In this document: piece by piece, positions 1 to 64,000 of the stretch | How the letters are laid out: each line of letters opens with the position of its first letter | How positions within the stretch are numbered: the stretch's first letter is position 1 | Source: Minisyncoccia bacterium | GTDB taxonomy: Bacteria; Patescibacteriota; Minisyncoccia; Phycocordibacterales; CAIZLB01 | DNA length: 64,000 bases | Direction of reading: 5' to 3' | NCBI GenBank assembly: GCA_041752275.1 | Contig: JBGSHK010000009.1 | Span: 19,156-83,155, forward strand | Notes under the pieces: generated by a model | Told to the model about the DNA's origin: nothing | What the model saw: the letters and a program-made list of their open reading frames with translations, nothing else | Databases searched by the model: none | Made by a program: the position numbers and the translations under genes

Positions 1-189
1 CATGATCAAGCAAGCCCAAGTCCTCGATAAATGAGAACCTTCTTACGAAGTAAGTATCATCCCTTATGGCTACACGCTGGTCAGACAAACAATGATTCTT
101 TGCTTCAACTTATTGGGAATCAATATTGTCACTGCTGACTATCTGCTTGAAAATCCACCAACTGAGAGGTTTGTGGATTTTTCTTTTGT

Positions 190-1296
190 TTATACCCTAA
201 ACTCTATAACATCTCCATCCTTAACCACATACTCTTTCCCTTCAGTTTTTACCAAACCTTTCTCTCTGGCCACACTATAGGACCCGCTATCTATAAGGTC
301 AGACCAGAATACTATTTCAGCCCTTATAAACTTATCTTTAAAGTCAGTGTGTATAGCCGTTCCAGCCAAGGGAGCTGTCCATCCTTTTTCTATAGTCCAA
401 GCTCTTGTTTCCTCAACTCCTGTTGTAAAATAACTCATCACGTTCAACAGCTTGTACCCTGCTTTTATAAGATCATTTATACCATCATCATGAGTTCCAC
501 CTAACTCTTGTCTGAACATCTCTTTCTCTTCACCTTCAAAATCCTTCAAATCATTTTCAATCCTTGCATCAACTATAGTATAGATTGCATTTTCATTTTT
601 AAAATATTCCATCAAAGAAATATATCGAGGATCAGTTGTGTCGTCGATAATATTTTTACTTCCAGATTTTTTATTTAACACAAACATCACAGGCTTCATT
701 GTTATAAGCTGAACATTTTTATTTAACAAAACTTTTTGATCTGATGACAAGTCTGTTTTTGATGCGAATATATCTTTCTTCAAATTGTCCAAAACTTTAT
801 CAAGAATATCTTTCAAGATTAAAGCATCTTTATCATTTCTTTTTATATCTCGGTCCAGTGATGACAATCTTTTCTCAACAACTTGTTTATCAGCAATGAT
901 GAGCTCAAAGTTTATAATAGCTATATCATCAACAGGATCAACTTTTCCATGAACATGTATAAGATTGTTGTCCTCATAGACTCGAACCACATGAGCTATA
1001 GCATTCACCTCACGTATATGTTGTAGGAACTGATTTCCAAGACCCTCTCCCTCTGATGCACCTTTTACAAGCCCAGCGATGTCTACAAACTCGACGACTG
1101 CAGGGGCCGTTTTTTTAGTTTTAGAGAATGCCGCAAGTTTATACAGTCTTTCATCAGGCACAGCAACAACTCCCACAGATGGGTCTATAGTACAAAAAGG
1201 ATAGTTTTCAGCTGGAACTGATTTCTTTGTTATTGCATTAAATAATGTTGATTTGCCTACGTTAGGAAGGCCTACAATGCCACAGCTAAGATTCAT
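190..1296 (-). CDS. ychF: Ribosome-binding ATPase YchF (Obg-family P-loop GTPase)
   Basis: N-terminal G1 motif GIVGLPNVGKSTLFNAIT, C-terminal TGS domain ending ...KDGDVIEFRV; 368 aa, typical YchF length. Confidence 0.9.
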   Translation of the reverse strand: MNLSCGIVGLPNVGKSTLFNAITKKSVPAENYPFCTIDPSVGVVAVPDERLYKLAAFSKTKKTAPAVVEFVDIAGLVKGASEGEGLGNQFLQHIREVNAIAHVVRVYEDNNLIHVHGKVDPVDDIAIINFELIIADKQVVEKRLSSLDRDIKRNDKDALILKDILDKVLDNLKKDIFASKTDLSSDQKVLLNKNVQLITMKPVMFVLNKKSGSKNIIDDTTDPRYISLMEYFKNENAIYTIVDARIENDLKDFEGEEKEMFRQELGGTHDDGINDLIKAGYKLLNVMSYFTTGVEETRAWTIEKGWTAPLAGTAIHTDFKDKFIRAEIVFWSDLIDSGSYSVAREKGLVKTEGKEYVVKDGDVIEFRV

Positions 1297-1355
1297 GGTG
1301 GTAGTTTAGCATGTAGTGGGGTTTTTGGGAATGGAAAAACTTAAACAACAACCTC

Positions 1356-2213
1356 TTATTTAGAATCTTCTTCTATAGGTAATGGAACGTCCATACCTCT
1401 AACTTTTACATAACCTTTAGATAAAACTATGAGTACATAAGGCAAAGAAAATAGTGTTGTTATTAAAGATATAAAAATAATTTCAATTAAATATATGTCA
1501 GTTAACATATTTATCAAATATTTGTTTATAGACATTATTAAAATCTCAACAGGTATAGAAACAATAATCATAGCTATAATAATTTTCCATATATCATTCA
1601 TTTTAGTTACACCTAAAACTATAGATTCTTTAACTGCATCTCTTGCAGATATATCATCTTTAGAAAAGAAAATATTTTTATATAAAACAAATCGAGTCAT
1701 GTTTAAAATAATACCTACAAAAATAGTTATTCCCGCCAAATAAACAAGTGTAAGCGAGATAATATAATTTTGAGTTAATGTATAAAATTCATTTAATACA
1801 TAAACAGCACCCAACAAAAGAACGGCAACAATAATATATAGCGCCAATCTCTTCACTATATACAATAGGCCCCAAATATTAACCATTACAAATTTCCAAA
1901 TATTTTTCTTTTGAAAATTATAACCCTCTTTAACACTAAAAACTCCATTGTCCTCGTTTTTTTGTATAGAACGATTAAAAGCAGGAATAAAAAATAAACT
2001 AACGGAAATAATGGAAACAAAATATATTAAAAAGGCAATAAAAAAGTGTGTACCCTCAAATTGACCATTCTCCATATTTTCTTGTATACCGAAAGCATAA
2101 TATTGTGCAACTATAGTCAACAAAACTATAGGCCAAGCCATGGTAAATATTTTTTTAAAGTTTATCTTATAAGTCACAAAAGACTCTTTTAGAAGTTGTA
2201 TTGTTTTTATCAT
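1356..2213 (-). CDS. Hypothetical polytopic membrane protein
   Basis: 285-aa ORF with multiple hydrophobic segments and AT-rich codon usage; no recognisable motif. Confidence 0.45.
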   Translation of the reverse strand: MIKTIQLLKESFVTYKINFKKIFTMAWPIVLLTIVAQYYAFGIQENMENGQFEGTHFFIAFLIYFVSIISVSLFFIPAFNRSIQKNEDNGVFSVKEGYNFQKKNIWKFVMVNIWGLLYIVKRLALYIIVAVLLLGAVYVLNEFYTLTQNYIISLTLVYLAGITIFVGIILNMTRFVLYKNIFFSKDDISARDAVKESIVLGVTKMNDIWKIIIAMIIVSIPVEILIMSINKYLINMLTDIYLIEIIFISLITTLFSLPYVLIVLSKGYVKVRGMDVPLPIEEDSK

Positions 2214-2266
2214 ATACTAATTATACCCATATTACATAAAAATAGTAAATACGTTATAATCCACTC

Positions 2267-3637
2267 ATGCCCATAAAACTCTATAACACCCTTTCAAAAG
2301 AAACCGAAGAAGTAAAACCTATAAAAGAAAACGAGATTTCAATGTATCATTGTGGTCCTACTGTTTATGATTATTTACATATTGGAAATATGAAAATGTA
2401 TGTGTTCGCGGACATACTTAGACGCACTTTTGAATATTCAGGATATAAAGTTAATCAGGTTATAAACATAACTGATGTCGGTCACCTTGTATCAGACGCT
2501 GACGAAGGTGAAGATAAGATGGAAAAAGCTGCAATAAAAAACAATAAAACCGCCAAAGAGATTGCAGAATTTTTTACAAATATTTTCTTTGAAAATTTAG
2601 AAAAAATGAATATAAAATCCGAAGGAACTATTTTTCCAAAAGCAACTGACAATATCCCTGAGCAGATTGCACTTATACAAAAACTAGAAGCGGAAAATCA
2701 TACATATAAAACAGAAGATGGTATTTATTTTGATGTATCAACTTTTCCTGATTATGGCAAGCTTGGAAATATTGACCTTAAAGGACTGCAGGCTGGTCAC
2801 AGAGTTGAATTTAATGAAGAAAAACATACACCATTTGACTTTGCTTTATGGAAATTTTCACCTGTAGAGGAGAAACGTCAACAAGAATGGGACTCTCCTT
2901 GGGGTGTGGGTTTTCCTGGTTGGCATATAGAATGTTCTGCTATGGCCCAAAAATACCTAGGAAACACTTTTGATATACATACTGGCGGTATAGATCATAT
3001 ACCAGGACATCACAATAATGAAATAGCACAGAGTGAATGCGCTAATCATGCTCCCCTTGCAAATATTTGGATGCATGGAGCCTTTATGAATTGGAAAGAT
3101 AAAAAAATGAGTAAATCAGATGGATCTTTTATAACATTGGCTGATTTACAAAAACAAAACATTTTCCCACTGTCATACAGATATTTTTTATTGCAAGCGA
3201 GATATAGTCAACCACTTTTCTTTGAATTAACAGATATTCAAGCATCACAAACAGCTTATCATCGTCTTAAAAATCGTATACAAGATATTTTAAAAAATGA
3301 GACAGAAAACCTAGAGGAAAAAAGTATAGAAAATAAAATCACTGAAATCATAGAAAATGATTTAGACACACCAAACCTTCTGGCATATCTTTGGGAGCTT
3401 ATTAATGCTCAAAAAATTAATAAGAGTATTATAGAAAAATTTGACTCCATACTTGGTCTTAAACTTTTAGAGCGAGATATTATTCCAGATGAAGTTCTGA
3501 CCCTTCAAAAAGAAAGAGATATAGCTCGGACAAATAAAGACTTTGCAAAGTCCGATGAACTTCGTGACAAAATAAAAAACCTCGGATATCAAGTGCTAGA
3601 CAGCAATGACGAATCCGAGATAGTTAAAAGTTGGTAA
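2267..3637 (+). CDS. cysS: Cysteinyl-tRNA synthetase
   Basis: Class I motifs HIGH ([13 protein letters not shown]) and KMSKS (KMSKSDGSF); 456 aa. Confidence 0.92.
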
Positions 3638-3822
3638 CATATCCAAGTGTGGACGACATATAGTAAGAAAAAAAGGTAAAAACTTACTTACATCATCCAC
3701 ACTTGGAACCATGTTCCACGAGCGCAACTAGTCCAACCAAAAAAGCTATACTCTTAATATGTTATCACACGGCTTATTTTTGTCAACAGCAATATGACTC
3801 ATGTATTTGATATACTTTATAT

Positions 3823-4281
3823 ATGTCAATAATACTTTTGTATATATTTCATCATATTATATTATCTTTAGGTCTGGCATCATCCATAGTTATAGATATC
3901 TTTATAATAATAGTTGAAAAAACTAAGAAAATAAGAGGTATTGAGAAAAGTATTATGAATAGAGTTATGTCCTACTCTTTTATTTCCTCTATGTTTATTT
4001 TTGTTATACAACTTATGTATTTTGCTTATATATATCTTAGTATAAACTCATTTAGTCCAAAGGTTTATGTTTTTAGTCTTATAACTTTTATACTCTCTGG
4101 GGTTCTTGTTTTTTGCACAGCAACACAAAAATATTATCAGTTTAAAATATTAAACAGATATCAAGAACAACATCATCACCTGTCGGATAGCTTTATAAAT
4201 CACCATAAAGAGTTTAAACAAACTTCTGTAATCATTTTTGTTCTTTGGCTAGCTTTATACATCTCTTATATTTTGATATAG
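3823..4281 (+). CDS. Hypothetical small membrane protein
   Basis: 152-aa hydrophobic ORF with no recognisable motif. Confidence 0.3.
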   Translation: MSIILLYIFHHIILSLGLASSIVIDIFIIIVEKTKKIRGIEKSIMNRVMSYSFISSMFIFVIQLMYFAYIYLSINSFSPKVYVFSLITFILSGVLVFCTATQKYYQFKILNRYQEQHHHLSDSFINHHKEFKQTSVIIFVLWLALYISYILI

Positions 4282-4288
4282 ATAACAT

Positions 4289-5695
4289 ATGCAAACCTCA
4301 ACCAAGTTCACAAAACAAAACGCGCAGGCTACAGCCATACATAACCTTAAACTACCACCCTACAGTTTAGAGGCTGAGCAGGCTGTGCTTGGATCTATCA
4401 TGATACGACCGGACGCATATGCTGAGATAGCTGACATTATCAGTGAGGAAAACTTTTATAGTGAAAAACATAAAAAGATTTTTAAAGGCACACTTGAGCT
4501 TTTAGAAAAAGGAAATCCTGTGGACTATCTTTCTTTAAAAAACACACTTGATAACATGGGCTATCTGGATCAGATCGGCGGTGCATCTTATCTTGCTGAA
4601 CTTGTACAGATGGTTCCATCTTCTTCAAACATAGAGTATTACGCTCGTATACTTGAAAAAAAGTTTATGATGAGGCATCTTATAAATGCAGCTGAGCGTA
4701 TAGGTAGTCTCGGTTATGCTGAGCAAGGTGATCTTGAAGAAATAATGGATACAGCCGAGAAAGAAATATTTTCTATAACAAATAAAAAAAGTAAAACTAC
4801 TGTCACTTCGATGCGTGAAGGTTTGATAGAGGCTTGGGATAGTATAGACAGAATACATAACTCAGGGGACGAACTTCGTGGTGTACCTACCGGTTTTCCT
4901 GACTTGGACAACAAGTTATCAGGTCTTCAAAAATCAGATCTAATCATCCTTGCGGCTCGTCCATCTTGCGGTAAGACATCTCTTGCACTTGATATAGCAA
5001 AAAACGCTGCAGTACATCATGGTGTACCGGTACTCATATTTTCTCTAGAGATGAGTAGTCAACAGCTTTTATATCGTATGATATCATCTCACTCTCGTGT
5101 AGACTCATGGAAACTACGAACTGGAAAACTTAACCTTAACAACTCTGAAGAATATGAAAGACTGCAGAACGGTATATCAGAACTTTCTAATGCGCCGATC
5201 TATATCGACGATCAAGCTGGAACAAACATAGTGAAGATGCGTAGTACTGCAAGAAAGATCAAGTCTGAAAGAAAACTGGGTCTTATAGTGGTCGATTATT
5301 TGCAGCTTATGTCCGCAACACAAAGTCGTAACTCAGATAACGTTGTGCAGCAGATATCAGAGATATCAAAATCTTTGAAACATCTAGCACGTGAACTTGA
5401 TGTACCAGTACTTGCCTTGTCACAGTTGTCTCGTGCTGTTGAGCAAAGACAAGGAAAGCCTAGACTATCCGACCTTCGTGACTCAGGTTCGATCGAGCAA
5501 GATGCCGACATTGTTATGTTCATACATAGAGAAGATAAGTATAAAGATCATTCAGAGCGCGACAACATCGCCGAGATACTCATAGAGAAGCATAGAAACG
5601 GTCCTACAGGTGCTATAAAGCTCAAGTTTGATGATAAACATTCATCTTTTGTATCTCTTGAAAAGGGTGATTATAGTGACTTTGACCATGAGTAA
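4289..5695 (+). CDS. dnaB: Replicative DNA helicase DnaB
   Basis: N-terminal LPPYSLEAEQAVLGSIM, Walker A ARPSCGKTSLALDIA, RecA-like core; 468 aa. Confidence 0.93.
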   Translation: MQTSTKFTKQNAQATAIHNLKLPPYSLEAEQAVLGSIMIRPDAYAEIADIISEENFYSEKHKKIFKGTLELLEKGNPVDYLSLKNTLDNMGYLDQIGGASYLAELVQMVPSSSNIEYYARILEKKFMMRHLINAAERIGSLGYAEQGDLEEIMDTAEKEIFSITNKKSKTTVTSMREGLIEAWDSIDRIHNSGDELRGVPTGFPDLDNKLSGLQKSDLIILAARPSCGKTSLALDIAKNAAVHHGVPVLIFSLEMSSQQLLYRMISSHSRVDSWKLRTGKLNLNNSEEYERLQNGISELSNAPIYIDDQAGTNIVKMRSTARKIKSERKLGLIVVDYLQLMSATQSRNSDNVVQQISEISKSLKHLARELDVPVLALSQLSRAVEQRQGKPRLSDLRDSGSIEQDADIVMFIHREDKYKDHSERDNIAEILIEKHRNGPTGAIKLKFDDKHSSFVSLEKGDYSDFDHE

Positions 5696-5710
5696 AACTA
5701 AACATTTATT

Positions 5711-6307
5711 ATGGAAGAACTTATAGAATTATTTAAAAAATTCCCTGGCATAGGCCCAAGACAAGCTAAACGGTTTGTGTCTTTTTTGATGCATACCAAC
5801 AACAGTTATAGACAAGAACTCATCACTGGTATAAGTCATGTAAATGATAAAGTTATAACTTGTGTTGAATGTAATCGTAAATTTATTAATTATAAAAATA
5901 CAGATAAGTGTCCGGTATGTGCAAAAAAAAGAGATGATAAAAATCTGCTTATACTCGCCTATGACAATGATATAGAAATATTTGAGAGAACTATGGCCTA
6001 TAGTGGTCAGTATTTTATTCTTGGAAAATATATACCACTGTTCTCTGAGAAGGCTCACGAGTATATAGACTTTGATAAGTTATACAAAAGAATAGAAAAT
6101 TTACAAACGAAAGGATTGGAGGAAATAATCTTGGCGTTGAATGCAACTAGTGATGGAGATTATACGATTAAGATATTGAAGGAAAATTTGGGGCGAAAAT
6201 TCCCATCTGCGAAAATCTCACTCCTTGGTCGTGGAATATCAACCGGGTCCGAGATAGAATATGCTGATCAGGAGACATTGCGTGAGGCGCTCCGGTTTAG
6301 GCGGTAA
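5711..6307 (+). CDS. recR: Recombination protein RecR
   Basis: N-terminal FPGIGPRQAKRFVSFL (helix-hairpin-helix), C4 zinc finger CVEC...CPVC, Toprim region; 198 aa. Confidence 0.92.
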   Translation: MEELIELFKKFPGIGPRQAKRFVSFLMHTNNSYRQELITGISHVNDKVITCVECNRKFINYKNTDKCPVCAKKRDDKNLLILAYDNDIEIFERTMAYSGQYFILGKYIPLFSEKAHEYIDFDKLYKRIENLQTKGLEEIILALNATSDGDYTIKILKENLGRKFPSAKISLLGRGISTGSEIEYADQETLREALRFRR

Positions 6308-6354
6308 GAAAAAGCCCCACCCCGGTGTGAACCAGGGAGGGTCTTGAATGAATT

Positions 6355-7017
6355 CTAACTAAGAGGATCCAGTGTAGGTACAGTTTTGTATAATAAGCCA
6401 GGTGCTTGTGTAAGATCAATGAAACCTCGCTTGATTTTAAAAAATTGATCATACGAAATGTAACCAGAACCAGCAAGATGTTCATGATAATAATACGTCT
6501 CAGTCCCTAGTGAAAAATCCTTGAGCCAATATAGGTCAATACCCAGTACCTTCATTAACTCGGTCACAAAATCTACAACCGCATCACAAAATGATCCATT
6601 GGGACGAAATGAGATTTTAAAGCTGCGATTACAGTCTGTTGAAACTTTAAAAAACAATCTTCTTACTGAAATAGATTCAATTCTTTTTATGATCTCATTC
6701 CGACACCTAGAATCTGGAGTCCCTGTGATTTCAAAACCAATAAGTGCATATCCATCAAGAACTTGAATAGCATGTGTTTTTTTCATCCAATATACCTCGT
6801 CTTTGTATGAGGGTTTAACTGGTTTTAGGTTGGTTTTCCAATCTGGTTCTTGCTGTCCAGTATTTCTCCAAATTAACCATGTTCTCTGCCATTTTTTATT
6901 TTTCATAATGTACTCACCACCCATAGACTTAAACACCATGTTTAAGTGGTTGCCATCAATAACAACTCTTTGAGGTAGCAGGTTTACAATATAATAAATA
7001 AAAAAATCTGTCAACAA
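6355..7017 (-). CDS. Hypothetical protein, compositionally atypical (higher GC, fewer Lys/Ile/Asn)
   Basis: 220-aa ORF with no recognised motif. It sits immediately downstream of rplU, where rpmA (L27) would normally be. GC-rich flanks at 6300-6360 and 7020-7040. Confidence 0.4.
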   Translation of the reverse strand: MLTDFFIYYIVNLLPQRVVIDGNHLNMVFKSMGGEYIMKNKKWQRTWLIWRNTGQQEPDWKTNLKPVKPSYKDEVYWMKKTHAIQVLDGYALIGFEITGTPDSRCRNEIIKRIESISVRRLFFKVSTDCNRSFKISFRPNGSFCDAVVDFVTELMKVLGIDLYWLKDFSLGTETYYYHEHLAGSGYISYDQFFKIKRGFIDLTQAPGLLYKTVPTLDPLS

Positions 7018-7049
7018 AAAAACACCCTCCCGGGCGTCTTCATCTTTCT

Positions 7050-7415
7050 TTACTTTATCTCCTCGATCTTCACTGCAAAGTAAGGTTGTCTGTGGCCATT
7101 CTTCACAAAGTATTTAGACTTTTGTTTGAACTTTCCTACAACGATCTTAGCTGCTCTATCGATCTCTGTAATAGTTGCCTTAACTGTAGACCCTACAATA
7201 GTTGGAGCTCCTAGTGTCAAAGTTGTTCCATCATCTTTCAAAAGGACCATATCAAATGACACTGAGTCACCTACTTTATACTCTTCTCTTGATTCTTGTA
7301 GAAGTTTTTCTATCTTTACAGTATCTCCTACTTGTACACGGTATTGCTTACCACCTGTTTTAATAACAGCTTGTGGTCCTGTGTTTTTCTCTTTTATTTC
7401 TTTAATTGTTGGCAT
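7050..7415 (-). CDS. rplU: 50S ribosomal protein L21
   Basis: AVIKTGGKQYRVQVGDTVKIEKL matches the bL21 N-terminus; 121 aa. Confidence 0.9.
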   Translation of the reverse strand: MPTIKEIKEKNTGPQAVIKTGGKQYRVQVGDTVKIEKLLQESREEYKVGDSVSFDMVLLKDDGTTLTLGAPTIVGSTVKATITEIDRAAKIVVGKFKQKSKYFVKNGHRQPYFAVKIEEIK

Positions 7416-7454
7416 AGTTCCTAAATATTAACCTATTCTTGAGTAAAAAGCAAG

Positions 7455-7483
7455 ATAAAAACCCGGGGTCCGATTAAGGACCC
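7455..7483 (-). terminator. Intrinsic terminator downstream of ORF 7515..8222
   Basis: Minus strand: GGGTCC-ttaatc-GGACCC hairpin followed by a T-run (the plus strand shows aaaaa before the hairpin). Confidence 0.45.
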
Positions 7484-7514
7484 ACAGGTTATGGAAATAA
7501 TAGGTTATTGACCT

Positions 7515-8222
7515 CTATTTATAACGAAGTGGCGGCTGAGGAGCAGTTACCAAGTCATAAAATTCATTATATGTAAGACTGTATGGAAATTTATCCTCCC
7601 TCCATGACAGAAGTACAACTAGCATATAAAAATGACGAATATGCCCCGGTAAAACCGACTTGTCTACATTCATACCTTTTATACCAAAGACTTTAAAGAA
7701 TTCAGTATTGGGCAAAGGTTTAAGAATCTCTTCTTTCCAAGCTTGAAGTGAGCCAATAAACTGATCAACTTTCCTAGAAATATCACCAGAAAGTTGTATC
7801 AACACAGACTCACATGAATGTAGTGACTCTGTAATATCCGGACAATAGTTTTTGGTCAACCTTCTTGCCCTAAACATCTCTTCATCAAAAATGAAGTGGT
7901 GTGAGAAGGCGGTTTGTTGAATATTCACTCCATCATTGTCACAATCCCCCTCTACTGTTACTTCATAGCCTATATAAAACAAGCTGGATCGAAATACTCC
8001 ATCCTGAGAAAGATTGATGGATTTATACCATGTCTCATCAGAATCTTTTTCAAGAACAAAAATGAAATCACGACCAGCGATAAATTTTTTTTCCGGATAA
8101 TCACTAGGTTTAGGAATTAAAAAACTAAGATTTCGATCGCTGTGAGCATAAGCCAATAATCCATCAACACGGACAAAACCAGCTTGCTCAAGTTCTTTTT
8201 GATATTGATTCAATTCTTTCAT
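7515..8222 (-). CDS. Hypothetical protein, compositionally atypical
   Basis: 235-aa ORF with no recognised motif and its own terminator. Amino-acid composition is unlike the neighbouring Lys/Ile-rich proteins. Confidence 0.4.
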   Translation of the reverse strand: MKELNQYQKELEQAGFVRVDGLLAYAHSDRNLSFLIPKPSDYPEKKFIAGRDFIFVLEKDSDETWYKSINLSQDGVFRSSLFYIGYEVTVEGDCDNDGVNIQQTAFSHHFIFDEEMFRARRLTKNYCPDITESLHSCESVLIQLSGDISRKVDQFIGSLQAWKEEILKPLPNTEFFKVFGIKGMNVDKSVLPGHIRHFYMLVVLLSWREDKFPYSLTYNEFYDLVTAPQPPLRYK

Positions 8223-8284
8223 AATGTTCTGTTGTTAGACAACCTGAACTATATCACCCTCACCTCAAAAATCAACAGTATTTT

Positions 8285-8764
8285 TTAAACCAGCGGATTT
8301 TTCTTACTCATCAAGAACACCGATAACATAGGAACTATCATACAGGTCAAATAGCCTAAATTTCCTTGAAAAAAGACCTCGAAAGGCTTATCTAGGTTAA
8401 ACACATCTTTATCAGGTAAAACATGAAAACAAATCCCTATAGTAAGAATAACTATACCTGTAGCAAGTAAAACAGACTCTCCTATACCTTTTATATTTTG
8501 ATGTGACTTGTAGTTATCAACAATACGCATCAAAGCGATATATACCGGAATTAAAACTAAGAGAAATATTATAAGATTATTTATGAAAATATTTTGACCA
8601 AAAAGTGTATTTATTTTTTCTGCTCCAAAATACTCGACTATAGCTTTATAAATAATTATAGTTGGATATGCCATGACAATAATTTTAAATAAATGACCTT
8701 TACCTTTGAGAAATGAAAGAAGAATTAATACTAAAAGTACTATGTAGAGTGTTAAATATTGCAT
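8285..8764 (-). CDS. Hypothetical membrane protein
   Basis: 159 aa with 4-5 hydrophobic helices. Confidence 0.4.
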   Translation of the reverse strand: MQYLTLYIVLLVLILLSFLKGKGHLFKIIVMAYPTIIIYKAIVEYFGAEKINTLFGQNIFINNLIIFLLVLIPVYIALMRIVDNYKSHQNIKGIGESVLLATGIVILTIGICFHVLPDKDVFNLDKPFEVFFQGNLGYLTCMIVPMLSVFLMSKKNPLV

Positions 8765-8889
8765 GTGTATATTGTAGCAAATTTTTTGATCTAATAAAAT
8801 TATTTATGTAGCAAAATCATCCACAGATTTAATTTCTCCTAGAGAAATAAAATCGAGGACCTCTGATTGAGTGGAGTAAATAATTTTTT

Positions 8890-9978
8890 TTAATATCCGA
8901 GATTTTGCAAATCTTTGACAATCTTTTTCACCTCACCTCCAACCTTCTTCGGCATATCAACCTTCAAGGTTATATGCATATCATCTCTCCTAGAAGTATC
9001 AACAAAGCCTCCTTTCTCCTTCGCTCGAAGTATATCTCCAGTATTTGATCCATGTGGCACAGTCAAAGTAAAATCACCGTCATAAGAGTTTACTTTTACG
9101 TCTCCACCACCGATCGCAACAGACAGTGGTATATGTAAACTCATATAAACTTTAGTTCTGTCTTTTCTAAAAACTGCATCTGGTTTTATAGTTACTTTAA
9201 TATAAAGATTTCCATCCACACCTCCTGCAATAGATTCACCTCGTCCCATAACTCTTAACTGCTCACCATTTTCTATACCTGATGGTATATGTATTGTTAT
9301 ATTTTCTTTTTCTTTTATAACACCCGCTCCGTGACATGTTTTACATTTGTTTGTTGGAATCTTACCTGTACCTTCACAATAATCACAAATATATTGCTGT
9401 TGTATATTTCCTAAAATAGTTCTCTGAACTTTTGTGGTAAAACCTTGTCCTTCACAATGTGAACATTTTTTAAGATCTGTTCCTTTCGACCCTTTACAGG
9501 TATCACATGTTTTATGTCTGTTATATTCTATAGTTTTGTCTATTCCTAAAACTGATTCTTTAAAAGATAACTGAACACTTATAACTATATCCTCACCTTT
9601 TTTTTGCTGTGATTGTCCGCGACCTCTACCTCGTCCTGCTCCACCAAAAAAAGATCCGAAAACATCCCCCATATCAAACTCATAGCCTTGTCCGCCCTGA
9701 CCACCAAAACCTGAGAAATCAAAGCCATCAAAACCTTGACCATATCCCCCTTGCCCACCCCCCATCCCTGGTCCAGCCGAACCAAAAGTGTCATATTGTT
9801 GTCTTTTTTTACTATCAGATAAAGTAGAATAAGCCTCGTTTACTTCTTTAAACTTTTCATCTTGACCACCTGTTTTATCTGGATGATGTTCAAGTGCAAG
9901 GCGCCGAAAGGCTTTTTTTATCTCATCTGGTGTAGCGTTTTTATCTACTCCTAGTGTTTTATAATAATCTTTACTCAT
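8890..9978 (-). CDS. dnaJ: Chaperone DnaJ
   Basis: J-domain [31 protein letters not shown], a Gly/Phe-rich region, and four CxxCxGxG zinc-finger repeats. Confidence 0.92.
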
Positions 9979-10044
9979 AGTTTTTATATAATATCATATC
10001 TGTCAATGTTTTTGGAGTTTTTTGTAACTTTTGGATAAATAACA

Positions 10045-10434
10045 ATGAGACTTTACTTTATAGATATATTGTTGTATATTTTCATTTGTCAGAACAACTC
10101 AAAAATTATGGAAAAACAATTTGCAAAGATATTTCCAATAAAAGTTATTTTTTATTCCAAAAAAGGTCTAACCGCATCAAAAGATACTTATCAAATGTGG
10201 ACACCTGGTTTAAACGAGCATTTATTACAAATAGATAATAGGGGTGAATTTTATTTAGATGATGTTCATTATGTAAATTTACAAGGCATTAATTATCCCG
10301 TTATTCAATCAGTAAAGGAGCAAGGTCTTGTTTTTGTAACCTTAACCCAAAACAAAAATAATGGTGTGTTAGAAGTGGGTGTAAACTCAACCTTGGATGA
10401 AATTCTAAGACTAAGAGTCTCTTTAAGAAAATAG
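10045..10434 (+). CDS. Hypothetical protein
   Basis: 129-aa ORF with no motif. Confidence 0.3.
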   Translation: MRLYFIDILLYIFICQNNSKIMEKQFAKIFPIKVIFYSKKGLTASKDTYQMWTPGLNEHLLQIDNRGEFYLDDVHYVNLQGINYPVIQSVKEQGLVFVTLTQNKNNGVLEVGVNSTLDEILRLRVSLRK

Positions 10435-10450
10435 GCAGAAAATACTACAC

Positions 10451-10497
10451 AAAAAAATCCAACTCTCAGTATATATTGAGAGTTGGCATTTTATTTT
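10451..10497. terminator. Bidirectional intrinsic terminator between convergent genes
   Basis: A-run, then CCAACTCTCA-gtatatat-TGAGAGTTGG (10-bp perfect stem), then a T-run. Confidence 0.7.
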
Positions 10498-11782
10498 ATC
10501 TCTTAGGCATATAAGCTAAAGGATCGAGATAGGCATTTATGGCAGCTATAGGCATAGTCAGGTTTTTACCAGGGCATGATGCAGATGGACGAGATATTGC
10601 ATTTACAGCGTCAGCTGGATACATACTTACATGAAGATGAGGTCCTGTAGAGTAGCCTGTATTACCTGAAAAACCTACCACATCTCCCGCTTTAACTGTT
10701 GCACCTGTAGACATGTTTAACTGTGAAAGATGTCCATAAGTTGAAGCCAGTCCATTATTGTATTTAATCAATACCCATTTTCCAAAAGATACACCTCGAC
10801 AAACAGCATCAGTATCCCCTTGTGCAACTAAAACACCATCACTCATGGCAAGTATAGGTGTACCAACCTTTGCTCTAAAATCTACTCCGTTATGTGAACC
10901 TGATTTATATAAACGTGCAGACGCATTTGTAACACCAAACTGTTGTGTTATATATACCGTTTCAAGTGGCCATGAAAGTGCTGACGATCCTTTTTTTGGA
11001 ATAGATGAAGGGTCTAAAACATATTTTAATTTATTTTCGAACTCAAACATTTCTTTTTCAAAGGCTACTTTTTGTTTCTTTCTATCTTCCAGTTGTTGCT
11101 TGAAAATACTTTCTTGATTTTTAGTTATTGCCAACTCTTTAGTCTGTTCTGTTTTTACAACAGAAAGTGATGTTTGTTTTATCTTTAAACTTTCTTTTTC
11201 TTTTTCCAATGTTTCTTTTCTTATCTCTTCTTCAGTTTTATCAACTTCAAGATCTTTTTTTACCTCAAAAATTTCATCTATACTTTTTTGTATTTGATCT
11301 TGTATATTTTTTAATACTTCAATTTCTTTTATTGAGGCCATAATATTTTTTTCAGATAAAAAGTTTTCTATTATACTAACATTGTCGAGTTTATACTGAT
11401 TTACAATACTTTCCTCCATACCCATACGCAGTCGCATTATTTTTTCCTCATTTCCAACAATGGCATTTGATAAATTAGTTATCTCAAGACTTGTTTTATC
11501 TATTGAAACTTGACTTTTTCTTACATCAGAACTTATAGCCTTAACTTGATTGTCTAAAGTTTTTATATAGTTACCCAAAGTTTGGGCTTCTTTTGAAGAC
11601 TTGTCGGCCAAGTCTGCATATGTTTTGATCTCTTGATCAAGTTTTTTTATAAGCTCAGATCTTTCATCAATCTTTTTTTGAAGTTCCTGAGCAGTCTCTT
11701 CTGCAAATATAAAATCAACAGACATTCTTAATCCTGCAATACATATCAATAATAAAAACCCTATTTTCATCTTTCGTGTCAT
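10496..11782 (-). CDS. M23 family peptidase (LytM/EnvC-like) with N-terminal coiled coil
   Basis: Signal/TM at the N-terminus, a long coiled-coil region, and a C-terminal LytM motif GHLSQL...GFSGNTGYSTGPHLHVSMY. Confidence 0.85.
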   Translation of the reverse strand: MTRKMKIGFLLLICIAGLRMSVDFIFAEETAQELQKKIDERSELIKKLDQEIKTYADLADKSSKEAQTLGNYIKTLDNQVKAISSDVRKSQVSIDKTSLEITNLSNAIVGNEEKIMRLRMGMEESIVNQYKLDNVSIIENFLSEKNIMASIKEIEVLKNIQDQIQKSIDEIFEVKKDLEVDKTEEEIRKETLEKEKESLKIKQTSLSVVKTEQTKELAITKNQESIFKQQLEDRKKQKVAFEKEMFEFENKLKYVLDPSSIPKKGSSALSWPLETVYITQQFGVTNASARLYKSGSHNGVDFRAKVGTPILAMSDGVLVAQGDTDAVCRGVSFGKWVLIKYNNGLASTYGHLSQLNMSTGATVKAGDVVGFSGNTGYSTGPHLHVSMYPADAVNAISRPSASCPGKNLTMPIAAINAYLDPLAYMPKR

Positions 11783-11807
11783 ATAGGGTCTATTATAGCA
11801 TTTTTAC

Positions 11808-12029
11808 CTACTTTCTTCTAATCAGTTTTGGTTTTCCGCCGTATGAATCCAACTCTATCTCGACTTTATCACCCACATATATACGTATACGATTGTATTT
11901 CATTTTTCCTGACATATAAGCAAGTAAAACTGCACCGTCTTCTAGTTGTACACGAAAATGCGTATCAGGTAGTGATTCTATCACTATACCGTTGAGAATT
12001 ATTTTACCTTCCTTATCTTGATTTGACAT
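11808..12029 (-). CDS. infA: Translation initiation factor IF-1
   Basis: 73-aa S1-like OB fold: GIVIESLPDTHFRVQLEDGAVLLAYMSGKMKYNRIRIYVGDKVEIELDSY. Confidence 0.85.
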   Translation of the reverse strand: MSNQDKEGKIILNGIVIESLPDTHFRVQLEDGAVLLAYMSGKMKYNRIRIYVGDKVEIELDSYGGKPKLIRRK

Positions 12030-12061
12030 ATAAAGAGTATGGTATCATACTTTGCGGAAAT

Positions 12062-12099
12062 GAAAAACCCTGAAATCTTAAATGAATAACAGATCAGGG
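12062..12099 (-). terminator. Intrinsic terminator downstream of hydroxylase-family gene
   Basis: CCCTGA...TCAGGG stem flanked by A/T runs. Confidence 0.45.
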
Positions 12100-12127
12100 T
12101 CTTGTGAATTTTTTCTATGATGATAAA

Positions 12128-12667
12128 TCAATGCCGAAATGTTCCTAATGCTAAATCAGCAATTGGTAAAACAACATTGAAGTTAGTCTTTGGGTTTTTA
12201 TGATGTAAGTTATGTCGTTTGTTAGACCAAATAAACCAACGCCGACGTTCAAACCACAGACCTGTAGGGTCATGCATACACCAGTGAAAATATTCGTAGG
12301 TGCAATAGTACAAAATAAATACAATGACAGTGACAACGGTTGGCCACCAAACAGGTAAAAATACTATGGTGATTAGAACAACAGGTAAGGAAGCGACGCT
12401 AATCAAAAAGATCCAATGCCACCAAGCCATAGGAATAGTTTTTTTATTTTTCTCTTTTTTTTCTGGTGGATGGTTTGAAAGTGAATAAGTTTTGCCAGCC
12501 CCAAAAATGACATGATGTGTTTCGTGATGTGCTTCATATGCACCCCTATATCCAAGGAATGTACGATGCATAACATATTTATGAAGTCCCCATTCAAAAA
12601 ACGAAGCGTAGGTTACAGCAAAGATAATAACTCCAAGAACTTGTAGTGTAATAATTAAAGTGTTCAT
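12128..12667 (-). CDS. Fatty acid hydroxylase / sterol desaturase superfamily membrane protein
   Basis: Histidine boxes HKYVMH, HHETHH and HNLHH within hydrophobic helices. Confidence 0.5.
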   Translation of the reverse strand: MNTLIITLQVLGVIIFAVTYASFFEWGLHKYVMHRTFLGYRGAYEAHHETHHVIFGAGKTYSLSNHPPEKKEKNKKTIPMAWWHWIFLISVASLPVVLITIVFLPVWWPTVVTVIVFILYYCTYEYFHWCMHDPTGLWFERRRWFIWSNKRHNLHHKNPKTNFNVVLPIADLALGTFRH

Positions 12668-12727
12668 ACACTATAATTATATACATATTAGAATAATTTT
12701 GCTTGGAGGTTGAAGAGGGTTTTGGTT

Positions 12728-14209
12728 TTAATACGCCTTAGCGAATAAAACTTTGTTTGGTGCATCTTTTTGACAATATATACACTTACCTGACAAACCT
12801 AATCCACCTTCATATGGAATACATCTTGTTGAAGCCTGAGTTTCTTCTTTGATTTTTTCTTCACACTGTGAATCTAAACATAAGTGAGTAAGGACAAAAC
12901 CTTTTTTATTTTCTATAATTTTTTTAAACTCAGTATAATCAGAAACTTCTCTTGTATTTTCCATTCTGAAATTTTTAGAATTTTCTAATAATGTATTTTG
13001 TATATTTTCTAATAATGATTTTACTGTATCAATCAAAATATCATCTTGAATAAATTCTTTTTTTCCATTTATTCTTTCTACTAGTACTGCAGAATTATTG
13101 GCAACATCTTTCGGTCCTATTTCCATTCGAAGTGGAACCCCTTTTCTTTCCCATTCAAAATACTTAAAGCCAGGACGACCTTCTCTATCGTCTACTTTAT
13201 ATAAAATACCCTCCTTATCCAAATCAGCTTTAACTTTTTCAACTTTTTCCATTACTATCTTTTTATCATCTTCATTTCCAAATATTGGAATAATAACAAC
13301 TTGAAATTGTGCCATTTTAGGAGGGAGTATTAATCCTTTATCATCTGAATGTGACATAATCATAGCACCGATTAACCTTGTACTTACACCCCAACTCGTT
13401 TGCCAAACATATTGATGTGTTTGATTTTCGTCCAAAAACTTAATATCAAAAGATTTTGCAAAACTTTGTCCAAGCATATGAGATGTACCACATTGCAATG
13501 CTTTTCCGTCTTGCATTAAAGCCTCTACAGTTGTTGTATAATCAGCACCTGCAAACTTTTCACTTTCTGTTTTAACTCCATCAACAACTGATATTGCCAT
13601 GTAGTTTTGCAAAAAATCTTTATATACAGACAACATCTCTTTTGTTTTAGTATCAGCATCTTCTTTGGTAGCATGAGCTGTATGTCCTTCTTGCCATAAA
13701 AATTCTGATGTTCGTAAAAAAGGTTTTGTTTTCAATTCCCAACGCATAACATTACACCATTGATTTAAAATCAAAGGTAAATCTCTATATGAACTAATCC
13801 ATTTTGAAACCGCATCATGAATAATAGTCTCTGAGGTTGGACGTATAACAAAAGGCTCTTCTAGTTCACCAGCAGGAATTAATTTTCCATCAACCTCTTC
13901 TAATCTATGGTGTGTTACTACAGCACATTCTTTAGCAAAACCCTGAACGTGTTCGGCCTCTTTCTCTAAAAAACTTACAGGTATAAGAAGTGGAAAATAT
14001 GCATTTTGAGTTCCTCTTTTTTTAAACTCAGTATCTAAAATGAAGTGTATCTTTTCCCATATTGCATAACCATAGGGTTTAATAACCATAGACCCTCGTA
14101 CTGGAGAATTTTCAGCTAATCCAGCTTCTCTAATAATATCTATATACCATTCTGAAAAATCTGTCTCTCTTGTGGTTATTGTGTTTTTTACACTTTCCTG
14201 ATTAGTCAT
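12728..14209 (-). CDS. proS: Prolyl-tRNA synthetase (archaeal/eukaryotic-type class II)
   Basis: N-terminal FSEWYIDIIREAGL...VRG, class II core, C-terminal zinc-binding domain ending in Tyr (...FAKAY). Confidence 0.9.
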   Translation of the reverse strand: MTNQESVKNTITTRETDFSEWYIDIIREAGLAENSPVRGSMVIKPYGYAIWEKIHFILDTEFKKRGTQNAYFPLLIPVSFLEKEAEHVQGFAKECAVVTHHRLEEVDGKLIPAGELEEPFVIRPTSETIIHDAVSKWISSYRDLPLILNQWCNVMRWELKTKPFLRTSEFLWQEGHTAHATKEDADTKTKEMLSVYKDFLQNYMAISVVDGVKTESEKFAGADYTTTVEALMQDGKALQCGTSHMLGQSFAKSFDIKFLDENQTHQYVWQTSWGVSTRLIGAMIMSHSDDKGLILPPKMAQFQVVIIPIFGNEDDKKIVMEKVEKVKADLDKEGILYKVDDREGRPGFKYFEWERKGVPLRMEIGPKDVANNSAVLVERINGKKEFIQDDILIDTVKSLLENIQNTLLENSKNFRMENTREVSDYTEFKKIIENKKGFVLTHLCLDSQCEEKIKEETQASTRCIPYEGGLGLSGKCIYCQKDAPNKVLFAKAY

Positions 14210-14230
14210 TGTTGTATATTACCACAAAAC

Positions 14231-15451
14231 CTATTTAACCTCCACACTTATATGATCCTCATCAGAAACAGATGACATCCAAAACGGAGAATAATTAATC
14301 TCCATCTTTATATGCTTACTAATCTCATTTTTAATTTTTTTCATAGTATCTTTTGAAAAACCTTTAAATGTTTTAGCTACTTTATCTTTGATAACTATTG
14401 GTTTTATTTCTATAATCAGGTTTTTAAATGATACAGGCAGTCCTGTAGTTGTATCTAGTTGTAACTCATAATCATTTATACTTATTTCATATTCTAAAAT
14501 ATCTGATATAGGTTTTAAATATTCTGTATAATCTTGTAAAATTTTACTATTTGATAACAAAACTTTTTCAAAATCTTTTTTATCTACAACAACAAGAGCA
14601 GATTGATTTACATTATTATCATAAATATAATTTTTTTTAAGTGATATAAAATTTTCTGGTATAAAAGAAAGTATTTCTTCACCTGGTGCAGTTATAGTTT
14701 TTACATTAGAACTTGTTGTTGAAATATCTGTTTGTATTTGATTTTGATCCATATAGTCAATGGCATAGAAATTGTCATAATCACTTGTACTTTTAAAGCC
14801 TATAACTTTATACTTTACCTGTTCATTATTATTAGAATTTTTTTGTGTAGGTTTTATATTTACAGCATTTCCAAGATAATATGTCACACCATCAACATCA
14901 AAACGAGTATCTTTTCGCAGTGGTACATTTGTATTTGTTTGATTTATAAGTTTTACTTTTTTTGAAGTAAAAGGACTTGTAGTTGCTGTATTTAGGTCAA
15001 AATATTCTTCACCTGTTTGATCTTTTACCTGTGTCACAGTACTTGTAGACTCTTCATATATTGGTGCAAAAACATTTCTATCTTTATCCTGATTATTGTA
15101 TATAAGATTATAAGATAAGGTGGTTGATGAAGATTTATTTTTTTCAGAAATACTCATTGGTATATTATCCTTTATCTCAAAAATAGTTGATTTTGATTCA
15201 AAAAATATACGTGTATTGTTATTGAAAACAGAATAATAAACTATAGATAAAATAATTAAAGTTAAAATAATTAAAATTATTGATATATTACTTTTTTTAT
15301 CTTTACCATCTATTGTGTGATAGATTTCCCTAGATGTTAAAATGGGTTCATTTTTTAAAATCTTGGTGTTACTTTTTATATCAAAATCATCAACTCGAGC
15401 TTTGATTTTAGAAAGATTATTTTTTTTAGGTGGTATTATATCTGAATACAT
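14231..15451 (-). CDS. Hypothetical membrane-anchored Asn/Thr/Ser-rich protein
   Basis: Single N-terminal TM (ISIILIILTLIILSIVYY) followed by a low-complexity extracytoplasmic region. Confidence 0.4.
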   Translation of the reverse strand: MYSDIIPPKKNNLSKIKARVDDFDIKSNTKILKNEPILTSREIYHTIDGKDKKSNISIILIILTLIILSIVYYSVFNNNTRIFFESKSTIFEIKDNIPMSISEKNKSSSTTLSYNLIYNNQDKDRNVFAPIYEESTSTVTQVKDQTGEEYFDLNTATTSPFTSKKVKLINQTNTNVPLRKDTRFDVDGVTYYLGNAVNIKPTQKNSNNNEQVKYKVIGFKSTSDYDNFYAIDYMDQNQIQTDISTTSSNVKTITAPGEEILSFIPENFISLKKNYIYDNNVNQSALVVVDKKDFEKVLLSNSKILQDYTEYLKPISDILEYEISINDYELQLDTTTGLPVSFKNLIIEIKPIVIKDKVAKTFKGFSKDTMKKIKNEISKHIKMEINYSPFWMSSVSDEDHISVEVK

Positions 15452-15466
15452 ATTTGTTATTTTAAT

Positions 15467-16519
15467 TTAAAATATTTTTTTAGTAAATACTTTTGATTCT
15501 GTTGTTAAAAGTTTGTTTAAGATATAGGCGTCTTGATTTATAGAATTTTTAAATATTAAATCAAAATTTGATAATAAAACATTGTCTATATAATATATTG
15601 ATATGTCTGTATCTTTTTTTATTAAACCAATACCTATACTATCTATAAAATTTCTAATTTGTTTTTTTATCATTTCTAATTCATCATTCAATATTTGATC
15701 AATCTTTATCTTAACCGAACTGTCTAAATCAGACCAAATATTATTTAAAGATTTATTATTTAAATCAGGTGTAAATTTTGATTTTAAAATTTTATCTAAA
15801 ATATTATCATCTACATGTAAAAATACTTTCAATTTGTTTCTTATATCTAAATAACTTGATTTAATAAAAAGTGTTGATATATTTTTATTTTCATAGACAT
15901 AGGAAATATCAAATCCAAAATCTTCTATTATTATCTTTAACTGATTGTCCTCGGTTTTACCATATACATGTTCAATATGTGAATATATAGAGTCTATATT
16001 TATTTTATGTATATGAAATATTGTTTCTAAAATTTTTGTAATTCTATTTAAAAAATTAGTTGAAGTATATATATTTATATATTGTACCTTTATTAAACCA
16101 GCTGATTGATTTTTTATTTCTTTAATATCATATTCATTTAATGATATATTTAAAACTGTATTTTTTAATATTGAAATATTATCTATATTTTTATGTAAAA
16201 TTAATTTATCAATAAAATCTTGATTTATTTTTTGAGGTTTATCTAATTTTTTTTCAATATTCATTATTTCATAAACACACCAAGGACTTGTTAAAATAAC
16301 TTTTATTTCTTGTATTTTTCTATTATTCTCTTTATATATATCTGTATTTAAAAAATCTTGACAAATATCTTTACAAACATAAATCATGCGATTTTCATAG
16401 TCTTCATGATTTTCATTTTCTATTTTCAGAATATCTTGATTACCTAAAAAAGTGTATAAATCATCTTTGCATGAATACATATTTATAGAGTTAGGTTTTA
16501 TGAGAAAAACAATTTGCAT
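15467..16519 (-). CDS. Hypothetical cytoplasmic protein (very Asn/Ile/Lys-rich)
   Basis: 350-aa ORF upstream of the membrane-anchored ORF; no motif recognised. Confidence 0.4.
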   Translation of the reverse strand: MQIVFLIKPNSINMYSCKDDLYTFLGNQDILKIENENHEDYENRMIYVCKDICQDFLNTDIYKENNRKIQEIKVILTSPWCVYEIMNIEKKLDKPQKINQDFIDKLILHKNIDNISILKNTVLNISLNEYDIKEIKNQSAGLIKVQYINIYTSTNFLNRITKILETIFHIHKINIDSIYSHIEHVYGKTEDNQLKIIIEDFGFDISYVYENKNISTLFIKSSYLDIRNKLKVFLHVDDNILDKILKSKFTPDLNNKSLNNIWSDLDSSVKIKIDQILNDELEMIKKQIRNFIDSIGIGLIKKDTDISIYYIDNVLLSNFDLIFKNSINQDAYILNKLLTTESKVFTKKIF

Positions 16520-16564
16520 TGATTACATTATATGGCAAATCTTATATTATTGCTATTTTTTCTC

Positions 16565-18406
16565 TTATTCTAAAACTGCTTTTATTCTTCTCACACCTTG
16601 ACTAACAGCTTCTTCTTTATGTATTTTAAAATGTCCAAGTTCGCTAGTGTTTTTTACATGAGGACCTCCACAAAATTCTTTTGAAAATGCAGAATCTAGA
16701 CTTTCGCCGATATAATAAACATTTACCATATCACCATATTTATCAGCAAAAAAATGTAGTGCACCTGAAGCAATCGCCTCATCCTTCGGCAAAGTCACCA
16801 TATTCATTGATAATCCTTCCTGAATTTTTTCATTTACAATATCTTCCACTTTTTGCTTTTCGTCATCGGACATCTTTCTGTCAAAAGCAAAATCAAAACG
16901 CAGTCTTTCTGTTGTGATGTTAGATCCTTTTTGTTGTACTGACTCACCTAAAACTTGTCTTAAAGCCTGATGCAGTAAGTGTGTGGCTGTATGATATTTA
17001 ACTTCCATAACACCGTCACCTGCCAATCCTCCTTTAAACTTCTTTTCAGCTCCTGCTCTTGAGTTATCTTGATGTATTTTAAACAACTGATCAAACTCAT
17101 CTTTGTTTATCTTTAACTTATTTTCACTAGCTAGCTCTTCTATCATTTCTATAGGAAATCCATAAGACTCGAAAAGGGTAAAAACTTTTTGAGAGTCAAC
17201 CATCTCTATGTTTTCTTCTTTATTATGAACAACTATTTTATTAAATTCTTTTATACCTTGTATCAAAGCTTTACGAAACTTTTTCTCTTCTGCATTTATG
17301 GAAACTTTTATTGTTTCTTTTTGACGGGCAATATTTTCATAAACATCTTTATAGTAATCAGTAAATATATCCGCTATCATATACAATGAGTTTTCTGGAA
17401 GACCTAATACGTCAGCATGACGTAATGCACGTCTTATCAAGCGTCGAAGTATATAACCTTGATCAGTGTTAGAAAACATAACTCCGTCAGATAGCATAAC
17501 AACAGCTGTTCTAACATGATCTGCGATGATACGTGATGAGCGTGCTATCTCAAAAGCTGCTATGTTTATGTTAAGACTTGTAAGCTCTGTTATCTTGTCG
17601 AGTGCGGGTTTAAATATATCCGTTTCGTAAACAGAGTTTACGCCTTGTACCATCATAACAATACGCTCGAAACCAGAACCTGTGTCTACGTTTTTATTTT
17701 GAAGTTTTGAGACTATTTTTCCATCTTTTTTTAAATACTCCATAAATACATCATTCCAGATTTCGACAAGTTCTCCACGATCGTCGAGTTTAATATATTC
17801 TTCCAAGTCCATACCTTCTGTATATTTTCCGGTTATATCGTAAAACATTTCAGTGTCTGGTCCACAAGGTCCATTTTCTCCAGCACTCCACCAGTTATTT
17901 TTTTTCGGTAAAAAATAAATTCGGTTTGTAGATACTCCATTTTTTTTGAAAATATCTTCCCAGATCTGGCTCGACTCTTCATCTTTCGGAGCATCCTCAT
18001 CCCCCTGGAAACATGTAACATAAAGTCTGTTTGGATCTAAACCAAAACCTTTTTCCTTATCAGTCAAAAGTTCATATGACCAGTTTATTGCTTCAGTTTT
18101 AAAATAATCTCCCAGAGACCAGTTTCCCATCATTTCAAAAAAAGTAAGGTGACGACTATCACCTACCTCTTCTATGTCGATAGTTCTGATACATTTTTGT
18201 AAGTTAGCTAGACGTTTACCTTGAGGATGAGCCTCGCCTAAAAGATACGGAACTAGCGGTTGCATACCGGCAATGTTGAAAAGAACTGAAGCGTCGTTTT
18301 CAGGAATGATTGGAGCTGATTTGATGATTGCGTGATCGTGCTTGGCAAAAAAATCTAAGAATTTTTGTCTTATCTCATGTGATGACATAGGTTTTTGATT
18401 ATACAT
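16565..18406 (-). CDS. alaS: Alanyl-tRNA synthetase, short form (catalytic plus editing domain, no C-Ala domain)
   Basis: FNIAGMQPLVPYLLG...RHLTFFEMMGNWSLGDYFK in the catalytic core; editing-domain HTATHLLHQALRQVLG and C-terminal CGGPHV; only 613 aa. Confidence 0.88.
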   Translation of the reverse strand: MYNQKPMSSHEIRQKFLDFFAKHDHAIIKSAPIIPENDASVLFNIAGMQPLVPYLLGEAHPQGKRLANLQKCIRTIDIEEVGDSRHLTFFEMMGNWSLGDYFKTEAINWSYELLTDKEKGFGLDPNRLYVTCFQGDEDAPKDEESSQIWEDIFKKNGVSTNRIYFLPKKNNWWSAGENGPCGPDTEMFYDITGKYTEGMDLEEYIKLDDRGELVEIWNDVFMEYLKKDGKIVSKLQNKNVDTGSGFERIVMMVQGVNSVYETDIFKPALDKITELTSLNINIAAFEIARSSRIIADHVRTAVVMLSDGVMFSNTDQGYILRRLIRRALRHADVLGLPENSLYMIADIFTDYYKDVYENIARQKETIKVSINAEEKKFRKALIQGIKEFNKIVVHNKEENIEMVDSQKVFTLFESYGFPIEMIEELASENKLKINKDEFDQLFKIHQDNSRAGAEKKFKGGLAGDGVMEVKYHTATHLLHQALRQVLGESVQQKGSNITTERLRFDFAFDRKMSDDEKQKVEDIVNEKIQEGLSMNMVTLPKDEAIASGALHFFADKYGDMVNVYYIGESLDSAFSKEFCGGPHVKNTSELGHFKIHKEEAVSQGVRRIKAVLE

Positions 18407-18426
18407 TATATGAGTATTTTTGTCGA

Positions 18427-20259
18427 TTAAAACATCCCTTCCACCTCAGTCAAATCCTTTTCTATTTTCTTCAATCCCTTCAAGAAAAAGTCTGGCTTAC
18501 TTGTATCTATTCCAATACTTTTGAAAATATCCTCAGGTGAAGCTGACCCACCCGCGCTCAAAAACTTTTTTATTTTCACTCCAAATGATTTATCTTTTTT
18601 ATATTCTTCATACAATGCGTTTGCTATAAGCTGACCATAGGCATAACTATAAACATAAAAGAAATATCTGAAATGATTTATATACACATATCCATATCCA
18701 TCAGTTTCTATAACCTCAACAGCGTCACCAACGTAGGATTTTCGACAGTCCGCAAACATGGATGCAAATTCTTCTTTGGAAACAAAACCTTTTTCTTTCA
18801 CAGCTTTATGTATATTTTTCTCATATTGAAAATATGCAATCTGTGCAAAAATAGTAAACACATTATCTTGCACCTTATTTACCAATAAATCTTTTTTCTC
18901 TTCAAGTGTTGCTATTTCCAACAAATTATCAAACAAAACATTTTCAAAAAAAGTTGATGCAACTTCAGCGATAGATATTGGATAGTCTTGATATATGGCT
19001 TCTTGTTTTTTTGACAGATCAGAATGTATAGAGTGTCCCATTTCATGAGCCAGTGTTGAAACGTCATTAAGTTTGTCTACATAATTTAACAAAACATATG
19101 TTGGAGCATTTATCATAGGCGAACAAAAAGCTCCTGATCTTTTTCCGAGTTTTGGATACACATCTATTTGTCCTTTTTTCAAATAACTTTGAAATATGTC
19201 AGCAAACTCTTGATCAACTCCTGCAAAAGATTTCGTTACCATTAAACACGCATCTTCAAATTTTATTTTCTTTTTACTTTTTGTTGTTGATATACCAGTC
19301 GCCAACTCTGCCATAGTTATCTTTTTCTCATCAGAATTTTCTATTTTGTTTAATATCTTAGCTTTAAGTTTAAAAAATCTATGTGATATATGATTATTTT
19401 TTGTTACTACATTTACTAGATTTTCTATAGATTTTACATCGTTTTGATATCCTAAAATAGTAGCTTCATAAGGAGTTTTATATCCTCGTATTTCATCATC
19501 TATTTTTTTATTTCGTATAACAGCATTTAACTCAGCCTCAGCTATGAAAGATATTTCTTTATATCTTTCCATAACTATTTTATGAAGTGCTCTTCTGTCT
19601 TTTTTGGGCAAATCAGCCTTTATACCCATAGCTTCAGACAAAGACATTTCTTTGCCTTTAAACTTTATCTTCTGTGAATTTCTATTTTTACTTCCCATCT
19701 CTTCCCAGGCTTCATGTGCAACTTGAGACTTATCGGTCAAAATCTTTTCCTCTTTTTCAGATAACATAAACTTTCCATGTAAAAAAGAACTTTCTAGTAA
19801 ATATTTATACTTTGCCAAAGTTTTATCTTTTAAATATTTTTCTTGTAACTTTTTATCAAGTTTACAAATAGCTAAACCAAAAAATATAGTTTCTTTTGAT
19901 GCTTTCAAATATATGTCAGAAAGTTTATTTATCTCTGCTTGTATTTTATCATTTGAACTATTTAAAGACTGCTGAAGTCCTAAATACCAAAGTGGAATAC
20001 TTGATGTTTTATTTGTTAAAGAATTATAATCATTTAAAGCATTTAGCATACCCTTTGAAGTTTTTAAAAACTTCAAGTCTTTATATTTATTTGCAAAAGA
20101 AACTAGGTGACGACATATAGCCTCAACATCTTTTTTTATTTTTGGATCATTTATATCTTTATATAGTTGAGAAAAATCCCATTCGGTTTTTATACTAGTT
20201 TTTGTGGTATTTTTTTTTGTAGTAGCTTTCAAGTTTGTCATATTGTGTGATTTTAACAT
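18427..20259 (-). CDS. pepF: Oligoendopeptidase F (M3 family)
   Basis: HEMGHSIH zincin motif; 610 aa. Confidence 0.85.
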   Translation of the reverse strand: MLKSHNMTNLKATTKKNTTKTSIKTEWDFSQLYKDINDPKIKKDVEAICRHLVSFANKYKDLKFLKTSKGMLNALNDYNSLTNKTSSIPLWYLGLQQSLNSSNDKIQAEINKLSDIYLKASKETIFFGLAICKLDKKLQEKYLKDKTLAKYKYLLESSFLHGKFMLSEKEEKILTDKSQVAHEAWEEMGSKNRNSQKIKFKGKEMSLSEAMGIKADLPKKDRRALHKIVMERYKEISFIAEAELNAVIRNKKIDDEIRGYKTPYEATILGYQNDVKSIENLVNVVTKNNHISHRFFKLKAKILNKIENSDEKKITMAELATGISTTKSKKKIKFEDACLMVTKSFAGVDQEFADIFQSYLKKGQIDVYPKLGKRSGAFCSPMINAPTYVLLNYVDKLNDVSTLAHEMGHSIHSDLSKKQEAIYQDYPISIAEVASTFFENVLFDNLLEIATLEEKKDLLVNKVQDNVFTIFAQIAYFQYEKNIHKAVKEKGFVSKEEFASMFADCRKSYVGDAVEVIETDGYGYVYINHFRYFFYVYSYAYGQLIANALYEEYKKDKSFGVKIKKFLSAGGSASPEDIFKSIGIDTSKPDFFLKGLKKIEKDLTEVEGMF

Positions 20260-20351
20260 ATTTTTAACATACTGTATCTGTTTGACATAATAGTTTAAAT
20301 ATTATATAGTATATTTGTTCAATAGAACCTTCCACAACAAAAAACACCGAA

Positions 20352-20933
20352 ATGATACAAGAACAAGAAGCAGTAGTTGTTGTAATGCCTGAAAACATAA
20401 AGTTAAGTGAAATAAAAAATGTAGCAATACCTCTTTGCTTAGGTGGTCCTAAAGATTTAAAAGATGGATGTCACGCTAGATTAAATAAAAGCATTGAGGG
20501 ACTAGAGTCTAAAAAAACACTGATTATTCAAACAGGAGGAACCTCTAAAAAACCTCTTTGCATAGAAATGCGTGATGTATTGAGGGAGGCGCAAAACCCT
20601 TGGAGTGAAAGATTTCTTTCTGTTCCATTAGGTTGGGGCACTCGGTCTGAAATTTACTATGCTTTTTATATTATTAATGAATTTAATAAAAAAGAGTTTC
20701 GAAATGGAATGGATACATCATCAGGATTTAAGGTAGTTATTGCATCAAATAAGGCTCATCTACCGAGAATTGAATGGTTTGTTTGGCTTTACAATATTCA
20801 CAATGTTAAAGTTGAATATAGAGAAGCTAAACATAGATTTGGTTTAATAAATACTCTTCGTGAGTATATAGGTACACCACTGATTGTAGCAAAAGATATG
20901 TTTATGATACTAGTCCGTTTTTGCTATAGATAA
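20352..20933 (+). CDS. DUF218/YdcF (ElyC/SanA)-like protein
   Basis: Pattern AVVVVMPEN...GGP...LIIQTGG...LSVPLGWGTRSE...VVIASNKAHLPRI resembles YdcF-family proteins. Confidence 0.4.
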   Translation: MIQEQEAVVVVMPENIKLSEIKNVAIPLCLGGPKDLKDGCHARLNKSIEGLESKKTLIIQTGGTSKKPLCIEMRDVLREAQNPWSERFLSVPLGWGTRSEIYYAFYIINEFNKKEFRNGMDTSSGFKVVIASNKAHLPRIEWFVWLYNIHNVKVEYREAKHRFGLINTLREYIGTPLIVAKDMFMILVRFCYR

Positions 20934-21000
20934 TTTAAAGTTTGTATTTTTTTTAGTATTTGATATAATATATGAGTCTTTGGAGAGACAAACCCACGGG

Positions 21001-21050
21001 CGTGGAGAGATAGAGAACTAAAAATCCCTATCCTCCACGCTTATTTTTTT
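21001..21050 (+). terminator. Intrinsic terminator with an alternative upstream hairpin
   Basis: CGTGGAG...(25 nt)...CTCCACG followed by a T-run. The CGTGG can alternatively pair with the upstream CCACG (20996-21005). Confidence 0.4.
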
Positions 21051-21078
21051 ATTCCCTCAAATATAGTAATATACATAT

Positions 21079-21855
21079 ATGAAAATCATAACTTGGAATG
21101 TAAATGGTCTGCGTGCAGTTTGGAAAAAAGGAGAATTTCAAAACCTTATCAAAAAATATCAACCCGACATACTCGGTATACAAGAAACAAAATCCTCTGT
21201 TGAACAACTTCATGATGATACAAAAAATCATGATGGGTATTATACATACTTTGAATCAGCAACTATGCGAAAAGGTTACTCTGGTGTTGCTATATATTCT
21301 CGCGAAGAACCACTAAACGTTAAAGCTACACTTGGCGATAAAAAATTTCTTGATAACGAAGGTAGGACTATCATTGCCGAATATGAGGATTTTTATTTGA
21401 TAAATTGTTATTGGCCAAACGGTGGCAAGTCTCCGGAACATTTTCAATACAAACTTGAATATTATGACAAATTTTTACACCTTGCCAAAAAACTTGAGAA
21501 AGAAAAACCTGTTATTTTCTTAGGAGATGTGAACGCTACAGTTGCTAACATAGACCTCGCTCGTCCAAAAGAAAACGCGGGTAAACTTGGCTGTACACCT
21601 GAAGAACGAGCATTGTTGAAAAAATACACAGATAGTTTTGTCGATACATGGCGTAGCGCTTATCCTGACAAAGTTGAATATACTTGGTGGGATATGAAAA
21701 CACGCTCAAGAGACAGAAACATAGGTTGGCGCATTGATTATATCTTTGTAAGTAAAAGTTTGTGGGATAAGGTTACAAACATAGAGATATTAGCAAATGT
21801 TTTCGGATCAGATCATTGCCCTGTGATGATAGAGTTGGATATGGATATGGAGTAA
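21079..21855 (+). CDS. xth: Exodeoxyribonuclease III (AP endonuclease)
   Basis: MKIITWNVNGLRA start, EEP-fold motifs, SDHCPV near the C-terminus. Confidence 0.92.
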   Translation: MKIITWNVNGLRAVWKKGEFQNLIKKYQPDILGIQETKSSVEQLHDDTKNHDGYYTYFESATMRKGYSGVAIYSREEPLNVKATLGDKKFLDNEGRTIIAEYEDFYLINCYWPNGGKSPEHFQYKLEYYDKFLHLAKKLEKEKPVIFLGDVNATVANIDLARPKENAGKLGCTPEERALLKKYTDSFVDTWRSAYPDKVEYTWWDMKTRSRDRNIGWRIDYIFVSKSLWDKVTNIEILANVFGSDHCPVMIELDMDME

Positions 21856-21889
21856 AGTCAATCTCGTAATAATTTGTATTTTTTCTATA

Positions 21890-23224
21890 ATGAAAATTGT
21901 TATGAAAAATACAAAACAAGACAAAAACAAATTACATGAAGTAATCATTCTCGACAACTTCCCTCCTGAAGACATAGCTATGCTTCAAGCATTATACTCA
22001 AGAGACCCTCGTACTGTACGAACCCACTTGGACAGAGTGCGCGAAGCAGGTCCTGGGAAGTTTATGGAGAAGTTTTATGTTGGATATGGACACAAGTCTA
22101 TTGGCGACTGTGGATCTACAACACTTTTCGTAGAAGGTGTGTCAATGCTTGGTGCGAAAGCAATACAAGATTGGCCATTGTATAACGGACAAGAGTCGTC
22201 CACTCGTTATCTTGATTTTTCAAAAATGAACCTTGCAAATCCACTAGGTACAAAAAAGGCTGAGGCAATACAACTAAAGTGGATGAAACTTTACAATGAA
22301 GCACTTGCTACTTTGATTAAAGCTTTAACAATAAAGTATCCGATAAAAGAAGGTGAAAAAACAGAGATCTATGAGAAAGCCATAAAGGCTCGTGCTTTTG
22401 ATATCTCAAGATGTCTCTTACCTGCAGGTATGACTACCATGGTTGCGTGGCATACAAACCTGAGACAAGCTGCAGATCACTTGAAAAACATGCATCATCA
22501 CCCACTACAAGAGGTTAAAAATGTTGCTGTGCAAATGATAGATGAGTTAAAAGCTAAATATCCAAACAGTTTTGGACATAAACAATATGAAGAGGAAGAA
22601 AAATATCTAGCGTCATCACAGGCCGAAGTTGCATACATGAAGCCATTTAAAGTTAAAGGTGTTGAATATAAATCATTTTTGAGAAAAGATATCTTGAAAC
22701 GATATGCAAGTATACTTAAAAACAGACCTCAGAAAGCAGAACTTCCTTATCAGATTAAGTCAGCTGGAGACATGATAGTAAAATACAACATAGACTTTGG
22801 ATCATATAGAGATATACAAAGACAAAGATCTGTTATTATGCCTCAACCACTGCTTACAACAAAGCTTGGTTTTCATCCTTGGTATTTAAACAATTTTCCA
22901 AAATCTTTTAGAGCAAAACTTGAAGGAGAAATAAAAAAACTTATTGTTGAGATAAATGCATTGAAATGTTCTGATGAAGATCGACAGTATTATATAGGTA
23001 TGGGATTTCAAGTATCGTTGGAAATGACGGCGACTATCCCTTCCCTTGTATATGTTGCAGAACTTCGTTCAGGTACAACAGTACATGCGTCCCTCCGCCC
23101 CATTGATCAAGAATTTGGAAAGATACTTAGAAAAGAGATTCCTGGAATGAAAATATACATTGACGAATCACCTGATGAATTTTCTGCAAAAAGAGGTGTA
23201 CAGGATATTGTGTTGAAAAAATAG
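21890..23224 (+). CDS. ThyX-like (flavin-dependent thymidylate synthase family) protein, divergent, apparently two-domain
   Basis: AWHTNLRQAADHL resembles the ThyX TVNARSL..HF motif, and ESSTRY resembles ELSGRYS. The canonical RHR motif is not evident in domain 1; RQRS occurs in the second half. 444 aa. Confidence 0.35.
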   Translation: MKIVMKNTKQDKNKLHEVIILDNFPPEDIAMLQALYSRDPRTVRTHLDRVREAGPGKFMEKFYVGYGHKSIGDCGSTTLFVEGVSMLGAKAIQDWPLYNGQESSTRYLDFSKMNLANPLGTKKAEAIQLKWMKLYNEALATLIKALTIKYPIKEGEKTEIYEKAIKARAFDISRCLLPAGMTTMVAWHTNLRQAADHLKNMHHHPLQEVKNVAVQMIDELKAKYPNSFGHKQYEEEEKYLASSQAEVAYMKPFKVKGVEYKSFLRKDILKRYASILKNRPQKAELPYQIKSAGDMIVKYNIDFGSYRDIQRQRSVIMPQPLLTTKLGFHPWYLNNFPKSFRAKLEGEIKKLIVEINALKCSDEDRQYYIGMGFQVSLEMTATIPSLVYVAELRSGTTVHASLRPIDQEFGKILRKEIPGMKIYIDESPDEFSAKRGVQDIVLKK

Positions 23225-23243
23225 TTTTTACAGGTTGTTTTAC

Positions 23244-23274
23244 AAAAAACCGTCGCTCACTCGGCGGTTTTTTT
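23244..23274. terminator. Bidirectional intrinsic terminator
   Basis: aaaaaa-CCGTCG-ctcact-CGGCGG-ttttttt. Confidence 0.6.
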
Positions 23275-23366
23275 ACTTAAGTGAGATAAAAATAAACACA
23301 TTTTCACATAAGTGAAATTTAAAATAAGTCCTCATTTCTTGGAGGGCTTATTTTTAATTGAGCTTA

Positions 23367-24263
23367 TTATCTCTCAAACATATTTAACAAATATCCATCT
23401 ATAAATCTCTGATCTAGATTATAAAAACTTATTTTATCTTGATACATTTGTGTTGCCAAAGCCTTGCCTACAAAACGCCAATGCCATGATTCATATGCAT
23501 AATATTGATTTCCTTTTGGGTATGAAAGTATAAACCCGTATCTGTGCGCATTATTTTGTAACCATGCATATTCTTTTGTTTTTTCAAAAGCTGTGTTGGC
23601 CGCTCTTATATTAGATGTTGTAAAATCAATAGTTGTTCCGAGCTGATGTTCAGAATATCCCTGATCAGCAACAAATCTATTTGCGCTATTTGAACCATAA
23701 GTAACTTTGTTTTGTGATTTTAAACTAGCCTGTGTCTCAAAAGATCTATATCCAGAAACAACCAAAAGATCCATACCCTCAAGTTTAGCATCATCTATCA
23801 TAGACAATAAAAAATACATCACATCTACATGTATACGATATTCGTTTTTAGGATAAGCAGTGTACTCGGGTAATATAGCTTGAGTTTCTCTGGGTGTATA
23901 ATTTTCATTTAAAAAATAAACCTTGGAATATTTTTGCAAGAGTTTTGGATCAGATCTAACAACTTTGTCTAAAGAACTAACCTTTTCCTCTAATGTTTTA
24001 TTTTTAAGACCTTCTTCATTTATAACCTTTGTCAGTGTTTCATATAAATCATTAAACTCTGCAGTGGATGATGCATGAACACCCCTTAGTTCATACAACT
24101 CTTTATTATAATTTTCATTTGCTACTTTTAATTCTTCTATTTTGTCAGACGAAAGATTTAGTTTATATTCTCCCCAAACAGCGTAAGCTATAAGTCCTAT
24201 GAAAAAAATAATAGAAAGTATTTTTATAAATATTGCTAATTTTGATTTTTTTCCCATATACAT
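23367..24263 (-). CDS. D-alanyl-D-alanine carboxypeptidase, M15B/VanY family
   Basis: N-terminal TM, then SGYRSFETQ, SEHQLGTTIDF and WHWRFVG (zinc ligands of the VanY fold). Confidence 0.8.
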   Translation of the reverse strand: MYMGKKSKLAIFIKILSIIFFIGLIAYAVWGEYKLNLSSDKIEELKVANENYNKELYELRGVHASSTAEFNDLYETLTKVINEEGLKNKTLEEKVSSLDKVVRSDPKLLQKYSKVYFLNENYTPRETQAILPEYTAYPKNEYRIHVDVMYFLLSMIDDAKLEGMDLLVVSGYRSFETQASLKSQNKVTYGSNSANRFVADQGYSEHQLGTTIDFTTSNIRAANTAFEKTKEYAWLQNNAHRYGFILSYPKGNQYYAYESWHWRFVGKALATQMYQDKISFYNLDQRFIDGYLLNMFER

Positions 24264-24294
24264 ATTGTAGCATGGTTAGTTTTTATATTTTTTA

Positions 24295-24861
24295 TTAGAC
24301 AGCATCAGGTAAACGTCCGTTTTTCTTTTTATACCATATTAAAAATGGTATCACTAAAATAAATGAAGTAAATATTATAACAGGTGTATTTAAAATAAGG
24401 CCTCCAAAATAATAAATAATAAAACCCATAGGAAAAGAAACCATAATAGAGCTTAGAAAATATGTAGTGGCTTTTATTTTAGTCAACCCTGCAATATAAT
24501 TTACGATATCAAAAAATGGACTTGAAAGGAAACGTAAACTAACTAGTGCCCAAAACTTTTCTGTTTCCGACAATTTATCTTCGAATGAGTGAATTTTTTC
24601 TATAGAAATAAATTTTCCAATCAAAGGTTCTCTAAACTTACGTCCTATAAAAAATGAAATCATTGAAGCCGTCACCACTGCTATTGTTGCATATATAAAA
24701 CCCCAAAACCAACCAAAAACTATAACACCAACTGCGTCCACTATAAGTCCAGGTATAGGTGGTATAACTACAGGAAGTATACGTATAAAAATAAATACAG
24801 CGGGGGCAATGATTGGATAGTCTATAAGAAATGCTTGTAGGGTTTGTATCATTACGATCAT
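24295..24861 (-). CDS. DedA / TVP38-TMEM64 family membrane protein
   Basis: ILPVVIPPIPGLIVDAVGVIVFGWFWGFIYATIAV...FFIGRKF pattern. Confidence 0.45.
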   Translation of the reverse strand: MIVMIQTLQAFLIDYPIIAPAVFIFIRILPVVIPPIPGLIVDAVGVIVFGWFWGFIYATIAVVTASMISFFIGRKFREPLIGKFISIEKIHSFEDKLSETEKFWALVSLRFLSSPFFDIVNYIAGLTKIKATTYFLSSIMVSFPMGFIIYYFGGLILNTPVIIFTSFILVIPFLIWYKKKNGRLPDAV

Positions 24862-24999
24862 TATACATTTTTACTTTATAAATTCATAATCGTCTTTGAA
24901 ATAAAGATCGTTTATATTACTTGAAAATTTACTTTTTCTTAGTTTTTTCTTTATATTTTCTTGAAAATTACTTTATATGACTGTTGATAGAATATTAAA

Positions 25000-25455
25000 A
25001 TGCATAAAAAATCACAATTTTTAAACGAATCAATCAGAATGTTAACAGAAGAAGAATCACTCTATTTAAACGACACTGAAAATGTATTGAGATCAAAAAC
25101 TGATAAAGCTATTATTTCACACTTACCTGGTTTTTTTTCAGATGATAACATTTCTAGGCCTTTAATTTTAACAAAAGAAACTGTGGTTAAAATAGAAAAT
25201 AAACATGGAAAAATAAATCCTGTGAATTTACTCATTAACACACATGATTGGAATATTGCAATTAAAAATATAGATAGAATCAATGGAAAGATATGTCTTA
25301 TTAAAAAAATTCCTTATTCTGAAAACATGTTACTTATAGCCGCTTTAAGGGTGAACGGTTACTTTGTCCTATCTCATTATGAAGTAGAGGTTTTAAAAGA
25401 TAATCAACTAAAAAGCCTCCTCGGTAGAGGAGGCGTTTTCAGAAAGGATGCCTGA
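25000..25455 (+). CDS. Hypothetical protein
   Basis: 151-aa ORF with no motif. Confidence 0.3.
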   Translation: MHKKSQFLNESIRMLTEEESLYLNDTENVLRSKTDKAIISHLPGFFSDDNISRPLILTKETVVKIENKHGKINPVNLLINTHDWNIAIKNIDRINGKICLIKKIPYSENMLLIAALRVNGYFVLSHYEVEVLKDNQLKSLLGRGGVFRKDA

Positions 25456-25573
25456 CCATGATCCATTGTATTTACCAATCAAGACTTTTATGTCTATCAG
25501 AGGAGGTTTCTGATGTCACAGGTAACATGTTTAGAGTTTAGTTCAAGTAATAATATATGTCAATACGTAAAAA

Positions 25574-26527
25574 TTAAACACCTTCATACATAAACTCATT
25601 TACCTCTTGCTCTTTTCCATATGTTTGTTGATGTGCCGTTCTGTACAATATGTATATAGAAACTATCTCTGCATAACTTGTAACCTGTTTTACCAGAGCC
25701 TGTCCATAGGCCTGTGTAAGATCACCTAGTGCTCGCCCAGCATTGCCAAGTCCCGGTATACCCATAGACACAGCTTTCAATCCTTCTGTCATAATCACTA
25801 CAAGTTGAGTTGTAATAGCATTTATTGAATCAACACCAATAGTTAATATAAGTGCCTTTTTAAAACCTTCACTTTTTGCAGTAACATTTAAAAGATTCAT
25901 TTTTTCATAAATAGAATTTATCTCAAGTTTTCCTCCTTTATACATATCTAAGAACACAAACCAAGAGAATCGCAGTTTTATACGAAGATAATAGTTGTAA
26001 ACAATAAAAGCAATAATAGAAGCGATCACAGTACCTAAGTATGAAAATAGAATTATATTTGAATCAAAATCAATATTGTTTGTTATAAGTAATATAGGTA
26101 CCGCAACAATTATAATCAAAAGGATTATTAGCGGAGTGAAATAATACTTAAAGAAAATATTAAATCTAAAAACTATAGCTGGCCACAAAAGTTTCTTAGC
26201 TAGTCCCCAACTTACCTTTCCACTTATTTCTTTTTTATCAAAGAATGAGTCAATCCAAATACGTTTTTCTATTTCAAAAATAAAACCAATGATGACCATA
26301 TAAATAATAGCAATAATAATATAAGCAAGAACATAAAGTATATTTGGAAAGGAGAATATAATTTGTTGTATATATTCTTCACCATAAAAACTATTGGCTC
26401 CGTATCCCAGAACAATAGCTAAAAGCACGGGCCATATGATCATGCCTGTGCGTAATAGAAGTAGTTTTTTACGGGCAATTATTTGCGCTCCTATTTCTTT
26501 GATTATTTCTTTGTATGTTGGTGTCAT
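25574..26527 (-). CDS. Hypothetical polytopic membrane protein
   Basis: 317 aa with multiple TM helices. Confidence 0.4.
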   Translation of the reverse strand: MTPTYKEIIKEIGAQIIARKKLLLLRTGMIIWPVLLAIVLGYGANSFYGEEYIQQIIFSFPNILYVLAYIIIAIIYMVIIGFIFEIEKRIWIDSFFDKKEISGKVSWGLAKKLLWPAIVFRFNIFFKYYFTPLIILLIIIVAVPILLITNNIDFDSNIILFSYLGTVIASIIAFIVYNYYLRIKLRFSWFVFLDMYKGGKLEINSIYEKMNLLNVTAKSEGFKKALILTIGVDSINAITTQLVVIMTEGLKAVSMGIPGLGNAGRALGDLTQAYGQALVKQVTSYAEIVSIYILYRTAHQQTYGKEQEVNEFMYEGV

Positions 26528-26540
26528 GTGTTTAGTATAG

Positions 26541-26578
26541 CAAAATAAAAATGCGTAACCTAGGTATTAGGTTACGCA
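26541..26578 (-). terminator. Strong intrinsic terminator
   Basis: TGCGTAACCTA-ggtat-TAGGTTACGCA (11-bp perfect stem) with a T-run on the minus strand. A second small hairpin GACGG..CCGTC lies at 26583-26597. Confidence 0.7.
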
Positions 26579-26605
26579 AATTGACGGACCAACCGTCATA
26601 ACTAA

Positions 26606-27352
26606 TTATTTTGCATCAGTAATCGCGAGGTCGATGACCTCGAGGTACTTATGGATGAGATCTTCACCACCTTCTTTGAAACGTCGCCCGGCGAACTTAG
26701 CGATATCTCGGTCGGGATAGTCTTTGAAAGCATCTTGCTCTATGTTTAGATTTTGATCTGGCTCCGCTAGTTCACCGGCCCTAATTCTATTTGCAATATC
26801 TTCAGCGGACAAGTTGTTTACTAACCAATTTTCGGCCAACTTCCAATTGTTTGAATCGTAGCCCAACAGCTCTGCCTCAAACCAAGTATTATAAACTTTT
26901 TGATGCTCTGGTTTAAGCATTGTCTCAAAACACATCTTGATGTTATAAAGAGTCTTTTTGAGACCATCCTTTTCCTCTTGGGTAAGTTTGGAAAACTCTT
27001 CTTTGAAGCGAGGTTGGATAATCAGATAAGTATCTTTCAGGTTTTCACCCGTAAAGAAGTATGATTTGATTCGGGCAATAATGATTGTACGACCTTGAAT
27101 GTAAGACTCCCAATCTTCCCAACTTAAATCCATTTTTTCATAGGTGGCAGAACGGGCTGAATGGTAGGCCTGATGACCTCCCGGTTCCATACCATATAAC
27201 TTTGCCGTCTTCCAAACCTCATCAAAAACATGTTCGGCAATAAAATCTTTGACAGAAAAGTTCAAGATTTTATCTATCAGCCTATCATCAATCTGAGCGG
27301 CGGATGCAGTTAAGGCGATTGTGGCAAAGGCGGCAATAAACAGTTTTTTCAT
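26606..27352 (-). CDS. Hypothetical secreted protein
   Basis: Signal peptide MKKLFIAAFATIALTASAA; non-AT-biased composition. Confidence 0.45.
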   Translation of the reverse strand: MKKLFIAAFATIALTASAAQIDDRLIDKILNFSVKDFIAEHVFDEVWKTAKLYGMEPGGHQAYHSARSATYEKMDLSWEDWESYIQGRTIIIARIKSYFFTGENLKDTYLIIQPRFKEEFSKLTQEEKDGLKKTLYNIKMCFETMLKPEHQKVYNTWFEAELLGYDSNNWKLAENWLVNNLSAEDIANRIRAGELAEPDQNLNIEQDAFKDYPDRDIAKFAGRRFKEGGEDLIHKYLEVIDLAITDAK

Positions 27353-27366
27353 GGTGGTGTTTATAG

Positions 27367-27400
27367 TTTTTGTTTTTGTTTTTGTTTTTGTTTTTTTGTT
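27367..27400. repeat. Microsatellite (TTTTTG)n
   Basis: Five tandem tttttg units in the intergenic region. Confidence 0.8.
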
Positions 27401-27460
27401 TGTATAATTTACTACCTATATATAATGTCATATATATAGTATAAAGTCAAGACAAGTTTT

Positions 27461-28396
27461 CTAAAACAACTCAAACAATTTTCCCATAAATAATGCATAT
27501 ATGATCAAATAAAATACAGCTTCTTGCATATGTATTTTCTTTGAAATACCGGAAAATGCAAACAATACAGTGGTCAATATCAAAACAGGTAAACCAATAG
27601 TCATAGTTTTAACATCAATAGAAAGATCTGAAAACAAAGCTGGTATACCAACTACCATCAAGATGTTAAAAATATTTGAACCAAAAATATTTCCCAAAGC
27701 AACTTCTGACTTCCCTGCTCGGGCCGCTTTTACGGAAACCAAGAGTTCAGGTAAAGATGTACCGACAGCAACTGCTGTTATTGAGATAATTGCTGGAGCT
27801 ATTTTTAATATATCTGAAATAGCTATAACTGCCTCTATGAGATAGTTTGCACTTACAGAAAGTAAAACAAGTCCTATTACAAGCCACATATAGTCTGCTC
27901 TTTTTGCTTTTTTCAGATTATTTAAACTATCATCTTTTTCATACACTTCTTTTGTGAAAATGGTAAACAAAACATAAGAGATGTATGCAGCAATAAGTAA
28001 TATACCTTCTATAAGAGTAATTTTTCCATCCAATGCTGTCATGTAAAAAAGAGCAGTTGAGGAAATCAACATTGGTATATCCAGATCAATTAGGTTTTTT
28101 GTAACAGTTAAGTTTTTAGCAACAAGTACCGATATACCAACTATTAAAAATATATTTGCAATGTTTGAACCGAGTGCGTTAGCTACCACTATCTCTGTAA
28201 CATTTCCAAAAACAGCAAATAGGGATGAGACTAGTTCAGGCATAGATGTACCAACTCCGACTATGGTTATACCGATAAGAAATGGTGACATTCCAAAAGA
28301 AAAACCTATTTTCTCAGCACTTTCCAGTAGCCAGTCGGCACTTTTAACTAGAAAGATAAGTGAGATGATGAATACTATAATCCAGATGATAAGCAT
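27461..28396 (-). CDS. Ca2+/cation antiporter (CaCA / YrbG family)
   Basis: Two alpha-repeat motifs: GNVTEIVVANALGSNIANIFLIVGI and ALGNIFGSNIFNILMVVGI. Confidence 0.85.
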   Translation of the reverse strand: MLIIWIIVFIISLIFLVKSADWLLESAEKIGFSFGMSPFLIGITIVGVGTSMPELVSSLFAVFGNVTEIVVANALGSNIANIFLIVGISVLVAKNLTVTKNLIDLDIPMLISSTALFYMTALDGKITLIEGILLIAAYISYVLFTIFTKEVYEKDDSLNNLKKAKRADYMWLVIGLVLLSVSANYLIEAVIAISDILKIAPAIISITAVAVGTSLPELLVSVKAARAGKSEVALGNIFGSNIFNILMVVGIPALFSDLSIDVKTMTIGLPVLILTTVLFAFSGISKKIHMQEAVFYLIIYALFMGKLFELF

Positions 28397-28442
28397 GAGG
28401 ATTATTGTAGCATAGGATAGTTAAAATGATATAATCATAAAT

Positions 28443-29084
28443 ATGAAATACTTCTTAATCATAGTTTTGTTGTTGATATCGTTGATTGGTATTTTCTTCT
28501 ATAACAAAAACGATGGAAAAATAAAAGAAACAAATCAACCTTTTAAAATAATAGCTTTTGGTGATTCTTTAACTGAGGGTTATGGAGTAAAACCAGAAGA
28601 AAGTTACCCTGCTATACTTGAAGTATATCTGAAAGAGGAAAATCCAAATATAGAAGTTGTAAACATGGGTTTATCAGGTGAAACAACTACAGAAGGACTG
28701 GCTAGAATAGATTCTGTTATATCTCAAAATCCTCAACTTGTACTTTTAGGACTCGGGGCGAACGACATGCTTCGCTCTACAGATACTGAGATAACTAAAG
28801 CAAATCTAGAAAAAATGATAATAACTTTTAAAGAGAATAATATCTTGGTTGTTCTTATGGGTGTGGAGGCTCAAATAAACAACAGTCCGAGTTTTAGAAA
28901 GAAGTTTAATGCAATATATAAAGATCTTGCAAAAAAACATGATGTAGCAATTGTTCCCTTCTTTTTGAAAAATGTTGTTTTAGTTAGATCTTTGAATGTA
29001 GATGGAATACATCCAAATGCTGAGGGTTATGAGAAAATAGTTGAGGAAAATGTTTTACCGGTGGTGAGGGATGTTTTGCGTTAA
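28443..29084 (+). CDS. SGNH/GDSL hydrolase (arylesterase/TesA-like)
   Basis: Block I IIAFGDSLTEGYG, a GxND block (GLGANDM) and a DGIHP block. Confidence 0.8.
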   Translation: MKYFLIIVLLLISLIGIFFYNKNDGKIKETNQPFKIIAFGDSLTEGYGVKPEESYPAILEVYLKEENPNIEVVNMGLSGETTTEGLARIDSVISQNPQLVLLGLGANDMLRSTDTEITKANLEKMIITFKENNILVVLMGVEAQINNSPSFRKKFNAIYKDLAKKHDVAIVPFFLKNVVLVRSLNVDGIHPNAEGYEKIVEENVLPVVRDVLR

Positions 29085-29087
29085 GGA

Positions 29088-29297
29088 TTACTTCAAACTA
29101 ATATTGTTTTTCTCAGCTATGTTTTTAATACTTCCACTTGATCGACCTAATGCAAGGCAAATGTCTTTCATAGGAGTTTTTAGTTTGACTAAGGCTTTGA
29201 GTTGTTTGATCTCGTCTGAAGTGTAGGGTTTACCGGAGTTTTCGATGTGGTTTTTTGTCATATACCAATATACTACCACCTTAACCCCACAACCCAA
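29088..29297 (-). CDS. Small hypothetical protein, possibly an HTH (likely starts at Met13, coordinate 29261)
   Basis: TSDEIKQLKALVKLKTPMKDICLALGRSSGSIKNIAEKN resembles a small helix-turn-helix. First ORF of the putative tRNA-adjacent island. Confidence 0.25.
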   Translation of the reverse strand: MGCGVKVVVYWYMTKNHIENSGKPYTSDEIKQLKALVKLKTPMKDICLALGRSSGSIKNIAEKNNISLK

Positions 29298-29709
29298 ACC
29301 TCTTCGTCACCGCATCAACCTCCTCTGTTGGACCATATAACAAACACCCTAGATATTTAAAATCCCCTGTTTCCTTCAAAAACATAGAATCATGAAGTTC
29401 ATCATCATGTCTTGTATCAAGCATTTCTTGAGGAAAATCTATAAGTACAATATCTTTATTATCTTTTACTGTATTGATCAGTTTAGATATATCATCACCA
29501 TTTCCTTGTTTAATAATAAAACCAAATCTTGCAATACCTTTATGATTGAAACCAGATTTGTCAGTTAATATTTCTCGACCCATCAAGTCTTCATCTTTAT
29601 TTACACCAAGAGATACAGACATATGACCTAGGACGTTGAGTGATTGCCAAGTCGGGATGTTTGAGTCGATAATGGCGATAATTTTCTTTTGTTTGTAGTT
29701 GTAGGGCAT
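29281..29709 (-). CDS. Hypothetical protein
   Basis: 142-aa ORF with no confident motif. Confidence 0.35.
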   Translation of the reverse strand: MPYNYKQKKIIAIIDSNIPTWQSLNVLGHMSVSLGVNKDEDLMGREILTDKSGFNHKGIARFGFIIKQGNGDDISKLINTVKDNKDIVLIDFPQEMLDTRHDDELHDSMFLKETGDFKYLGCLLYGPTEEVDAVTKRFGLWG

Positions 29710-29718
29710 GGATAAAAG

Positions 29719-30090
29719 TTAATTTAAATATAATAAGGTAATTAATGAAATTATAAGTATCGTAGGTATATAAACAAAAGGATTATCCATAGAAAACCAT
29801 TTTTTCTTAGAAATAGACCCTTGAATAATTTTTGTTTTTTCATTTACTAAATCTCCTCTAATTTGTGTAGACATAACAGAATCTTCACTTAAATGAATTT
29901 CACTGCCTTTCATTGTCATATCTCCACCAACTTCAAAATATAACCCAGGTTTGTATCCTAATTTTTGATATCTTAATCCAAGTTCTGTTTGAGCTTTCTG
30001 AAAACGACTTCCTGGTGTATTAGGATTTTCATGAAGTCTTATAATAGCTTCCAGTTCATCGTTATTCATTTTTGAAATATCTTCATTCAT
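29719..30090 (-). CDS. Hypothetical protein with C-terminal TM anchor
   Basis: 123 aa with a C-terminal hydrophobic tail IPTILIISLITLLYL. Confidence 0.35.
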   Translation of the reverse strand: MNEDISKMNNDELEAIIRLHENPNTPGSRFQKAQTELGLRYQKLGYKPGLYFEVGGDMTMKGSEIHLSEDSVMSTQIRGDLVNEKTKIIQGSISKKKWFSMDNPFVYIPTILIISLITLLYLN

Positions 30091-30100
30091 ATTATTTTGA

Positions 30101-30120
30101 TTTTCGGTTTATTTTCGGTT
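30101..30120 (+). promoter_or_regulatory. Direct repeat TTTTCGGTT x2 upstream of the LexA-MTase fusion gene (candidate operator)
   Basis: gaTTTTCGGTTtaTTTTCGGTTatac lies about 40 bp upstream of the start codon. Confidence 0.25.
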
Positions 30121-30158
30121 ATACTTAAATTATAGCAAAAATAAATATTATCGCAAAT

Positions 30159-31724
30159 ATGTCAAATCTTACAAAAAAACAAAAAGAAACTTTCGACTAT
30201 ATAACTAAGTATATAGATAAAAATAGTGTATCCCCTACTATGGAAGAGATTAAGAAAGGTCTTAAACTCAGTGCTGTTTCTACCGTACATGAACACATTC
30301 AATCCCTCAAGGAAAAAGGTTTTCTTTCTAAGACCAAAAGTCTTTCACCTAAAAAAGAAATAAAATCCATACTGAGCATTCCTATCATAGGTACCATAGC
30401 AGCTGGTTATCCAATTGAAGCTATAGAAAATGGCACTGATAATGTTTCAGTTGTAAACAGCTCTATAAAAAATCCAAAAGATTATTATGCCCTTAAAGTT
30501 ACTGGAGAAAGTATGATTGATGAAGGTATATTTGATGGAGATATAGTAGTGATAAAAAAACAATCTGTTGCTGAAAACGGTCAAACTGTTGTAGCTATTA
30601 TAGATAATAACGAAGCAACTCTTAAAAAGATATATAGAGATAAAAACAGATTTCGCCTTGAACCCAGAAATCAAACAATGCTTCCGTTTTATAGAAAAGA
30701 AGTTGAGATAAGAGGTGTAGTTGTTCAAGTTATAAGAAATATAAATCAAGAGGAAAAGAAGATTACAAAAACTAAAACAAAACATGGTTTTGATACCATA
30801 GACTTATTTGCAGGAGTTGGTGGTATACGTTTAGGTTTCGAAAATGCTGGGTTTAAAACAGTATTTGCAAATGATTTTGAAGCTAAATGTAAAGACACAT
30901 ACGATTTAAACTTTAAAGATTCAAAACTTGTAGTAGAAGATATTAGAAAAGTTGGAATAGATGATTTACCAAATTTTGATTTCTTGCTAGGAGGCTTCCC
31001 TTGCCAGGCATTTTCTATAGCTGGTCATAGACAAGGCTTCAAGGATGAGAAGGGTCGTGGTAACCTGTTTTTTGACGTTGCGAGAATTATAGAAGCAAGA
31101 AAACCAGAAGGATTTTTATTAGAAAATGTTAAAAATCTTAAAAGCCATGACGAAGGTAGAACATTTAAAATAATCATTAAAACTCTTGAAGATCTTGGAT
31201 ATCATATAAAATCAAAAGTTTTAAATAGTATGGAATATGGAAACATTCCACAAAACAGAGAGCGTATATATATTGTCGGTTTTAAAAATAAAGATTATTA
31301 TGACAAATTTGAATTCCCTGCTCCTGTAAAATTAACAGTTAAGATTACAGATTTATTAGAAAAGAATGTTGATCAAAAATATTATTATAATGACAAACCT
31401 TTATATGAAAGAATAAAGGATTCTGTAAAAGACATAGGAAAAGTATATCAGTGGCGTAGACAATACGTAAGAGAAAACAAAAGTGGAGTATGCCCTACAT
31501 TAACAGCCAATATGGGTATGGGTGGACACAATGTTCCAATAATAAAAGATAAGAAGGGTATACGAAAATTAACACCAACTGAATGTGCAAGGATACAAGG
31601 TTTTCCTATTGATTATAAGTTACCTAAGATAGCTGATTCTGCGTTGTATAAGCAGTTTGGAAACTCAGTGAGCGTGCCTGTTATTAAAGCTGTTGCTAAG
31701 CAGATGATGAAGGTGATGAACTAG
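30159..31724 (+). CDS. Fusion protein: full-length LexA-like repressor (wHTH plus S24 autopeptidase) fused in frame to a C5 cytosine DNA methyltransferase
   Basis: N-terminus LTKKQKETFDYITKYIDKNSVSPTMEEIKKGLKLSAVSTVHEHIQSLKEKGFL matches the LexA DNA-binding domain. The LexA protease catalytic region is present: GESMIDEGIFDGDIVVI...NGQTVVAIIDNNEATLKKIYR (Ser in GESM, Lys in TLKK) ending ...VIRNI. A Lys/Thr-rich linker NQEEKKITKTKTK follows. MTase motifs are then I DLFAGVGG, IV GFPCQAFS, VI LLENVKNL and X QFGNSVSVPV. Confidence 0.8.
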   Translation: MSNLTKKQKETFDYITKYIDKNSVSPTMEEIKKGLKLSAVSTVHEHIQSLKEKGFLSKTKSLSPKKEIKSILSIPIIGTIAAGYPIEAIENGTDNVSVVNSSIKNPKDYYALKVTGESMIDEGIFDGDIVVIKKQSVAENGQTVVAIIDNNEATLKKIYRDKNRFRLEPRNQTMLPFYRKEVEIRGVVVQVIRNINQEEKKITKTKTKHGFDTIDLFAGVGGIRLGFENAGFKTVFANDFEAKCKDTYDLNFKDSKLVVEDIRKVGIDDLPNFDFLLGGFPCQAFSIAGHRQGFKDEKGRGNLFFDVARIIEARKPEGFLLENVKNLKSHDEGRTFKIIIKTLEDLGYHIKSKVLNSMEYGNIPQNRERIYIVGFKNKDYYDKFEFPAPVKLTVKITDLLEKNVDQKYYYNDKPLYERIKDSVKDIGKVYQWRRQYVRENKSGVCPTLTANMGMGGHNVPIIKDKKGIRKLTPTECARIQGFPIDYKLPKIADSALYKQFGNSVSVPVIKAVAKQMMKVMN

Positions 31725-31726
31725 AA

Positions 31727-32296
31727 TTACCAAAGCTTAACTTTTGAAGCTAGTGGTTTTATATTATGTTTTATTATTATATCTTTTTTTATAGAAAATC
31801 TAGGTCTTCTTTTATCACCTTGCTGATCTTTCATTGCTTGTGATTTATTAACTTTATTTCCATAAATTAAATCATTTGGTATTAAATAAATATCAAATTT
31901 ACCATCAACTTTACCTTCGTTATAAAAATCAAGAAAATATAAATCATCCCATTTAGATTTTGGGCCAAATGAAGTTAAATCTTCTTCTACGCTACAAGCT
32001 TTTATTTGCTCAGCTCTCATTTTTTTAACATTAACTGTATCAAATGAAGTATTTGATAACTTTTTAGCTTTTAAAAGTCTAGCTGATGAACCTTCAGACC
32101 ATATACAAAAAGCTGCTTCTGATAAACCTTCGGGAAAATTAGGTTCTCTGGCTTTATAATCTCTCATACCCATTTTTAAATCTCTCCATTTATCAAACAT
32201 AAACTTCCAGGTTTTACCATCAGATTTTATAAACTCCATAACACTTAAAACACAGTCTTGGTTAAATATTTTAGCTTCTATTGTGTTTATTCGCAT
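31727..32296 (-). CDS. Putative type II restriction endonuclease partner of the adjacent methyltransferase
   Basis: 189-aa ORF tail-to-tail with the MTase, stops 3 bp apart. Possible PD-(D/E)xK-like segment WDDLYFLDFYNEGK. Assignment is by context only. Confidence 0.3.
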   Translation of the reverse strand: MRINTIEAKIFNQDCVLSVMEFIKSDGKTWKFMFDKWRDLKMGMRDYKAREPNFPEGLSEAAFCIWSEGSSARLLKAKKLSNTSFDTVNVKKMRAEQIKACSVEEDLTSFGPKSKWDDLYFLDFYNEGKVDGKFDIYLIPNDLIYGNKVNKSQAMKDQQGDKRRPRFSIKKDIIIKHNIKPLASKVKLW

Positions 32297-32338
32297 ATAA
32301 AAAATATATTACCACAATATAGAATTTTTACACATTTA

Positions 32339-33364
32339 TTAAAATTCCCCTGAAACTGTTTTAGTATTAGGCATATATATACTCAACCTATCCTCTTCGT
32401 TAAATAAATCAAATAAAAAGTTCAACATATCACTTACGCCCTTAAACGCTTTCATTGCTTCTTTATATGAATATTTTATATTTTTACCGTGTGCAACATC
32501 GTTTCTATACTCTCTTGAAAAATTAGACCAGTTATTATATTTTTGTTTAAAATCATTATTATTATCAATATTGATAGTAAACTCCTCTTTTATGATATTC
32601 CTAAGAAAAGAAGTTATACTAAGAGGGTACCCTTTTTTGTCTTCAAACTTTTTATCAATTTTATCAGAAGATAAACCTTTATTTTCAAAATATTTTCTAA
32701 TCATTTGAGCATATTTTGCCTCAAATAAAATCTCGATTAATAAAATAGCAATATTGTAATCTTCGGTCATTAAGTATCTAGAAGCAGAGAAAGAAAGAGT
32801 TTGTAAATCATCTACTTTATTTTCATTTAAAATTAACTTTCTTAATAGTTCATCCTTTTCTTTGTCAATATTTGACCCTAATCCCTTTCCTGTACCCAGA
32901 GTTCCTTGAGTAAAAGGGTCTTGATTACCCTCCTGATCAATACCTATAAAAGTAAAATGTGCTACGTGCGCATCTGTTAATGGAAATATCCAAAATGAAC
33001 CCATCACCAAGGCATAATTTTTAACAAATTGATTAAAGGCTTTTAAGGTAAATTCTTTTATTATTTCTATATTATTTCTAAAGTTTTCAATATTATATTT
33101 ATTTATAAATTGACTATCAAACCATATCTGAATAATACTATTATTTAATCTACCAAACATATCTTCAGTTGCAATCATGACACCACCCAAGTCTTTTAAT
33201 TTCTTTTCAGATCTAATCATCACATGAATATCTTCTATTAAAAATACATAATCTTTATATTCGCCAGTGACAGACTCTTTCTTCATTGAATCAGGTAACA
33301 TAAGAACATAAGGGATTTCAAATTGAACTATTATATTTTTTAGACCTATTTGAGCGCACGACAT
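32339..33364 (-). CDS. Hypothetical protein (island cargo adjacent to tRNA)
   Basis: 341-aa ORF whose annotated start overlaps the tRNA 3' end by 2 nt; no recognisable motif. Confidence 0.4.
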   Translation of the reverse strand: MSCAQIGLKNIIVQFEIPYVLMLPDSMKKESVTGEYKDYVFLIEDIHVMIRSEKKLKDLGGVMIATEDMFGRLNNSIIQIWFDSQFINKYNIENFRNNIEIIKEFTLKAFNQFVKNYALVMGSFWIFPLTDAHVAHFTFIGIDQEGNQDPFTQGTLGTGKGLGSNIDKEKDELLRKLILNENKVDDLQTLSFSASRYLMTEDYNIAILLIEILFEAKYAQMIRKYFENKGLSSDKIDKKFEDKKGYPLSITSFLRNIIKEEFTINIDNNNDFKQKYNNWSNFSREYRNDVAHGKNIKYSYKEAMKAFKGVSDMLNFLFDLFNEEDRLSIYMPNTKTVSGEF

Positions 33365-33437
33365 GGTGACCTCACGGAGAATCGAACTCCGATTAACAGA
33401 TTGAGAACCTGTTGTCCTAACCGTTAGACGATGAGGC
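33363..33437 (-). tRNA. tRNA-Glu (anticodon CTC)
   Basis: Minus-strand sequence GGCCTCATCGTCTAACGGTTAGGACAACAGGTTCTCAATCTGTTAATCGGAGTTCGATTCTCCGTGAGGTCACCA folds as a cloverleaf with acceptor GGCCTCA/TGAGGTC, T-arm CGGAG-TTCGATT-CTCCG, anticodon loop TTCTCAA and encoded CCA. Confidence 0.7.
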
Positions 33438-33524
33438 CATACAAAGAATATATCACAAGATTAACAATAAAAAAAGCGCATCAACCCGACAAGGTCAACA
33501 CACTCTATTTTTCGAATCAATCCA

Positions 33525-34214
33525 CTATTTCAACAAAAACCGGAGCGTCGACACAACCCTTATCTTCTTAAACTCAGGGGACCCTGGATCTTTCTCTGAT
33601 ATATCAAACACACCCTGATTCCCTCTTGTCACAGCACCCAAAGAGGCCCCTGACTCTGTAGCAAAGTTTCTAGCTGTATCTTTTGCATTTTTAATACTTT
33701 CACTAAGCATCTCTGGCTTCACACTGTTTATATCTGAAAACTCAAAGTTTATAGAGTTCCCACTTAAAGTCACACCTCTTTTAACCAAAGCTAAAGTTTC
33801 TTTTGAGGTAGACTTAACTAGATCAACTTTGTTTGTATAAACAGACATTTGATTTGTAGAGTTATATCTAAAAGCGGCATCTCTATATGTATCTTGATAA
33901 ATATTTATCGGTGCTATATTTATCTCACTTTCTTCAAAACCTTTTTCTTTTAAGAAATTTTTAATAGTTGTAGTATTACGCTCTATATCAGCATATAAAC
34001 TATCGATATCATTTGACTTAATATCAAAGTTTAGATTCCAGATAGCAACATCAGCTTTAACTATTTTTTCTGACAATCCTTTCACTTCTACATAAGCACC
34101 TTGATCAGAAAATGATCTGGCCGAGATGAGAAATATTAAAGAAAATATCAAGACGGCTGCGGCTGCTATTATTCCTATTTGTAATGTAGTGTTGTTTTTG
34201 ATTTTTTCTAACAT
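33525..34214 (-). CDS. SIMPL/DUF541 (BP26-like) periplasmic protein
   Basis: N-terminal TM anchor, then a region typical of the SIMPL domain (VKADVAIWNLNFDIKSND...VSTLRFLLK); 229 aa. Confidence 0.55.
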   Translation of the reverse strand: MLEKIKNNTTLQIGIIAAAAVLIFSLIFLISARSFSDQGAYVEVKGLSEKIVKADVAIWNLNFDIKSNDIDSLYADIERNTTTIKNFLKEKGFEESEINIAPINIYQDTYRDAAFRYNSTNQMSVYTNKVDLVKSTSKETLALVKRGVTLSGNSINFEFSDINSVKPEMLSESIKNAKDTARNFATESGASLGAVTRGNQGVFDISEKDPGSPEFKKIRVVSTLRFLLK

Positions 34215-34454
34215 GTATTAAGTATAGCACCTATTGATTTACAATATGCAGATCTTTATAAACATAAAACACCTCATAGAATGAGATGTTTTACTACCTG
34301 GATGGACGGTATCAACCTTAATAAGGTTCGAGTTCCATCATAAGACCTGCCGTGGCGCACCGATCGTCTCAAAATATATTCTATAGATAAACATTTTCCA
34401 CTGTTCAGATATGTATATATAATATCAAATATACTTTCAATGTCAAACTAGGTC

Positions 34455-35195
34455 CTACTTATAAAAAATCTTATCACCAAATCTCACATCAACATATTCT
34501 AACTTACCCTCACCTCCTTTATACTCAGCTTTAAACAAAGCAACATTTCTCATAGTTGTAGTCGCATTGTTCAAAGCTTTTATATAATACCCATACTCTG
34601 TAAACATACGCAGATCTTCACCTTCCATAACCACTTTCATAACTTTGTTCTGTGTTAAAAAACTCACAAAAGTTTTATCTATACATGTATCTACACAAAG
34701 TGCTTTATCATAAAAGTTTAAAGGTGTACTTGAAGCAATTTCCCACTTAGTAAAAACTGCTCCGGTGTAGTCAAAACTTTTTTTGAAAATAGTCCCTTCG
34801 TCATCAAAGAAATAACACAACTCATCACACCAAACACCTGTCGCCATTCTATCTTTTATGGAAATAACAACGTCCATATCTTTGGTCTTACTAACATCTA
34901 CAAACTCTACCGATGGATAGGTTTCAAGTATGTGACGTTCTATCTGTCTCTTCGATAAAAATATTATATGATTATTTGGAATAATCAAAAACTTTTTAGT
35001 TTGAGTTATGTTATATATATCTGTTTTTACTGCTTCTATATCTGTATGTTTTGCATCTATTATCTCAATATTGTTTATTTTCCAAAATACTCCATAAACG
35101 AACCACCAAAGAAAAGCTAAAAATGCTATCAATGAAATAATTGATATTATTTTTGCAAAAAAGTTTTTCTTTTTATTTGATGATTTCAATACCAT
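34455..35195 (-). CDS. Membrane-anchored protein, possibly FtsQ/DivIB-like
   Basis: Single N-terminal TM (IISIISLIAFLAFLWWFVYGVFW) plus an ~200-aa extracytoplasmic domain. The start overlaps the serS end by 23 nt. Confidence 0.3.
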   Translation of the reverse strand: MVLKSSNKKKNFFAKIISIISLIAFLAFLWWFVYGVFWKINNIEIIDAKHTDIEAVKTDIYNITQTKKFLIIPNNHIIFLSKRQIERHILETYPSVEFVDVSKTKDMDVVISIKDRMATGVWCDELCYFFDDEGTIFKKSFDYTGAVFTKWEIASSTPLNFYDKALCVDTCIDKTFVSFLTQNKVMKVVMEGEDLRMFTEYGYYIKALNNATTTMRNVALFKAEYKGGEGKLEYVDVRFGDKIFYK

Positions 35196-36447
35196 TCATG
35201 TAAGGTCTTAAAACTGCAGGAATCACTATTGATCCATCTTCTTGTTGAAAATTTTCTAATATGTTTACCAAAACTCTAGGTGTTGCTATAGCTGTGTTGT
35301 TAAGAGAGTGAGCAAATCTAAGTTTACCTTCGTCATCTTTGTATCTGATGTTAAGTCTTCTTGTTTGAAAATCATGAAAATATGATGCAGAGTGAGTTTC
35401 TCTATATGTGTTCTGACTTGGTACCCAAGCTTCTATGTCATATTTTTTAACATGACCTAAACCTATGTCAGCCGTACACATAAGTATAACTCTATATGGT
35501 ATCTCAAGTGATTGCATAAGATCTTCTGTATTTTTCAAAAGCTCTTCATGAAAGTTTACAGACGCTTCATGACTAGCCTCACAAAGTATAACTTGCTCCA
35601 CTTTATAAAACTCATGAACACGTATAAGACCTTTTGTATCACGACTATGACTTCCCGCCTCACGACGAAAACATGGTGACCATGCAACCATCTTTTTTGG
35701 TAAATCTTTTTTATCTAACACTTCACCAGAATAATAACTCATAGTCGCCACCTCTCCTGTACCTGCAAAATATTGATCATCTTGTGTTCTATACAAATCA
35801 TCTTCTCCTTGTGGAAGATAACCTGAACCTAAAAGTGTCTCTCTTTTTACAAGAGATGGAACAAGCATAGGATCATATCCTCTATTTATCAAAAAGTTCA
35901 TAGTATATTGCCACAAAGCCATCTCTAGTTGTGCACCAGCGCCTTTCAAAACATAACCTCTAAAACCTGATATCTTTGTACCCCTTTCAAAGTCAGCCAA
36001 ACCTTTTTCTTCACATATTTCTATATGATTTTTTATAGGAAATGAAAAACTCGGTACTTCACCCCATGTTCTTAACTCTTGATTATCATTTTCACTTTCA
36101 CCTTCAGGTACAGACATGTCTGGAATGTTTGGAACTTGTAACATAAGTTCATGCCAGGCTTTCATAACTTCACCCAACCCCTCTTCTTCAGCTTTGATTT
36201 CATTTTTTAAAACAGTCATTTTTTGCATTAAATCCTCCTTTTGATAGTTTGAACCCAAATGTTGTGGATTTGCTATAAAAAGACCATATTTGTTTTGCTC
36301 AGCTTTCTTGGCTTCTATGCTGGCCATAATAGTTTTTCTTTTATCATCAACCTCAACCAAAGACTCAACATCGAAAGAAATCCTCTTTTTTCTAGCTGCT
36401 TCCTTTATAAAATCTTTATGCTCTCTGATAAATTTGATGTCTAACAT
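35173..36447 (-). CDS. serS: Seryl-tRNA synthetase
   Basis: N-terminal coiled-coil arm (MLDIKFIREHKDFIKEAARKK) and class II core motifs; 424 aa. Confidence 0.92.
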   Translation of the reverse strand: MLDIKFIREHKDFIKEAARKKRISFDVESLVEVDDKRKTIMASIEAKKAEQNKYGLFIANPQHLGSNYQKEDLMQKMTVLKNEIKAEEEGLGEVMKAWHELMLQVPNIPDMSVPEGESENDNQELRTWGEVPSFSFPIKNHIEICEEKGLADFERGTKISGFRGYVLKGAGAQLEMALWQYTMNFLINRGYDPMLVPSLVKRETLLGSGYLPQGEDDLYRTQDDQYFAGTGEVATMSYYSGEVLDKKDLPKKMVAWSPCFRREAGSHSRDTKGLIRVHEFYKVEQVILCEASHEASVNFHEELLKNTEDLMQSLEIPYRVILMCTADIGLGHVKKYDIEAWVPSQNTYRETHSASYFHDFQTRRLNIRYKDDEGKLRFAHSLNNTAIATPRVLVNILENFQQEDGSIVIPAVLRPYMNGIEIIK

Positions 36448-36531
36448 GTTTTTGTTTTTTATTTTTTCTTGATATATTTTTTATAACTTCTTTATAAAAA
36501 TATCATATCATAAAAGCTATGATATTTCTAT

Positions 36532-37218
36532 ATGAAAACAAATAGCATAACAAAATTTAACAAACTGATAGACAACATACCAGACAAGCCTAAGGAGCTT
36601 TTCTATGAGGGTAACATTGATTTACTGGGTGGAAATCACCTTTATCTATGCATTGTAGGTCCAAGAAAAGCTACGCCATATGGTATGCAAGCCACTGAGC
36701 ATATTATGGAGTTTTTAAAAGACTTCAACGTAGTTACAGTTTCCGGTGCCGCTTATGGCATAGATGGATTAGTTCATACTCTGTCAATAAAGCATGGTAT
36801 CAAAACCATATGTATACCTGGTAGTGGTATAAGTGACGACTTTTTCTATCCAAGGGTACACCTTGATCTTAAACATGAGATCTTGGATCACGGAGGACTT
36901 ATCATAAATGAGTTTGAACCTGAGACGCGTGCCAGTCCTTGGACTTTTCCAGTTCGCAATCGTCTCATGGCTGGAATGTCACATATGACTATAGTTGTAG
37001 AAGCGGAAGAAAGGTCGGGTACTCTTATAACCGCAAACTTGGCAGCTGACTATAACAGGGACGTTTTAGCTGTGCCTGGAAACATTTTCTCAAGAAATTC
37101 ACAGGGTACAAATGAGCTTATAGATAAGGGAGCGAAGATTTTTGTAAATCTTGAAAGTTTAAGAGAGATGTTGATGCAACTTGGTGTGGTTTATGAGGTG
37201 GTTGTGCATAAGGACTGA
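36532..37218 (+). CDS. dprA: DNA processing protein DprA (Smf), Rossmann domain only
   Basis: LCIVGPRKATPYG...VSGAAYGIDGLVH...GTLITANLAADYNRDVLAVPG; 228 aa short form. Confidence 0.85.
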   Translation: MKTNSITKFNKLIDNIPDKPKELFYEGNIDLLGGNHLYLCIVGPRKATPYGMQATEHIMEFLKDFNVVTVSGAAYGIDGLVHTLSIKHGIKTICIPGSGISDDFFYPRVHLDLKHEILDHGGLIINEFEPETRASPWTFPVRNRLMAGMSHMTIVVEAEERSGTLITANLAADYNRDVLAVPGNIFSRNSQGTNELIDKGAKIFVNLESLREMLMQLGVVYEVVVHKD

Positions 37219-37267
37219 CTTTATCTTTATGATTATCTGTGTTATATTTTTTGAAGTAAAAAACAAC

Positions 37268-37594
37268 ATGAACCTTATGAAATTTGTACGACGCATTATC
37301 GGTGCTTTTGGTTTTTCAACCTTTCATCTTCATAACGTATCCTTATTCAACACATCATCATTGTCTAATGTTATTCCTCCTGAAGTTAGAAGTGGAGATT
37401 TATTGACTGAAGTTGAAAAACAACTCAAGGGAAAAAATTTTTCTTTTCAAATAATAGAGTATAAAAAAAATGATGATGATATTCCTGTATGCATAAAAAC
37501 AAAGAATAACAGAGGATCAGGATACAGACCTCCCAAGCATATAAAACCAACCCGTAATCATGGTCGTCCCCAATCTGGAAGCAGAAAAAGATGA
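37268..37594 (+). CDS. Hypothetical small protein with basic C-terminus (start trimmed from 37181 to an internal ATG)
   Basis: The ORF 37181..37594 overlaps the dprA 3' end; a plausible start is MNLMKFVRR at 37268. The C-terminus is basic: RGSGYRPPKHIKPTRNHGRPQSGSRKR. Confidence 0.3.
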   Translation: MNLMKFVRRIIGAFGFSTFHLHNVSLFNTSSLSNVIPPEVRSGDLLTEVEKQLKGKNFSFQIIEYKKNDDDIPVCIKTKNNRGSGYRPPKHIKPTRNHGRPQSGSRKR

Positions 37595-37721
37595 TGTTGA
37601 CTTTTTTCAAAAAGAGCATACGATTATGGTTACGTGTCTGGCCATAAGACACTATGTTGGTTTGTGATTCAAAAAACTAACCTTCGCTTTAAGGTCGATA
37701 AAGATCTTGAAGGTTGTACCC

Positions 37722-37764
37722 CCGCTCGAGTCCCCGTTGGACTTAAGGAGCGGGTCTTTTTTTT
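37722..37764 (+). terminator. Intrinsic terminator
   Basis: CCCGCTC...(loop)...GAGCGGG followed by T8. Confidence 0.6.
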
Positions 37765-37802
37765 GCTTGGTTTAGGGGGTTTTAGTGACGGTTTAGTGGT
37801 GC

Positions 37803-37830
37803 TTGACATTATTTCAGAGCATGATATGAT
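37803..37830 (+). promoter_or_regulatory. Sigma-70-like promoter (TTGACA-16 nt-TATGAT)
   Basis: cTTGACAttatttcagagcatgaTATGATacat shows near-consensus -35 and -10 elements. Confidence 0.45.
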
Positions 37831-37837
37831 ACATAAG

Positions 37838-37984
37838 TCGGTTTTATAGCAAAACAGAGGCCCTCAAGAACGGCCATATCCCCCGTTCATTACAGCCCGG
37901 CCAACATGACCTAAAACCAAACCTAAACCCCTCTTCATTGTGGGTATCACCCCTTCCGACTTGTTCGGTCGGGGTGCTTTTTTT
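37838..37984 (+). ncRNA. Candidate ~145-nt small RNA or leader between a consensus promoter and a strong terminator, upstream of topA
   Basis: GC-rich for this genome, with hairpins GGCC..GGCC. Terminator CACCCC-tt-CCGAC-ttgttcg-GTCGG-GGTG plus T7 at 37948-37984. No plausible ORF. Confidence 0.3.
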
Positions 37985-38041
37985 ATCCCCAAGTTGTCTA
38001 TAATTTGCTTTGCTCTATATATATATGTTATCACTATATGC

Positions 38042-40231
38042 ATGAGTAAACATTTAGTTATCGTAGAATCACCATCAAAGATAAAGAAACTAGAAGCATT
38101 TCTTGATAAAGACTATATTGTCATGTCATCAGTTGGACATATAAGAGACCTCCCAAAGTCCAACAAAAAGGCCATAGATATAGAAGGTGGCTTTATTCCC
38201 CACTATGAAGTTTCAAAAGGAAAAGAAAAAGTTATACATGACTTAGAGCAAGCACTTCACAAGGTGGACGATGTTTATCTTGCCTGCGACCCCGACCGTG
38301 AAGGAGAAGCTATTGCATGGCATTTAAAAGAGGCTCTGCAGCTCAAAAAACCAAAACGTATAACTTATAACGAGATCACCAAAGAAGCAGTACTACACGC
38401 TATTGCTCACCCTAGAGAAATAGATATGAACATGTTCAGAGCTCAAGAAGCTCGTCGTGTATTAGACAGACTTGTTGGTTATGACTTGTCAGGATTGATC
38501 TGGAAAAAAGTTCGTTATGGACTTTCAGCTGGTCGTGTTCAATCTCCTGCACTTCGTATAGTTATGGAAAGAGAAAGAGAAATACGTGCTTTTATACCAG
38601 AAGCTTATTATGTTTTATACGCAAACCTTTCTCAGTCAGGAAATAAAACTGATGTATTAAAGTTCACATGTTCTGAAGAAATAAAAGACAAAAAAAGAGC
38701 TGAAGAGATTGTGGATAAAGCCCAAATACATAAAAACAATTGGGCAGTCATCGACATCACAGAAACAGAAGTTAAAAGAGCTGCTCGTGCACCATTTATC
38801 ACATCTACCCTTCAACAAGTTGCCTCAACTCGTCTTGGTTTTTCACCATCACGTACTATGCATGCTGCACAAAAACTATATGAACATGGTGCCATAACAT
38901 ATATGAGAACTGACAGTACAAGTTTAAGTAATCAAGCACTGGAATCTATAGAACAATTTATTACAAAAAACTATGATAAAAAATACTTAGATAGAAAAAA
39001 CTTCGCTTCAAAATCTAAAAATGCTCAAGAGGCTCATGAAGCTATACGTCCATCTGATATTAAAAAGATAAATGCAGGTATTTCAGATGATGAGAAAAAA
39101 CTTTATCGAATGATACATAACAGAACTCTTGCTTCTCAGATGAGTGACGCTTTGACTCTACGAACCAAGATAACATCAAGTATAAAAGAATATAAAGCAG
39201 AAAAATTTCCAGAATTTTCACTAAACGGTTCTCGTATACTTTTTGATGGTTGGCTTATAGCAGATCCTGAGTCTGCTGGCGAAGATGTAAGTGTACCAGC
39301 TCTCCTGAAGGAAATGGCTATGGATTTTATCTCTATAGAAAATCTTGAAAAGTTCACAGAACCACCATCAAGGTATACTGAAGCAGGACTCATCAAAGAG
39401 CTTGATAAAAGAGGTATAGGTCGTCCTTCAACTTTCGCATCCATCATGCGCACACTTGAGGATAGACAATATGTCGAAAAAGTTGGACGTGCATTAAAAC
39501 CAACAGACACAGGTGACGTAGTTTCCACTTTTCTTGAGGAAAATTTTGCTGACTATATAAGTGATTCGTTTACATCAGAGATGGAAGATAAGCTTGACCT
39601 TATTGCAAACGGTGAAGCAAAATATTTACAAACTCTGAAAGATTTTTATGGTCCATTCACAAAAGAAGTAAAACTAAAAAGTACATCTGCAAAAATAACC
39701 GACCTCGGATCATCTGACTTTAAGTGTCCAAAATGTGGTGAAGCGATGATTGTAAAATTATCAAGAAATGGAAAGTTTTTATCATGTTCAAAGTTTCCAG
39801 AATGTGACGGTGCACTTACCATAGACGGTGTTGAGATAAAAGATGATGAGCCTATAGGATTAGACCCAGAATCAGGACTACCGATCTATGTGAAAACTGG
39901 ACGCTTTGGTCCTTATGTGATGCTAGGAGAGAAAACCAAGGAAAATAAAAAACCTCGTATGGCAAGTATTCCAAAAGAAGTAGACCTTGCAAACGTTACT
40001 ATGGAGCAAGCTTTGCTTTATCTATCACTTCCAAGAGTATTGGGTGTAAATCCAGCCAATGGAAAAGAAGTCATCGCGAACAAAGGTCGTTTCGGTCCTT
40101 ATGTTGGCTGTGAGAGAGATTTTAGATCTCTAAAGACTCAGGATGTTTATAAAGTAACACTTGAAGAGGCATTGGAGTTATTAAATACCCCAAAGAAGCC
40201 TAGAGGGTTTCAGAAGAAGAAAGCTGAGTAA
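38042..40231 (+). CDS. topA: DNA topoisomerase I
   Basis: Real start is MSKHLVIVESPSKIKKLEAF (Toprim); the upstream 34 codons of the ORF overlap the terminator. Active-site region TYMRTDSTSLS; C-terminal zinc ribbons CPKCGEAMIV...CSKFPECDG. Confidence 0.92.
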   Translation: MSKHLVIVESPSKIKKLEAFLDKDYIVMSSVGHIRDLPKSNKKAIDIEGGFIPHYEVSKGKEKVIHDLEQALHKVDDVYLACDPDREGEAIAWHLKEALQLKKPKRITYNEITKEAVLHAIAHPREIDMNMFRAQEARRVLDRLVGYDLSGLIWKKVRYGLSAGRVQSPALRIVMEREREIRAFIPEAYYVLYANLSQSGNKTDVLKFTCSEEIKDKKRAEEIVDKAQIHKNNWAVIDITETEVKRAARAPFITSTLQQVASTRLGFSPSRTMHAAQKLYEHGAITYMRTDSTSLSNQALESIEQFITKNYDKKYLDRKNFASKSKNAQEAHEAIRPSDIKKINAGISDDEKKLYRMIHNRTLASQMSDALTLRTKITSSIKEYKAEKFPEFSLNGSRILFDGWLIADPESAGEDVSVPALLKEMAMDFISIENLEKFTEPPSRYTEAGLIKELDKRGIGRPSTFASIMRTLEDRQYVEKVGRALKPTDTGDVVSTFLEENFADYISDSFTSEMEDKLDLIANGEAKYLQTLKDFYGPFTKEVKLKSTSAKITDLGSSDFKCPKCGEAMIVKLSRNGKFLSCSKFPECDGALTIDGVEIKDDEPIGLDPESGLPIYVKTGRFGPYVMLGEKTKENKKPRMASIPKEVDLANVTMEQALLYLSLPRVLGVNPANGKEVIANKGRFGPYVGCERDFRSLKTQDVYKVTLEEALELLNTPKKPRGFQKKKAE

Positions 40232-40282
40232 AAAATAGAGTATCCAAAAAAAAGATACTCTATTTTATTCAGCTTTAGAAGA

Positions 40283-41281
40283 CTAAACCGAAAACTTCAT
40301 CACACTATATATATCTGGATTTTCTTCTTCCTCACTAGCTACAACATTTTCCACAACCATCTCATCCCCATTGTCATTTACCAAAACTGAGCTCGTATCG
40401 TTTTCATCATCCAACTTTTCACTTTGCTCGTTTTGCAACTTATCCAAAATCTTTTTCAAATCAACAAGATCATAATAATCAATAGTAATCTTTCCTCCTT
40501 GTTCTTTACTTTCTATATGAACTTTTGTTCCTAATACTTCATTAAACCTATTTTCAAATTCTATAATCTCAGGGTTTAGCTCTTTCTCTTTTTTTCTAGC
40601 TCTTTCTTTTGCTATACGACGCGCTATCATTTCTGATTCACGAACATTTAGTTTTCTATTGAGAATGTCTTGGAACAAAGTCTCTTGCTCCTCAGGTCTA
40701 TCAACAAGCATAAGTAGTGGTCTAGTATGACCTTCCATGATTCTCTTTTCACCCAAAGCTTGCAACATATGATCAGGCAAAGACAAAAGCCTCATACTGT
40801 TAGTTACATATTCTCTAGATTTATTCATTTTCTGAGCTACTTCAGCATGCTTAAAACCAAACTCTTTTACAAGTTGTTGAAAAGCACGAGCACGATCTAT
40901 AACATTTAAATCCTCTCTTTGAATATTTTCTATAATAGCAAGCTCTAGCTTTGTTCTAGCATCTTCTTCTTTGGCACGTATGATAGACGGTATTTGCAAC
41001 AAACCAGCAAGACGGGCCGCACGAGTACGACGCTCACCTGATATAAGTTCATAATGAACAGCAAGTCCTCCATCTTCTTTTATAGTTTCTATACGCGTAA
41101 CCGTTATAGGCTGAAGTAATCCATACATCCGTATAGATTCGGATAAATCTTGCAAAGCAATTGGATCAAAATCCTTACGCGGTTGATAAGGATTTGCTTT
41201 TATTTTATCTAATTCTATCCAAAAAATGGCATCGCTATAATATTGTGACATATAATCAAATCTTAACATATTCTTTAACAA
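40283..41281 (-). CDS. parB: Chromosome partitioning protein ParB/Spo0J
   Basis: ParB box ISGERRTRAARLAGLLQIPSII, HTH, C-terminal dimerisation region. No adjacent parA. Confidence 0.85.
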   Translation of the reverse strand: MLKNMLRFDYMSQYYSDAIFWIELDKIKANPYQPRKDFDPIALQDLSESIRMYGLLQPITVTRIETIKEDGGLAVHYELISGERRTRAARLAGLLQIPSIIRAKEEDARTKLELAIIENIQREDLNVIDRARAFQQLVKEFGFKHAEVAQKMNKSREYVTNSMRLLSLPDHMLQALGEKRIMEGHTRPLLMLVDRPEEQETLFQDILNRKLNVRESEMIARRIAKERARKKEKELNPEIIEFENRFNEVLGTKVHIESKEQGGKITIDYYDLVDLKKILDKLQNEQSEKLDDENDTSSVLVNDNGDEMVVENVVASEEEENPDIYSVMKFSV

Positions 41282-41334
41282 AAACTTATCTTTTCTTTAT
41301 GAAAAATTCATGATCATATTGTTAATATTTCTTT

Positions 41335-42168
41335 ATGCAAACAAAAAACCATGAAGAAATATTATTTGAATCAATATATTCCTCTGTTAGACAAAACATG
41401 TTAAGTGTATGTCAAGATATTGATATGGATTTTATTATAGAAAAAATAAGTAAAAGCAAATCTTTTATAAAATCCATATGTTTACTACCATATTGGTTTT
41501 ATACTTGTTTTGAAAACAAAAACAATATAGATATAGAAAATGAACTCTTTATACTCGGAAAAGCCAATCTACAAGCTTGGATAGCATATACTTTATATGA
41601 CTATATAAGAGATGGAAAAATAGAAAAGCAAAAGATAAATATATCTGTATCCATAGCTAACATAATGCATCAAAAATCCATCAAAGATTTTTATAGTTTA
41701 GTTGATTATAACAAAGATAAAATAAACATTATAAATAATCTTTTGAACATTATAGATAGTCATTATTTAGAAAATAAAACAATAGAAGATATACATTATC
41801 ATTTTAAACATATGTGTGATGAGTCATACAAAAAATCTATTGGCGCCTCAATAGTTGCGATAATAGTTGTCTGGCTTTTGGGTTATAAAACAGATAGTAA
41901 TAATCACATAGAGACATATGAGTTTTTTAAAAATTATCTGAATGCAAGACAGCTTTCTGATGACCTAGATGATATGTCAGATGATATAATACATAACATA
42001 TATACACCTGCAACTTTTCTTATGCGAGCACAATACAGCAAAGATTATATGCAAACTATGTTGCGCTCACGTATAGATATGAGTATGCGTTTAGCTTATG
42101 AAGCACTTAGAAATATAGCTTTTTTTGATTATGATAAGTTTATAGAATTGTATGTAAGAGAATGCTGA
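41335..42168 (+). CDS. Hypothetical protein
   Basis: 277-aa ORF with no motif. Confidence 0.35.
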   Translation: MQTKNHEEILFESIYSSVRQNMLSVCQDIDMDFIIEKISKSKSFIKSICLLPYWFYTCFENKNNIDIENELFILGKANLQAWIAYTLYDYIRDGKIEKQKINISVSIANIMHQKSIKDFYSLVDYNKDKINIINNLLNIIDSHYLENKTIEDIHYHFKHMCDESYKKSIGASIVAIIVVWLLGYKTDSNNHIETYEFFKNYLNARQLSDDLDDMSDDIIHNIYTPATFLMRAQYSKDYMQTMLRSRIDMSMRLAYEALRNIAFFDYDKFIELYVREC

Positions 42169-42231
42169 ATCTGATTTACTAAAAATAATTAAAAATGTAA
42201 ATATTGCCCCTAGGAATATTGGAATTTTTAA

Positions 42232-42648
42232 TTATTTTTTACAACATTTTTTACACACTCCAAAAAGTTCTAAAGAATGTTTGGTTATAGCATTAAATTT
42301 ACTTGATGATTTTATAACCTTATCTGAAAGATAATCAAGATCACATTCTTCAAAACCTTCAACAAGACCACAATCCGTACAAACAATGTGATGGTGATGA
42401 TGTCCAGACATTTCATAATAAACAGAATCTTTTTGAAGATCGACACGTTTTAGTATGCCAGCATTTTCAAATGAAGTTAAAGTTCTGTATATTGTTACTA
42501 TATTAACTTTTTCTTTTTTAAGTTTTTGGAAAATAAATTCAGCATTTACAGGTTCACAGTCAACAGAAAAAACTTTAAGTATAGCAAGCCTTATAGGCGT
42601 TACTTTAAAACCGTTGGTTTTGAGCATGTTTGACAAGTCTTCTTTCAT
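42232..42648 (-). CDS. Fur-family metalloregulator (Zur/Fur-like)
   Basis: Winged-helix N-terminus (VTPIRLAILKVF), His-rich site SGHHHHHIVCTDCG, and C-terminal CxxC pair CTDCG...CKKCC. Confidence 0.88.
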   Translation of the reverse strand: MKEDLSNMLKTNGFKVTPIRLAILKVFSVDCEPVNAEFIFQKLKKEKVNIVTIYRTLTSFENAGILKRVDLQKDSVYYEMSGHHHHHIVCTDCGLVEGFEECDLDYLSDKVIKSSSKFNAITKHSLELFGVCKKCCKK

Positions 42649-42665
42649 ATATCTTTATAATAATC

Positions 42666-42728
42666 TAAATGCAACTTATTTGCAATTGTTTTTATTTATG
42701 CTATATTAAATGCAACTCAGTTGCAAAC
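42666..42728. promoter_or_regulatory. Two copies of AAATGCAACT; the second forms a perfect palindrome TGCAACT-c-AGTTGCA (candidate Fur/Zur operator in a divergent promoter region)
   Basis: aaATGCAACTtatttgcaatt (42666-42686) and aaATGCAACTcAGTTGCAaac (42708-42728). A TATATT -10-like element abuts the second site. Confidence 0.4.
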
Positions 42729-42773
42729 ACTAATGCGAGCATTGAGTCTGAACAAACAAACTAAAATACCAAC

Positions 42774-42872
42774 ATGAATACCTGCCCTGAATGCGGACAT
42801 CCTGAAACATCCACTACCACTCCATCATGTGAAGATGGATCCTGTGGCTGCGGAGGTGGTTCTGCCGGCTAA
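42774..42872 (+). CDS. Unannotated 32-aa cysteine-rich peptide MNTCPECGHPETSTTTPSCEDGSCGCGGGSAG
   Basis: ATG at 42774, TAA at 42870. Seven Cys/His in a CxxCxH...C....CxC pattern. GC-rich island immediately downstream of the palindromic operator and upstream of the P-loop ATPase and ZIP transporter. Confidence 0.4.
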   Translation: MNTCPECGHPETSTTTPSCEDGSCGCGGGSAG

Positions 42873-42966
42873 TAGGCCATCCCTCAGGGTTGTGCGTCAC
42901 CATGCGTACTTCCCTGTTTTTTATACTCGATTTTTATACACAAATTTACACAAAATATACACACAT

Positions 42967-43788
42967 ATGATAATAGGCTTTCTCGGAAAAGGTGGATCAG
43001 GAAAATCAACACTTGCAACAAAAGTTGTAAACTTTTTGAGTACAGATAAAAACAACACAATCTTGGCCATAGATGCGGACTATAACATGGACTTACTGCA
43101 CAACTTAAACGCAGGTGATGATTTAAACTATCTAGGAACAGATGCAAAGTTTATAATGAAAAAAGTTTTAGAAGTCGATGAAAAAGCATTGTATGCTGAT
43201 ATAGTGTTAGGTGAAAATAATGCAAACAAGTTTTCGATATCAAACCCAGATGATTTTACAAAAACATATAGCAAAAAACTAAAAGAAAATCTATACCTCA
43301 TGGCGGTTGGACCACACTCAGAAAACGTACTCAATGACAAGATGTGTTCTCATGGTTTGGGAGCGTTACTAAAAGCATATTTACCACTTATAAATATAAA
43401 AGAAAATGAATATGTAATCATCGACGAAAAAGCCGGAGTAGACAGTGTTGGAACTGGCATACCTACAGGTTTTAATATGTCCATAATAGTTGTTGAGGCA
43501 ACAGTTTATGGTATAAAAGCAGCAAAGCAAATATCAGACTTGTTAGAAAATCATTATCATCTACCTTTTGCATACATAGTTAACAAAGTTAAATCTGACA
43601 CTGATATATATATGATAAAACAAGAGCTTGATGAAAAATACATAATAGATTATATACCTTTTGGTGAAAACATAGATGATGTGTATGCTGAAAAAATAAT
43701 AAAACACGTTCAAAAATATATACGAGAAAACGGAGACAACATACTTGCACAAAGTATAGCAAAGTTTAAAAACAACAAATCAAAATAA
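42967..43788 (+). CDS. CooC/MinD-family deviant Walker A P-loop ATPase (start trimmed to MIIGFLGKGG)
   Basis: GFLGKGGSGKSTLATK (KGGxGKS/T deviant Walker A) and AIDADYNMDL (compare CooC AIDADPDANL). Cys-Ser-His at MCSHG. The 46 upstream codons of the annotated ORF overlap the peptide gene and are likely not translated. Confidence 0.55.
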   Translation: MIIGFLGKGGSGKSTLATKVVNFLSTDKNNTILAIDADYNMDLLHNLNAGDDLNYLGTDAKFIMKKVLEVDEKALYADIVLGENNANKFSISNPDDFTKTYSKKLKENLYLMAVGPHSENVLNDKMCSHGLGALLKAYLPLINIKENEYVIIDEKAGVDSVGTGIPTGFNMSIIVVEATVYGIKAAKQISDLLENHYHLPFAYIVNKVKSDTDIYMIKQELDEKYIIDYIPFGENIDDVYAEKIIKHVQKYIRENGDNILAQSIAKFKNNKSK

Positions 43789-43792
43789 AACC

Positions 43793-44485
43793 ATGACACT
43801 TATATACATATCAATACTAGCCTTTTTATCAACACTTTTTGGTGGTTACATAGCATTTAAGTACAAAAGGTTTATACACATATTTTCAGGACTAACAGCA
43901 GGTACACTACTTACCTTAGTTTTCTTGGAAATAATACCTGAGGTTATGGAACTTAACGACTCCTCTTTTATATTACTTTCAGTTATAGCTGGTTTTATTA
44001 TTTTCCATATCATAGAAAAAGTTTTTTCACTACACAATCATCATGAACATGATCATCAACATCACAATCATATATCATCTAAAAAAATAGGTGCTTGGGC
44101 TTTGATATTGCACTCGCTTTTTGATGGTATAGCTATAGGTTTAGCATATAACGTATCCCCTGCTTTTGGACTGGCAGTTGCTATAGGTGTTATAGCGCAT
44201 GATTTTTCTGATGGTTTTAACACTGTGACCTTGAGTCATTCTAAAAGATTATTATTTTTAGATTCTATAGCTCCTATGCTTGGTATCATTATCGGATCTT
44301 TTTTTGTTTTTCCTGACAATATCATGAGTGTTTTGTTTGGATTATTTGCTGGTGTACTTTTATATGTTTCTACATCAGACATATTACCTGAAGCCCATTG
44401 TGACAATAAAAAACACATGACTCAAAATCTATTAGCCATGCTAGTGGGGGTTTTATACATATTTCTGGTTGTATATTTAAGATAA
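43793..44485 (+). CDS. zupT: ZIP family metal transporter (ZupT-like)
   Basis: His-rich loop HNHHEHDHQHHNH; signatures HSLFDGIAIG and HDFSDGF. Confidence 0.85.
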   Translation: MTLIYISILAFLSTLFGGYIAFKYKRFIHIFSGLTAGTLLTLVFLEIIPEVMELNDSSFILLSVIAGFIIFHIIEKVFSLHNHHEHDHQHHNHISSKKIGAWALILHSLFDGIAIGLAYNVSPAFGLAVAIGVIAHDFSDGFNTVTLSHSKRLLFLDSIAPMLGIIIGSFFVFPDNIMSVLFGLFAGVLLYVSTSDILPEAHCDNKKHMTQNLLAMLVGVLYIFLVVYLR

Positions 44486-44536
44486 TTACAATAATCAGAA
44501 TAACTGGAACAGTTTGAATAATTTGGCAAAAAAATC

Positions 44537-44630
44537 AGGACGGGAGAACGCTCATTGATCAACTATATGCAGCCCTCCCCAGAATTGCATTAGCGATAAG
44601 CATTCACCCCGTCCTTTGTATTTTGTTTTC
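44537..44630 (+). promoter_or_regulatory. Structured RNA element / terminator with mutually exclusive pairings
   Basis: AGGACGGG (44537-44544) pairs with CCCGTCCT (44608-44615) followed by a T-rich tract. The overlapping GGGAG (44542-44546) can alternatively pair with CTCCC (44575-44579). Confidence 0.35.
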
Positions 44631-44743
44631 TTCACCGAAGACCCCCTCAGTTCTAAGGTAAAGAATAACAATAATTTAAATATTATACCTTCTTAAAATA
44701 AAGTCAAGTATATTGTCATTAGAAAATATAATACAATTATACA

Positions 44744-45193
44744 ATGATTCACAAAATGATTAAGTTTATACAAAAAAATGCAATATATATTATACTGACT
44801 CAGGCAATTGTAGCATTACTTGGTAGTCTATACTTTTCTGACATAGAAGGTTATGCACCATGTGTTTTATGCTGGTGGCAGAGAATATTTATGTACCCTA
44901 TTATTATCATAATAATTATAGCTACATTAAAAAAAGAAACTAGAATATATCAATATGTATTACCTATGGCCATATTGGGTATAACAGTATCTGTATATCA
45001 CAACTTGTTATATACAGGTATTATAAAAAATGAAGAGTTTTGCACTGGAGGCATATCTTGTACAAGTAAATATGTTGAATATTTTGGATTCATAACGATA
45101 CCATTTTTAGCATTTTTAGGTTTTGCTATCATAATCACATTATCAATAATTAGTAGAAATTATATAAATAAACAAAATAAAGAAAATAAATAA
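44744..45193 (+). CDS. dsbB: Disulfide bond formation protein B (BdbC-like)
   Basis: APCVLCWWQR motif (compare B. subtilis BdbC PCVLCWYQR), a second Cys pair CTGGISC, four TM helices. Confidence 0.75.
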   Translation: MIHKMIKFIQKNAIYIILTQAIVALLGSLYFSDIEGYAPCVLCWWQRIFMYPIIIIIIIATLKKETRIYQYVLPMAILGITVSVYHNLLYTGIIKNEEFCTGGISCTSKYVEYFGFITIPFLAFLGFAIIITLSIISRNYINKQNKENK

Positions 45194-45197
45194 ACAC

Positions 45198-45920
45198 ATG
45201 ACAACAGAAACAAAAATTATAGGAGGTATATCATTGTTAACGTTATTAATAATAGTGGGTGGTATATTTTTATTTAATTCAAATAAAACAAATAATATAC
45301 CGGGTGACTATTCCAGATATATAAACACAGGACTAAGTTTAGATATATCAAAATTATCAAGACCTGAAAATCCTAAAATAACAGGTGCTGCAAAAAATGC
45401 ATCGTCTACAGAATTATCTGCAGCATCATCAAGTAAAATACTTATAACAGAGTTTCTTGACTACGAATGTCCTGCATGTGCCGTAAATGGAGAAATGTTA
45501 ACAAAACAACTTTTAGAAACTTATGGTGATCGTGTTATTATTACAAGAAAAATATTTCCAGTACACAATCAAGGTTCTATAGACTCAGCAAGACTAGTAC
45601 TTGCTTCACAAATATTTGGTGGTGATATTTATGAAAAAGTTCATGCAAAGTTTTTTGAAACACTTGCACAATGGTCTATATTAAGTCGTGACGATAGAAC
45701 TGAATTTTTTAAGAAAATTATTGTAGACTTAGGTGTTGATTATGACAAGCTTTTAGTTGAATCACAAGACAAAAAATACGATGAGCAAATAGCAAAAGAT
45801 AGGCAAGATGCTTTAGATCTAGAAGTAAAAGCTACACCAACTTTTATTATAGGAAATCATACACGTATCACAGGAGGTTTACCTTTAGCTGAGTTTGTAA
45901 AATATATTGACAGTAATTAG
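45198..45920 (+). CDS. Thiol-disulfide oxidoreductase, DsbA/BdbD-like (thioredoxin fold)
   Basis: N-terminal TM anchor, CPAC active site (LDYECPACAV), DsbA-like length. Confidence 0.7.
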   Translation: MTTETKIIGGISLLTLLIIVGGIFLFNSNKTNNIPGDYSRYINTGLSLDISKLSRPENPKITGAAKNASSTELSAASSSKILITEFLDYECPACAVNGEMLTKQLLETYGDRVIITRKIFPVHNQGSIDSARLVLASQIFGGDIYEKVHAKFFETLAQWSILSRDDRTEFFKKIIVDLGVDYDKLLVESQDKKYDEQIAKDRQDALDLEVKATPTFIIGNHTRITGGLPLAEFVKYIDSN

Positions 45921-45926
45921 GTTAAG

Positions 45927-46175
45927 GTGTATAATATAAGAGTCAACCTTTATGTTATTATGATAATTAATCAAGGACAGAAGCAAGAAAATGATCTTAC
46001 AAATTCTCAAGTTTTTGAAAGATTTCAAAAACTGATTGACAGTGCCCCACCTGAACCGAGATACAAAAGATTTAGAGATATCATTCAAATACCAAAAGAA
46101 ACACCTCAAGACTTTACTGTTCCATCAGTAAAAGCTGAAGATCTTCCTGGGTATAGACCACAAGACTGGGAATAA
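45927..46175 (+). CDS. Hypothetical small protein
   Basis: 82-aa ORF with no motif. Confidence 0.3.
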   Translation: MYNIRVNLYVIMIINQGQKQENDLTNSQVFERFQKLIDSAPPEPRYKRFRDIIQIPKETPQDFTVPSVKAEDLPGYRPQDWE

Positions 46176-46206
46176 TAAATAATAGTTCTAAAACTTAATA
46201 AAAAAC

Positions 46207-46236
46207 GGGACCCATCAAACGGGTCCCAATTTTTTT
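46207..46236 (+). terminator. Intrinsic terminator
   Basis: GGGACCC-atcaaac-GGGTCCC followed by a T-run. Confidence 0.7.
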
Positions 46237-46275
46237 GCCTATTTTTGCCTATTTTTTATTTTTAATATATTTGTT

Positions 46276-46485
46276 CTATTCTCCTCTAATAGATCTGTAT
46301 ATTGTAACAAGGTCTTGCCATACAAGTATTAACATTTCTTTAGAATATTGTATAAACTCTTTAACCCACTCTTTTGCTAAAACACCACTTATATCTATGT
46401 TCAAAAAACGAAGCAATATAAGTGCAACTAAAATAATAACTATTAGCTCAAGAAAACCACCTTGCTTTTTATTATTTTTCATCAT
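46276..46485 (-). CDS. Small hypothetical membrane protein
   Basis: 69 aa with one TM (FLELIVIILVALILL). Overlaps the asnB start by 14 nt. Confidence 0.25.
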   Translation of the reverse strand: MMKNNKKQGGFLELIVIILVALILLRFLNIDISGVLAKEWVKEFIQYSKEMLILVWQDLVTIYRSIRGE

Positions 46486-48367
46486 TTATAAATCTATTAT
46501 ACCATAGGGACAACATTAATAAAGTAAATATTCTTCTTGCTGTAAATTTATCGTTTAGCTTTGATTTACTAAATAAACTTTCTATATAATCAAGGTTACA
46601 TATCTCAGATATAAGCTTATTTTCCATAATAATACTTTTAACTTTATCACTATCCTGTTTAAGCCATATATGCCATGGTGTTGGAAAACCGAGCTTCGGT
46701 CTTTTGTTTGTTCTCTCAGGCATATCTTTTGAAAATGCATCTCTCAATATAAACTTGGTTGTTCCGTTTTTATATTTCCAATCATCTATCAACCCTTCGG
46801 CCACTTTTGATACTTCAACATCCAAAAAAGGGACACGAAGCTCGAGTGAGTTTGCCATAGTCATCTTATCTGCTTTTTGCAATATATCCCCCCTCATCCA
46901 GTTATGTATATCTGCAAATTGCATGTATTCAGATGGAGAAAGTTTTGATACGTCTTGTTGTTGTAAATCAAGCTTCGCTATAAGATCTTGTGCTTTATAG
47001 TTTTTAAAAAGTTTTTCTTTTTCTTTTTCTTTAAACAAGTTTGCATTTCCAATATATCTTGATTGTACTGGTGTTAATGCGCGATTTAAAAAACTTACAC
47101 CGGGAAAACCTGCAAGTACTGGAAATAGTCTTACTTTGAAGTTAACAATGCTCAGAAGTGGTTTTAAAAAAACAAACTTAAACCACTCAGGTTGTTTGCT
47201 TATAAGTTGTATGTATTTGTTATGTGGCTCTTGATATATGCCGTAACCTCCGAAAAGTTCGTCGGCGCCTTCACCTGACAAAACAACTTTTACCTCTTTT
47301 GCCACCTCGCGAGACAATAAGAAAAGTGATATAGCAGAAGGGTCGGCTATAGGCTCATCAAAATGCCAAACACATTTTTTTAAAGATTCAAAATAATCTT
47401 CAAAAGTAACTGTGATTTCTTTATGATCTGATTTTATAAAGTCTGCAAACTCTTTTACATCAAATATTTCACTATCAATATCTTTAAAACCTATAGTATA
47501 TGTTTTCAGGTTTTTACCTTGTGCCTGCATCTCACGCTGTGCGATCATGGCAATGATTGACGAGTCAACACCTGATGACAAAAAAGAAGCAACAGGGACA
47601 TCTGCTATCATGTGATGTTGCACTGAGTCTGTTAGGATTTTTTTTATATCGTCACGAGATTTTTCATAATCAGTATCTCTTTGTTCGTTGAAATTCCATT
47701 GCCAATATTTTTCTATGAGATATTGCCCATTTTCAAGATCAACAGTCAAAGTGTGTCCAGGTGCCAGTTTGTATATGTTTTTGAAAAATGTTTCTTCGTG
47801 GGGATTATATTGAAAACTTACATAGTCAAACACATAGTCAATATTGACATCTCTCTTGACATTTTTATCTTCTAATATTGATTTTATCTCCGATGCAAAT
47901 GCTGAAATTTTTCCATCTTGTAAATTATAATACAATGGTTTAATACCAAAATGGTCTCGCACTATAAAAAGTTTATTTTTTCTTTTGTCATATATAGAGA
48001 ACGCAAACATACCTCTTAGGCGCTTTGGCAGTTCCATACCCCATTCTTCATATCCATGTACAAGGGTTTCCGTATCTGAATGAGTTTTAAAAATATGTCC
48101 CTTTGACTCTAAATCCTTACGGAGTTCTAGATGATTATATATTTCTCCATTAAACACAACTGTAACAGTTTGATCTTCGTTCGATATAGGCTGCTTACCT
48201 GCAGCTATATCTATGATAGAAAGCCGTCTCATACCCATAGCAACGCCTTCGGTGAAAAACATACCTTCATCGTCTGGTCCACGGTGGACAATGCAGTCCA
48301 AAGATCGTTTTAACAAATCTCTGTCTTGTATGATTTTATAGTTTATGAATCCGGATATGCCACACAT
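46472..48367 (-). CDS. asnB: Asparagine synthetase (glutamine-hydrolysing)
   Basis: N-terminal nucleophile MCGISGF, PP-loop SGGVDSS; 631 aa. Confidence 0.9.
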   Translation of the reverse strand: MCGISGFINYKIIQDRDLLKRSLDCIVHRGPDDEGMFFTEGVAMGMRRLSIIDIAAGKQPISNEDQTVTVVFNGEIYNHLELRKDLESKGHIFKTHSDTETLVHGYEEWGMELPKRLRGMFAFSIYDKRKNKLFIVRDHFGIKPLYYNLQDGKISAFASEIKSILEDKNVKRDVNIDYVFDYVSFQYNPHEETFFKNIYKLAPGHTLTVDLENGQYLIEKYWQWNFNEQRDTDYEKSRDDIKKILTDSVQHHMIADVPVASFLSSGVDSSIIAMIAQREMQAQGKNLKTYTIGFKDIDSEIFDVKEFADFIKSDHKEITVTFEDYFESLKKCVWHFDEPIADPSAISLFLLSREVAKEVKVVLSGEGADELFGGYGIYQEPHNKYIQLISKQPEWFKFVFLKPLLSIVNFKVRLFPVLAGFPGVSFLNRALTPVQSRYIGNANLFKEKEKEKLFKNYKAQDLIAKLDLQQQDVSKLSPSEYMQFADIHNWMRGDILQKADKMTMANSLELRVPFLDVEVSKVAEGLIDDWKYKNGTTKFILRDAFSKDMPERTNKRPKLGFPTPWHIWLKQDSDKVKSIIMENKLISEICNLDYIESLFSKSKLNDKFTARRIFTLLMLSLWYNRFINDEK

Positions 48368-48879
48368 AAGGCTTATTTTAGCATAAAAAATATATTGACA
48401 ATATTACCAATATATACGTGATTTCATTCCAAATCATTACAGAAACACGAGAGTAAGTTTTACTCGCAATCAAGAGGACATCTTCAGTTTTTATTTTTGA
48501 TATGTATATAGGCCCACCTATACACAATATGGACTAACGAAGAGCCTTCGTCTGTTGTCCAACATATGCTACATATATACTCTAATCTGCAGTAAGAATA
48601 TACATGTGTATTTGCATACGGGGTGATTCAGTTTATTTACACCCACTTATGAACAATACTATTGTAATGTTATCTTGAAACCATACTACTCGTCCCTTTT
48701 AACTTTCGTATGTGCACTATTCCTTGTTCTAGAAATTATTATGCGAGTCTCTGTAATGATTTGTAATTTTTAATGTGCTCTTCTTATTATAAATACGAGT
48801 TCGATGGTGTAGATATTACAGAAAAAATATTGTGTGGTTTTAGATTTGACAATAATTTTAATTTTGCTATTATACAGAT

Positions 48880-49440
48880 ACAAATGGGTTGTCCCACTTA
48901 TCCGAATCATGTAGATGATTCGGATTTATGTTTTATAAGATTAATTACCTTACTTTCAATTTTGTTAAAATCTTGTTTTGAGATATATCCTATAAACAAA
49001 TACAATCTTTTACTGTCTAGAACTCTTAGTTGCGAAATTATTGCAGACTGTTCAACATCCTTAAGTAATATTTTTATATAATACTTATTATCCTTATTTT
49101 TAGTACTCATAGGTATACCCCAGAATATGTAATTGGAAAATTTTTTAAATACGAGCACAGGTCGGTGGAAATACTCACCTTTACCATTTTGCTCGAATCC
49201 TACGTTCTCACCCATAAAGCACCAGTATACTTGTCCTTCGTTTATAATGAGGTCATTTCTTGGGGTTTTATCAATAATTATCTTTGTTAGTATCCAATCT
49301 ATAAAATGTTTTATCATTCATATATAGTAAAACAAAGCACATAAATTTCTCATAAAGATAAAATAAATTTTCACCGAGGAAATGATAAAAAACTGACCTT
49401 GGAATTAACCTTAGTCAGCTTTTTTATTTTAGATTTTATA
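48880..49440. repeat. Direct repeat copy A (~0.55 kb) containing a MazF-like gene and its upstream region
   Basis: Shares ~80% identity over the ORF with 52455-53020, and near-identity over ~100 bp of upstream non-coding sequence (ataaagataaaataaattttcaccgaggaaatgataaaaaactgaccttggaattaaccttagtcagctttt). Confidence 0.8.
48907..49317 (-). CDS. MazF/PemK/EndoA-like endoribonuclease toxin homolog (paralog A), no obvious antitoxin
   Basis: [30 protein letters not shown] parallels EndoA [40 protein letters not shown] parallels DSVILLEQIRTIDKQRL. ~25-aa N-terminal extension. Confidence 0.65.
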   Translation of the reverse strand: [136 protein letters not shown]

Positions 49441-49443
49441 AAC

Positions 49444-51348
49444 TTATTCCTTAACCTCCGCATCCTTCACCTCACTTTCTGCAGCACTTTCCGGACCAGC
49501 ACTTTCTCCACCTGCAGGATTATTAAATTGCGCTTCTGCTTGTGGATTTGCTTTTGCAATCTCATCATGCACCTTAGCTAACTCTTGAGACAATGCATCA
49601 GTATCAGTTTTTATAGCATTCATATCATCTTTATCTTTAGATAATCTCAAGGCTCCTATCTTAGTTTCTACGGCTGCCACAAGCTCAACACTCAACTTAT
49701 CTTTACTTTCTCTCAAACTCTTCTCAGCTGTGTATATAGCCTGATCTGCAGTGTTTCTAACCTCGATAAGTTCTTTCTTTTTCTTATCCTCTCCTTCATG
49801 TGACTCCGCTTCTTTTTTCATACGTTCTATATCATCTTTTGAAAGACCTGTTGAAGCCTCTATACGTATAGTATTTTCTTTTCCTGAGGCTTTATCTTTG
49901 GCTTTCACATTTAGTATACCGTTAGCATCAACATCAAAAGTAACTTCAACCTGAGGTATACCGCGTGGAGCTGGTGGTATGCCATCAAGAACGAAACGTC
50001 CAAGAGACTTGTTGTCTGTTGCCATAGCTCTTTCACCTTGAACTATATGTATCTCAGTTGATGTTTGATTGTCAGCTGCAGTTGAGAAAACTTGTGAGCG
50101 AGATGTTGGTATAGTAGTGTTTTTCTCTATAAGATGAGTTGCTACACCTCCCATAGTTTCTATACCTAGGGACAATGGAATAACATCAAGTAGAAGTATA
50201 TCTTTAACATCACCTCCAAGTATGCCTCCTTGTACAGCAGCACCGAGTGCTACTACTTCATCAGGGTTTATAGACTGGTTAGGTTCACGACCAAACAACT
50301 CTTTTACAGCCTCTTTTATCTTAGGCATGCGAGTTTGACCTCCAACAAGTATAACTTCTTGTATGTCAGCAATCTTGAAAGGTGAAGCTTCTATAGCTCT
50401 CTTTGTGATTTGTATAGCGCGAGTTATAAACTCATCAGCAATCTCTTCAAGTTTTGCACGACTCATTTTCAAAACTAAATGTTTTGGTCCAGTCGCGTCT
50501 GATGTTATAAAAGGAATGTTTATCTCTGTGTCCACTGCAGATGAAAGCTCTATCTTTGCCTTCTCTGCTGCCTCATCTAGACGTTGCAGTGCCAACGCAT
50601 CAGTTCTAACGTCTATACCAGACTCTTTTTTAAACTCATCTGCAATCCAATGTATGATTTTTTGATCAATATCTTTTCCTCCTAGGTGAGCATCTCCATC
50701 TGTTGATTTTACTTCAACAATATCAGCACCAACTTCAAGTATAGATATGTCAAATGTTCCTCCTCCAAAGTCAAACACCGCTATTTTTTCATCAGCTTTT
50801 TTATTAAAACCATATGCGAGTGCAGCTGCCGTTGGTTCGTTGATAATACGTTTAACATCCAGTCCTGCAATCTTACCAGCATCTTTTGTTGCTTGTCTTT
50901 GTGCATCGTTAAAGTAAGCAGGTACAGTGATCACTGCTTCTGTTATCTTTTCTCCAACACGAGCTTCTGCATCATTTTTCAACTTTGTTAAAATCATCGC
51001 TGATACTTCTTCTGGAGTGTATGTTTTTTCAGCCATAGTTATACCAACACCGTTTGTGTCAGTTTTAACTATCTCAAAAGGTACTGTATCTTTATCTTTC
51101 TGAACATTGTTCTCGTCAAATGAGTGACCGATAAATCTTTTAATACCGAAAACAGTGTTTTTTGGATTTGTTACACCTTGTCTTTTTGCTAAAAGTCCAA
51201 CAAGTCTTTCGCCTGTTTTAGATATAGCAACAATAGATGGTGTTGTACGTGCACCTTCTGCATTTTCTAATATTTTTGGCTCACCTACCTCCATGATAGC
51301 GACAGCTGAGTTTGTTGTTCCAAGATCAATTCCTAATATTTTTGCCAT
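49444..51348 (-). CDS. dnaK: Chaperone DnaK (Hsp70)
   Basis: [32 protein letters not shown]; 634 aa. Confidence 0.95.
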
Positions 51349-51446
51349 AATTTATATATATTTTGTTTATTTATTAATTAATTAATGTTTATAATTGTTT
51401 TAATAATTTCTTACCGTGTTCTCTATTATACACCATGTGTCAAGTC

Positions 51447-52097
51447 CTACTCTGATTGATAAACTTTAACTAACGCCACCCTTATAACCTTGTCATGAAG
51501 CTTATATCCTTTTTGCATTATCATTGAAACCGTGTGATTTTTTTCTTTTTCTGTTGTTGTATCTTGTCCTAAGGCCTCGTAAATATTTGGGTCAAACTGA
51601 TCTCCAACTGTCCCATATGATTCAACACCAACTTTTTTAAGTGCACCGTATATTTTTTCAATGATTGCTTCTATTCCCTTTCTCCAAGCTTCATCAACTG
51701 TGGTCCAGGTCGGTTGGGCTTTAGCTTGTTCATATCCATCGATGATTGGGAGTAAATCGGCAATTAACATTTGATTAGAATATTTGATGATTTCTTGTTT
51801 TCCTTCTTCATCTCGTTTTCTGGCATTTATAAACTCAGCCTTATCTTTTTGCCAGTTAGTTAACATATCCATCTTTTCCTGCTTAACTTGTTTAAGCTCA
51901 TCTTTTAGCTTTTTAAGGGCTGCTTTAGGGTTTTCTGACTCATCCTCGGATATGATGTCGTCTTCGTCTGTGTGGTCCTCTACGTGCTCGATTTCTGGCT
52001 CTAGGGACTCAATTACAGAATCTAGGTCAACCTCAGGCTCTGTGTCTAAATCAATTTTGATTTCTTCATCTTTATTGTCATTTATATCATTATTCAT
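51447..52097 (-). CDS. grpE: Nucleotide exchange factor GrpE
   Basis: Acidic N-terminus, coiled coil, C-terminal GYKLHDKVIRVALVKV. Confidence 0.88.
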   Translation of the reverse strand: MNNDINDNKDEEIKIDLDTEPEVDLDSVIESLEPEIEHVEDHTDEDDIISEDESENPKAALKKLKDELKQVKQEKMDMLTNWQKDKAEFINARKRDEEGKQEIIKYSNQMLIADLLPIIDGYEQAKAQPTWTTVDEAWRKGIEAIIEKIYGALKKVGVESYGTVGDQFDPNIYEALGQDTTTEKEKNHTVSMIMQKGYKLHDKVIRVALVKVYQSE

Positions 52098-52148
52098 AAG
52101 TCTATAATAGCATTTAATAAAAAAATTTACATTGTCGGATTTGGGTTT

Positions 52149-52400
52149 TTATGGGGTAAATTTGTATATTTGTGAGCTATAATATATTGAAACACTTGAA
52201 CATGTTTTACCAAATGCAAAAAGAGAGCTTGCACCCATACCAATAGCCATAAAACCTCCAGTTATTGCACCTTGAGCTGGAGTCATTCCACTGATCAGCC
52301 AATATGGAGCAGTAATGAAGCTACCTCCTCCTCCAGCTATACCACTTAATATACACGCAGCGAAAGTAACAAAAAATGTTATGATATATGCTAAATCCAT
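52149..52400 (-). pseudogene. Truncated TauE/SafE (TSUP) family transporter fragment
   Basis: 83-aa ORF with the signature SGIAGGGGSFITAPYWL, but only about a third of normal length. Confidence 0.4.
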
Positions 52401-52454
52401 GGATATAATATTAACACAAATTTGACAACAAAATATTTTTTGCTAAACTATAAG

Positions 52455-53020
52455 TACAAATGGGTTATTCCACACGCTAGGACCATAAAGGTCCAGCCTA
52501 ATATCTCCAGATAATATCAATTATCCGGTTTTGTATTTTATTAAAATCTGCTCTTGATATATAACCAATATATTCATCTAGTCTTTTACTGTCCAGAACT
52601 CTGAGCTGAGATATCATGGCCGATTGCTCTACATCCTTAAGTAAAATTTTTACATAATATTTATTGTCTTTGTTTTTTGTAGTCAAAGGTATACCCCAGA
52701 ATAAATTATTGTTAAACTTTTTAAATATCAACACAGGACGACGAAAAATCTCACCTTTGCCATTTTCCTCATCTCCCACATTTTCACCTAAAGAGCACCG
52801 AAAAACTTGATATTCATTTATGATGACATCCCGCCTTTCTGTTTTATCCATGATTATCTTTGTTAGTATCCAATCTATAAAATGTTTTATCATTTATCTA
52901 TAATAGAATAATCCACATAAAGTTCTGATAAAGATAAAATAAATTTTCACCGAAGAAATGATAAAAAAACTGACCTTGGAATTAACCTTAGTCAGCTTTT
53001 TATTTTGAGGTTTATAAAGT
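52455..53020. repeat. Direct repeat copy B (~0.55 kb) containing a MazF-like gene and its upstream region
   Basis: See copy A. The shared ends are tacaaatgggtt...ccac (low-coordinate side) and ...cttagtcagcttttt (high-coordinate side). Confidence 0.8.
52498..52893 (-). CDS. MazF/PemK/EndoA-like endoribonuclease toxin homolog (paralog B)
   Basis: Same motifs as paralog A: [22 protein letters not shown] and [15 protein letters not shown]. ~75% identical to paralog A. Confidence 0.65.
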   Translation of the reverse strand: [131 protein letters not shown]

Positions 53021-53139
53021 TTCCAAACAAAAAACTCCGCCATACGACGAAGTTTTTGTATATTATCTCTTTGTCCACGTACAGTCTGCTCGCATGCTCG
53101 CAACGACTGTTGCTCCGCACCCGAGTAAACGTTAAACTG

Positions 53140-53547
53140 TTAACGTTTACTCCATTGTTTACTCTTTCTCGCTTTCTTCAAACCGAATTTTCTTCTTTCT
53201 TTAGCTCTACCGTCTCTTGTTAGAAATCCTTCTTTTTTAAGTGGAGCTCTAAGCTCTGCATCAAAAGCCTCAAGAGCTCTTGCTATACCAAGTCTTACAG
53301 ACTCTGCTTGACCGTTGATACCACCACCTGTAACTTTAACTGTGATCTCGAAACCTTTTTCAGGTAGAGTTTTAACCAAAGACTCTATAGATAGGTTTTG
53401 TAGCTCTGGAGTTTTAAAATAATCTGTATGTTCTTTATCATTTATAACTACAGATGTTTTTGTAGCTGGTGTTATACGAACTCTTGCAGAAGATGTTTTT
53501 CTTCTTCCTACTGCTTCGAAGTATTTTGATGTTGATTTTGTTGCCAT
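53140..53547 (-). CDS. rpsI: 30S ribosomal protein S9
   Basis: C-terminal ...KKARKSKQWSKR. Confidence 0.9.
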   Translation of the reverse strand: MATKSTSKYFEAVGRRKTSSARVRITPATKTSVVINDKEHTDYFKTPELQNLSIESLVKTLPEKGFEITVKVTGGGINGQAESVRLGIARALEAFDAELRAPLKKEGFLTRDGRAKERRKFGLKKARKSKQWSKR

Positions 53548-53552
53548 ATTGT

Positions 53553-53897
53553 TTATTTAGTTATTTCTATATTTAAAAGCATACGATCTCTAAGTTTGTT
53601 TTTTGGTAACATACGAGATACCGCACGAACTATAACTTCCTCTACTCCTTTTCTCTCAAGAAGATGTCCTAAAAACTCTTTCTTTTGTCCACCTGGGTAT
53701 CCTGAGTATGTAAGATAATATTTTTCATCTTTTTTCTTATCAGTAATATCAAGTTTTGAAGCGTTGATAACCAAAACCTCAACATCAGCTACTACGTTTT
53801 TAGCGAAGTCCACTGAGTTTTTACCCATAAGAGCCTTTGCCACATCTTGTGCCAAGTTTCCTAATCTTTTATTTGTTGCGTCTATTGTGTATTTCAT
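53553..53897 (-). CDS. rplM: 50S ribosomal protein L13
   Basis: DATNKRLGNLAQDVAKALMGK near the N-terminus and SRMLPKNKL near the C-terminus; short 114-aa form. Confidence 0.85.
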   Translation of the reverse strand: MKYTIDATNKRLGNLAQDVAKALMGKNSVDFAKNVVADVEVLVINASKLDITDKKKDEKYYLTYSGYPGGQKKEFLGHLLERKGVEEVIVRAVSRMLPKNKLRDRMLLNIEITK

Positions 53898-53921
53898 ATG
53901 ATTGTAATTATTATAATAGAA

Positions 53922-54272
53922 TTATACTAGTTCTATGATAGCCATAAGAGCTCCATCAGTTTGTCTTGGACCTTTCTTGATAATTCTTGTGTATCCTCCG
54001 TTTCTACCAATATACTTAGGTGCTATCTCTGAGAAAAGTTTTCCAACTATATCATTGTTAGCCATACGTTTTGCAACATCACGACGTGAAGCAACAGTAT
54101 CGATACGTGCTTTTGTTATAAAATCTTCTGCATATGGTGCTGACTCTTTAGCTTTAGCTAAAGTTGTCTCTATCTTACCATGTACAAAAAGTTCACGTAC
54201 CAAAGATCTTATCAAAGCTTTTCTTTGATTTCTGCCTCTATTAAATTTTCTGTTTGCGTTGTGATGTCTCAT
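53922..54272 (-). CDS. rplQ: 50S ribosomal protein L17
   Basis: MRHHNANRKFNRGRNQRKALIRSLVRELFVHGKIETTLAKAKE. Confidence 0.9.
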   Translation of the reverse strand: MRHHNANRKFNRGRNQRKALIRSLVRELFVHGKIETTLAKAKESAPYAEDFITKARIDTVASRRDVAKRMANNDIVGKLFSEIAPKYIGRNGGYTRIIKKGPRQTDGALMAIIELV

Positions 54273-54320
54273 TGTTTTGTAAATATATCTTAAATACTCT
54301 TAAAAATCAAGTATTATTTA

Positions 54321-55298
54321 TTATTCTTTAATTGTTAAGTCAAACTTAGCTAATATCTCTTTTAACTCATCTATACCTTTTTTACCCATTCCATCAACAT
54401 CCAATAGGTCTTTTTCTTTCTTTCTGATCAAACCACCAATAGTTCTGATGTTGGCTTCTATAAGAGCATTTATAGTTCTTTGACTAATATCTAGAGACTC
54501 TATGCGAGTTTTCAAAACATCATCAAGTACATCTTTATCAAGTTTATTTTCTTCATCATCTTTAGATTCTTCTTTTTGAGACTCAACCCCTTCCTTAACA
54601 ACTTCAATATCTTGAAAATCAATAATAGCCTTAAGTTGATAAATCATTATTTCTATTGATTTTTCAAGAGCTTCTTTTGGAGTTATTGAACCATCAGTTT
54701 CTATGTTTATAACAAGTCTATTGAAATCAGTTCTATCTCCAACACGCATTTGATCAACATCATAAGATACGTTTAAAATAGGTGAAAACGCTGCATCTAA
54801 TGCAATAGATTCAACTTGAACTCTTTCTTTTTGAAGAACCTCACGAGAAACATAACCTATACCGTTTGATATTGTTATTTCCATTTGTAAAACAGTATCT
54901 GATTCTGTTATAGTCGCGATATGTTGATTTGGTGTAAGAACCTCAACTTGACCTGCAACATCAATATCTTTTGCTGTTATATCACCTAAACCTTTTTTCT
55001 TTAAAGTTAAAACAATCTCATCACCAATAACTTTAGAAAATTTTATTTTTTTTAAATTTAAAATCATTGAAATAACATCTTCTTTTACACCTTTTATAGT
55101 AGAAAATTCATGAGGTATACCTGAAATCTTTATAGATGTTATAGCGGCCCCAGAAAGTGAAGAAAGTATAATACGTCTTAAAGAGTTACCTAAAGTATGT
55201 CCGTATCCTGGATACAAACCACCTATTTCATAACTCCCTTTATTTCCTTCTTCTTTTACAATTTTTGGTTTTGATGGTGATACTATTGATGTGTTCAT
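54321..55298 (-). CDS. rpoA: DNA-directed RNA polymerase alpha subunit
   Basis: LYPGYGHTLGNSLRRIILSSLSGAAI (NTD), C-terminal CTD. Confidence 0.92.
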   Translation of the reverse strand: MNTSIVSPSKPKIVKEEGNKGSYEIGGLYPGYGHTLGNSLRRIILSSLSGAAITSIKISGIPHEFSTIKGVKEDVISMILNLKKIKFSKVIGDEIVLTLKKKGLGDITAKDIDVAGQVEVLTPNQHIATITESDTVLQMEITISNGIGYVSREVLQKERVQVESIALDAAFSPILNVSYDVDQMRVGDRTDFNRLVINIETDGSITPKEALEKSIEIMIYQLKAIIDFQDIEVVKEGVESQKEESKDDEENKLDKDVLDDVLKTRIESLDISQRTINALIEANIRTIGGLIRKKEKDLLDVDGMGKKGIDELKEILAKFDLTIKE

Positions 55299-55336
55299 AA
55301 TTTTTGTTTTTTTATTTAATAAATTATTAATGTATC

Positions 55337-55945
55337 CTATCTCTTTGAGAACTCTATTACTTGACCTAAATCAAATAATACATCTTGACCTACAAGAGTT
55401 GGCATTTTTACAACTTTTCCTGACATTTTATCTGAATCAAAAGATAGCCAATCTTGCATAGTAAAGTTTTTACTTCTCTCTGCATAATCATGGAAAGTTT
55501 TTGTTTTTTTACTTCCTTCACGTATTGAAATAATATCACCAGCTTTAACTACAGTTGAAGGTATTGTGTTCTTAACTCCATTAATCAAAACATGACCGTG
55601 AGAAACTATTTGTCTGGCAAAACGTCTTGTGTTTGAAAGACCCATACGATATATAACGTTGTCCAATCTTGTTTCTAGTTTTTTATATAACTCCTCTGGA
55701 CCTTGTATAGTTTTTGAGTCAATAACCTCTTTTATATATCTTCCAAATTGTCCTGCTGTTATACCATATGTAAAACGAGCTTTTTGTTTTTCAATCAACT
55801 GAAGACCATAAGAAGAAACATTTTTCTTACCTTTTTTACCTTTTGGAGCATTTTCCATTTTTACTCTAAACTTTTGAGTTTGAGTTTTTTCAAAAATTGG
55901 AGCACCTAGACGTTTTGCTATTTTAAATTTTGGACCGATTTTCAT
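55337..55945 (-). CDS. rpsD: 30S ribosomal protein S4
   Basis: MKIGPKFKIAKRLGAPIF, S4 domain. Confidence 0.9.
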   Translation of the reverse strand: MKIGPKFKIAKRLGAPIFEKTQTQKFRVKMENAPKGKKGKKNVSSYGLQLIEKQKARFTYGITAGQFGRYIKEVIDSKTIQGPEELYKKLETRLDNVIYRMGLSNTRRFARQIVSHGHVLINGVKNTIPSTVVKAGDIISIREGSKKTKTFHDYAERSKNFTMQDWLSFDSDKMSGKVVKMPTLVGQDVLFDLGQVIEFSKR

Positions 55946-55992
55946 ATTTGTTTAATTATTATTAGTATTATAAATTGATGTGATTCTAATTA

Positions 55993-56409
55993 TTAGATTC
56001 TTCTTGGTTTTTTAGGTTTTGGACCATTGTGTGGTACAGGAGTTCTATCTTTTATAGTATCTATAGCTATACCTTTTGATATAAAAGATCTTACAACTGA
56101 TTCACGACCAGATCCTGTACCTTTTATAACAACGCCAACTTCTTTAACACCCATAAGTATAGCTTTATCTGCTAAAACTTCACCTATCTTAGCAGCGGCA
56201 AAAGGAGTACCTTTTTTAGCACCACTAAAACCTAGAGATCCTGACGAAGAAGATGCTACAGGATTTCCTTTTTCATCTGTCAAAACAACTTTTGTGTTGT
56301 TATAAGTAGACTGTATATTTAAAACAGCATAAGCCATTTTTCTTTTACTTAATTTATTTGCAGATGATTTCGCATCTTTAGCTGTTTTTTTAATTATTGT
56401 TTTTGCCAT
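55993..56409 (-). CDS. rpsK: 30S ribosomal protein S11
   Basis: C-terminal ...DRTPVPHNGPKPKKPRRI. Confidence 0.9.
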   Translation of the reverse strand: MAKTIIKKTAKDAKSSANKLSKRKMAYAVLNIQSTYNNTKVVLTDEKGNPVASSSSGSLGFSGAKKGTPFAAAKIGEVLADKAILMGVKEVGVVIKGTGSGRESVVRSFISKGIAIDTIKDRTPVPHNGPKPKKPRRI

Positions 56410-56458
56410 AATAATGAATGTTGGATTAGATATTAGATTTGGGTTAATTTAATGTATT

Positions 56459-56836
56459 TTATTTCTTTGTCTCTTTTTTCTTACCAGATCCCATAGTTTT
56501 TTTAACACCCTTAAGAGTACGTGCATTTGTTTTTGTTCTTTGACCACGAACAGGAAGTCTTTTTGCATGTCTTACCCCTCTGTATGATTTTATATCTTTC
56601 AATCTTTTTATATTTGTCCCTATCTCTCTTTTTAAATCAGCTTCAAGTTTAAAAGACTCTATTTCTGTACGAATCATATTTTCCTCTTCAACAGATAAAT
56701 CTTTAGGTTTCTTTCCATATTCTATATTAACCTTGTCTAATATAGTGTGCGCTCTTGAGCGACCTATTCCAAAAACAGCCGTTAGAGCCATTTCTATTCT
56801 TTGATTATCTTTAAGATTTATACCTAATATACGCAT
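56459..56836 (-). CDS. rpsM: 30S ribosomal protein S13
   Basis: MRILGINLKDNQRIEMALTAVFGIGRSRA. Confidence 0.9.
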   Translation of the reverse strand: MRILGINLKDNQRIEMALTAVFGIGRSRAHTILDKVNIEYGKKPKDLSVEEENMIRTEIESFKLEADLKREIGTNIKRLKDIKSYRGVRHAKRLPVRGQRTKTNARTLKGVKKTMGSGKKKETKK

Positions 56837-56918
56837 GTATTTTTTTTAAAATTTTAATATTTTCCTTCTTTAATAAATAGTAACAAAAGCATAGCACAAA
56901 TAATATTTGTAATCAAGT

Positions 56919-57971
56919 TTATTTTTCAATAATTACATGATATTTACCTGAGGTATCTTTTTTGAAAACAGCAGAGTTTTGAAGATTTACTAAAATAGTG
57001 TTTTCTTTAACATATCTTTCCTTCATAACCTTATCAAATATCTCTTCTCTAGTCATTGGTCCATGCTTATTTATAACTTTAACTATAACATCTTTAACAA
57101 CACCTGAAACATAACCCCATTCAGATAATGCATATAGACCCCTACCCACTAAAACAAATCTATCATCTTTTATTAACTCATTGTGAGTTGTGGCCTCATG
57201 AGCTCTTTTGCCAAATACATTTTGTATAAGCTTAGCTATTTCTTTAAAGTGAACAGGAGAGCCGTGTTTTCTCATGGCCAGATATGCATAATCACGTATA
57301 CCCTTAACTTTAACATTTGTTGAAACAGTTTTACCCCATTCGCCTAAAGGGTTTTTATCTATATTTTTTGATATACGTAACCATCTTTTTGATATTTCTT
57401 CATCTTTTAATTCTTCTGAAATATCTTTTATGCTGTCCATAAAAGATTTAATCATTTCTGTTTCAGGTATCAAAGAATCGTCATCTAGATTTGTATATAG
57501 TTTTTTAAGAGCATCATGTATTTTATTGGATAAATCAGAATCAACATGCCATCTGTGATGAAATTCATCATTTTCTTTTTCTTTTTTAAACTGGTCTCCT
57601 ATTATCAATAAAAAATGATAATGATTTTGAGTAGATTCATCTTTTGATAAATTATTCAATAAATCATGCTCAGCTATTATACCTCCTATTTTTTTTACAT
57701 ATAAAGCAAGTTCTTCAAAAACCTTAGTCTCTTCTCTGAAAACTTGAGATTTTCTAATTGTAATTATAGAGTTAGCTTCTATTTGTCTTACTCTTTCACG
57801 TGTTATATTGTAATTTTCACCTATAGCTTCAAGTGTCATTTTTTCAATACTTTTATCCAAACCAAAACGATGAGATATTATAACTCTTGATCTTTCAGGT
57901 ATTGATGATAATAGTTTTTTAGTTACATTTTTTACTTTAAATGAAAATGTAGGTGTTGTGGTATTTGCCAT
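56919..57971 (-). CDS. Putative transcription-associated protein: sigma-70 region-4-like HTH (N-terminal) plus HARE-HTH / RNAP delta-like winged helix (C-terminal)
   Basis: N-terminus MTLEAIGENYNITRERVRQIEANSI resembles sigma-70 region 4.2. C-terminus HFKEIAKLIQNVFGK...DDRFVLVGRGLYALSEWGY resembles the HARE-HTH of RpoE/delta (FISLGENKWGLRSWY). Located between rpmJ-like and rpsM. Confidence 0.5.
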   Translation of the reverse strand: MANTTTPTFSFKVKNVTKKLLSSIPERSRVIISHRFGLDKSIEKMTLEAIGENYNITRERVRQIEANSIITIRKSQVFREETKVFEELALYVKKIGGIIAEHDLLNNLSKDESTQNHYHFLLIIGDQFKKEKENDEFHHRWHVDSDLSNKIHDALKKLYTNLDDDSLIPETEMIKSFMDSIKDISEELKDEEISKRWLRISKNIDKNPLGEWGKTVSTNVKVKGIRDYAYLAMRKHGSPVHFKEIAKLIQNVFGKRAHEATTHNELIKDDRFVLVGRGLYALSEWGYVSGVVKDVIVKVINKHGPMTREEIFDKVMKERYVKENTILVNLQNSAVFKKDTSGKYHVIIEK

Positions 57972-58155
57972 AATGTTCTTATATTTTTATCATGTTTGTT
58001 GATATAAGTCAAATAATGGTCAAGTGTCTTGTCAAGGACATGTTGTACTTAATGTCTTTTATATTAAAGGACAGGCTATATACAATAAGTGTCTTTTATA
58101 TAATATGAATATTTTTAAATAGATATATTAGTTTATAAAAAACAAAAACAAGGTT

Positions 58156-58278
58156 TTATCCTTGTTTTGCGTTTCTTTTGCGATTAGCTTTGTTTACACG
58201 GTATAGATGCTTGCCCCGGCGAACAAGAAACTCACCTTGACGAAGGTCTGCTTTTTTAAGTGAAGATAATAATTTCAT
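58156..58278 (-). CDS. rpmJ: Ribosomal protein bL36, zinc-independent (C-minus, YkgO-type) form; unannotated 40-aa ORF
   Basis: MKLLSSLKKADLRQGEFLVRRGKHLYRVNKANRKRNAKQG. Length and basic pattern match bL36 type B (compare MKVLSSLKSAK...RRRG..YVICK.NP..KQRQG), and it has no Cys. A hairpin AACAAGG-tttta-CCTTGTT overlaps the stop. Confidence 0.55.
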   Translation of the reverse strand: MKLLSSLKKADLRQGEFLVRRGKHLYRVNKANRKRNAKQG

Positions 58279-58341
58279 AATTCATACAATATAACACTAA
58301 TCAAATATTATTTCAAGTTATCTGTATAATATGGAATAAAA

Positions 58342-58824
58342 TTATCTAGTCACTATGATCTCTTGATCTGTATCAACTTCACTTCTAGCAACTACACTTA
58401 GCCTTCCATCTTCAGCAACTCTTAACTGATAACCTGTATCATAGTCATCTTCATTAACGTATTTAGCTGTTTCAGACTTTGGATCATAAGGTAGTTTTGG
58501 TAAATAGTCAGGAACTAAACATTCAGCTATATCAAAACTACTACCCTCTTCACCTGTTCTTATGGTAAGTGCTGACGCAGTTAGATTTCTTATTGAACCG
58601 TTACAAAAAAATTTACCCTCATGATCTGCTATGTTTTGACCTATTGCGTTTAACAATGTATTAACATTTGCAATTCTTTGAGAGTCTCTTGCTTGTTTAA
58701 ACTGACGACTAGGATTTACAGCTACCAATACAACAGTTGCCAAAATACCTATAATACCTATAACAACAAGTATTTCTATAAGTGTAAATCCTTTTTGATT
58801 TTTTATTTGATTTTGATTTTTCAT
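58342..58824 (-). CDS. Type IV pilin / pseudopilin (prepilin N-terminal methylation motif)
   Basis: KGFTLIEILVVIGIIGILATVV (G|F cleavage site, Glu+5, hydrophobic helix). Confidence 0.8.
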   Translation of the reverse strand: MKNQNQIKNQKGFTLIEILVVIGIIGILATVVLVAVNPSRQFKQARDSQRIANVNTLLNAIGQNIADHEGKFFCNGSIRNLTASALTIRTGEEGSSFDIAECLVPDYLPKLPYDPKSETAKYVNEDDYDTGYQLRVAEDGRLSVVARSEVDTDQEIIVTR

Positions 58825-58879
58825 ATGTTTTTTTATTTATATAATTAATTGATAATATAATTATGGTAAAACATCTGAT

Positions 58880-59296
58880 TTAAATTAAATTGAAAGATTT
58901 AATAAATTTAACAAATCCTTTTTCAAATATATATTCATAGGCAAAATCATCTATTATAAAGAAAATACCCTTAATGCTCTCATTTTCAAAATACAGCCGT
59001 ATGGAATAAACTTTACACAAATAATTGTCTTTATAGTATAGATTTCGATAGAAAATATACTCATTATTAATAAAATTTATATTATATTTAGCTTGAATAA
59101 TATTATTTATAAAAGCATCGGCACATAATATGTTCTCATTTAGAATTAATCTATTTTCGATAAAATCATTTTTTATATTTATATATTCAAAAACCCTTTC
59201 GGAACTTAAAGAAATCCAAGTTAAAAAAGTTAATGATATTCCTAATATAAAAAATAATGATATAAATCCGTTTTTTAGGTTGTTTTTATTTTTCAT
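58880..59296 (-). CDS. Hypothetical protein, possibly a degenerate pilin-like protein
   Basis: N-terminus KNGFISLFFILGISLTFLTWISL is weakly prepilin-like and lacks Glu+5. Confidence 0.3.
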   Translation of the reverse strand: MKNKNNLKNGFISLFFILGISLTFLTWISLSSERVFEYINIKNDFIENRLILNENILCADAFINNIIQAKYNINFINNEYIFYRNLYYKDNYLCKVYSIRLYFENESIKGIFFIIDDFAYEYIFEKGFVKFIKSFNLI

Positions 59297-59453
59297 AAAA
59301 AAATACTAGCAAAATGTATATTAAATTTTTATAAAGAAACAATAAATAAAATGTTATTATTTATATTAAACAATAACTATGTATTTTTATAAATATAAAT
59401 AAAATATAAAAGTATTGCTTTAACTTACAAATAGTAGTATATTACTATGTATT

Positions 59454-59526
59454 GGGCCCGTAGCTTAGTTGGTAGAGCGCCTCATTTGCACTGAGGAGGT
59501 CAGGAGTTCGAATCCCCTCGGGTCCA
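59454..59526 (+). tRNA. tRNA-Ala (anticodon TGC)
   Basis: GGGCCCGTAGCTTAGTTGGTAGAGCGCCTCATTTGCACTGAGGAGGTCAGGAGTTCGAATCCCCTCGGGTCCA has the G3:U70 Ala identity pair and anticodon loop TTTGCAC. CCA is not encoded. Confidence 0.85.
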
Positions 59527-59553
59527 CAAGCTTATTATGATTTGAGTTTATAA

Positions 59554-59629
59554 CCGCCTATAGCTCAGTTGGTAGAGCAGTCGCCTCTTAAGCGAACGGT
59601 CATAGGTTCAAATCCTATTAGGCGGACCA
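59554..59629 (+). tRNA. tRNA-Lys (anticodon CTT)
   Basis: CCGCCTATAGCTCAGTTGGTAGAGCAGTCGCCTCTTAAGCGAACGGTCATAGGTTCAAATCCTATTAGGCGGACCA with anticodon loop CTCTTAA and encoded CCA. Confidence 0.85.
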
Positions 59630-59641
59630 GTTATGAAAATT

Positions 59642-59726
59642 GGGCAAGTGGCGGAATTGGTATACGCGCTAGTCTTAGGAACTAGTTCTTCACGGATTGA
59701 GGGTTCGAGTCCCTCCTTGCCCACCG
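59642..59726 (+). tRNA. tRNA-Leu (anticodon TAG)
   Basis: GGGCAAGTGGCGGAATTGGTATACGCGCTAGTCTTAGGAACTAGTTCTTCACGGATTGAGGGTTCGAGTCCCTCCTTGCCCACC has a long variable arm and anticodon loop CTTAGGA. Confidence 0.85.
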
Positions 59727-59759
59727 TAAAAAATACAGAGTTTATCTCTGTATTTTTTG
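59727..59759 (+). terminator. Intrinsic terminator after the tRNA cluster
   Basis: ATACAGAG-tttat-CTCTGTAT followed by T6. Confidence 0.7.
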
Positions 59760-59769
59760 TTGGGCAAGA

Positions 59770-59880
59770 GAAACTGCCAGACGGCAGTTTCGTGATGGAC
59801 CCGAAAGGGTTCTCCTATATTTTTGAACAGCTATAAGCTGTGAGAAAATAGGAAACCCCTACTGGTCCTGTAAGGACCGA
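59770..59880 (+). ncRNA. Candidate structured RNA region (series of perfect hairpins)
   Basis: GAAACTGCC-aga-GGCAGTTTC, ACCC-GAAA-GGGT (GNRA loop), CAGCT-ata-AGCTG, GGTCCT-gta-AGGACC. GC-rich for this genome. Overlapping ORFs 59633..59836 and 59831..60160 look spurious. Confidence 0.25.
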
Positions 59881-60027
59881 GTCTATATATAAAACCCTTA
59901 TTTCTCTTCTGCCCTACCCCTTGCTTTTTTACATAAAACATGATACAATATATAAGTAAATACCCTTTTTCAAAGCAGAAATAGGGATGAAATTTAAATA
60001 CAAAAAAAACAATAAAAAAAAGAAAAT

Positions 60028-61071
60028 ATGAGTGCAGATCCAGATGTTTTAAGAGAAATGTATAAGGCAGATATGATAAGAGGAGAATTCTATAAATGGC
60101 TATTATTCCTCTTGTATCACACAGTGGTTTATGGAGGAATATGGTTATTAACCATAACATTCATAAGCCCAGCCTTTACAACGGAGTGGATTATCGGATT
60201 AAATTGGTTAAGTATCGGATTAAATTGGCTACGTAATACAATCATAGTCATAGCTCAAGTGACACTCTTAGGAGTTTTTACTCATTCAATCTTGTCATGT
60301 TTTTCAGCGAAAAAACTTACCAAGACACAAATGGGTCAATGGTCTTTATCTGAATGGATGCCGACATGGGGCAGAAATCAGAAGAACTCATGGTATGGTC
60401 TTTTCTTAGGACTACCTGATTGGCTAGTAAAAGTACAAGCCATTGAATCTGTATCAACAGTCATCACCGACAAAAAAGAGATACAGGTGGAGGAAGCTGG
60501 AAACACAGATGGGCGTAAGTTTGCTGCTGTTTTTGAGTTTTCTTTTCAATACAATGTGATGGATACCTTAGAACACATAAGGAGACCCAATTCAGACAAG
60601 GACTTAGTAAACCTAGTTATCACTTATTTGACAGAATGGTTAAATGACAGCAATCACAATTATGAAAACATTCTAAGACTGAAAGCTAAAAAAGTGGAAA
60701 TTCAAGAATGGATTATTGACCAGCTTTTAGTTTCAATTTCTATGTTTGGTGATGAAATCATTAATTTCAGAATTATTGACATTGAGGTCCCTCAAATTCA
60801 AATTGATCAACAAAACAGAGACGCAGCTGCATTGGCTGCTCAAAAAGCTGTGGATGAGAGGGAGAGACTAAATATTGAAAATCAAGTCAAAAAAATGTTA
60901 GATTTTGGTAAAAACAGAAAAGAAATAATGGCAGAACTTAGTATAGACGAAGCTGCTTTCAACAATATTTTTGAACAAATTGAGAGAGTAGAAGGTAGAA
61001 CTAGATCAAATTTGAACAGGAACGAAGGAAGAGGTCGTCCACCTTTATTTGGTGGAGGTGGCCCAGACTAG
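60028..61071 (+). CDS. Membrane protein with possible SPFH/band-7-like C-terminal region
   Basis: Two N-terminal TM helices and an in-frame 21-bp tandem repeat (IGLNWLS/IGLNWLR at 60193-60234). C-terminus ...NFRIIDIEVPQIQIDQQNRDAAALAAQKAVDERERLNIENQ resembles the SPFH coiled region, and the protein ends Gly/Arg-rich. Confidence 0.3.
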   Translation: MSADPDVLREMYKADMIRGEFYKWLLFLLYHTVVYGGIWLLTITFISPAFTTEWIIGLNWLSIGLNWLRNTIIVIAQVTLLGVFTHSILSCFSAKKLTKTQMGQWSLSEWMPTWGRNQKNSWYGLFLGLPDWLVKVQAIESVSTVITDKKEIQVEEAGNTDGRKFAAVFEFSFQYNVMDTLEHIRRPNSDKDLVNLVITYLTEWLNDSNHNYENILRLKAKKVEIQEWIIDQLLVSISMFGDEIINFRIIDIEVPQIQIDQQNRDAAALAAQKAVDERERLNIENQVKKMLDFGKNRKEIMAELSIDEAAFNNIFEQIERVEGRTRSNLNRNEGRGRPPLFGGGGPD

Positions 61072-61091
61072 TTTTTTAAACCTTTAACAAC

Positions 61092-61127
61092 CCACAGACT
61101 CGTTCAATCCGAGCCTGTGGTTTTTTT
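61092..61127 (+). terminator. Intrinsic terminator
   Basis: CCACAG-ACTCG...CGAG-CTGTGG followed by T7. Confidence 0.65.
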
Positions 61128-61190
61128 ATTTAAGGTATTGACATATAGCTATATATTATGCTATAATATGTAAGTCAAACATTTAAATAT

Positions 61191-61673
61191 ATGATAAAAA
61201 CACTTGTTATTGTAGCTGTGTCCGTAATTGGTTTATTTGTGTTTGGAGCTAAGCAATGCTCATCAGACTCAAATAATCAAAAGAAAACCATAGTGGTTAA
61301 AGAAATTCAAACCCCTGCTCCACAACCAAATCCCGGTTGGAAAAAAATAGGTATTGAAAATGGATACACTATGTATGAACCTTCAAACCAAGACTTTACT
61401 ACCGAATGGTTTTGCGTTCAGGACTGGAATTCTACTTATGCTATAAGAGATTGCATTATGCAATTCAAAAAGCAAAACGGAGATATTGTCTCTTTTAAGT
61501 ATAATTGCGATACACGTGAATGTTTTTTGGAGACATCACTAGGATCTGGCATATTCGCAACGGAACCATGGACTGGCTATAATGAAACAGGTTTAATATC
61601 AACCCATGTTCGCTTTATAAAAACAACAGATCCATTCAATGTCACAGTTGGAGTCAAAAAACTCTCACCATAA
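61191..61673 (+). CDS. Hypothetical secreted protein or lipoprotein
   Basis: Signal peptide MIKTLVIVAVSVIGLFVFGAKQC, several Cys in the mature part. Confidence 0.4.
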   Translation: MIKTLVIVAVSVIGLFVFGAKQCSSDSNNQKKTIVVKEIQTPAPQPNPGWKKIGIENGYTMYEPSNQDFTTEWFCVQDWNSTYAIRDCIMQFKKQNGDIVSFKYNCDTRECFLETSLGSGIFATEPWTGYNETGLISTHVRFIKTTDPFNVTVGVKKLSP

Positions 61674-61719
61674 CAAATCAAATCGCCGCCATCTCTACCC
61701 AGAGCTTGGCGGTATTTTT

Positions 61720-62013
61720 CTACTCTATATTTAAAACTCTGTTAACATTGTCTCTACTTCTTTCACTCACAGGAACTGTATTTAATATAAATCTAAAAAA
61801 ACCAAAAACAGACACCATAACAAACATACCAAAAAGTCCCCAACCCATATGAAGTCTTCCCTCTTTCATCTTTGCCGGATCAGACTTTGATTTCCATATA
61901 TATTCAAAAACACCGTACATAAAATACAGTAAAGCTACTCCAAAAAGTAATGCTATTATTGGATTTATTATGATTTCATTTATTTTAGATAAAATACTAT
62001 AGGCTTTTTGCAT
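61720..62013 (-). CDS. Small two-TM membrane protein, paralog P1 (lacks signal peptide)
   Basis: Shares motif ...WGLFGMFVMVSVFGFF with P2 and P3 (WGIVxLFVMVSVWGLVN). Confidence 0.4.
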   Translation of the reverse strand: MQKAYSILSKINEIIINPIIALLFGVALLYFMYGVFEYIWKSKSDPAKMKEGRLHMGWGLFGMFVMVSVFGFFRFILNTVPVSERSRDNVNRVLNIE

Positions 62014-62050
62014 AAACTAATTATATAATGAATTTCAACTCGAAGCAAAA

Positions 62051-62081
62051 AATAGTTAATAAAAAACTAAGGCCGAAAACC
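62051..62081. terminator. Bidirectional intrinsic terminator
   Basis: aaaaaa-CTAAGG-ccgaaaa-CCTTAG-tttttt. Confidence 0.6.
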
Positions 62082-62114
62082 TTAGTTTTTTAATTTTACA
62101 AAATATGATGTGTA

Positions 62115-62507
62115 CTATCTTGCATTAGGAGTTGCAAAAGGAGCGTTTTGAACAGGCACAGCAGGTGCTGCAGGAATATTATCATTGTCTAGATTAAAAG
62201 TTCCTCTTAAAACGTTTACAAGTCCCCAAACAGATACCATAACAAAAAGCGCAACTATACCCCACAATATATAGTTTCCAGCTTCTTTTTTATCAGCAGC
62301 ATCACCTCCCCAGAAAAATCTTCTTACTATACCAAACAAAAACAAAACTAGAGCTGCAAGTATAAGTAGAGGTAAAGCTCTTCCTGATATATATATAAGC
62401 CAGTTAAGTATGCCGTCTATACTTCTTGCAGCGTTGTTAGCAGGGGCGTTGTTAGCAAACAAAACCATAGGTGATATTAGTATTAATAATGATAGTATTT
62501 TTTTCAT
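62115..62507 (-). CDS. Small secreted two-TM protein, paralog P2 (VirB2/TrbC-like pilin candidate)
   Basis: Signal peptide MKKILSLLILISPMVLFA, TM1 LPLLILAALVLFLFGIV, short charged loop, TM2 ILWGIVALFVMVSVWGLVNVL. Confidence 0.45.
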   Translation of the reverse strand: MKKILSLLILISPMVLFANNAPANNAARSIDGILNWLIYISGRALPLLILAALVLFLFGIVRRFFWGGDAADKKEAGNYILWGIVALFVMVSVWGLVNVLRGTFNLDNDNIPAAPAVPVQNAPFATPNAR

Positions 62508-62557
62508 TTTATTTAAATTATTTTATTTTTTTAATTTTTAATTATGTACTTATTATA

Positions 62558-63073
62558 CTACTTAAACTGAGGTATAATCAAGGGTCCATTACCAAATAAA
62601 GAAACTTTTAATATATTTACCAGTCCCCAAACTGATACCATAACAAACAAAGATACTATACCCCAGAACATAAACTTGCGAGCTTGTTCACGAGACTCTG
62701 GTTTTAAACCATCAACAAATGCAAGTTTAAATATTCCATATAAAAATACAACTAAAGATGCACCTAGTATTAGATATATAAGTTGATTCATAATACCTGC
62801 AAGCCAAGCAACTAAACCCGCAAGAGAAACTTTTGGTACACTACTGTTAGATGATGAAAATGGAGATGATCTGTTTAACTCAGATCCGGAAACACTGTTT
62901 TGACTACCTAAACCTGTACTTATAGCACCATCACCAGATCCAGGCATTATATTACCAGGATTTGTACCACTTTGATTTATATTACCAGGATTTGTCCCTC
63001 TAGGACTAATAGGATCAGCGGCAAAAGTAATTACACTTATCAACAGCAAGGTTATTACAAATATTTTTTTCAT
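62558..63073 (-). CDS. Small secreted two-TM protein, paralog P3 with repeat-containing Gly/Ser/Asn-rich variable region
   Basis: Signal peptide, internal GTNPGNI repeat (DNA repeat attaccaggatttgt at 62950 and 62980), TM1 LIYLILGASLVVFLYGIF, TM2 FWGIVSLFVMVSVWGLVNIL. Confidence 0.45.
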   Translation of the reverse strand: MKKIFVITLLLISVITFAADPISPRGTNPGNINQSGTNPGNIMPGSGDGAISTGLGSQNSVSGSELNRSSPFSSSNSSVPKVSLAGLVAWLAGIMNQLIYLILGASLVVFLYGIFKLAFVDGLKPESREQARKFMFWGIVSLFVMVSVWGLVNILKVSLFGNGPLIIPQFK

Positions 63074-63103
63074 ATTATTTTGATTTAAATTATTATTTAT
63101 ATA

Positions 63104-63451
63104 TTATTGTCCTTTAAAAACTTCTTTAACTGTGTCCCCTATACCTAAAGCCAAAACCTCAGCAGTAAGTATAAGTGCAGCACCTACCAAGCCCCACAGT
63201 AGTGCATTTCTAGCATCCCCTATTTTTTTCGGATCACCTTTGGCTGTAACAAACATAAAACCTGCATATATAAGATAAAGTGTTGTTATCATTATAACTA
63301 TGGTTTGTGCTATATCTAAAACATTCATAAAAACTGTTCTCAGGTCGGTACCTTCACCAAGAGGTGGTTTTATTGGTGCACTTACTGCATATATTGCAAC
63401 ACTTTTAAGTGAAGTTATTAAAGTTGCGATTATTATTGCTATTTTTTTCAT
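63104..63451 (-). CDS. Small secreted two-TM protein, paralog P4 (second subfamily)
   Basis: Signal peptide MKKIAIIIATLITSLKSVA, TM1 IVIMITTLYLIYAGFMFV, loop TAKGDPKK, TM2 LLWGLVGAALILTAEVLAL. This topology is typical of VirB2/TrbC pilins. Confidence 0.45.
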   Translation of the reverse strand: MKKIAIIIATLITSLKSVAIYAVSAPIKPPLGEGTDLRTVFMNVLDIAQTIVIMITTLYLIYAGFMFVTAKGDPKKIGDARNALLWGLVGAALILTAEVLALGIGDTVKEVFKGQ

Positions 63452-63476
63452 TTTTTTATTATTTTATATATTTATT

Positions 63477-63800
63477 CTATATAATAGTATCTCTTCTAAA
63501 TTCTTCAGAAACACCTAAGCTGTCTAACATAAACTCAACTATATAATAAGCTCCAACAAGTAATATCATACCTATAACTATGCCTATAAATATTTTTCTA
63601 ACTTGTGTTCTTGCATCAGCTGAACCTTGTTTAGTTACAAGTATATAGCCAGCATAAAAAATCATCAGAGTTGCAATAAAAAATCCTAGGAGAATCATGT
63701 TTTGAAGCAACTCGGTTATTATAGGATTTAAATCTGACCAACCACATCCTCCACCTAATTTGTCTTCAAAACATTTTGATAAACTTGAAAATAATTCCAT
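63477..63800 (-). CDS. Small two-TM protein, paralog P5 (second subfamily)
   Basis: MILLGFFIATLMIFYAGYILVTKQGSADARTQVRKIFIGIVIGMILLVGAYYIV has the same helix-loop-helix layout as P4. Confidence 0.4.
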   Translation of the reverse strand: MELFSSLSKCFEDKLGGGCGWSDLNPIITELLQNMILLGFFIATLMIFYAGYILVTKQGSADARTQVRKIFIGIVIGMILLVGAYYIVEFMLDSLGVSEEFRRDTII

Positions 63801-63817
63801 ATGTTTATAATATCATA

Positions 63818-64000
63818 TTATCTTATTAAATATAATTTATCTAATCTTTCGGATGCATCACTTATTGCATCAGAAAGATTTTGAGTACCATTTACTATAG
63901 AATTTACCATGTTTGAAAATATAATATCAGTAGAAGCAAAATCTGGATCTAACCATGTTTTTGCATATATAGCTGAATTGTTTATAACAGCCGCGTCAGC
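63818..64000 (-). CDS. 3' end of a gene continuing beyond the window (partial)
   Basis: Open frame on the minus strand from the window edge to a TAA at 63818-63820 (...TQNLSDAISDASERLDKLYLIR*); function unknown. Confidence 0.3.
   Translation of the reverse strand, partial: ADAAVINNSAIYAKTWLDPDFASTDIIFSNMVNSIVNGTQNLSDAISDASERLDKLYLIR

Follow-up and report, generated by a model that had tools for sequence, protein, structure and literature searches.

One gene in the window (the whole stretch of 64,000 nucleotides that was analysed), here denoted ORF350, encodes a protein that combines a domain of the sigma-70 region 4 type with a HARE-HTH domain. From the sequence we tentatively propose for this protein the role of a transcription factor that binds DNA sequence-specifically by reading TTGAC boxes; it is probably autoregulated and may also touch RNA polymerase. 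The gene and the modules of its product are as follows.

56919-57971, minus strand: ORF350, ATG start, 350 amino acids; sigma region 4, two winged-helix-like modules, HARE-HTH and a C-terminal winged helix
57732-57944, minus strand: sigma-70 region 4 (4.1 and 4.2), residues 10-80; found by Pfam, Foldseek and the family profile
57318-57731, minus strand: two helix/strand modules with winged-helix-like topology, mildly acidic, residues 81-218; from the AF2 secondary structure
57102-57317, minus strand: HARE-HTH domain, residues 219-290; PF05066, with invariant or near-invariant columns
56922-57101, minus strand: C-terminal winged helix, weakly HARE-HTH-like, residues 291-350; H-H-H-strand-strand in models

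Sigma-70 region 4 and HARE-HTH had both been suggested in the first-pass annotation, and both are recovered by Pfam above the gathering scores. Sigma70_r4 (PF04545) matches residues 20-69 with 44.8 bits (gathering score 24.1, E 8.8e-12). PF05066 matches residues 228-285 of the whole protein with 36.6 bits (gathering score 25.9, E 6.2e-9) and the isolated HARE-HTH segment with 27.8 bits. Conservation within the family is highest in this domain, which shows the pattern THNELIKDxRFVLVGRGxYALxEWGY. The AF2 model of the protein has a pLDDT of 82; it is least confident in the HARE-HTH region (58-70), so that the fold there is a prediction. The C-terminal winged helix is matched by PF05066 below the threshold (E 0.012, 16.5 bits).

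The two middle modules are modelled with pLDDT mostly above 85 and have pI of 4.9-5.6. They have no match in Pfam, and Foldseek retrieved for them only generic winged-helix hits or tandem winged-helix arrays, all with E above 0.001. RseA_N was considered for this region and rejected, as it scored 14-16 bits against the Pfam cut-off of 24. Profile-profile comparison of the five modules revealed no sequence relationship (all probabilities below 5%), and thus four duplicated HARE-HTH domains in ORF350 are unsupported at the sequence level. The array as a whole weakly resembles the tandem winged-helix arrays of RPC62/C82 and TFIIE-like proteins (Foldseek probability at most 0.5, TM about 0.15, E above 0.01). 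This is an architectural analogy and no evidence of homology.

The family profile matches residues 541-601 of E. coli sigma70, covering regions 4.1 and 4.2, with E about 1e-11. The sigma structures retrieved by Foldseek with the AF2 model are all region 4 of group-1 factors (7kug_B, 4g6d_A, 1ku3), with rmsd of 1.3-2.4 A and 33-37% identity over about 62 residues. The domain has the same fold as region 4 of group-1 sigma-70 factors (RpoD/SigA) and carries the identical motif TRERxRQIE. Unlike in RpoD/SigA, it is located at the N-terminus, with four unrelated modules after it. Residues T57-Q63 (TRERVRQ) align with T583-Q589 of sigma70, the -35 recognition helix. The segment TRERxRQI, equivalent to T583-I590 of sigma70, is nearly invariant in the family: across 129 representatives with 30-54% identity, conservation reaches at least 90% at T57, R58, E59, R60, R62, Q63 and I64. 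In sigma70, the residues T583-I590 make the base-specific contacts with the -35 element (genetics of R584 and R588; region 4 of Taq sigmaA on -35 DNA, PDB 1KU7). The helix-turn-helix of the sigma-4 domain would read -35-like TTGAC(A) hexamers, and the basic HARE and winged-helix modules may add contacts with DNA or RNA polymerase.

No match to sigma regions 1.2, 2 or 3 was observed in ORF350. Region 2 (PF04542) was sought in the whole protein and in fragments with Pfam and NCBIfam models, and only region 4 was matched. The sigma models align with ORF350 only by their C-terminal 60-70 residues, with scores far below the cut-offs. Since regions 1.2, 2 and 3 are absent, ORF350 cannot melt promoters or bind core polymerase in the manner of a sigma factor. 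It was considered as a sigma factor of the sigma-70 family and rejected, having region 4 and lacking region 2; the earlier reading of the protein as a minimal sigma fails on the same missing region. Sigma-like functions are spread over separate polypeptides in B. subtilis SigO-RsoA and in phage T4 gp55 with gp33, and by analogy such two-part systems make a stand-alone region-4 protein at the beta-flap or at the -35 element conceivable. However, unlike in these systems, no partner was found: a gene for region 2, as in a split sigma, was sought without success in the window and in 86 loci, and no genetic linkage of ORF350 orthologues to any sigma gene was observed in 167 loci.

A role linked to RNA polymerase is possible on domain grounds only, since HARE-HTH in the delta subunit has RNA polymerase, and not DNA, as its binding partner (PMC7749165), and a sigma-4 domain on its own could attach to the beta-flap. 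One possibility, although a rather doubtful one, is that ORF350 is a polymerase-bound accessory factor, with the sigma-4 domain on the beta-flap tip helix and HARE-HTH on the beta-prime shelf or jaw, serving as a sigma-competitor, an adaptor or a trans-acting region 4. The sigma-4 domain would then replace region 4 of sigma or sit beside it, analogously to the two-part systems. This agrees with the closeness of the domain to group-1 sigmas, region 4.1 included, and with the identity of HARE-HTH as the polymerase-binding N-terminal domain of delta, which resembles sigma region 1.1 (PMC7749165). The very strong, housekeeping-like conservation of the family also points in this direction, as does the gene order in one clade, where the gene heads the rpsM-rpoA cluster with no intervening terminator. 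On the other hand, the operon link is limited to that clade, and each unit has its own promoter. The strongest selection acts on the DNA-reading residues, which would be needless for a pure flap-binder. Finally, canonical TTGAC-N17-TAnnnT promoters are present elsewhere in the window, and they seem to fit a housekeeping sigma that reads the -35 element itself.

The delta subunit (RpoE) of Firmicutes has a HARE-HTH domain with the signature DxRF...WGL/Y, which is also present in ORF350, and the protein had initially been described as delta-like. However, the delta N-terminal model TIGR04567 scores 31.7 bits on ORF350, below the cut-off of 42. Moreover, delta has a long polyanionic disordered C-terminal region, with net charge -47, that is essential to its mechanism (PMC7749165), whereas ORF350 has no acidic C-terminal tail, residue 350 directly following the folded basic winged helix. 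Unlike delta, ORF350 is basic (pI 9.1 for the whole protein and 9.5-10.4 for the sigma-4 and HARE modules) and twice as long, and its HARE domain is internal rather than N-terminal. The delta-like description was abandoned on the grounds of the score, the tail and the pI. A functional equivalent of delta, recycling RNA polymerase by nucleic-acid displacement, has in its favour the HARE-HTH match and the sub-threshold TIGR04567 match, but we consider it very improbable, as the activity requires the polyanionic region.

The fusion of HARE-HTH with a sigma module has probably been noted before. Aravind and Iyer reportedly described in 2012 bacterial HARE-HTH proteins that share traits with sigma factors as well as with the alpha subunit of RNA polymerase. 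ORF350 likewise has HARE-HTH fused to a sigma-derived module; however, no alpha-CTD-like module was detected in it with Pfam. In the literature searched, the family, sigma-4/HARE-HTH proteins in CPR bacteria, the promoter boxes and the genomic contexts are undescribed.

The family is large, uniform and uncharacterised, yet already catalogued. There are at least 8000 homologous clusters at 90% identity; at 50% identity, at least 370 clusters have E below 1e-30, and nearly all of them are 330-390 amino acids long. PF04545 is found in 128 and PF05066 in 125 of the 129 family representatives, and about 98% contain both domains. The names attached to family members are those of Parcubacteria (Paceibacteria) only, and the family occurs throughout the named lineages of this group in the sample. 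The identity of orthologues is 65%, compared to 74-75% for ribosomal protein S13, the proteins being paired by equal length of their longest contigs; for one pair the shared contig was confirmed. Both the housekeeping neighbours and this conservation, which nearly matches a ribosomal protein, suggest that ORF350 is housekeeping in character.

The best NCBIfam and PADLOC match of ORF350 is MzaA, the sigma factor of the MZA anti-phage system, and HARE-HTH domains are common in restriction systems. However, the MzaA match scores 63 bits against the cut-off of 800 and covers only positions 636-705 of 726, and the PADLOC match is likewise partial. ORF350 contains no nuclease or ATPase domain, its neighbours are housekeeping genes, and among 2.9 million viral contigs there are just two weak full-length relatives. 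A defence or phage origin was rejected given the partial match and the near-absence from viral contigs, and a protein of defence or of a mobile element is a scarcely credible reading.

ORF350 has a promoter of its own in the region upstream.

57983-58035, minus strand: ORF350 promoter, three TTGAC boxes and a -10-like element; from a pattern scan and conservation

The boxes are located at 58035-58031, 58023-58019 and 58012-58008, phased by 12 and 11 nucleotides. The pattern scan predicts that the third box is the -35 element (TTGACT), with the extended -10-like element TGATAAAAAT 17 nucleotides later. Throughout the window clade the three boxes do not vary, and the block GTCCTTGACA..TTGAC..TTTGACTTATATCAACAAACATGATAAAAAT is almost fully invariant in the window and nine relatives. 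TTGAC is found upstream of 63 of the 75 orthologues, compared to 32 of 426 other genes. The tandem pattern TTGAC-N4-8-TTGAC precedes 26 of the 75 orthologues and none of the 426 other genes. It is present in all 15 orthologues in the rps context and in 11 of 60 in other contexts; the comparison of 11/60 with 0/426 yields Fisher p = 4e-11. The tandem boxes are not obligatory, as the other 49 of the 60 orthologue promoters outside the window clade lack them. The whole window contains a single further tandem TTGAC site. In the related loci L010-14 and L017 the boxes lie inside the upstream gene, at the 3' end of its coding sequence, where they are read as Leu-Thr codons, and their conservation there may in part reflect coding constraint.

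The stacked boxes could serve the housekeeping sigma as alternative -35 elements. If ORF350 is, as we tentatively suggest, a sequence-specific factor, it would probably control its own promoter via these TTGAC boxes stacked one helical turn apart.

The same data bear on a different and rather improbable reading, in which ORF350 is a general nucleoid-associated or chromosome-organising protein whose five HTH-type modules bind DNA broadly, possibly sensing modified bases via HARE-HTH, with no specific promoter regulation. A winged-helix array that is basic overall would suit such a protein, HARE-HTH has been proposed, and in animals reported, to be a reader of modified DNA (PMC3417536, PMC6591016), and both the wide distribution of the gene in the Parcubacteria sampled and its strong consensus promoter are consistent with it. 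However, the invariant -35-reading residues argue for a defined target, the tandem boxes are gene-specific, and the middle modules are acidic.

In CPR bacteria, Parcubacteria among them, genomes are very small and recognisable regulators are few, and to our knowledge nothing is known experimentally about the control of transcription in CPR. ORF350 is a concrete and testable candidate for a lineage-wide transcription factor, because it combines near-ribosomal conservation across Parcubacteria, an intact -35-reading head with no other part of sigma attached, and a distinctive array of -35-like boxes at its own gene. A stronger claim, which we regard as unlikely, would make the family a new kind of general transcription factor, essential and found throughout Parcubacteria, consisting of a free-standing sigma region 4 tethered to a winged-helix array and working with the holoenzyme. 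It could dock on the beta-flap and there provide -35 recognition in trans or take it over, or it could sit on TTGAC boxes beside the holoenzyme's own -35 element. If this were true, arrays of -35-like boxes, and not classical activators, would determine how strong promoters are in these reduced genomes.

Downstream of ORF350 lies a cluster of ribosomal protein genes and rpoA, preceded by a separate promoter.

53140-56836, minus strand: rpsM-rpsK-rpsD-rpoA-rplQ-rplM-rpsI cluster, downstream of ORF350; same order in relatives
56888-56927, minus strand: promoter of the rpsM operon, in the 82-bp spacer; A-rich tract GAAAAATAAA, TTGATT, 17 nucleotides, TGcTATGCT

The order of genes on the minus strand is pilin (58342-58824), a 40-residue ORF, ORF350, rpsM (56459-56836), rpsK, rpsD, rpoA (54321-55298), rplQ, rplM, rpsI. 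The placement of ORF350 between the L36 gene (the 40-residue ORF, see below) and rpsM is as first annotated. The argument built on this placement, in which co-transcription with rpoA suggested an RNA polymerase-associated factor, is not supported. The position beside rpsM is observed in 15 of 80 loci, only in relatives at 80% identity or above. The related genomes L081-L086 retain the operon infA-rpmJ-rpsM-rpsK-rpsD-rpoA with no insert, the outcome that the first-pass annotation had named as refuting it. Orthologues with 51-65% identity, at 63 loci, are located in the order leuS/typA - orthologue - membrane protein - mltG - mnmA, and the infA-rpmJ-rpsM-rpoA operons of these relatives carry a normal zinc-type L36. 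No matches to leuS, mltG, mnmA, typA or the membrane protein were found in the window. In the contig Ga0620614_000016 of 771,708 bp the orthologue follows leuS, about 13 kb upstream of rpsM and on the same strand. Co-transcription with rpoA is not required, since there is a terminator after L36, and ORF350 and rpsM have separate invariant promoters. The core of the rpsM promoter is invariant in 13 loci; its A-rich tract overlaps the stop codon of ORF350. The RNA of the ORF350-rpsM spacer has no terminator-like structure (z +2.2).

Being confined to the clade at 80% identity or above, the operon position is not a trait of the family. Judged by sequence comparison, the placement between L36 and rpsM is a local rearrangement in one clade; in this clade, moreover, infA has disappeared from the site and another form has taken the place of the zinc-type L36. 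Such a recent rearrangement is uninformative about the function of the family. The position of ORF350 in the operon does not make the protein a polymerase subunit, and this case illustrates the limit of inferring function from gene position.

The region between the pilin gene and the ORF350 promoter contains three features.

58156-58278, minus strand: candidate Cys-less (zinc-independent type) L36, 40 amino acids, MKLLSSLKKADLRQGEFLVRRGKHLYRVNKANRKRNAKQG; sub-threshold L36 matches and purifying selection
58135-58168, minus strand: intrinsic-terminator-like hairpin and T-run, overlapping the L36 stop codon
58036-58115, minus strand: decayed relic with the palindrome remnant AAAAGACA..TGTCTTTT; from hairpin strength compared with relatives

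The 40-residue ORF resembles L36 in its length, the MK.x.S.KK start, the KQG end and its place upstream of rpsM. It matches type B L36 (NF002021) with E 9.6e-9 and 35 bits against the cut-off of 70 bits, and Pfam L36 (PF00444) with 22.2 bits against the cut-off of 26.1. The ORF is kept in 15 related loci with 13-21 synonymous versus 2-7 non-synonymous codon differences, and thus it is a real gene. The L36 was correctly annotated as Cys-less: it contains no Cys, the zinc ligands are missing, and its sole His is off the zinc-ligand position. The L36 of L081 and L085 has the canonical pattern CxxC..C..H (C11, C14, C27, H33).

The terminator-like hairpin has a folding energy of -12.8 kcal/mol (z -5.0), and in 10 loci its stem is invariant while the loop is variable. 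A scan of the intergenic regions of 52-60.5 kb against Rfam found no RNA family and three tRNAs only. The motif AAGTGTCTT had been proposed as a candidate operator. Two exact copies do occur in the window, at 58022 and 58087, but 21 of 100 shuffles also yield at least two copies within the window. However, the motif is not conserved in relatives, and hence the operator was rejected. One copy coincides with the spacer, variable in sequence, that separates two of the conserved TTGAC boxes; the second (58087-58095) is what is left of one arm of a hairpin which relatives keep intact. The z score of this hairpin is about -5.5 in L007 and L002, where it is strong, and -1.7 in the window, where it is weak. 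In L003/L009 and L010-14/L017 its space is filled by a DUF192 or PGA_cap+DUF192 gene.

Between 53.1 and 58.8 kb of the window, the reverse strand carries a pilin gene, a 40-aa ORF, ORF350, rpsM, rpsK, rpsD, rpoA, rplQ, rplM and rpsI, in this order. The locus is as the first-pass annotation described it in all descriptive respects. The features upstream of rpsM are:

58342-58824, reverse strand: type IV pilin-like gene with an N_methyl motif
58156-58278, reverse strand: Cys-less L36 gene, 40 aa, following the pilin gene and detached from infA
58168-58135, reverse strand: hairpin and T-run overlapping the L36 stop codon (-12.8 kcal/mol, z -5.0)
56919-57971, reverse strand: ORF350, 350 aa

Structure models (AlphaFold2, mean pLDDT 82) show ORF350 to be built of five modules:

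aa 10-80: sigma region 4 module, basic (pI 10.4)
aa 81-218: two helix/strand modules of winged-helix-like topology, pLDDT mostly >85, mildly acidic
aa 219-290: HARE-HTH segment, with the highest sequence conservation and the lowest model confidence
aa 291-350: C-terminal winged helix, with a HARE-HTH match below threshold (E 0.012)

Both domains proposed from the sequence were recovered by Pfam above the gathering score, Sigma70_r4 at residues 20-69 (44.8 bits, E 8.8e-12) and HARE-HTH at residues 228-285 (36.6 bits, E 6.2e-9). In a profile of 44 homologues, residues 11-72 correspond to positions 541-601 of E. coli sigma70, covering regions 4.1 and 4.2 (E ~1e-11), and the only significant structural neighbours of the model are region 4 domains of group-1 sigma factors (rmsd 1.3-2.4 A, 33-37% identity). 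Residues 81-218 had no match in the Pfam search, and no sequence relationship was detectable when the modules were compared with each other. Region 2 is absent, which excludes a true sigma factor and disposes of the suggested minimal sigma. The other suggestion, a delta-like recycling role, draws on the HARE-HTH domain shared with the Firmicute delta subunit, but it is disfavoured: the defining feature of delta is its acidic C-terminal region, whereas ORF350 is basic overall (pI 9.1), has no acidic tail and does not reach the delta family model TIGR04567. The main alternative to the reading that we prefer is a polymerase-bound protein, whose sigma region 4 would dock on the beta-flap and whose HARE-HTH would contact the beta-prime shelf/jaw, the site bound by the N-terminal domain of delta (PMC7749165); we regard it as rather unlikely.

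The family is large. A word-indexed search yielded at least 8000 homologous clusters, the best 120 of which are full-length and 63-100% identical, with both Pfam domains in nearly all. An exhaustive HMMER search with the query limited to residues 81-350 gave, for clusters at 50% identity, 370 with E <1e-30 and 792 with E <1e-10; among the best 150 clusters listed, the length is 330-390 aa in nearly all and the match begins at about residue 80. Diverse representatives (30-54% identity) contain Sigma70_r4 in 128 and HARE-HTH in 125 of 129 cases. The named sources (Nomura-, Adler-, Kaiser-, Zambryski-, Yonath-, Campbell- and Torokbacteria, Paceibacterota) are all of the Parcubacteria type. Some records are labelled Saccharibacteria, and this label was treated as unreliable because they are ~90% identical to records labelled Parcubacteria. 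Thousands of members have already been deposited with Sigma70_r4/HARE-HTH annotation, and both domains are well known; such an architecture had probably been described when HARE-HTH was defined (reportedly by Aravind and Iyer, 2012). The NCBI name, "sigma factor-like helix-turn-helix DNA-binding protein", is generic and at the domain level; we found no curated family model covering ORF350 and no discussion of the family in the searchable literature. What is new is that the family is a uniform, Parcubacteria-wide unit. In one locus (L065) a second member lies 12 nt downstream of the first (4001-5002), as a tandem duplicate.

At least 90% conservation among the 129 representatives was observed for T57, R58, E59, R60, R62, Q63 and I64 and for the HARE block T261-G290. 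In the 44-homologue profile alignment T57-Q63 falls on sigma70 T583-Q589, the helix that reads TTGACA, as known from specificity mutants at R584 and R588 and from the structure of Taq sigmaA region 4 on -35 DNA (PDB 1KU7). This points to a strong constraint, also new, on residues predicted to read the -35 element.

The argument that ORF350 is a conserved part of the rpoA operon did not survive comparison with relatives. The order pilin-L36-ORF350-rpsM-rpsK-rpsD-rpoA-rplQ was found in only 15 of 80 loci from species-representative genomes (L001-L014 and L017), all with orthologues at least 80% identical. Even among these, a DUF192 gene (L003, L009; 2/15) or a PGA_cap+DUF192 gene (L010-L014, L017; 6/15) lies between L36 and the orthologue, and therefore ORF350 is not a simple insertion between rpmJ and rpsM. 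Where gene order could be resolved in loci at 51-65% identity, none of the 63 has ribosomal neighbours; there leuS (48 loci) or typA precedes the orthologue, followed by an unknown membrane protein of 445 aa (51), YceG/mltG (50) and mnmA (22), all on the same strand. Genomes whose S13 shares 74-77% identity with that of the window have the order alaS-x-x-infA-rpmJ-rpsM-rpsK-rpsD-rpoA-rplQ-rplM-rpsI-grpE-x-dnaK. Their infA-rpsM gap of 208 bp (271 bp in L085) contains only a canonical zinc-type CxxC..C..H L36 (in the Paceibacteria loci L081:4869-4985 and L085:4859-4975), so relatives with the infA-rpmJ-rpsM-rpoA operon have no gene inserted there. A single contig of 771,708 bp shows both loci on the same strand ~13 kb apart, the orthologue after leuS at ~52.8 kb and rpsM at ~66.7 kb. 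Since relatives keep the two loci separate, a local rearrangement moved ORF350 beside rpsM in the window clade. This clade-specific rearrangement, likewise new, coincides with the replacement of zinc-type by Cys-less L36; no further L36 gene was detected in the window. The infA gene, directly upstream of rpmJ in relatives, is 46 kb from the rpsM cluster in the window (~11.8-12.0 kb; 11814-12017, reverse strand); a promoter-like site TTGACA-N-TGgTATCAT adjoins it (12023-12048, forward strand).

Across ten loci, the hairpin at the L36 stop codon keeps an invariant stem but varies in its loop. The ORF350 start codon is directly preceded by GTCCTTGACA-N6-TTGAC-N6-TTTGACTTATATCAACAAACATGATAAAAAT, a nearly invariant block shared by the window with nine relatives, with three TTGAC boxes spaced by 12 and 11 nt. 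The third box (TTGACT) is the -35 element of a predicted promoter, and an extended -10-like TGATAAAAAT follows after 17 nt. A second promoter (A-tract, TTGATT, 17 nt, TGcTATGCT), whose core does not vary among 13 loci, lies in the 82-bp spacer that separates ORF350 from rpsM, and no terminator-like structure was found in this spacer. The two units are thus promoted separately, and read-through from ORF350 into rpsM-rpoA is possible, not required. Canonical -35/-10 promoters also occur elsewhere in the window, the kind of promoter that would serve an intact housekeeping sigma.

The tandem -35-like boxes, again new, are specific to this gene. Within 120 nt upstream, at least one TTGAC occurs in 63/75 orthologues and in 32/426 of the remaining ORFs (100 aa or longer) of the same loci, and tandem TTGAC-N4-8-TTGAC in 26/75 and 0/426, respectively. 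In this comparison many control genes are internal to operons, the starts of ORFs were set by a mechanical rule, and the boxes of L010-L014 and L017 overlap coding sequence. Tandem boxes are present in 15/15 loci beside rpsM and in 11/60 other loci (Fisher p = 4e-11 for 11/60 against 0/426, the related loci not being independent). Outside the ribosomal context, a consensus TTGAC-17-TGnTATATT promoter is kept directly after leuS; promoter and gene seem to have moved together.

Our best-supported reading, still tentative, makes ORF350 a transcription factor that binds DNA. Recognition of TTGAC(A)-type hexamers would fall to its sigma-4 head, it would probably autoregulate through the stacked boxes, and the basic HARE and winged-helix modules may supply extra contacts with DNA or RNA polymerase. 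The family is a clear target for experiments. The genomic context speaks against a function in defence or in phages, as does the finding that the family is nearly absent from the 2.9 million viral contigs searched. Two IMG/VR contigs labelled viral (L087, L088) encode distant full-length relatives (30-33% identity over aa 13-346) and may be CPR phages or misclassified cellular contigs.

The motif AAGTGTCTT, proposed as an operator, does have exactly two copies in the window, but it is no conserved operator; conservation lies in the TTGAC boxes. One copy (58022-58030) makes up the non-conserved stretch separating boxes 1 and 2, and the other (58087-58095) corresponds to the 5' arm, now decayed, of a palindrome, AAAAGACAT..ATGTCTTTT, which forms a 16-18 bp hairpin in relatives (z ~-5.5) and scarcely folds in the window (z -1.7). 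In the eight loci with an extra gene (L003, L009, L010-L014, L017), the three TTGAC boxes fall within the 3' end of its coding sequence, where they are translated as Leu-Thr (..SLTKDLTGELT..), and window positions 58036-58115 look like a decayed remnant of a DUF192-type gene end plus hairpin.

The only other tandem TTGAC site in the window is a symmetric four-box cluster, GTCAAacacataGTCAAtaTTGACatctctcTTGAC (47825-47860), inside asnB (46472..48367, reverse strand), which may be another site for a factor that binds TTGAC, or may have arisen by chance. In loci of the Adlerbacteria type (L025, L027, L030, L033, L039, L044 and others) the promoter upstream of the orthologue is TTGACC-N-GTGTGATATATTAGAACACAC. 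The inverted repeat TGTG-N11-CACA within it, which spans the -10 element and start region, could serve as an operator of its own or form a 5' hairpin.

A PemK/MazF-type toxin gene lies between rpsI and grpE (52498-52893, reverse strand), where relatives have an unannotated gene of 131-151 aa. The genes for tRNA-Ala(TGC), tRNA-Lys(CTT) and tRNA-Leu(TAG) form a cluster (59454-59725, forward strand) convergent with the pilin-L36 unit. Five genes for small membrane proteins stand in a row at 61720-63800 (reverse strand); one of them (62115-62507) matches the Type IV secretion system pilin PF18895, and the other four have similar hydrophobic C-terminal halves.

Follow-up and report, generated by a model that had tools for sequence, protein, structure and literature searches.

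The window, a stretch of DNA 64,000 nucleotides long, is a chromosomal segment of a representative of the Patescibacteria (CPR), class Paceibacteria, close to ‘Nomurabacteria’ and ‘Parcubacteria’ MAGs. Five adjacent minus-strand genes, reported in an earlier note on this DNA, were found as open reading frames at positions 61720–63800. These genes and the features around them are as follows.

63818..64000, minus strand: 3' end (last 60 codons) of the gene of an SBP_bac_1 (MalE-like) solute-binding protein, 445 aa in full
63477..63800, minus strand: P5, type-1 pilin-like hairpin protein, 107 aa
63104..63451, minus strand: P4, putative type-2 pilin, 115 aa
62558..63073, minus strand: P3, putative type-3 pilin, 171 aa
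62939..62998, minus strand: two tandem 30-nt units inside P3, encoding the duplicated GTNPGNI
62115..62507, minus strand: P2, putative type-4 pilin, 130 aa
62060..62092, minus strand: intrinsic-terminator-like hairpin in the spacer between P2 and P1 (A-tract, 9-bp G+C-containing stem, U-tract)
61720..62013, minus strand: P1, type-5 leaderless pilin-like hairpin protein, 97 aa
61680..61717, minus strand: weaker hairpin 3' of P1 (-14.4 kcal/mol, z -2.3, RNA fold)
61191..61673, plus strand: X160, small secreted protein, convergent with the array
60028..61071, plus strand: X347, multi-TM protein with a weak SPFH/Band_7 match (E 0.0087)

All five proteins match the Pfam family PF18895 (T4SS_pilin), which supports their assignment as putative VirB2-like T4SS pilins, the VirB2/TrbC-like identity first proposed for them; such arrays have been published (PMC12102498; PMC10633639). 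Three of the matches are above the gathering score of 26.6 bits (P4, 36.1 bits; P3, 33.4 bits; P2, 30.8 bits), and two are below it (P5, 23.6 bits; P1, 19.6 bits). P5 is tied to the family by profile A1, built from the homologues of P4 (E 9.9e-8), and P1 by profile A2, built from the homologues of P2 (E 3.4e-19); 62 homologues of P4, every one annotated as PF18895, and 277 homologues of P2 were found. Among the array members from related loci, PF18895 is matched by 109 of 115, PF04956 (TrbC/VirB2) by 29 of 115 with E<0.001 (best E 1.9e-9), and NF045849, the pilin-like conjugal transfer protein of Mycoplasma ICE, by 84 of 115 with E<0.001 (best E 1.4e-15). In the window, only P5 matches PF04956, at a sub-threshold 22.4 bits (gathering score 27.9 bits), and P1–P5 score 16.5–22.1 bits with NF045849, under its curated cut-off of 40 bits; by these scores, the NF045849 matches indicate a related family, not membership. 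Comparison of profiles A1 and A2 with PDB sequences revealed no VirB2, TraA or TrbC chain; KCNQ channels, cytochrome oxidase and FliL were matched, all with E>0.1, that is, at the level of noise.

Type IV pilin identity of P1–P5 was rejected, with no N_methyl (PF07963) match at E<=1, and in this the array differs, as had been suggested, from type IV (G|FTLIE) pilins. The type IV pilin gene described at 58342–58824 was verified by an N_methyl match of 37.5 bits; dprA, also mentioned as a neighbour, is present at 36532–37218, but this is about 25 kb away.

Pairwise BLASTP identities inside the two proposed subfamilies, P1–P3 and P4–P5, are 46% for P2 and P3, 35% for P1 and P3, 34% for P1 and P2, and 25% for P4 and P5; cross-group identity is 17–30%. 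Comparison of the two subfamily profiles with hhalign shows homology between them (probability 95.4%, E 1.8e-8). Since all five proteins match PF18895 and have one-to-one orthologues in a related genome, where the gene order is identical, the genes are not chance reading frames, and sequence comparison confirms them as real genes homologous to one another. As five adjacent genes with 17–46% pairwise identity, they fall within the definition of a VirB2 array given in PMC12102498.

Each protein of the array is represented by a hydrophobic helix-loop-helix hairpin of about 70 residues, the loop of which is rich in Lys/Arg. The order helix, basic loop, helix is seen in the hydropathy of P1–P5 and in the AlphaFold2 models of P4 (pLDDT 74.7; helices 2–21, 37–69 and 74–113) and P2 (pLDDT 78.8; helices 2–17, 30–65 and 70–103). 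The layout ascribed to every member (signal peptide, variable segment, TM1, charged loop, TM2) holds for the hairpin, but the signal peptide is missing in P5 and P1. Signal peptides, called from hydropathy and sequence, are predicted to be cleavable and of the Sec type in P2, P3 and P4; an in-frame TGA lies five codons 5' of the ATG of P5, so that only P2–P4 carry them. P1 is indeed leaderless, although not by recent loss, since P1-type proteins are leaderless in every lineage examined.

P5 consists of an acidic N-terminal tail, a Cys pair (C...GGCGW) kept across loci, TM1, the basic loop and TM2; P4, of a signal peptide, a short linker and a hairpin with the loop motif YAGFMFVTAKGDP; P3, of a signal peptide, a Gly/Ser/Asn-rich variable segment of about 65 residues and a conserved hairpin ending in ...IPQFK; P2, of a signal peptide, a hairpin and a disordered Pro-rich C-terminal tail (LDNDNIPAAPAVP...). 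The best Foldseek match of P2 in the PDB is the conjugation pilus of Aeropyrum pernix, 8dfu (E 0.58, probability 0.90, not significant), and the P4 model has no match among known structures; the two-helix hairpin is a generic fold, which accounts for the non-significant fold searches.

The duplicated GTNPGNI of P3 was traced, in agreement with the earlier note, to the two 30-nt units (62998–62939), identical in 23 of 30 bases; TRF places an array inside P3 at 62947–62993. Other species have different units at this position, in 2–8 copies, and the alignment of P3 orthologues shows a nearly invariant C-terminal hairpin and an N-terminal region with lineage-specific repeats. The expected strain variation in the copy number of GTNPGNI was not observed in variant P0330 (94% identical), which also has two copies; its differences from P3, point changes plus a deletion of 3 residues, all lie in the first ~100 residues, which precede the hairpin. 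Variation within the array is confined to the N-terminal repeats of P3, an exposed segment that alone is shown to be free to vary.

A 5.8-kb Logan contig (L001), identical to the window over a 1381-nt overlap, extends 4.4 kb past its end. The partial reading frame at 63818..64000 does run past the edge, as reported, but it is the C-terminus of SBP_bac_1, not secretion machinery. The 445-aa protein matches Pfam SBP_bac_1 (E 1.1e-10), with weak MalE-type similarity, and is anchored in the membrane by its N-terminus, with a Gly/Ser linker. The stop codon of the gene is 17 nt upstream of P5, so that SBP_bac_1 is likely the first gene of the operon, and P1–P5 appear to be co-transcribed with this gene. 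The SBP gene directly precedes the array: among 19 loci, the gap between them is -17 to +57 nt in all but L018, where it is 387 nt. This gene was found upstream wherever upstream sequence suffices, except in L023. Neither an ABC permease nor an ATPase partner of this SBP was found nearby.

The individual terminators thought to separate several members were reduced to a single internal one, the hairpin between P2 and P1 (-15.4 kcal/mol, z -3.8, 0/200 shuffles as stable, RNA fold), the equivalent of which folds strongly in most close relatives. RNA folding showed the SBP–P5, P5–P4, P4–P3 and P3–P2 spacers to be unstructured. A consensus terminator scan of the minus strand returned nothing, missing the P2–P1 hairpin that direct folding showed. 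The hairpin 3' of P1, in the convergent gap with the plus-strand gene ending at 61673, is the probable end of the transcription unit.

Domains of VirB4, VirB6, VirD4 and PrgI were absent from the ORFs of at least 150 aa in the 64-kb window and the 4.4-kb extension, and PilB was not found in the window either; the two together cover part of an 88.5-kb NCBI contig, on which the exact match of P2 (P0063) lies. An apparatus continuing past the window end had been supposed; the SBP_bac_1 gene, gyrA and tsaD lie there instead, and neither VirB4/VirB6/VirD4 genes nor PilB were found in the next 4.4 kb. In related loci where the flank was covered, VirB4, VirB6, VirD4, PrgI and PilB were also absent for about 10 kb around the array. 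Large ORFs flanking related arrays were considered as VirB4 and rejected: they encode SecA, ABC exporters, a GT2 glycosyltransferase, RNase J, SBP_bac_5 and surface Ig/PKD proteins. Accordingly, gene linkage gives no support, in this lineage, to coupling of the array to a T4SS. The Niyogibacteria genome supplying locus L022 is VirB4-positive according to Table S1 of PMC12102498.

On the other side of the array, the position of X347 and X160 is conserved in about 11 related species. Both genes are fast-evolving, with 49% and 37–40% identity to their orthologues in L002 versus 78–95% for the flanking genes; a Band_7 protein occupies this position in L030.

Relatives of the array were found in MAGs of Nomurabacteria, Parcubacteria and Niyogibacteria, and the SBP_bac_1 gene followed by pilin types 1–5 in fixed order, beside gyrA, is present in more than 20 species of Paceibacteria; the order of types T1–T5 is also preserved in distant arrays. 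In L002, orthologues are one-to-one and in the same order, with identities of 92% for P1, the most conserved member, 82% for P2, 59% for P3 (192 aa in L002), 80% for P4 and 78% for P5. Their dN/dS values are 0.06 for P1, 0.17 for P2, 0.42 for P3 (the highest), 0.23 for P4 and 0.17 for P5. The five genes are thus shown to be five ancient types, one-to-one and in fixed order, under purifying selection. Recent tandem duplication is ruled out by the one-to-one orthologues in related species; the tandem diversification envisaged in the earlier note is old and not ongoing. Natural fusions unite 2–8 pilin hairpins per polypeptide, namely T4+T5 in L022 and 7–8 hairpins in P0184 and P0183, and reach 16 TM helices. 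Locus L023 contains eight type-2 genes, a same-type amplification.

The explanation that we consider reasonably probable is a five-type array of VirB2-like pilins, the products of which form a T4SS-assembled, pilus-like structure of non-redundant heteromeric subunits. By the positive-inside rule and the biology of VirB2/TraA, P1–P5 would span the cytoplasmic membrane twice, the two termini facing outward and the loop facing the cytoplasm. Assembly would probably be carried out by the monoderm-type T4SS of this lineage encoded elsewhere in the genome, giving an extracellular pilus-like filament or conduit touching the host cell, a single heteromeric structure in which no type would replace another and the five may serve, for example, as major, minor and adaptor subunits. 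The pilus function of P1–P5 is putative. The fixed one-to-one types, selection, variation limited to P3 and the fusions favor heteromeric assembly over interchangeable variants. Several points count against this explanation: no T4SS gene is linked to the array in the sequence covered, the profile searches of solved structures gave no VirB2, TraA or TrbC chain, the fold matches are not significant, pilus formation by these proteins is given in the literature as a possibility, covalent chains of 7–8 hairpins are awkward for a classical helical filament of the VirB2 type, and P1 and P5 score under the Pfam threshold and have no signal peptides.

A T4SS-independent membrane complex is an unlikely alternative: the five hairpin proteins, with 10 TM helices between them, would join the tethered SBP_bac_1 in a heteromeric channel or uptake device of the cytoplasmic membrane capturing host-derived sugar or another solute, with the fold borrowed from VirB2 and no pilus made. 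In its favor, the array is never beside virB4 in this lineage, yet lies directly behind SBP_bac_1 in all loci with sufficient upstream sequence except L023; the SBP is without an ABC partner nearby; polytopic fusions of up to 16 TM helices are typical of subunits arranged side by side in the membrane; and a gene resembling the SPFH/Band_7 membrane scaffolds is a conserved neighbor. Such a complex is at odds with the homology to the conjugative-pilin families TrbC/VirB2 and the Mycoplasma ICE transfer proteins, with the presence of the same family inside a T4SS cluster in Saccharibacteria and with the lack of an energizing component in the operon; moreover, an SBP–pilin interaction does not follow from gene adjacency alone.

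An equally tentative variant is that the hairpins of Paceibacteria lost their connection with the T4SS locus and make up a dedicated five-subunit envelope structure with the co-transcribed, membrane-tethered, sugar-type SBP. Two forms of it are possible, a heteropolymeric pilus with the SBP at its base or tip as a receptor of a host ligand, and a membrane conduit importing host-derived compounds. If this were so, the natural ‘poly-pilin’ fusions, in which as many as eight hairpins are joined, would represent the assembly in covalent form.

Interchangeable pilins, that is, alternative major subunits by which antigens or host range would be varied, an idea put forward for the VirB2 paralogues of Bartonella and Anaplasma, are improbable. 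This hypothesis, stated for Patescibacteria in PMC12102498, would agree with the low identity of the paralogues, the hypervariable, repeat-bearing exposed segment of P3 and same-type amplification in some lineages, such as that in L023. It does not agree with types that are one-to-one across species and ordered, with 59–92% identity and dN/dS below 0.5, nor with systematic differences in architecture (leaderless or with a signal peptide, Cys pair, Pro-rich tail, long N-terminal segment), and the genes seem to be co-transcribed rather than switched one by one.

That P1–P5 are unrelated small two-TM proteins (holins, VirB3/PrgI-like proteins or membrane peptides) matching Pfam through hydrophobic composition is very improbable: the fold is generic, P1 and P5 resemble VirB3/PrgI in lacking a signal peptide and fall below the Pfam cut-off, and the small proteins CDS13 and CDS15 of Mycoplasma ICE have been called VirB3-like (PMC12857230), but P1–P5 have no PHROG match at E<=0.01, no phage or holin family match and no PrgI (PF12666) or VirB3 Pfam match at E<=1, the context of the window is housekeeping genes rather than phage, three members exceed the Pfam cut-off, and all five are joined by profile–profile homology. 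VirB3/PrgI identity is rejected on the lack of any sequence match, not on structure.

A large part of the bacterial diversity without cultivated representatives consists of Patescibacteria, which live attached to the cells of their hosts, and their T4SS and pilin array are essential in the one genetically tractable species. The locus described here does not represent a new class; as an example from the largest class, Paceibacteria, it is clean and widely conserved, and the separation from virB4, the tie to the SBP and the five fixed, apparently non-redundant types constrain models and speak for heteromeric assembly rather than variant switching.

Tandem arrays of divergent VirB2-like pilins are already described in Patescibacteria, and this class of feature is known: 441 VirB2 arrays of 2–11 genes each, with a mean identity of 25% and a maximum of 54%, were reported by Quinonero-Coronel et al. 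2025 (PMC12102498). Only 1135 of the 1948 assemblies in PMC12102498 have the pilin close to virB4, so that this linkage is not universal. The formation of pili by such proteins in Patescibacteria is given as a possibility in PMC12857230. The present analysis adds the conserved operon of SBP_bac_1 and types 1–5 by gyrA, the selection on orthologues, the variability of P3 and the fusions.

The array shares with the patescibacterial VirB2-like arrays the Pfam family, the phylum, the small hairpin architecture and the tandem divergent paralogues. The six-gene PF18895 array of Southlakia epibionticum, SEML1_0014–0019, is essential and located inside a T4SS cluster (Wang et al. 2023, PMC10633639), amid VirB4, PrgI and VirB6, whereas the array in the window has no T4SS gene in 64 kb and lies behind a membrane-anchored SBP_bac_1 gene beside gyrA. 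The terms ‘solute-binding’ and ‘gyrA’ are absent from the main text of PMC12102498, and among the supplementary-table matches for S. epibionticum, no solute-binding protein is given for SEML1_0008–0019. The published arrays are most abundant in Microgenomatia and Saccharimonadia (PMC12102498), whereas the present one belongs to Paceibacteria.

VirB2 of Agrobacterium, TrbC of RP4 and TraA of F (PF04956) share with the array the signal peptide, predicted here in P2–P4, and the two-helix hydrophobic hairpin with a basic loop; in contrast to these systems, the host here is a monoderm, there are five types, two of them leaderless, instead of one major pilin, and the putative pilins of the array are without linked VirB machinery. 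The ‘Mbov_0395 family’ of Mycoplasma ICE (NF045849) is also represented by small hairpin proteins, of a monoderm conjugation system of the MPF-FATA type, but these are encoded by single genes in ICE beside VirB4/VirD4 homologues, whereas the window contains a chromosomal array. The T4SS loci of Bartonella/Anaplasma likewise contain several divergent tandem copies of VirB2 in a host-associated bacterium; there the copies are regarded as alternatives to one another that serve immune evasion or host range, whereas the types described here are orthologous and seemingly non-redundant.

Five open reading frames (ORFs) follow one another on the minus strand at 61720-63800. They are read from P5 to P1 and correspond, in transcription order, to types T1-T5. 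Directly before them lies the gene of a solute-binding protein (SBP) of the SBP_bac_1 family, which continues on L001, the contig extending the window.

63818-64000 of the window and 3250-4587 of L001: SBP_bac_1 gene, directly before the pilin array
63477-63800, minus strand: P5, pilin-like protein of 107 aa (T1)
63104-63451, minus strand: P4, pilin-like protein of 115 aa (T2)
62558-63073, minus strand: P3, pilin-like protein of 171 aa (T3)
62115-62507, minus strand: P2, pilin-like protein of 130 aa (T4)
61720-62013, minus strand: P1, pilin-like protein of 97 aa (T5)

Hydropathy analysis showed two long hydrophobic segments separated by a short Lys/Arg-rich loop in all five proteins, and an N-terminal hydrophobic leader, the signal peptide, in P2, P3 and P4. 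In the earlier note, loss of the signal peptide was ascribed to P1 alone; P5 is leaderless as well, with an in-frame TGA five codons 5' of its ATG. A second helix with the motif ...FVMVSV(W/F)G... is common to P1-P3 (identities: P2-P3, 46%; P1-P3, 35%; P1-P2, 34%), while P4 and P5 make up the other group (25%); identity between the two groups is 17-30%. The profiles obtained from homologues of P4 and of P2 align with an hhalign probability of 95.4% (E 1.8e-8), and P1-P5 therefore belong to one family. Structures predicted with AlphaFold2 for P4 (pLDDT 74.7) and P2 (pLDDT 78.8) start with a leader helix, which a linker joins to a long helical hairpin; a disordered Pro-rich tail is added in P2.

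Affiliation of the array with VirB2/TrbC-like pilins, as previously proposed, is confirmed by the matches to Pfam PF18895 (T4SS_pilin): the scores of P4 (36.1 bits), P3 (33.4) and P2 (30.8) are above the gathering score of 26.6 bits, and those of P5 (23.6) and P1 (19.6) are under it. The TrbC/VirB2 match of P5 is sub-threshold (22.4 bits). PF18895 was matched by 109 of the 115 array members collected across the window and 20 related loci, PF04956 (TrbC/VirB2) by 29 (best E 1.9e-9) and NCBIfam NF045849 by 84 (best E 1.4e-15), although P1-P5 themselves reach only 16.5-22 bits against the latter. NF045849 is the 'Mbov_0395 family pilin-like conjugal transfer protein' of Mycoplasma ICEs; its sequence similarity to the array members suggests a monoderm relative of the patescibacterial array pilins and bears on the stated lack of VirB2 homologues in MPF-FATA systems (PMC12102498). 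The family is very large, with 20,029 cluster representatives among 1.84 billion proteins matching the P4-homologue profile at E<=1e-3.

Other identities were rejected: phage or holin proteins, since no PHROG family was matched; PrgI/VirB3, since none of their models was matched; and type IV pilins, since the N-methylation motif is absent from P1-P5. The motif is present in the neighboring gene 58342-58824 (minus strand), the bona fide type IV pilin of the earlier note. The ORF immediately upstream of that gene (58880-59296, minus strand; 138 aa) lacks a Pfam match and begins with a pseudopilin-like sequence (KNGFISLFFILGISL); the pair is kept in relatives. Solved pilin structures were not matched by sequence profiles. 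Foldseek returned nothing significant, the top match of P2 being the Aeropyrum pernix conjugation pilus 8dfu (E 0.58, probability 0.90); with a fold as simple as a two-helix hairpin, this result is not decisive, and structure lends weak support to the pilin identity.

The Pfam scan of all window ORFs of at least 150 aa revealed an ordinary small-genome chromosome, containing dnaK/grpE/dnaJ, rpoA, rpsD, several aminoacyl-tRNA synthetase genes, topA, dprA, parB, dnaB and recR; no VirB4, VirB6, VirD4 or PilB-type protein was found among these ORFs. A Logan contig, identical across a 1381-nt overlap, adds 4.4 kb beyond the window end. The ORF leaving the window, formerly mentioned in connection with a possible conjugation-like, attachment or DNA-uptake apparatus, proved to be no part of a secretion machine but the SBP_bac_1 gene, with gyrA and tsaD upstream of it. 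The encoded 445-aa protein is distantly MalE-like and has an N-terminal membrane anchor and a Gly/Ser linker; its gene lies 17 nt upstream of P5 in an operon-like arrangement, and no ABC permease gene is present nearby.

Terminators had also been placed between several array members. A terminator-like hairpin was found in the P2-P1 spacer (62060-62092, minus strand; -15.4 kcal/mol, z -3.8) and a weaker one 3' of P1, but the other three spacers (P5-P4, P4-P3 and P3-P2), A+T-rich and 25-50 nt long, showed no structure on folding. Strong folding (-13 to -61 kcal/mol) of the spacer that precedes the last, type-5 gene is shared by most close relatives (L002, L005, L009, L011 and others), which points to a conserved terminator or attenuator by which expression of P1 would differ from that of the other array genes.

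Several other gene groups of the window were noted. Two genes convergent with the array (60028-61673, plus strand), one encoding a multi-TM protein that weakly matches SPFH/Band_7 and the other a small secreted protein, keep their position in about 11 species and evolve fast, being 37-49% identical to their orthologues in the related locus L002, versus 78-95% for flanking genes; in locus L030, the position is occupied by a Band_7 gene. The region 30159-32296 encodes a 521-aa protein in which a LexA DNA-binding domain and an S24 peptidase are fused to a C-5 cytosine DNA methyltransferase, and, from an adjoining gene on the opposite strand, a Bsp6I-type restriction endonuclease; this restriction-modification architecture is unusual. 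A PemK/MazF-type toxin gene (48907-49317, minus strand) is located between asnB and dnaK, and DsbB-like and DsbA/thioredoxin-like genes are found at 44744-45920, 18 kb from P5.

Gene order in L002 is the same as in the window, and each paralogue has one clear orthologue there (P1, 92% identity; P2, 82%; P3, 59%; P4, 80%; P5, 78%). All five are under purifying selection in this pair, with dN/dS (Nei-Gojobori) of 0.06, 0.17, 0.42, 0.23 and 0.17 for P1 to P5, compared with 0.11 for the SBP gene and 0.04 for gyrA. The scan of species-representative genomes yielded 22 loci from MAGs labelled Nomurabacteria, Parcubacteria, Niyogibacteria, Staskawiczbacteria and uncultured Candidatus Saccharibacteria; Nomurabacteria and Niyogibacteria are assigned to the class Paceibacteria (PMC12102498, Table S1). 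Profile searches and synteny labelling showed a recurring order of gyrA, sometimes a small methyltransferase gene, the SBP_bac_1 gene and 4-8 pilin genes in all loci with enough upstream sequence, except L023; it persists where identity to the reference falls to 25-34% for SBP and 50-70% for gyrA. In 18 of 19 loci, the SBP gene and the first pilin gene are separated by -17 to +57 nt. In more than 20 Paceibacteria species (the window, L002, L005-L022 and L024-L030), gyrA is followed by the SBP gene and the pilin array, and an ABC permease gene is absent from the vicinity. In L023 (Staskawiczbacteria; 1268-5524), eight tandem pilin genes are all type-2-like, with no SBP gene directly upstream; this looks like a different array style, with same-type amplification.

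According to type-specific HMMs, the order T1-T2-T3-T4-T5 is retained in distant arrays: all types are present in L019 and L020, an extra T4 is present in L024, and T1 is missing from L025 and L026. T1 is characterized by a Cys pair (C...GGCGW) in an N-terminal, presumably external, tail (63700-63790 in P5), and has a signal peptide in distant lineages that is absent in the window's clade; T3 by a long low-complexity N-terminal segment; T4 by a Pro-rich tail; T5 is always leaderless.

The exposed segment of P3 is hypervariable. The C-terminal 90-95 residues of its orthologues are almost invariant, whereas the mature N-terminal segment comprises 40-130 residues with lineage-specific short tandem repeats, for example GTNPGNI x2, NSGTGS(N/D)F x4 and TNFSGTG(P/S)D x8. 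Two 30-nt units (62998-62939; 23 of 30 bases identical), also detected by TRF, underlie the GTNPGNI duplication of P3. The closest variant, the database protein P0330 (168 aa, 94% identity), has all its differences within the first ~100 residues, before the start of the helical hairpin. Between species, then, the region varies and is built on repeats; the strain-level copy-number variation considered earlier was not seen in P0330, which also has two GTNPGNI copies.

Fusions of 2-8 pilin domains in one polypeptide were found in 47 of the best 150 matches of the cluster-representative search. Two database proteins of uninterrupted sequence contain eight domains with up to 16 TM helices (P0183, 820 aa) and seven domains (P0184, 606 aa; L030 10001-11821); the latter is encoded in a typical gyrA-methyltransferase-SBP-pilin array, followed by the Band_7 gene on the opposite strand. 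The last array ORF of L022 (10926-11498) is a T4-T5 fusion. By Rosetta-stone logic, the fusions suggest that array members are adjacent to each other in one assembly.

By the positive-inside rule and analogy with VirB2/TraA, Sec/YidC would insert the hairpins so that both termini face outward and the basic loop is cytoplasmic; since every hairpin would thus begin and end on the outer side, multi-hairpin fusions are topologically consistent. The subunits would then be extracted and polymerized by a T4SS encoded elsewhere, the five types probably being used heteromerically and not as alternatives. No VirB4 gene was found within about 10 kb of related arrays where that much flank is present; large flanking ORFs encode SecA, ABC exporters, a glycosyltransferase, RNase J and similar proteins. 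The Niyogibacteria assembly containing L022 is listed as VirB4-positive (PMC12102498, Table S1); thus, at least one genome combines the SBP-pilin operon with a T4SS encoded elsewhere. The main alternative, a membrane complex that would operate with the SBP and independently of any T4SS, stays a candidate because T4SS genes are not linked to the arrays and the pilus itself is inferred.

Pilin arrays of Patescibacteria are already on record in the literature. According to Wang et al. 2023 (PMC10633639), the T4SS cluster SEML1_0006-0019 of S. epibionticum includes a series of predicted pilins essential for epibiotic growth, with PF18895 matches for SEML1_0014-0016 and SEML1_0019 annotated as 'pilin'; its supplementary-table matches include no solute-binding protein within SEML1_0008-0019. 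Quinonero-Coronel et al. 2025 (PMC12102498) used profiles including PF04956 and PF18895 to search 3,035 genomes, found VirB2-like pilins in 1,948 VirB4-positive assemblies (near virB4 in 1,135), and described 441 VirB2-like arrays of 2-11 genes (mean identity 25%, maximum 54%), suggested to serve adaptation to different hosts; the terms 'solute-binding' and 'gyrA' are absent from the main text. Pilus formation is considered an intriguing possibility, not a demonstrated fact, in a 2025 T4SS review (PMC12857230). The SBP_bac_1 linkage next to gyrA, consistent in Paceibacteria, the fixed five-type composition, the poly-pilin fusions and the similarity to the Mycoplasma ICE pilin-like family are apparently unreported in PMC12102498, PMC12857230 and PMC10633639. 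The array of the window thus represents a published kind of feature and no new class, and it is notable for its lineage-specific traits.
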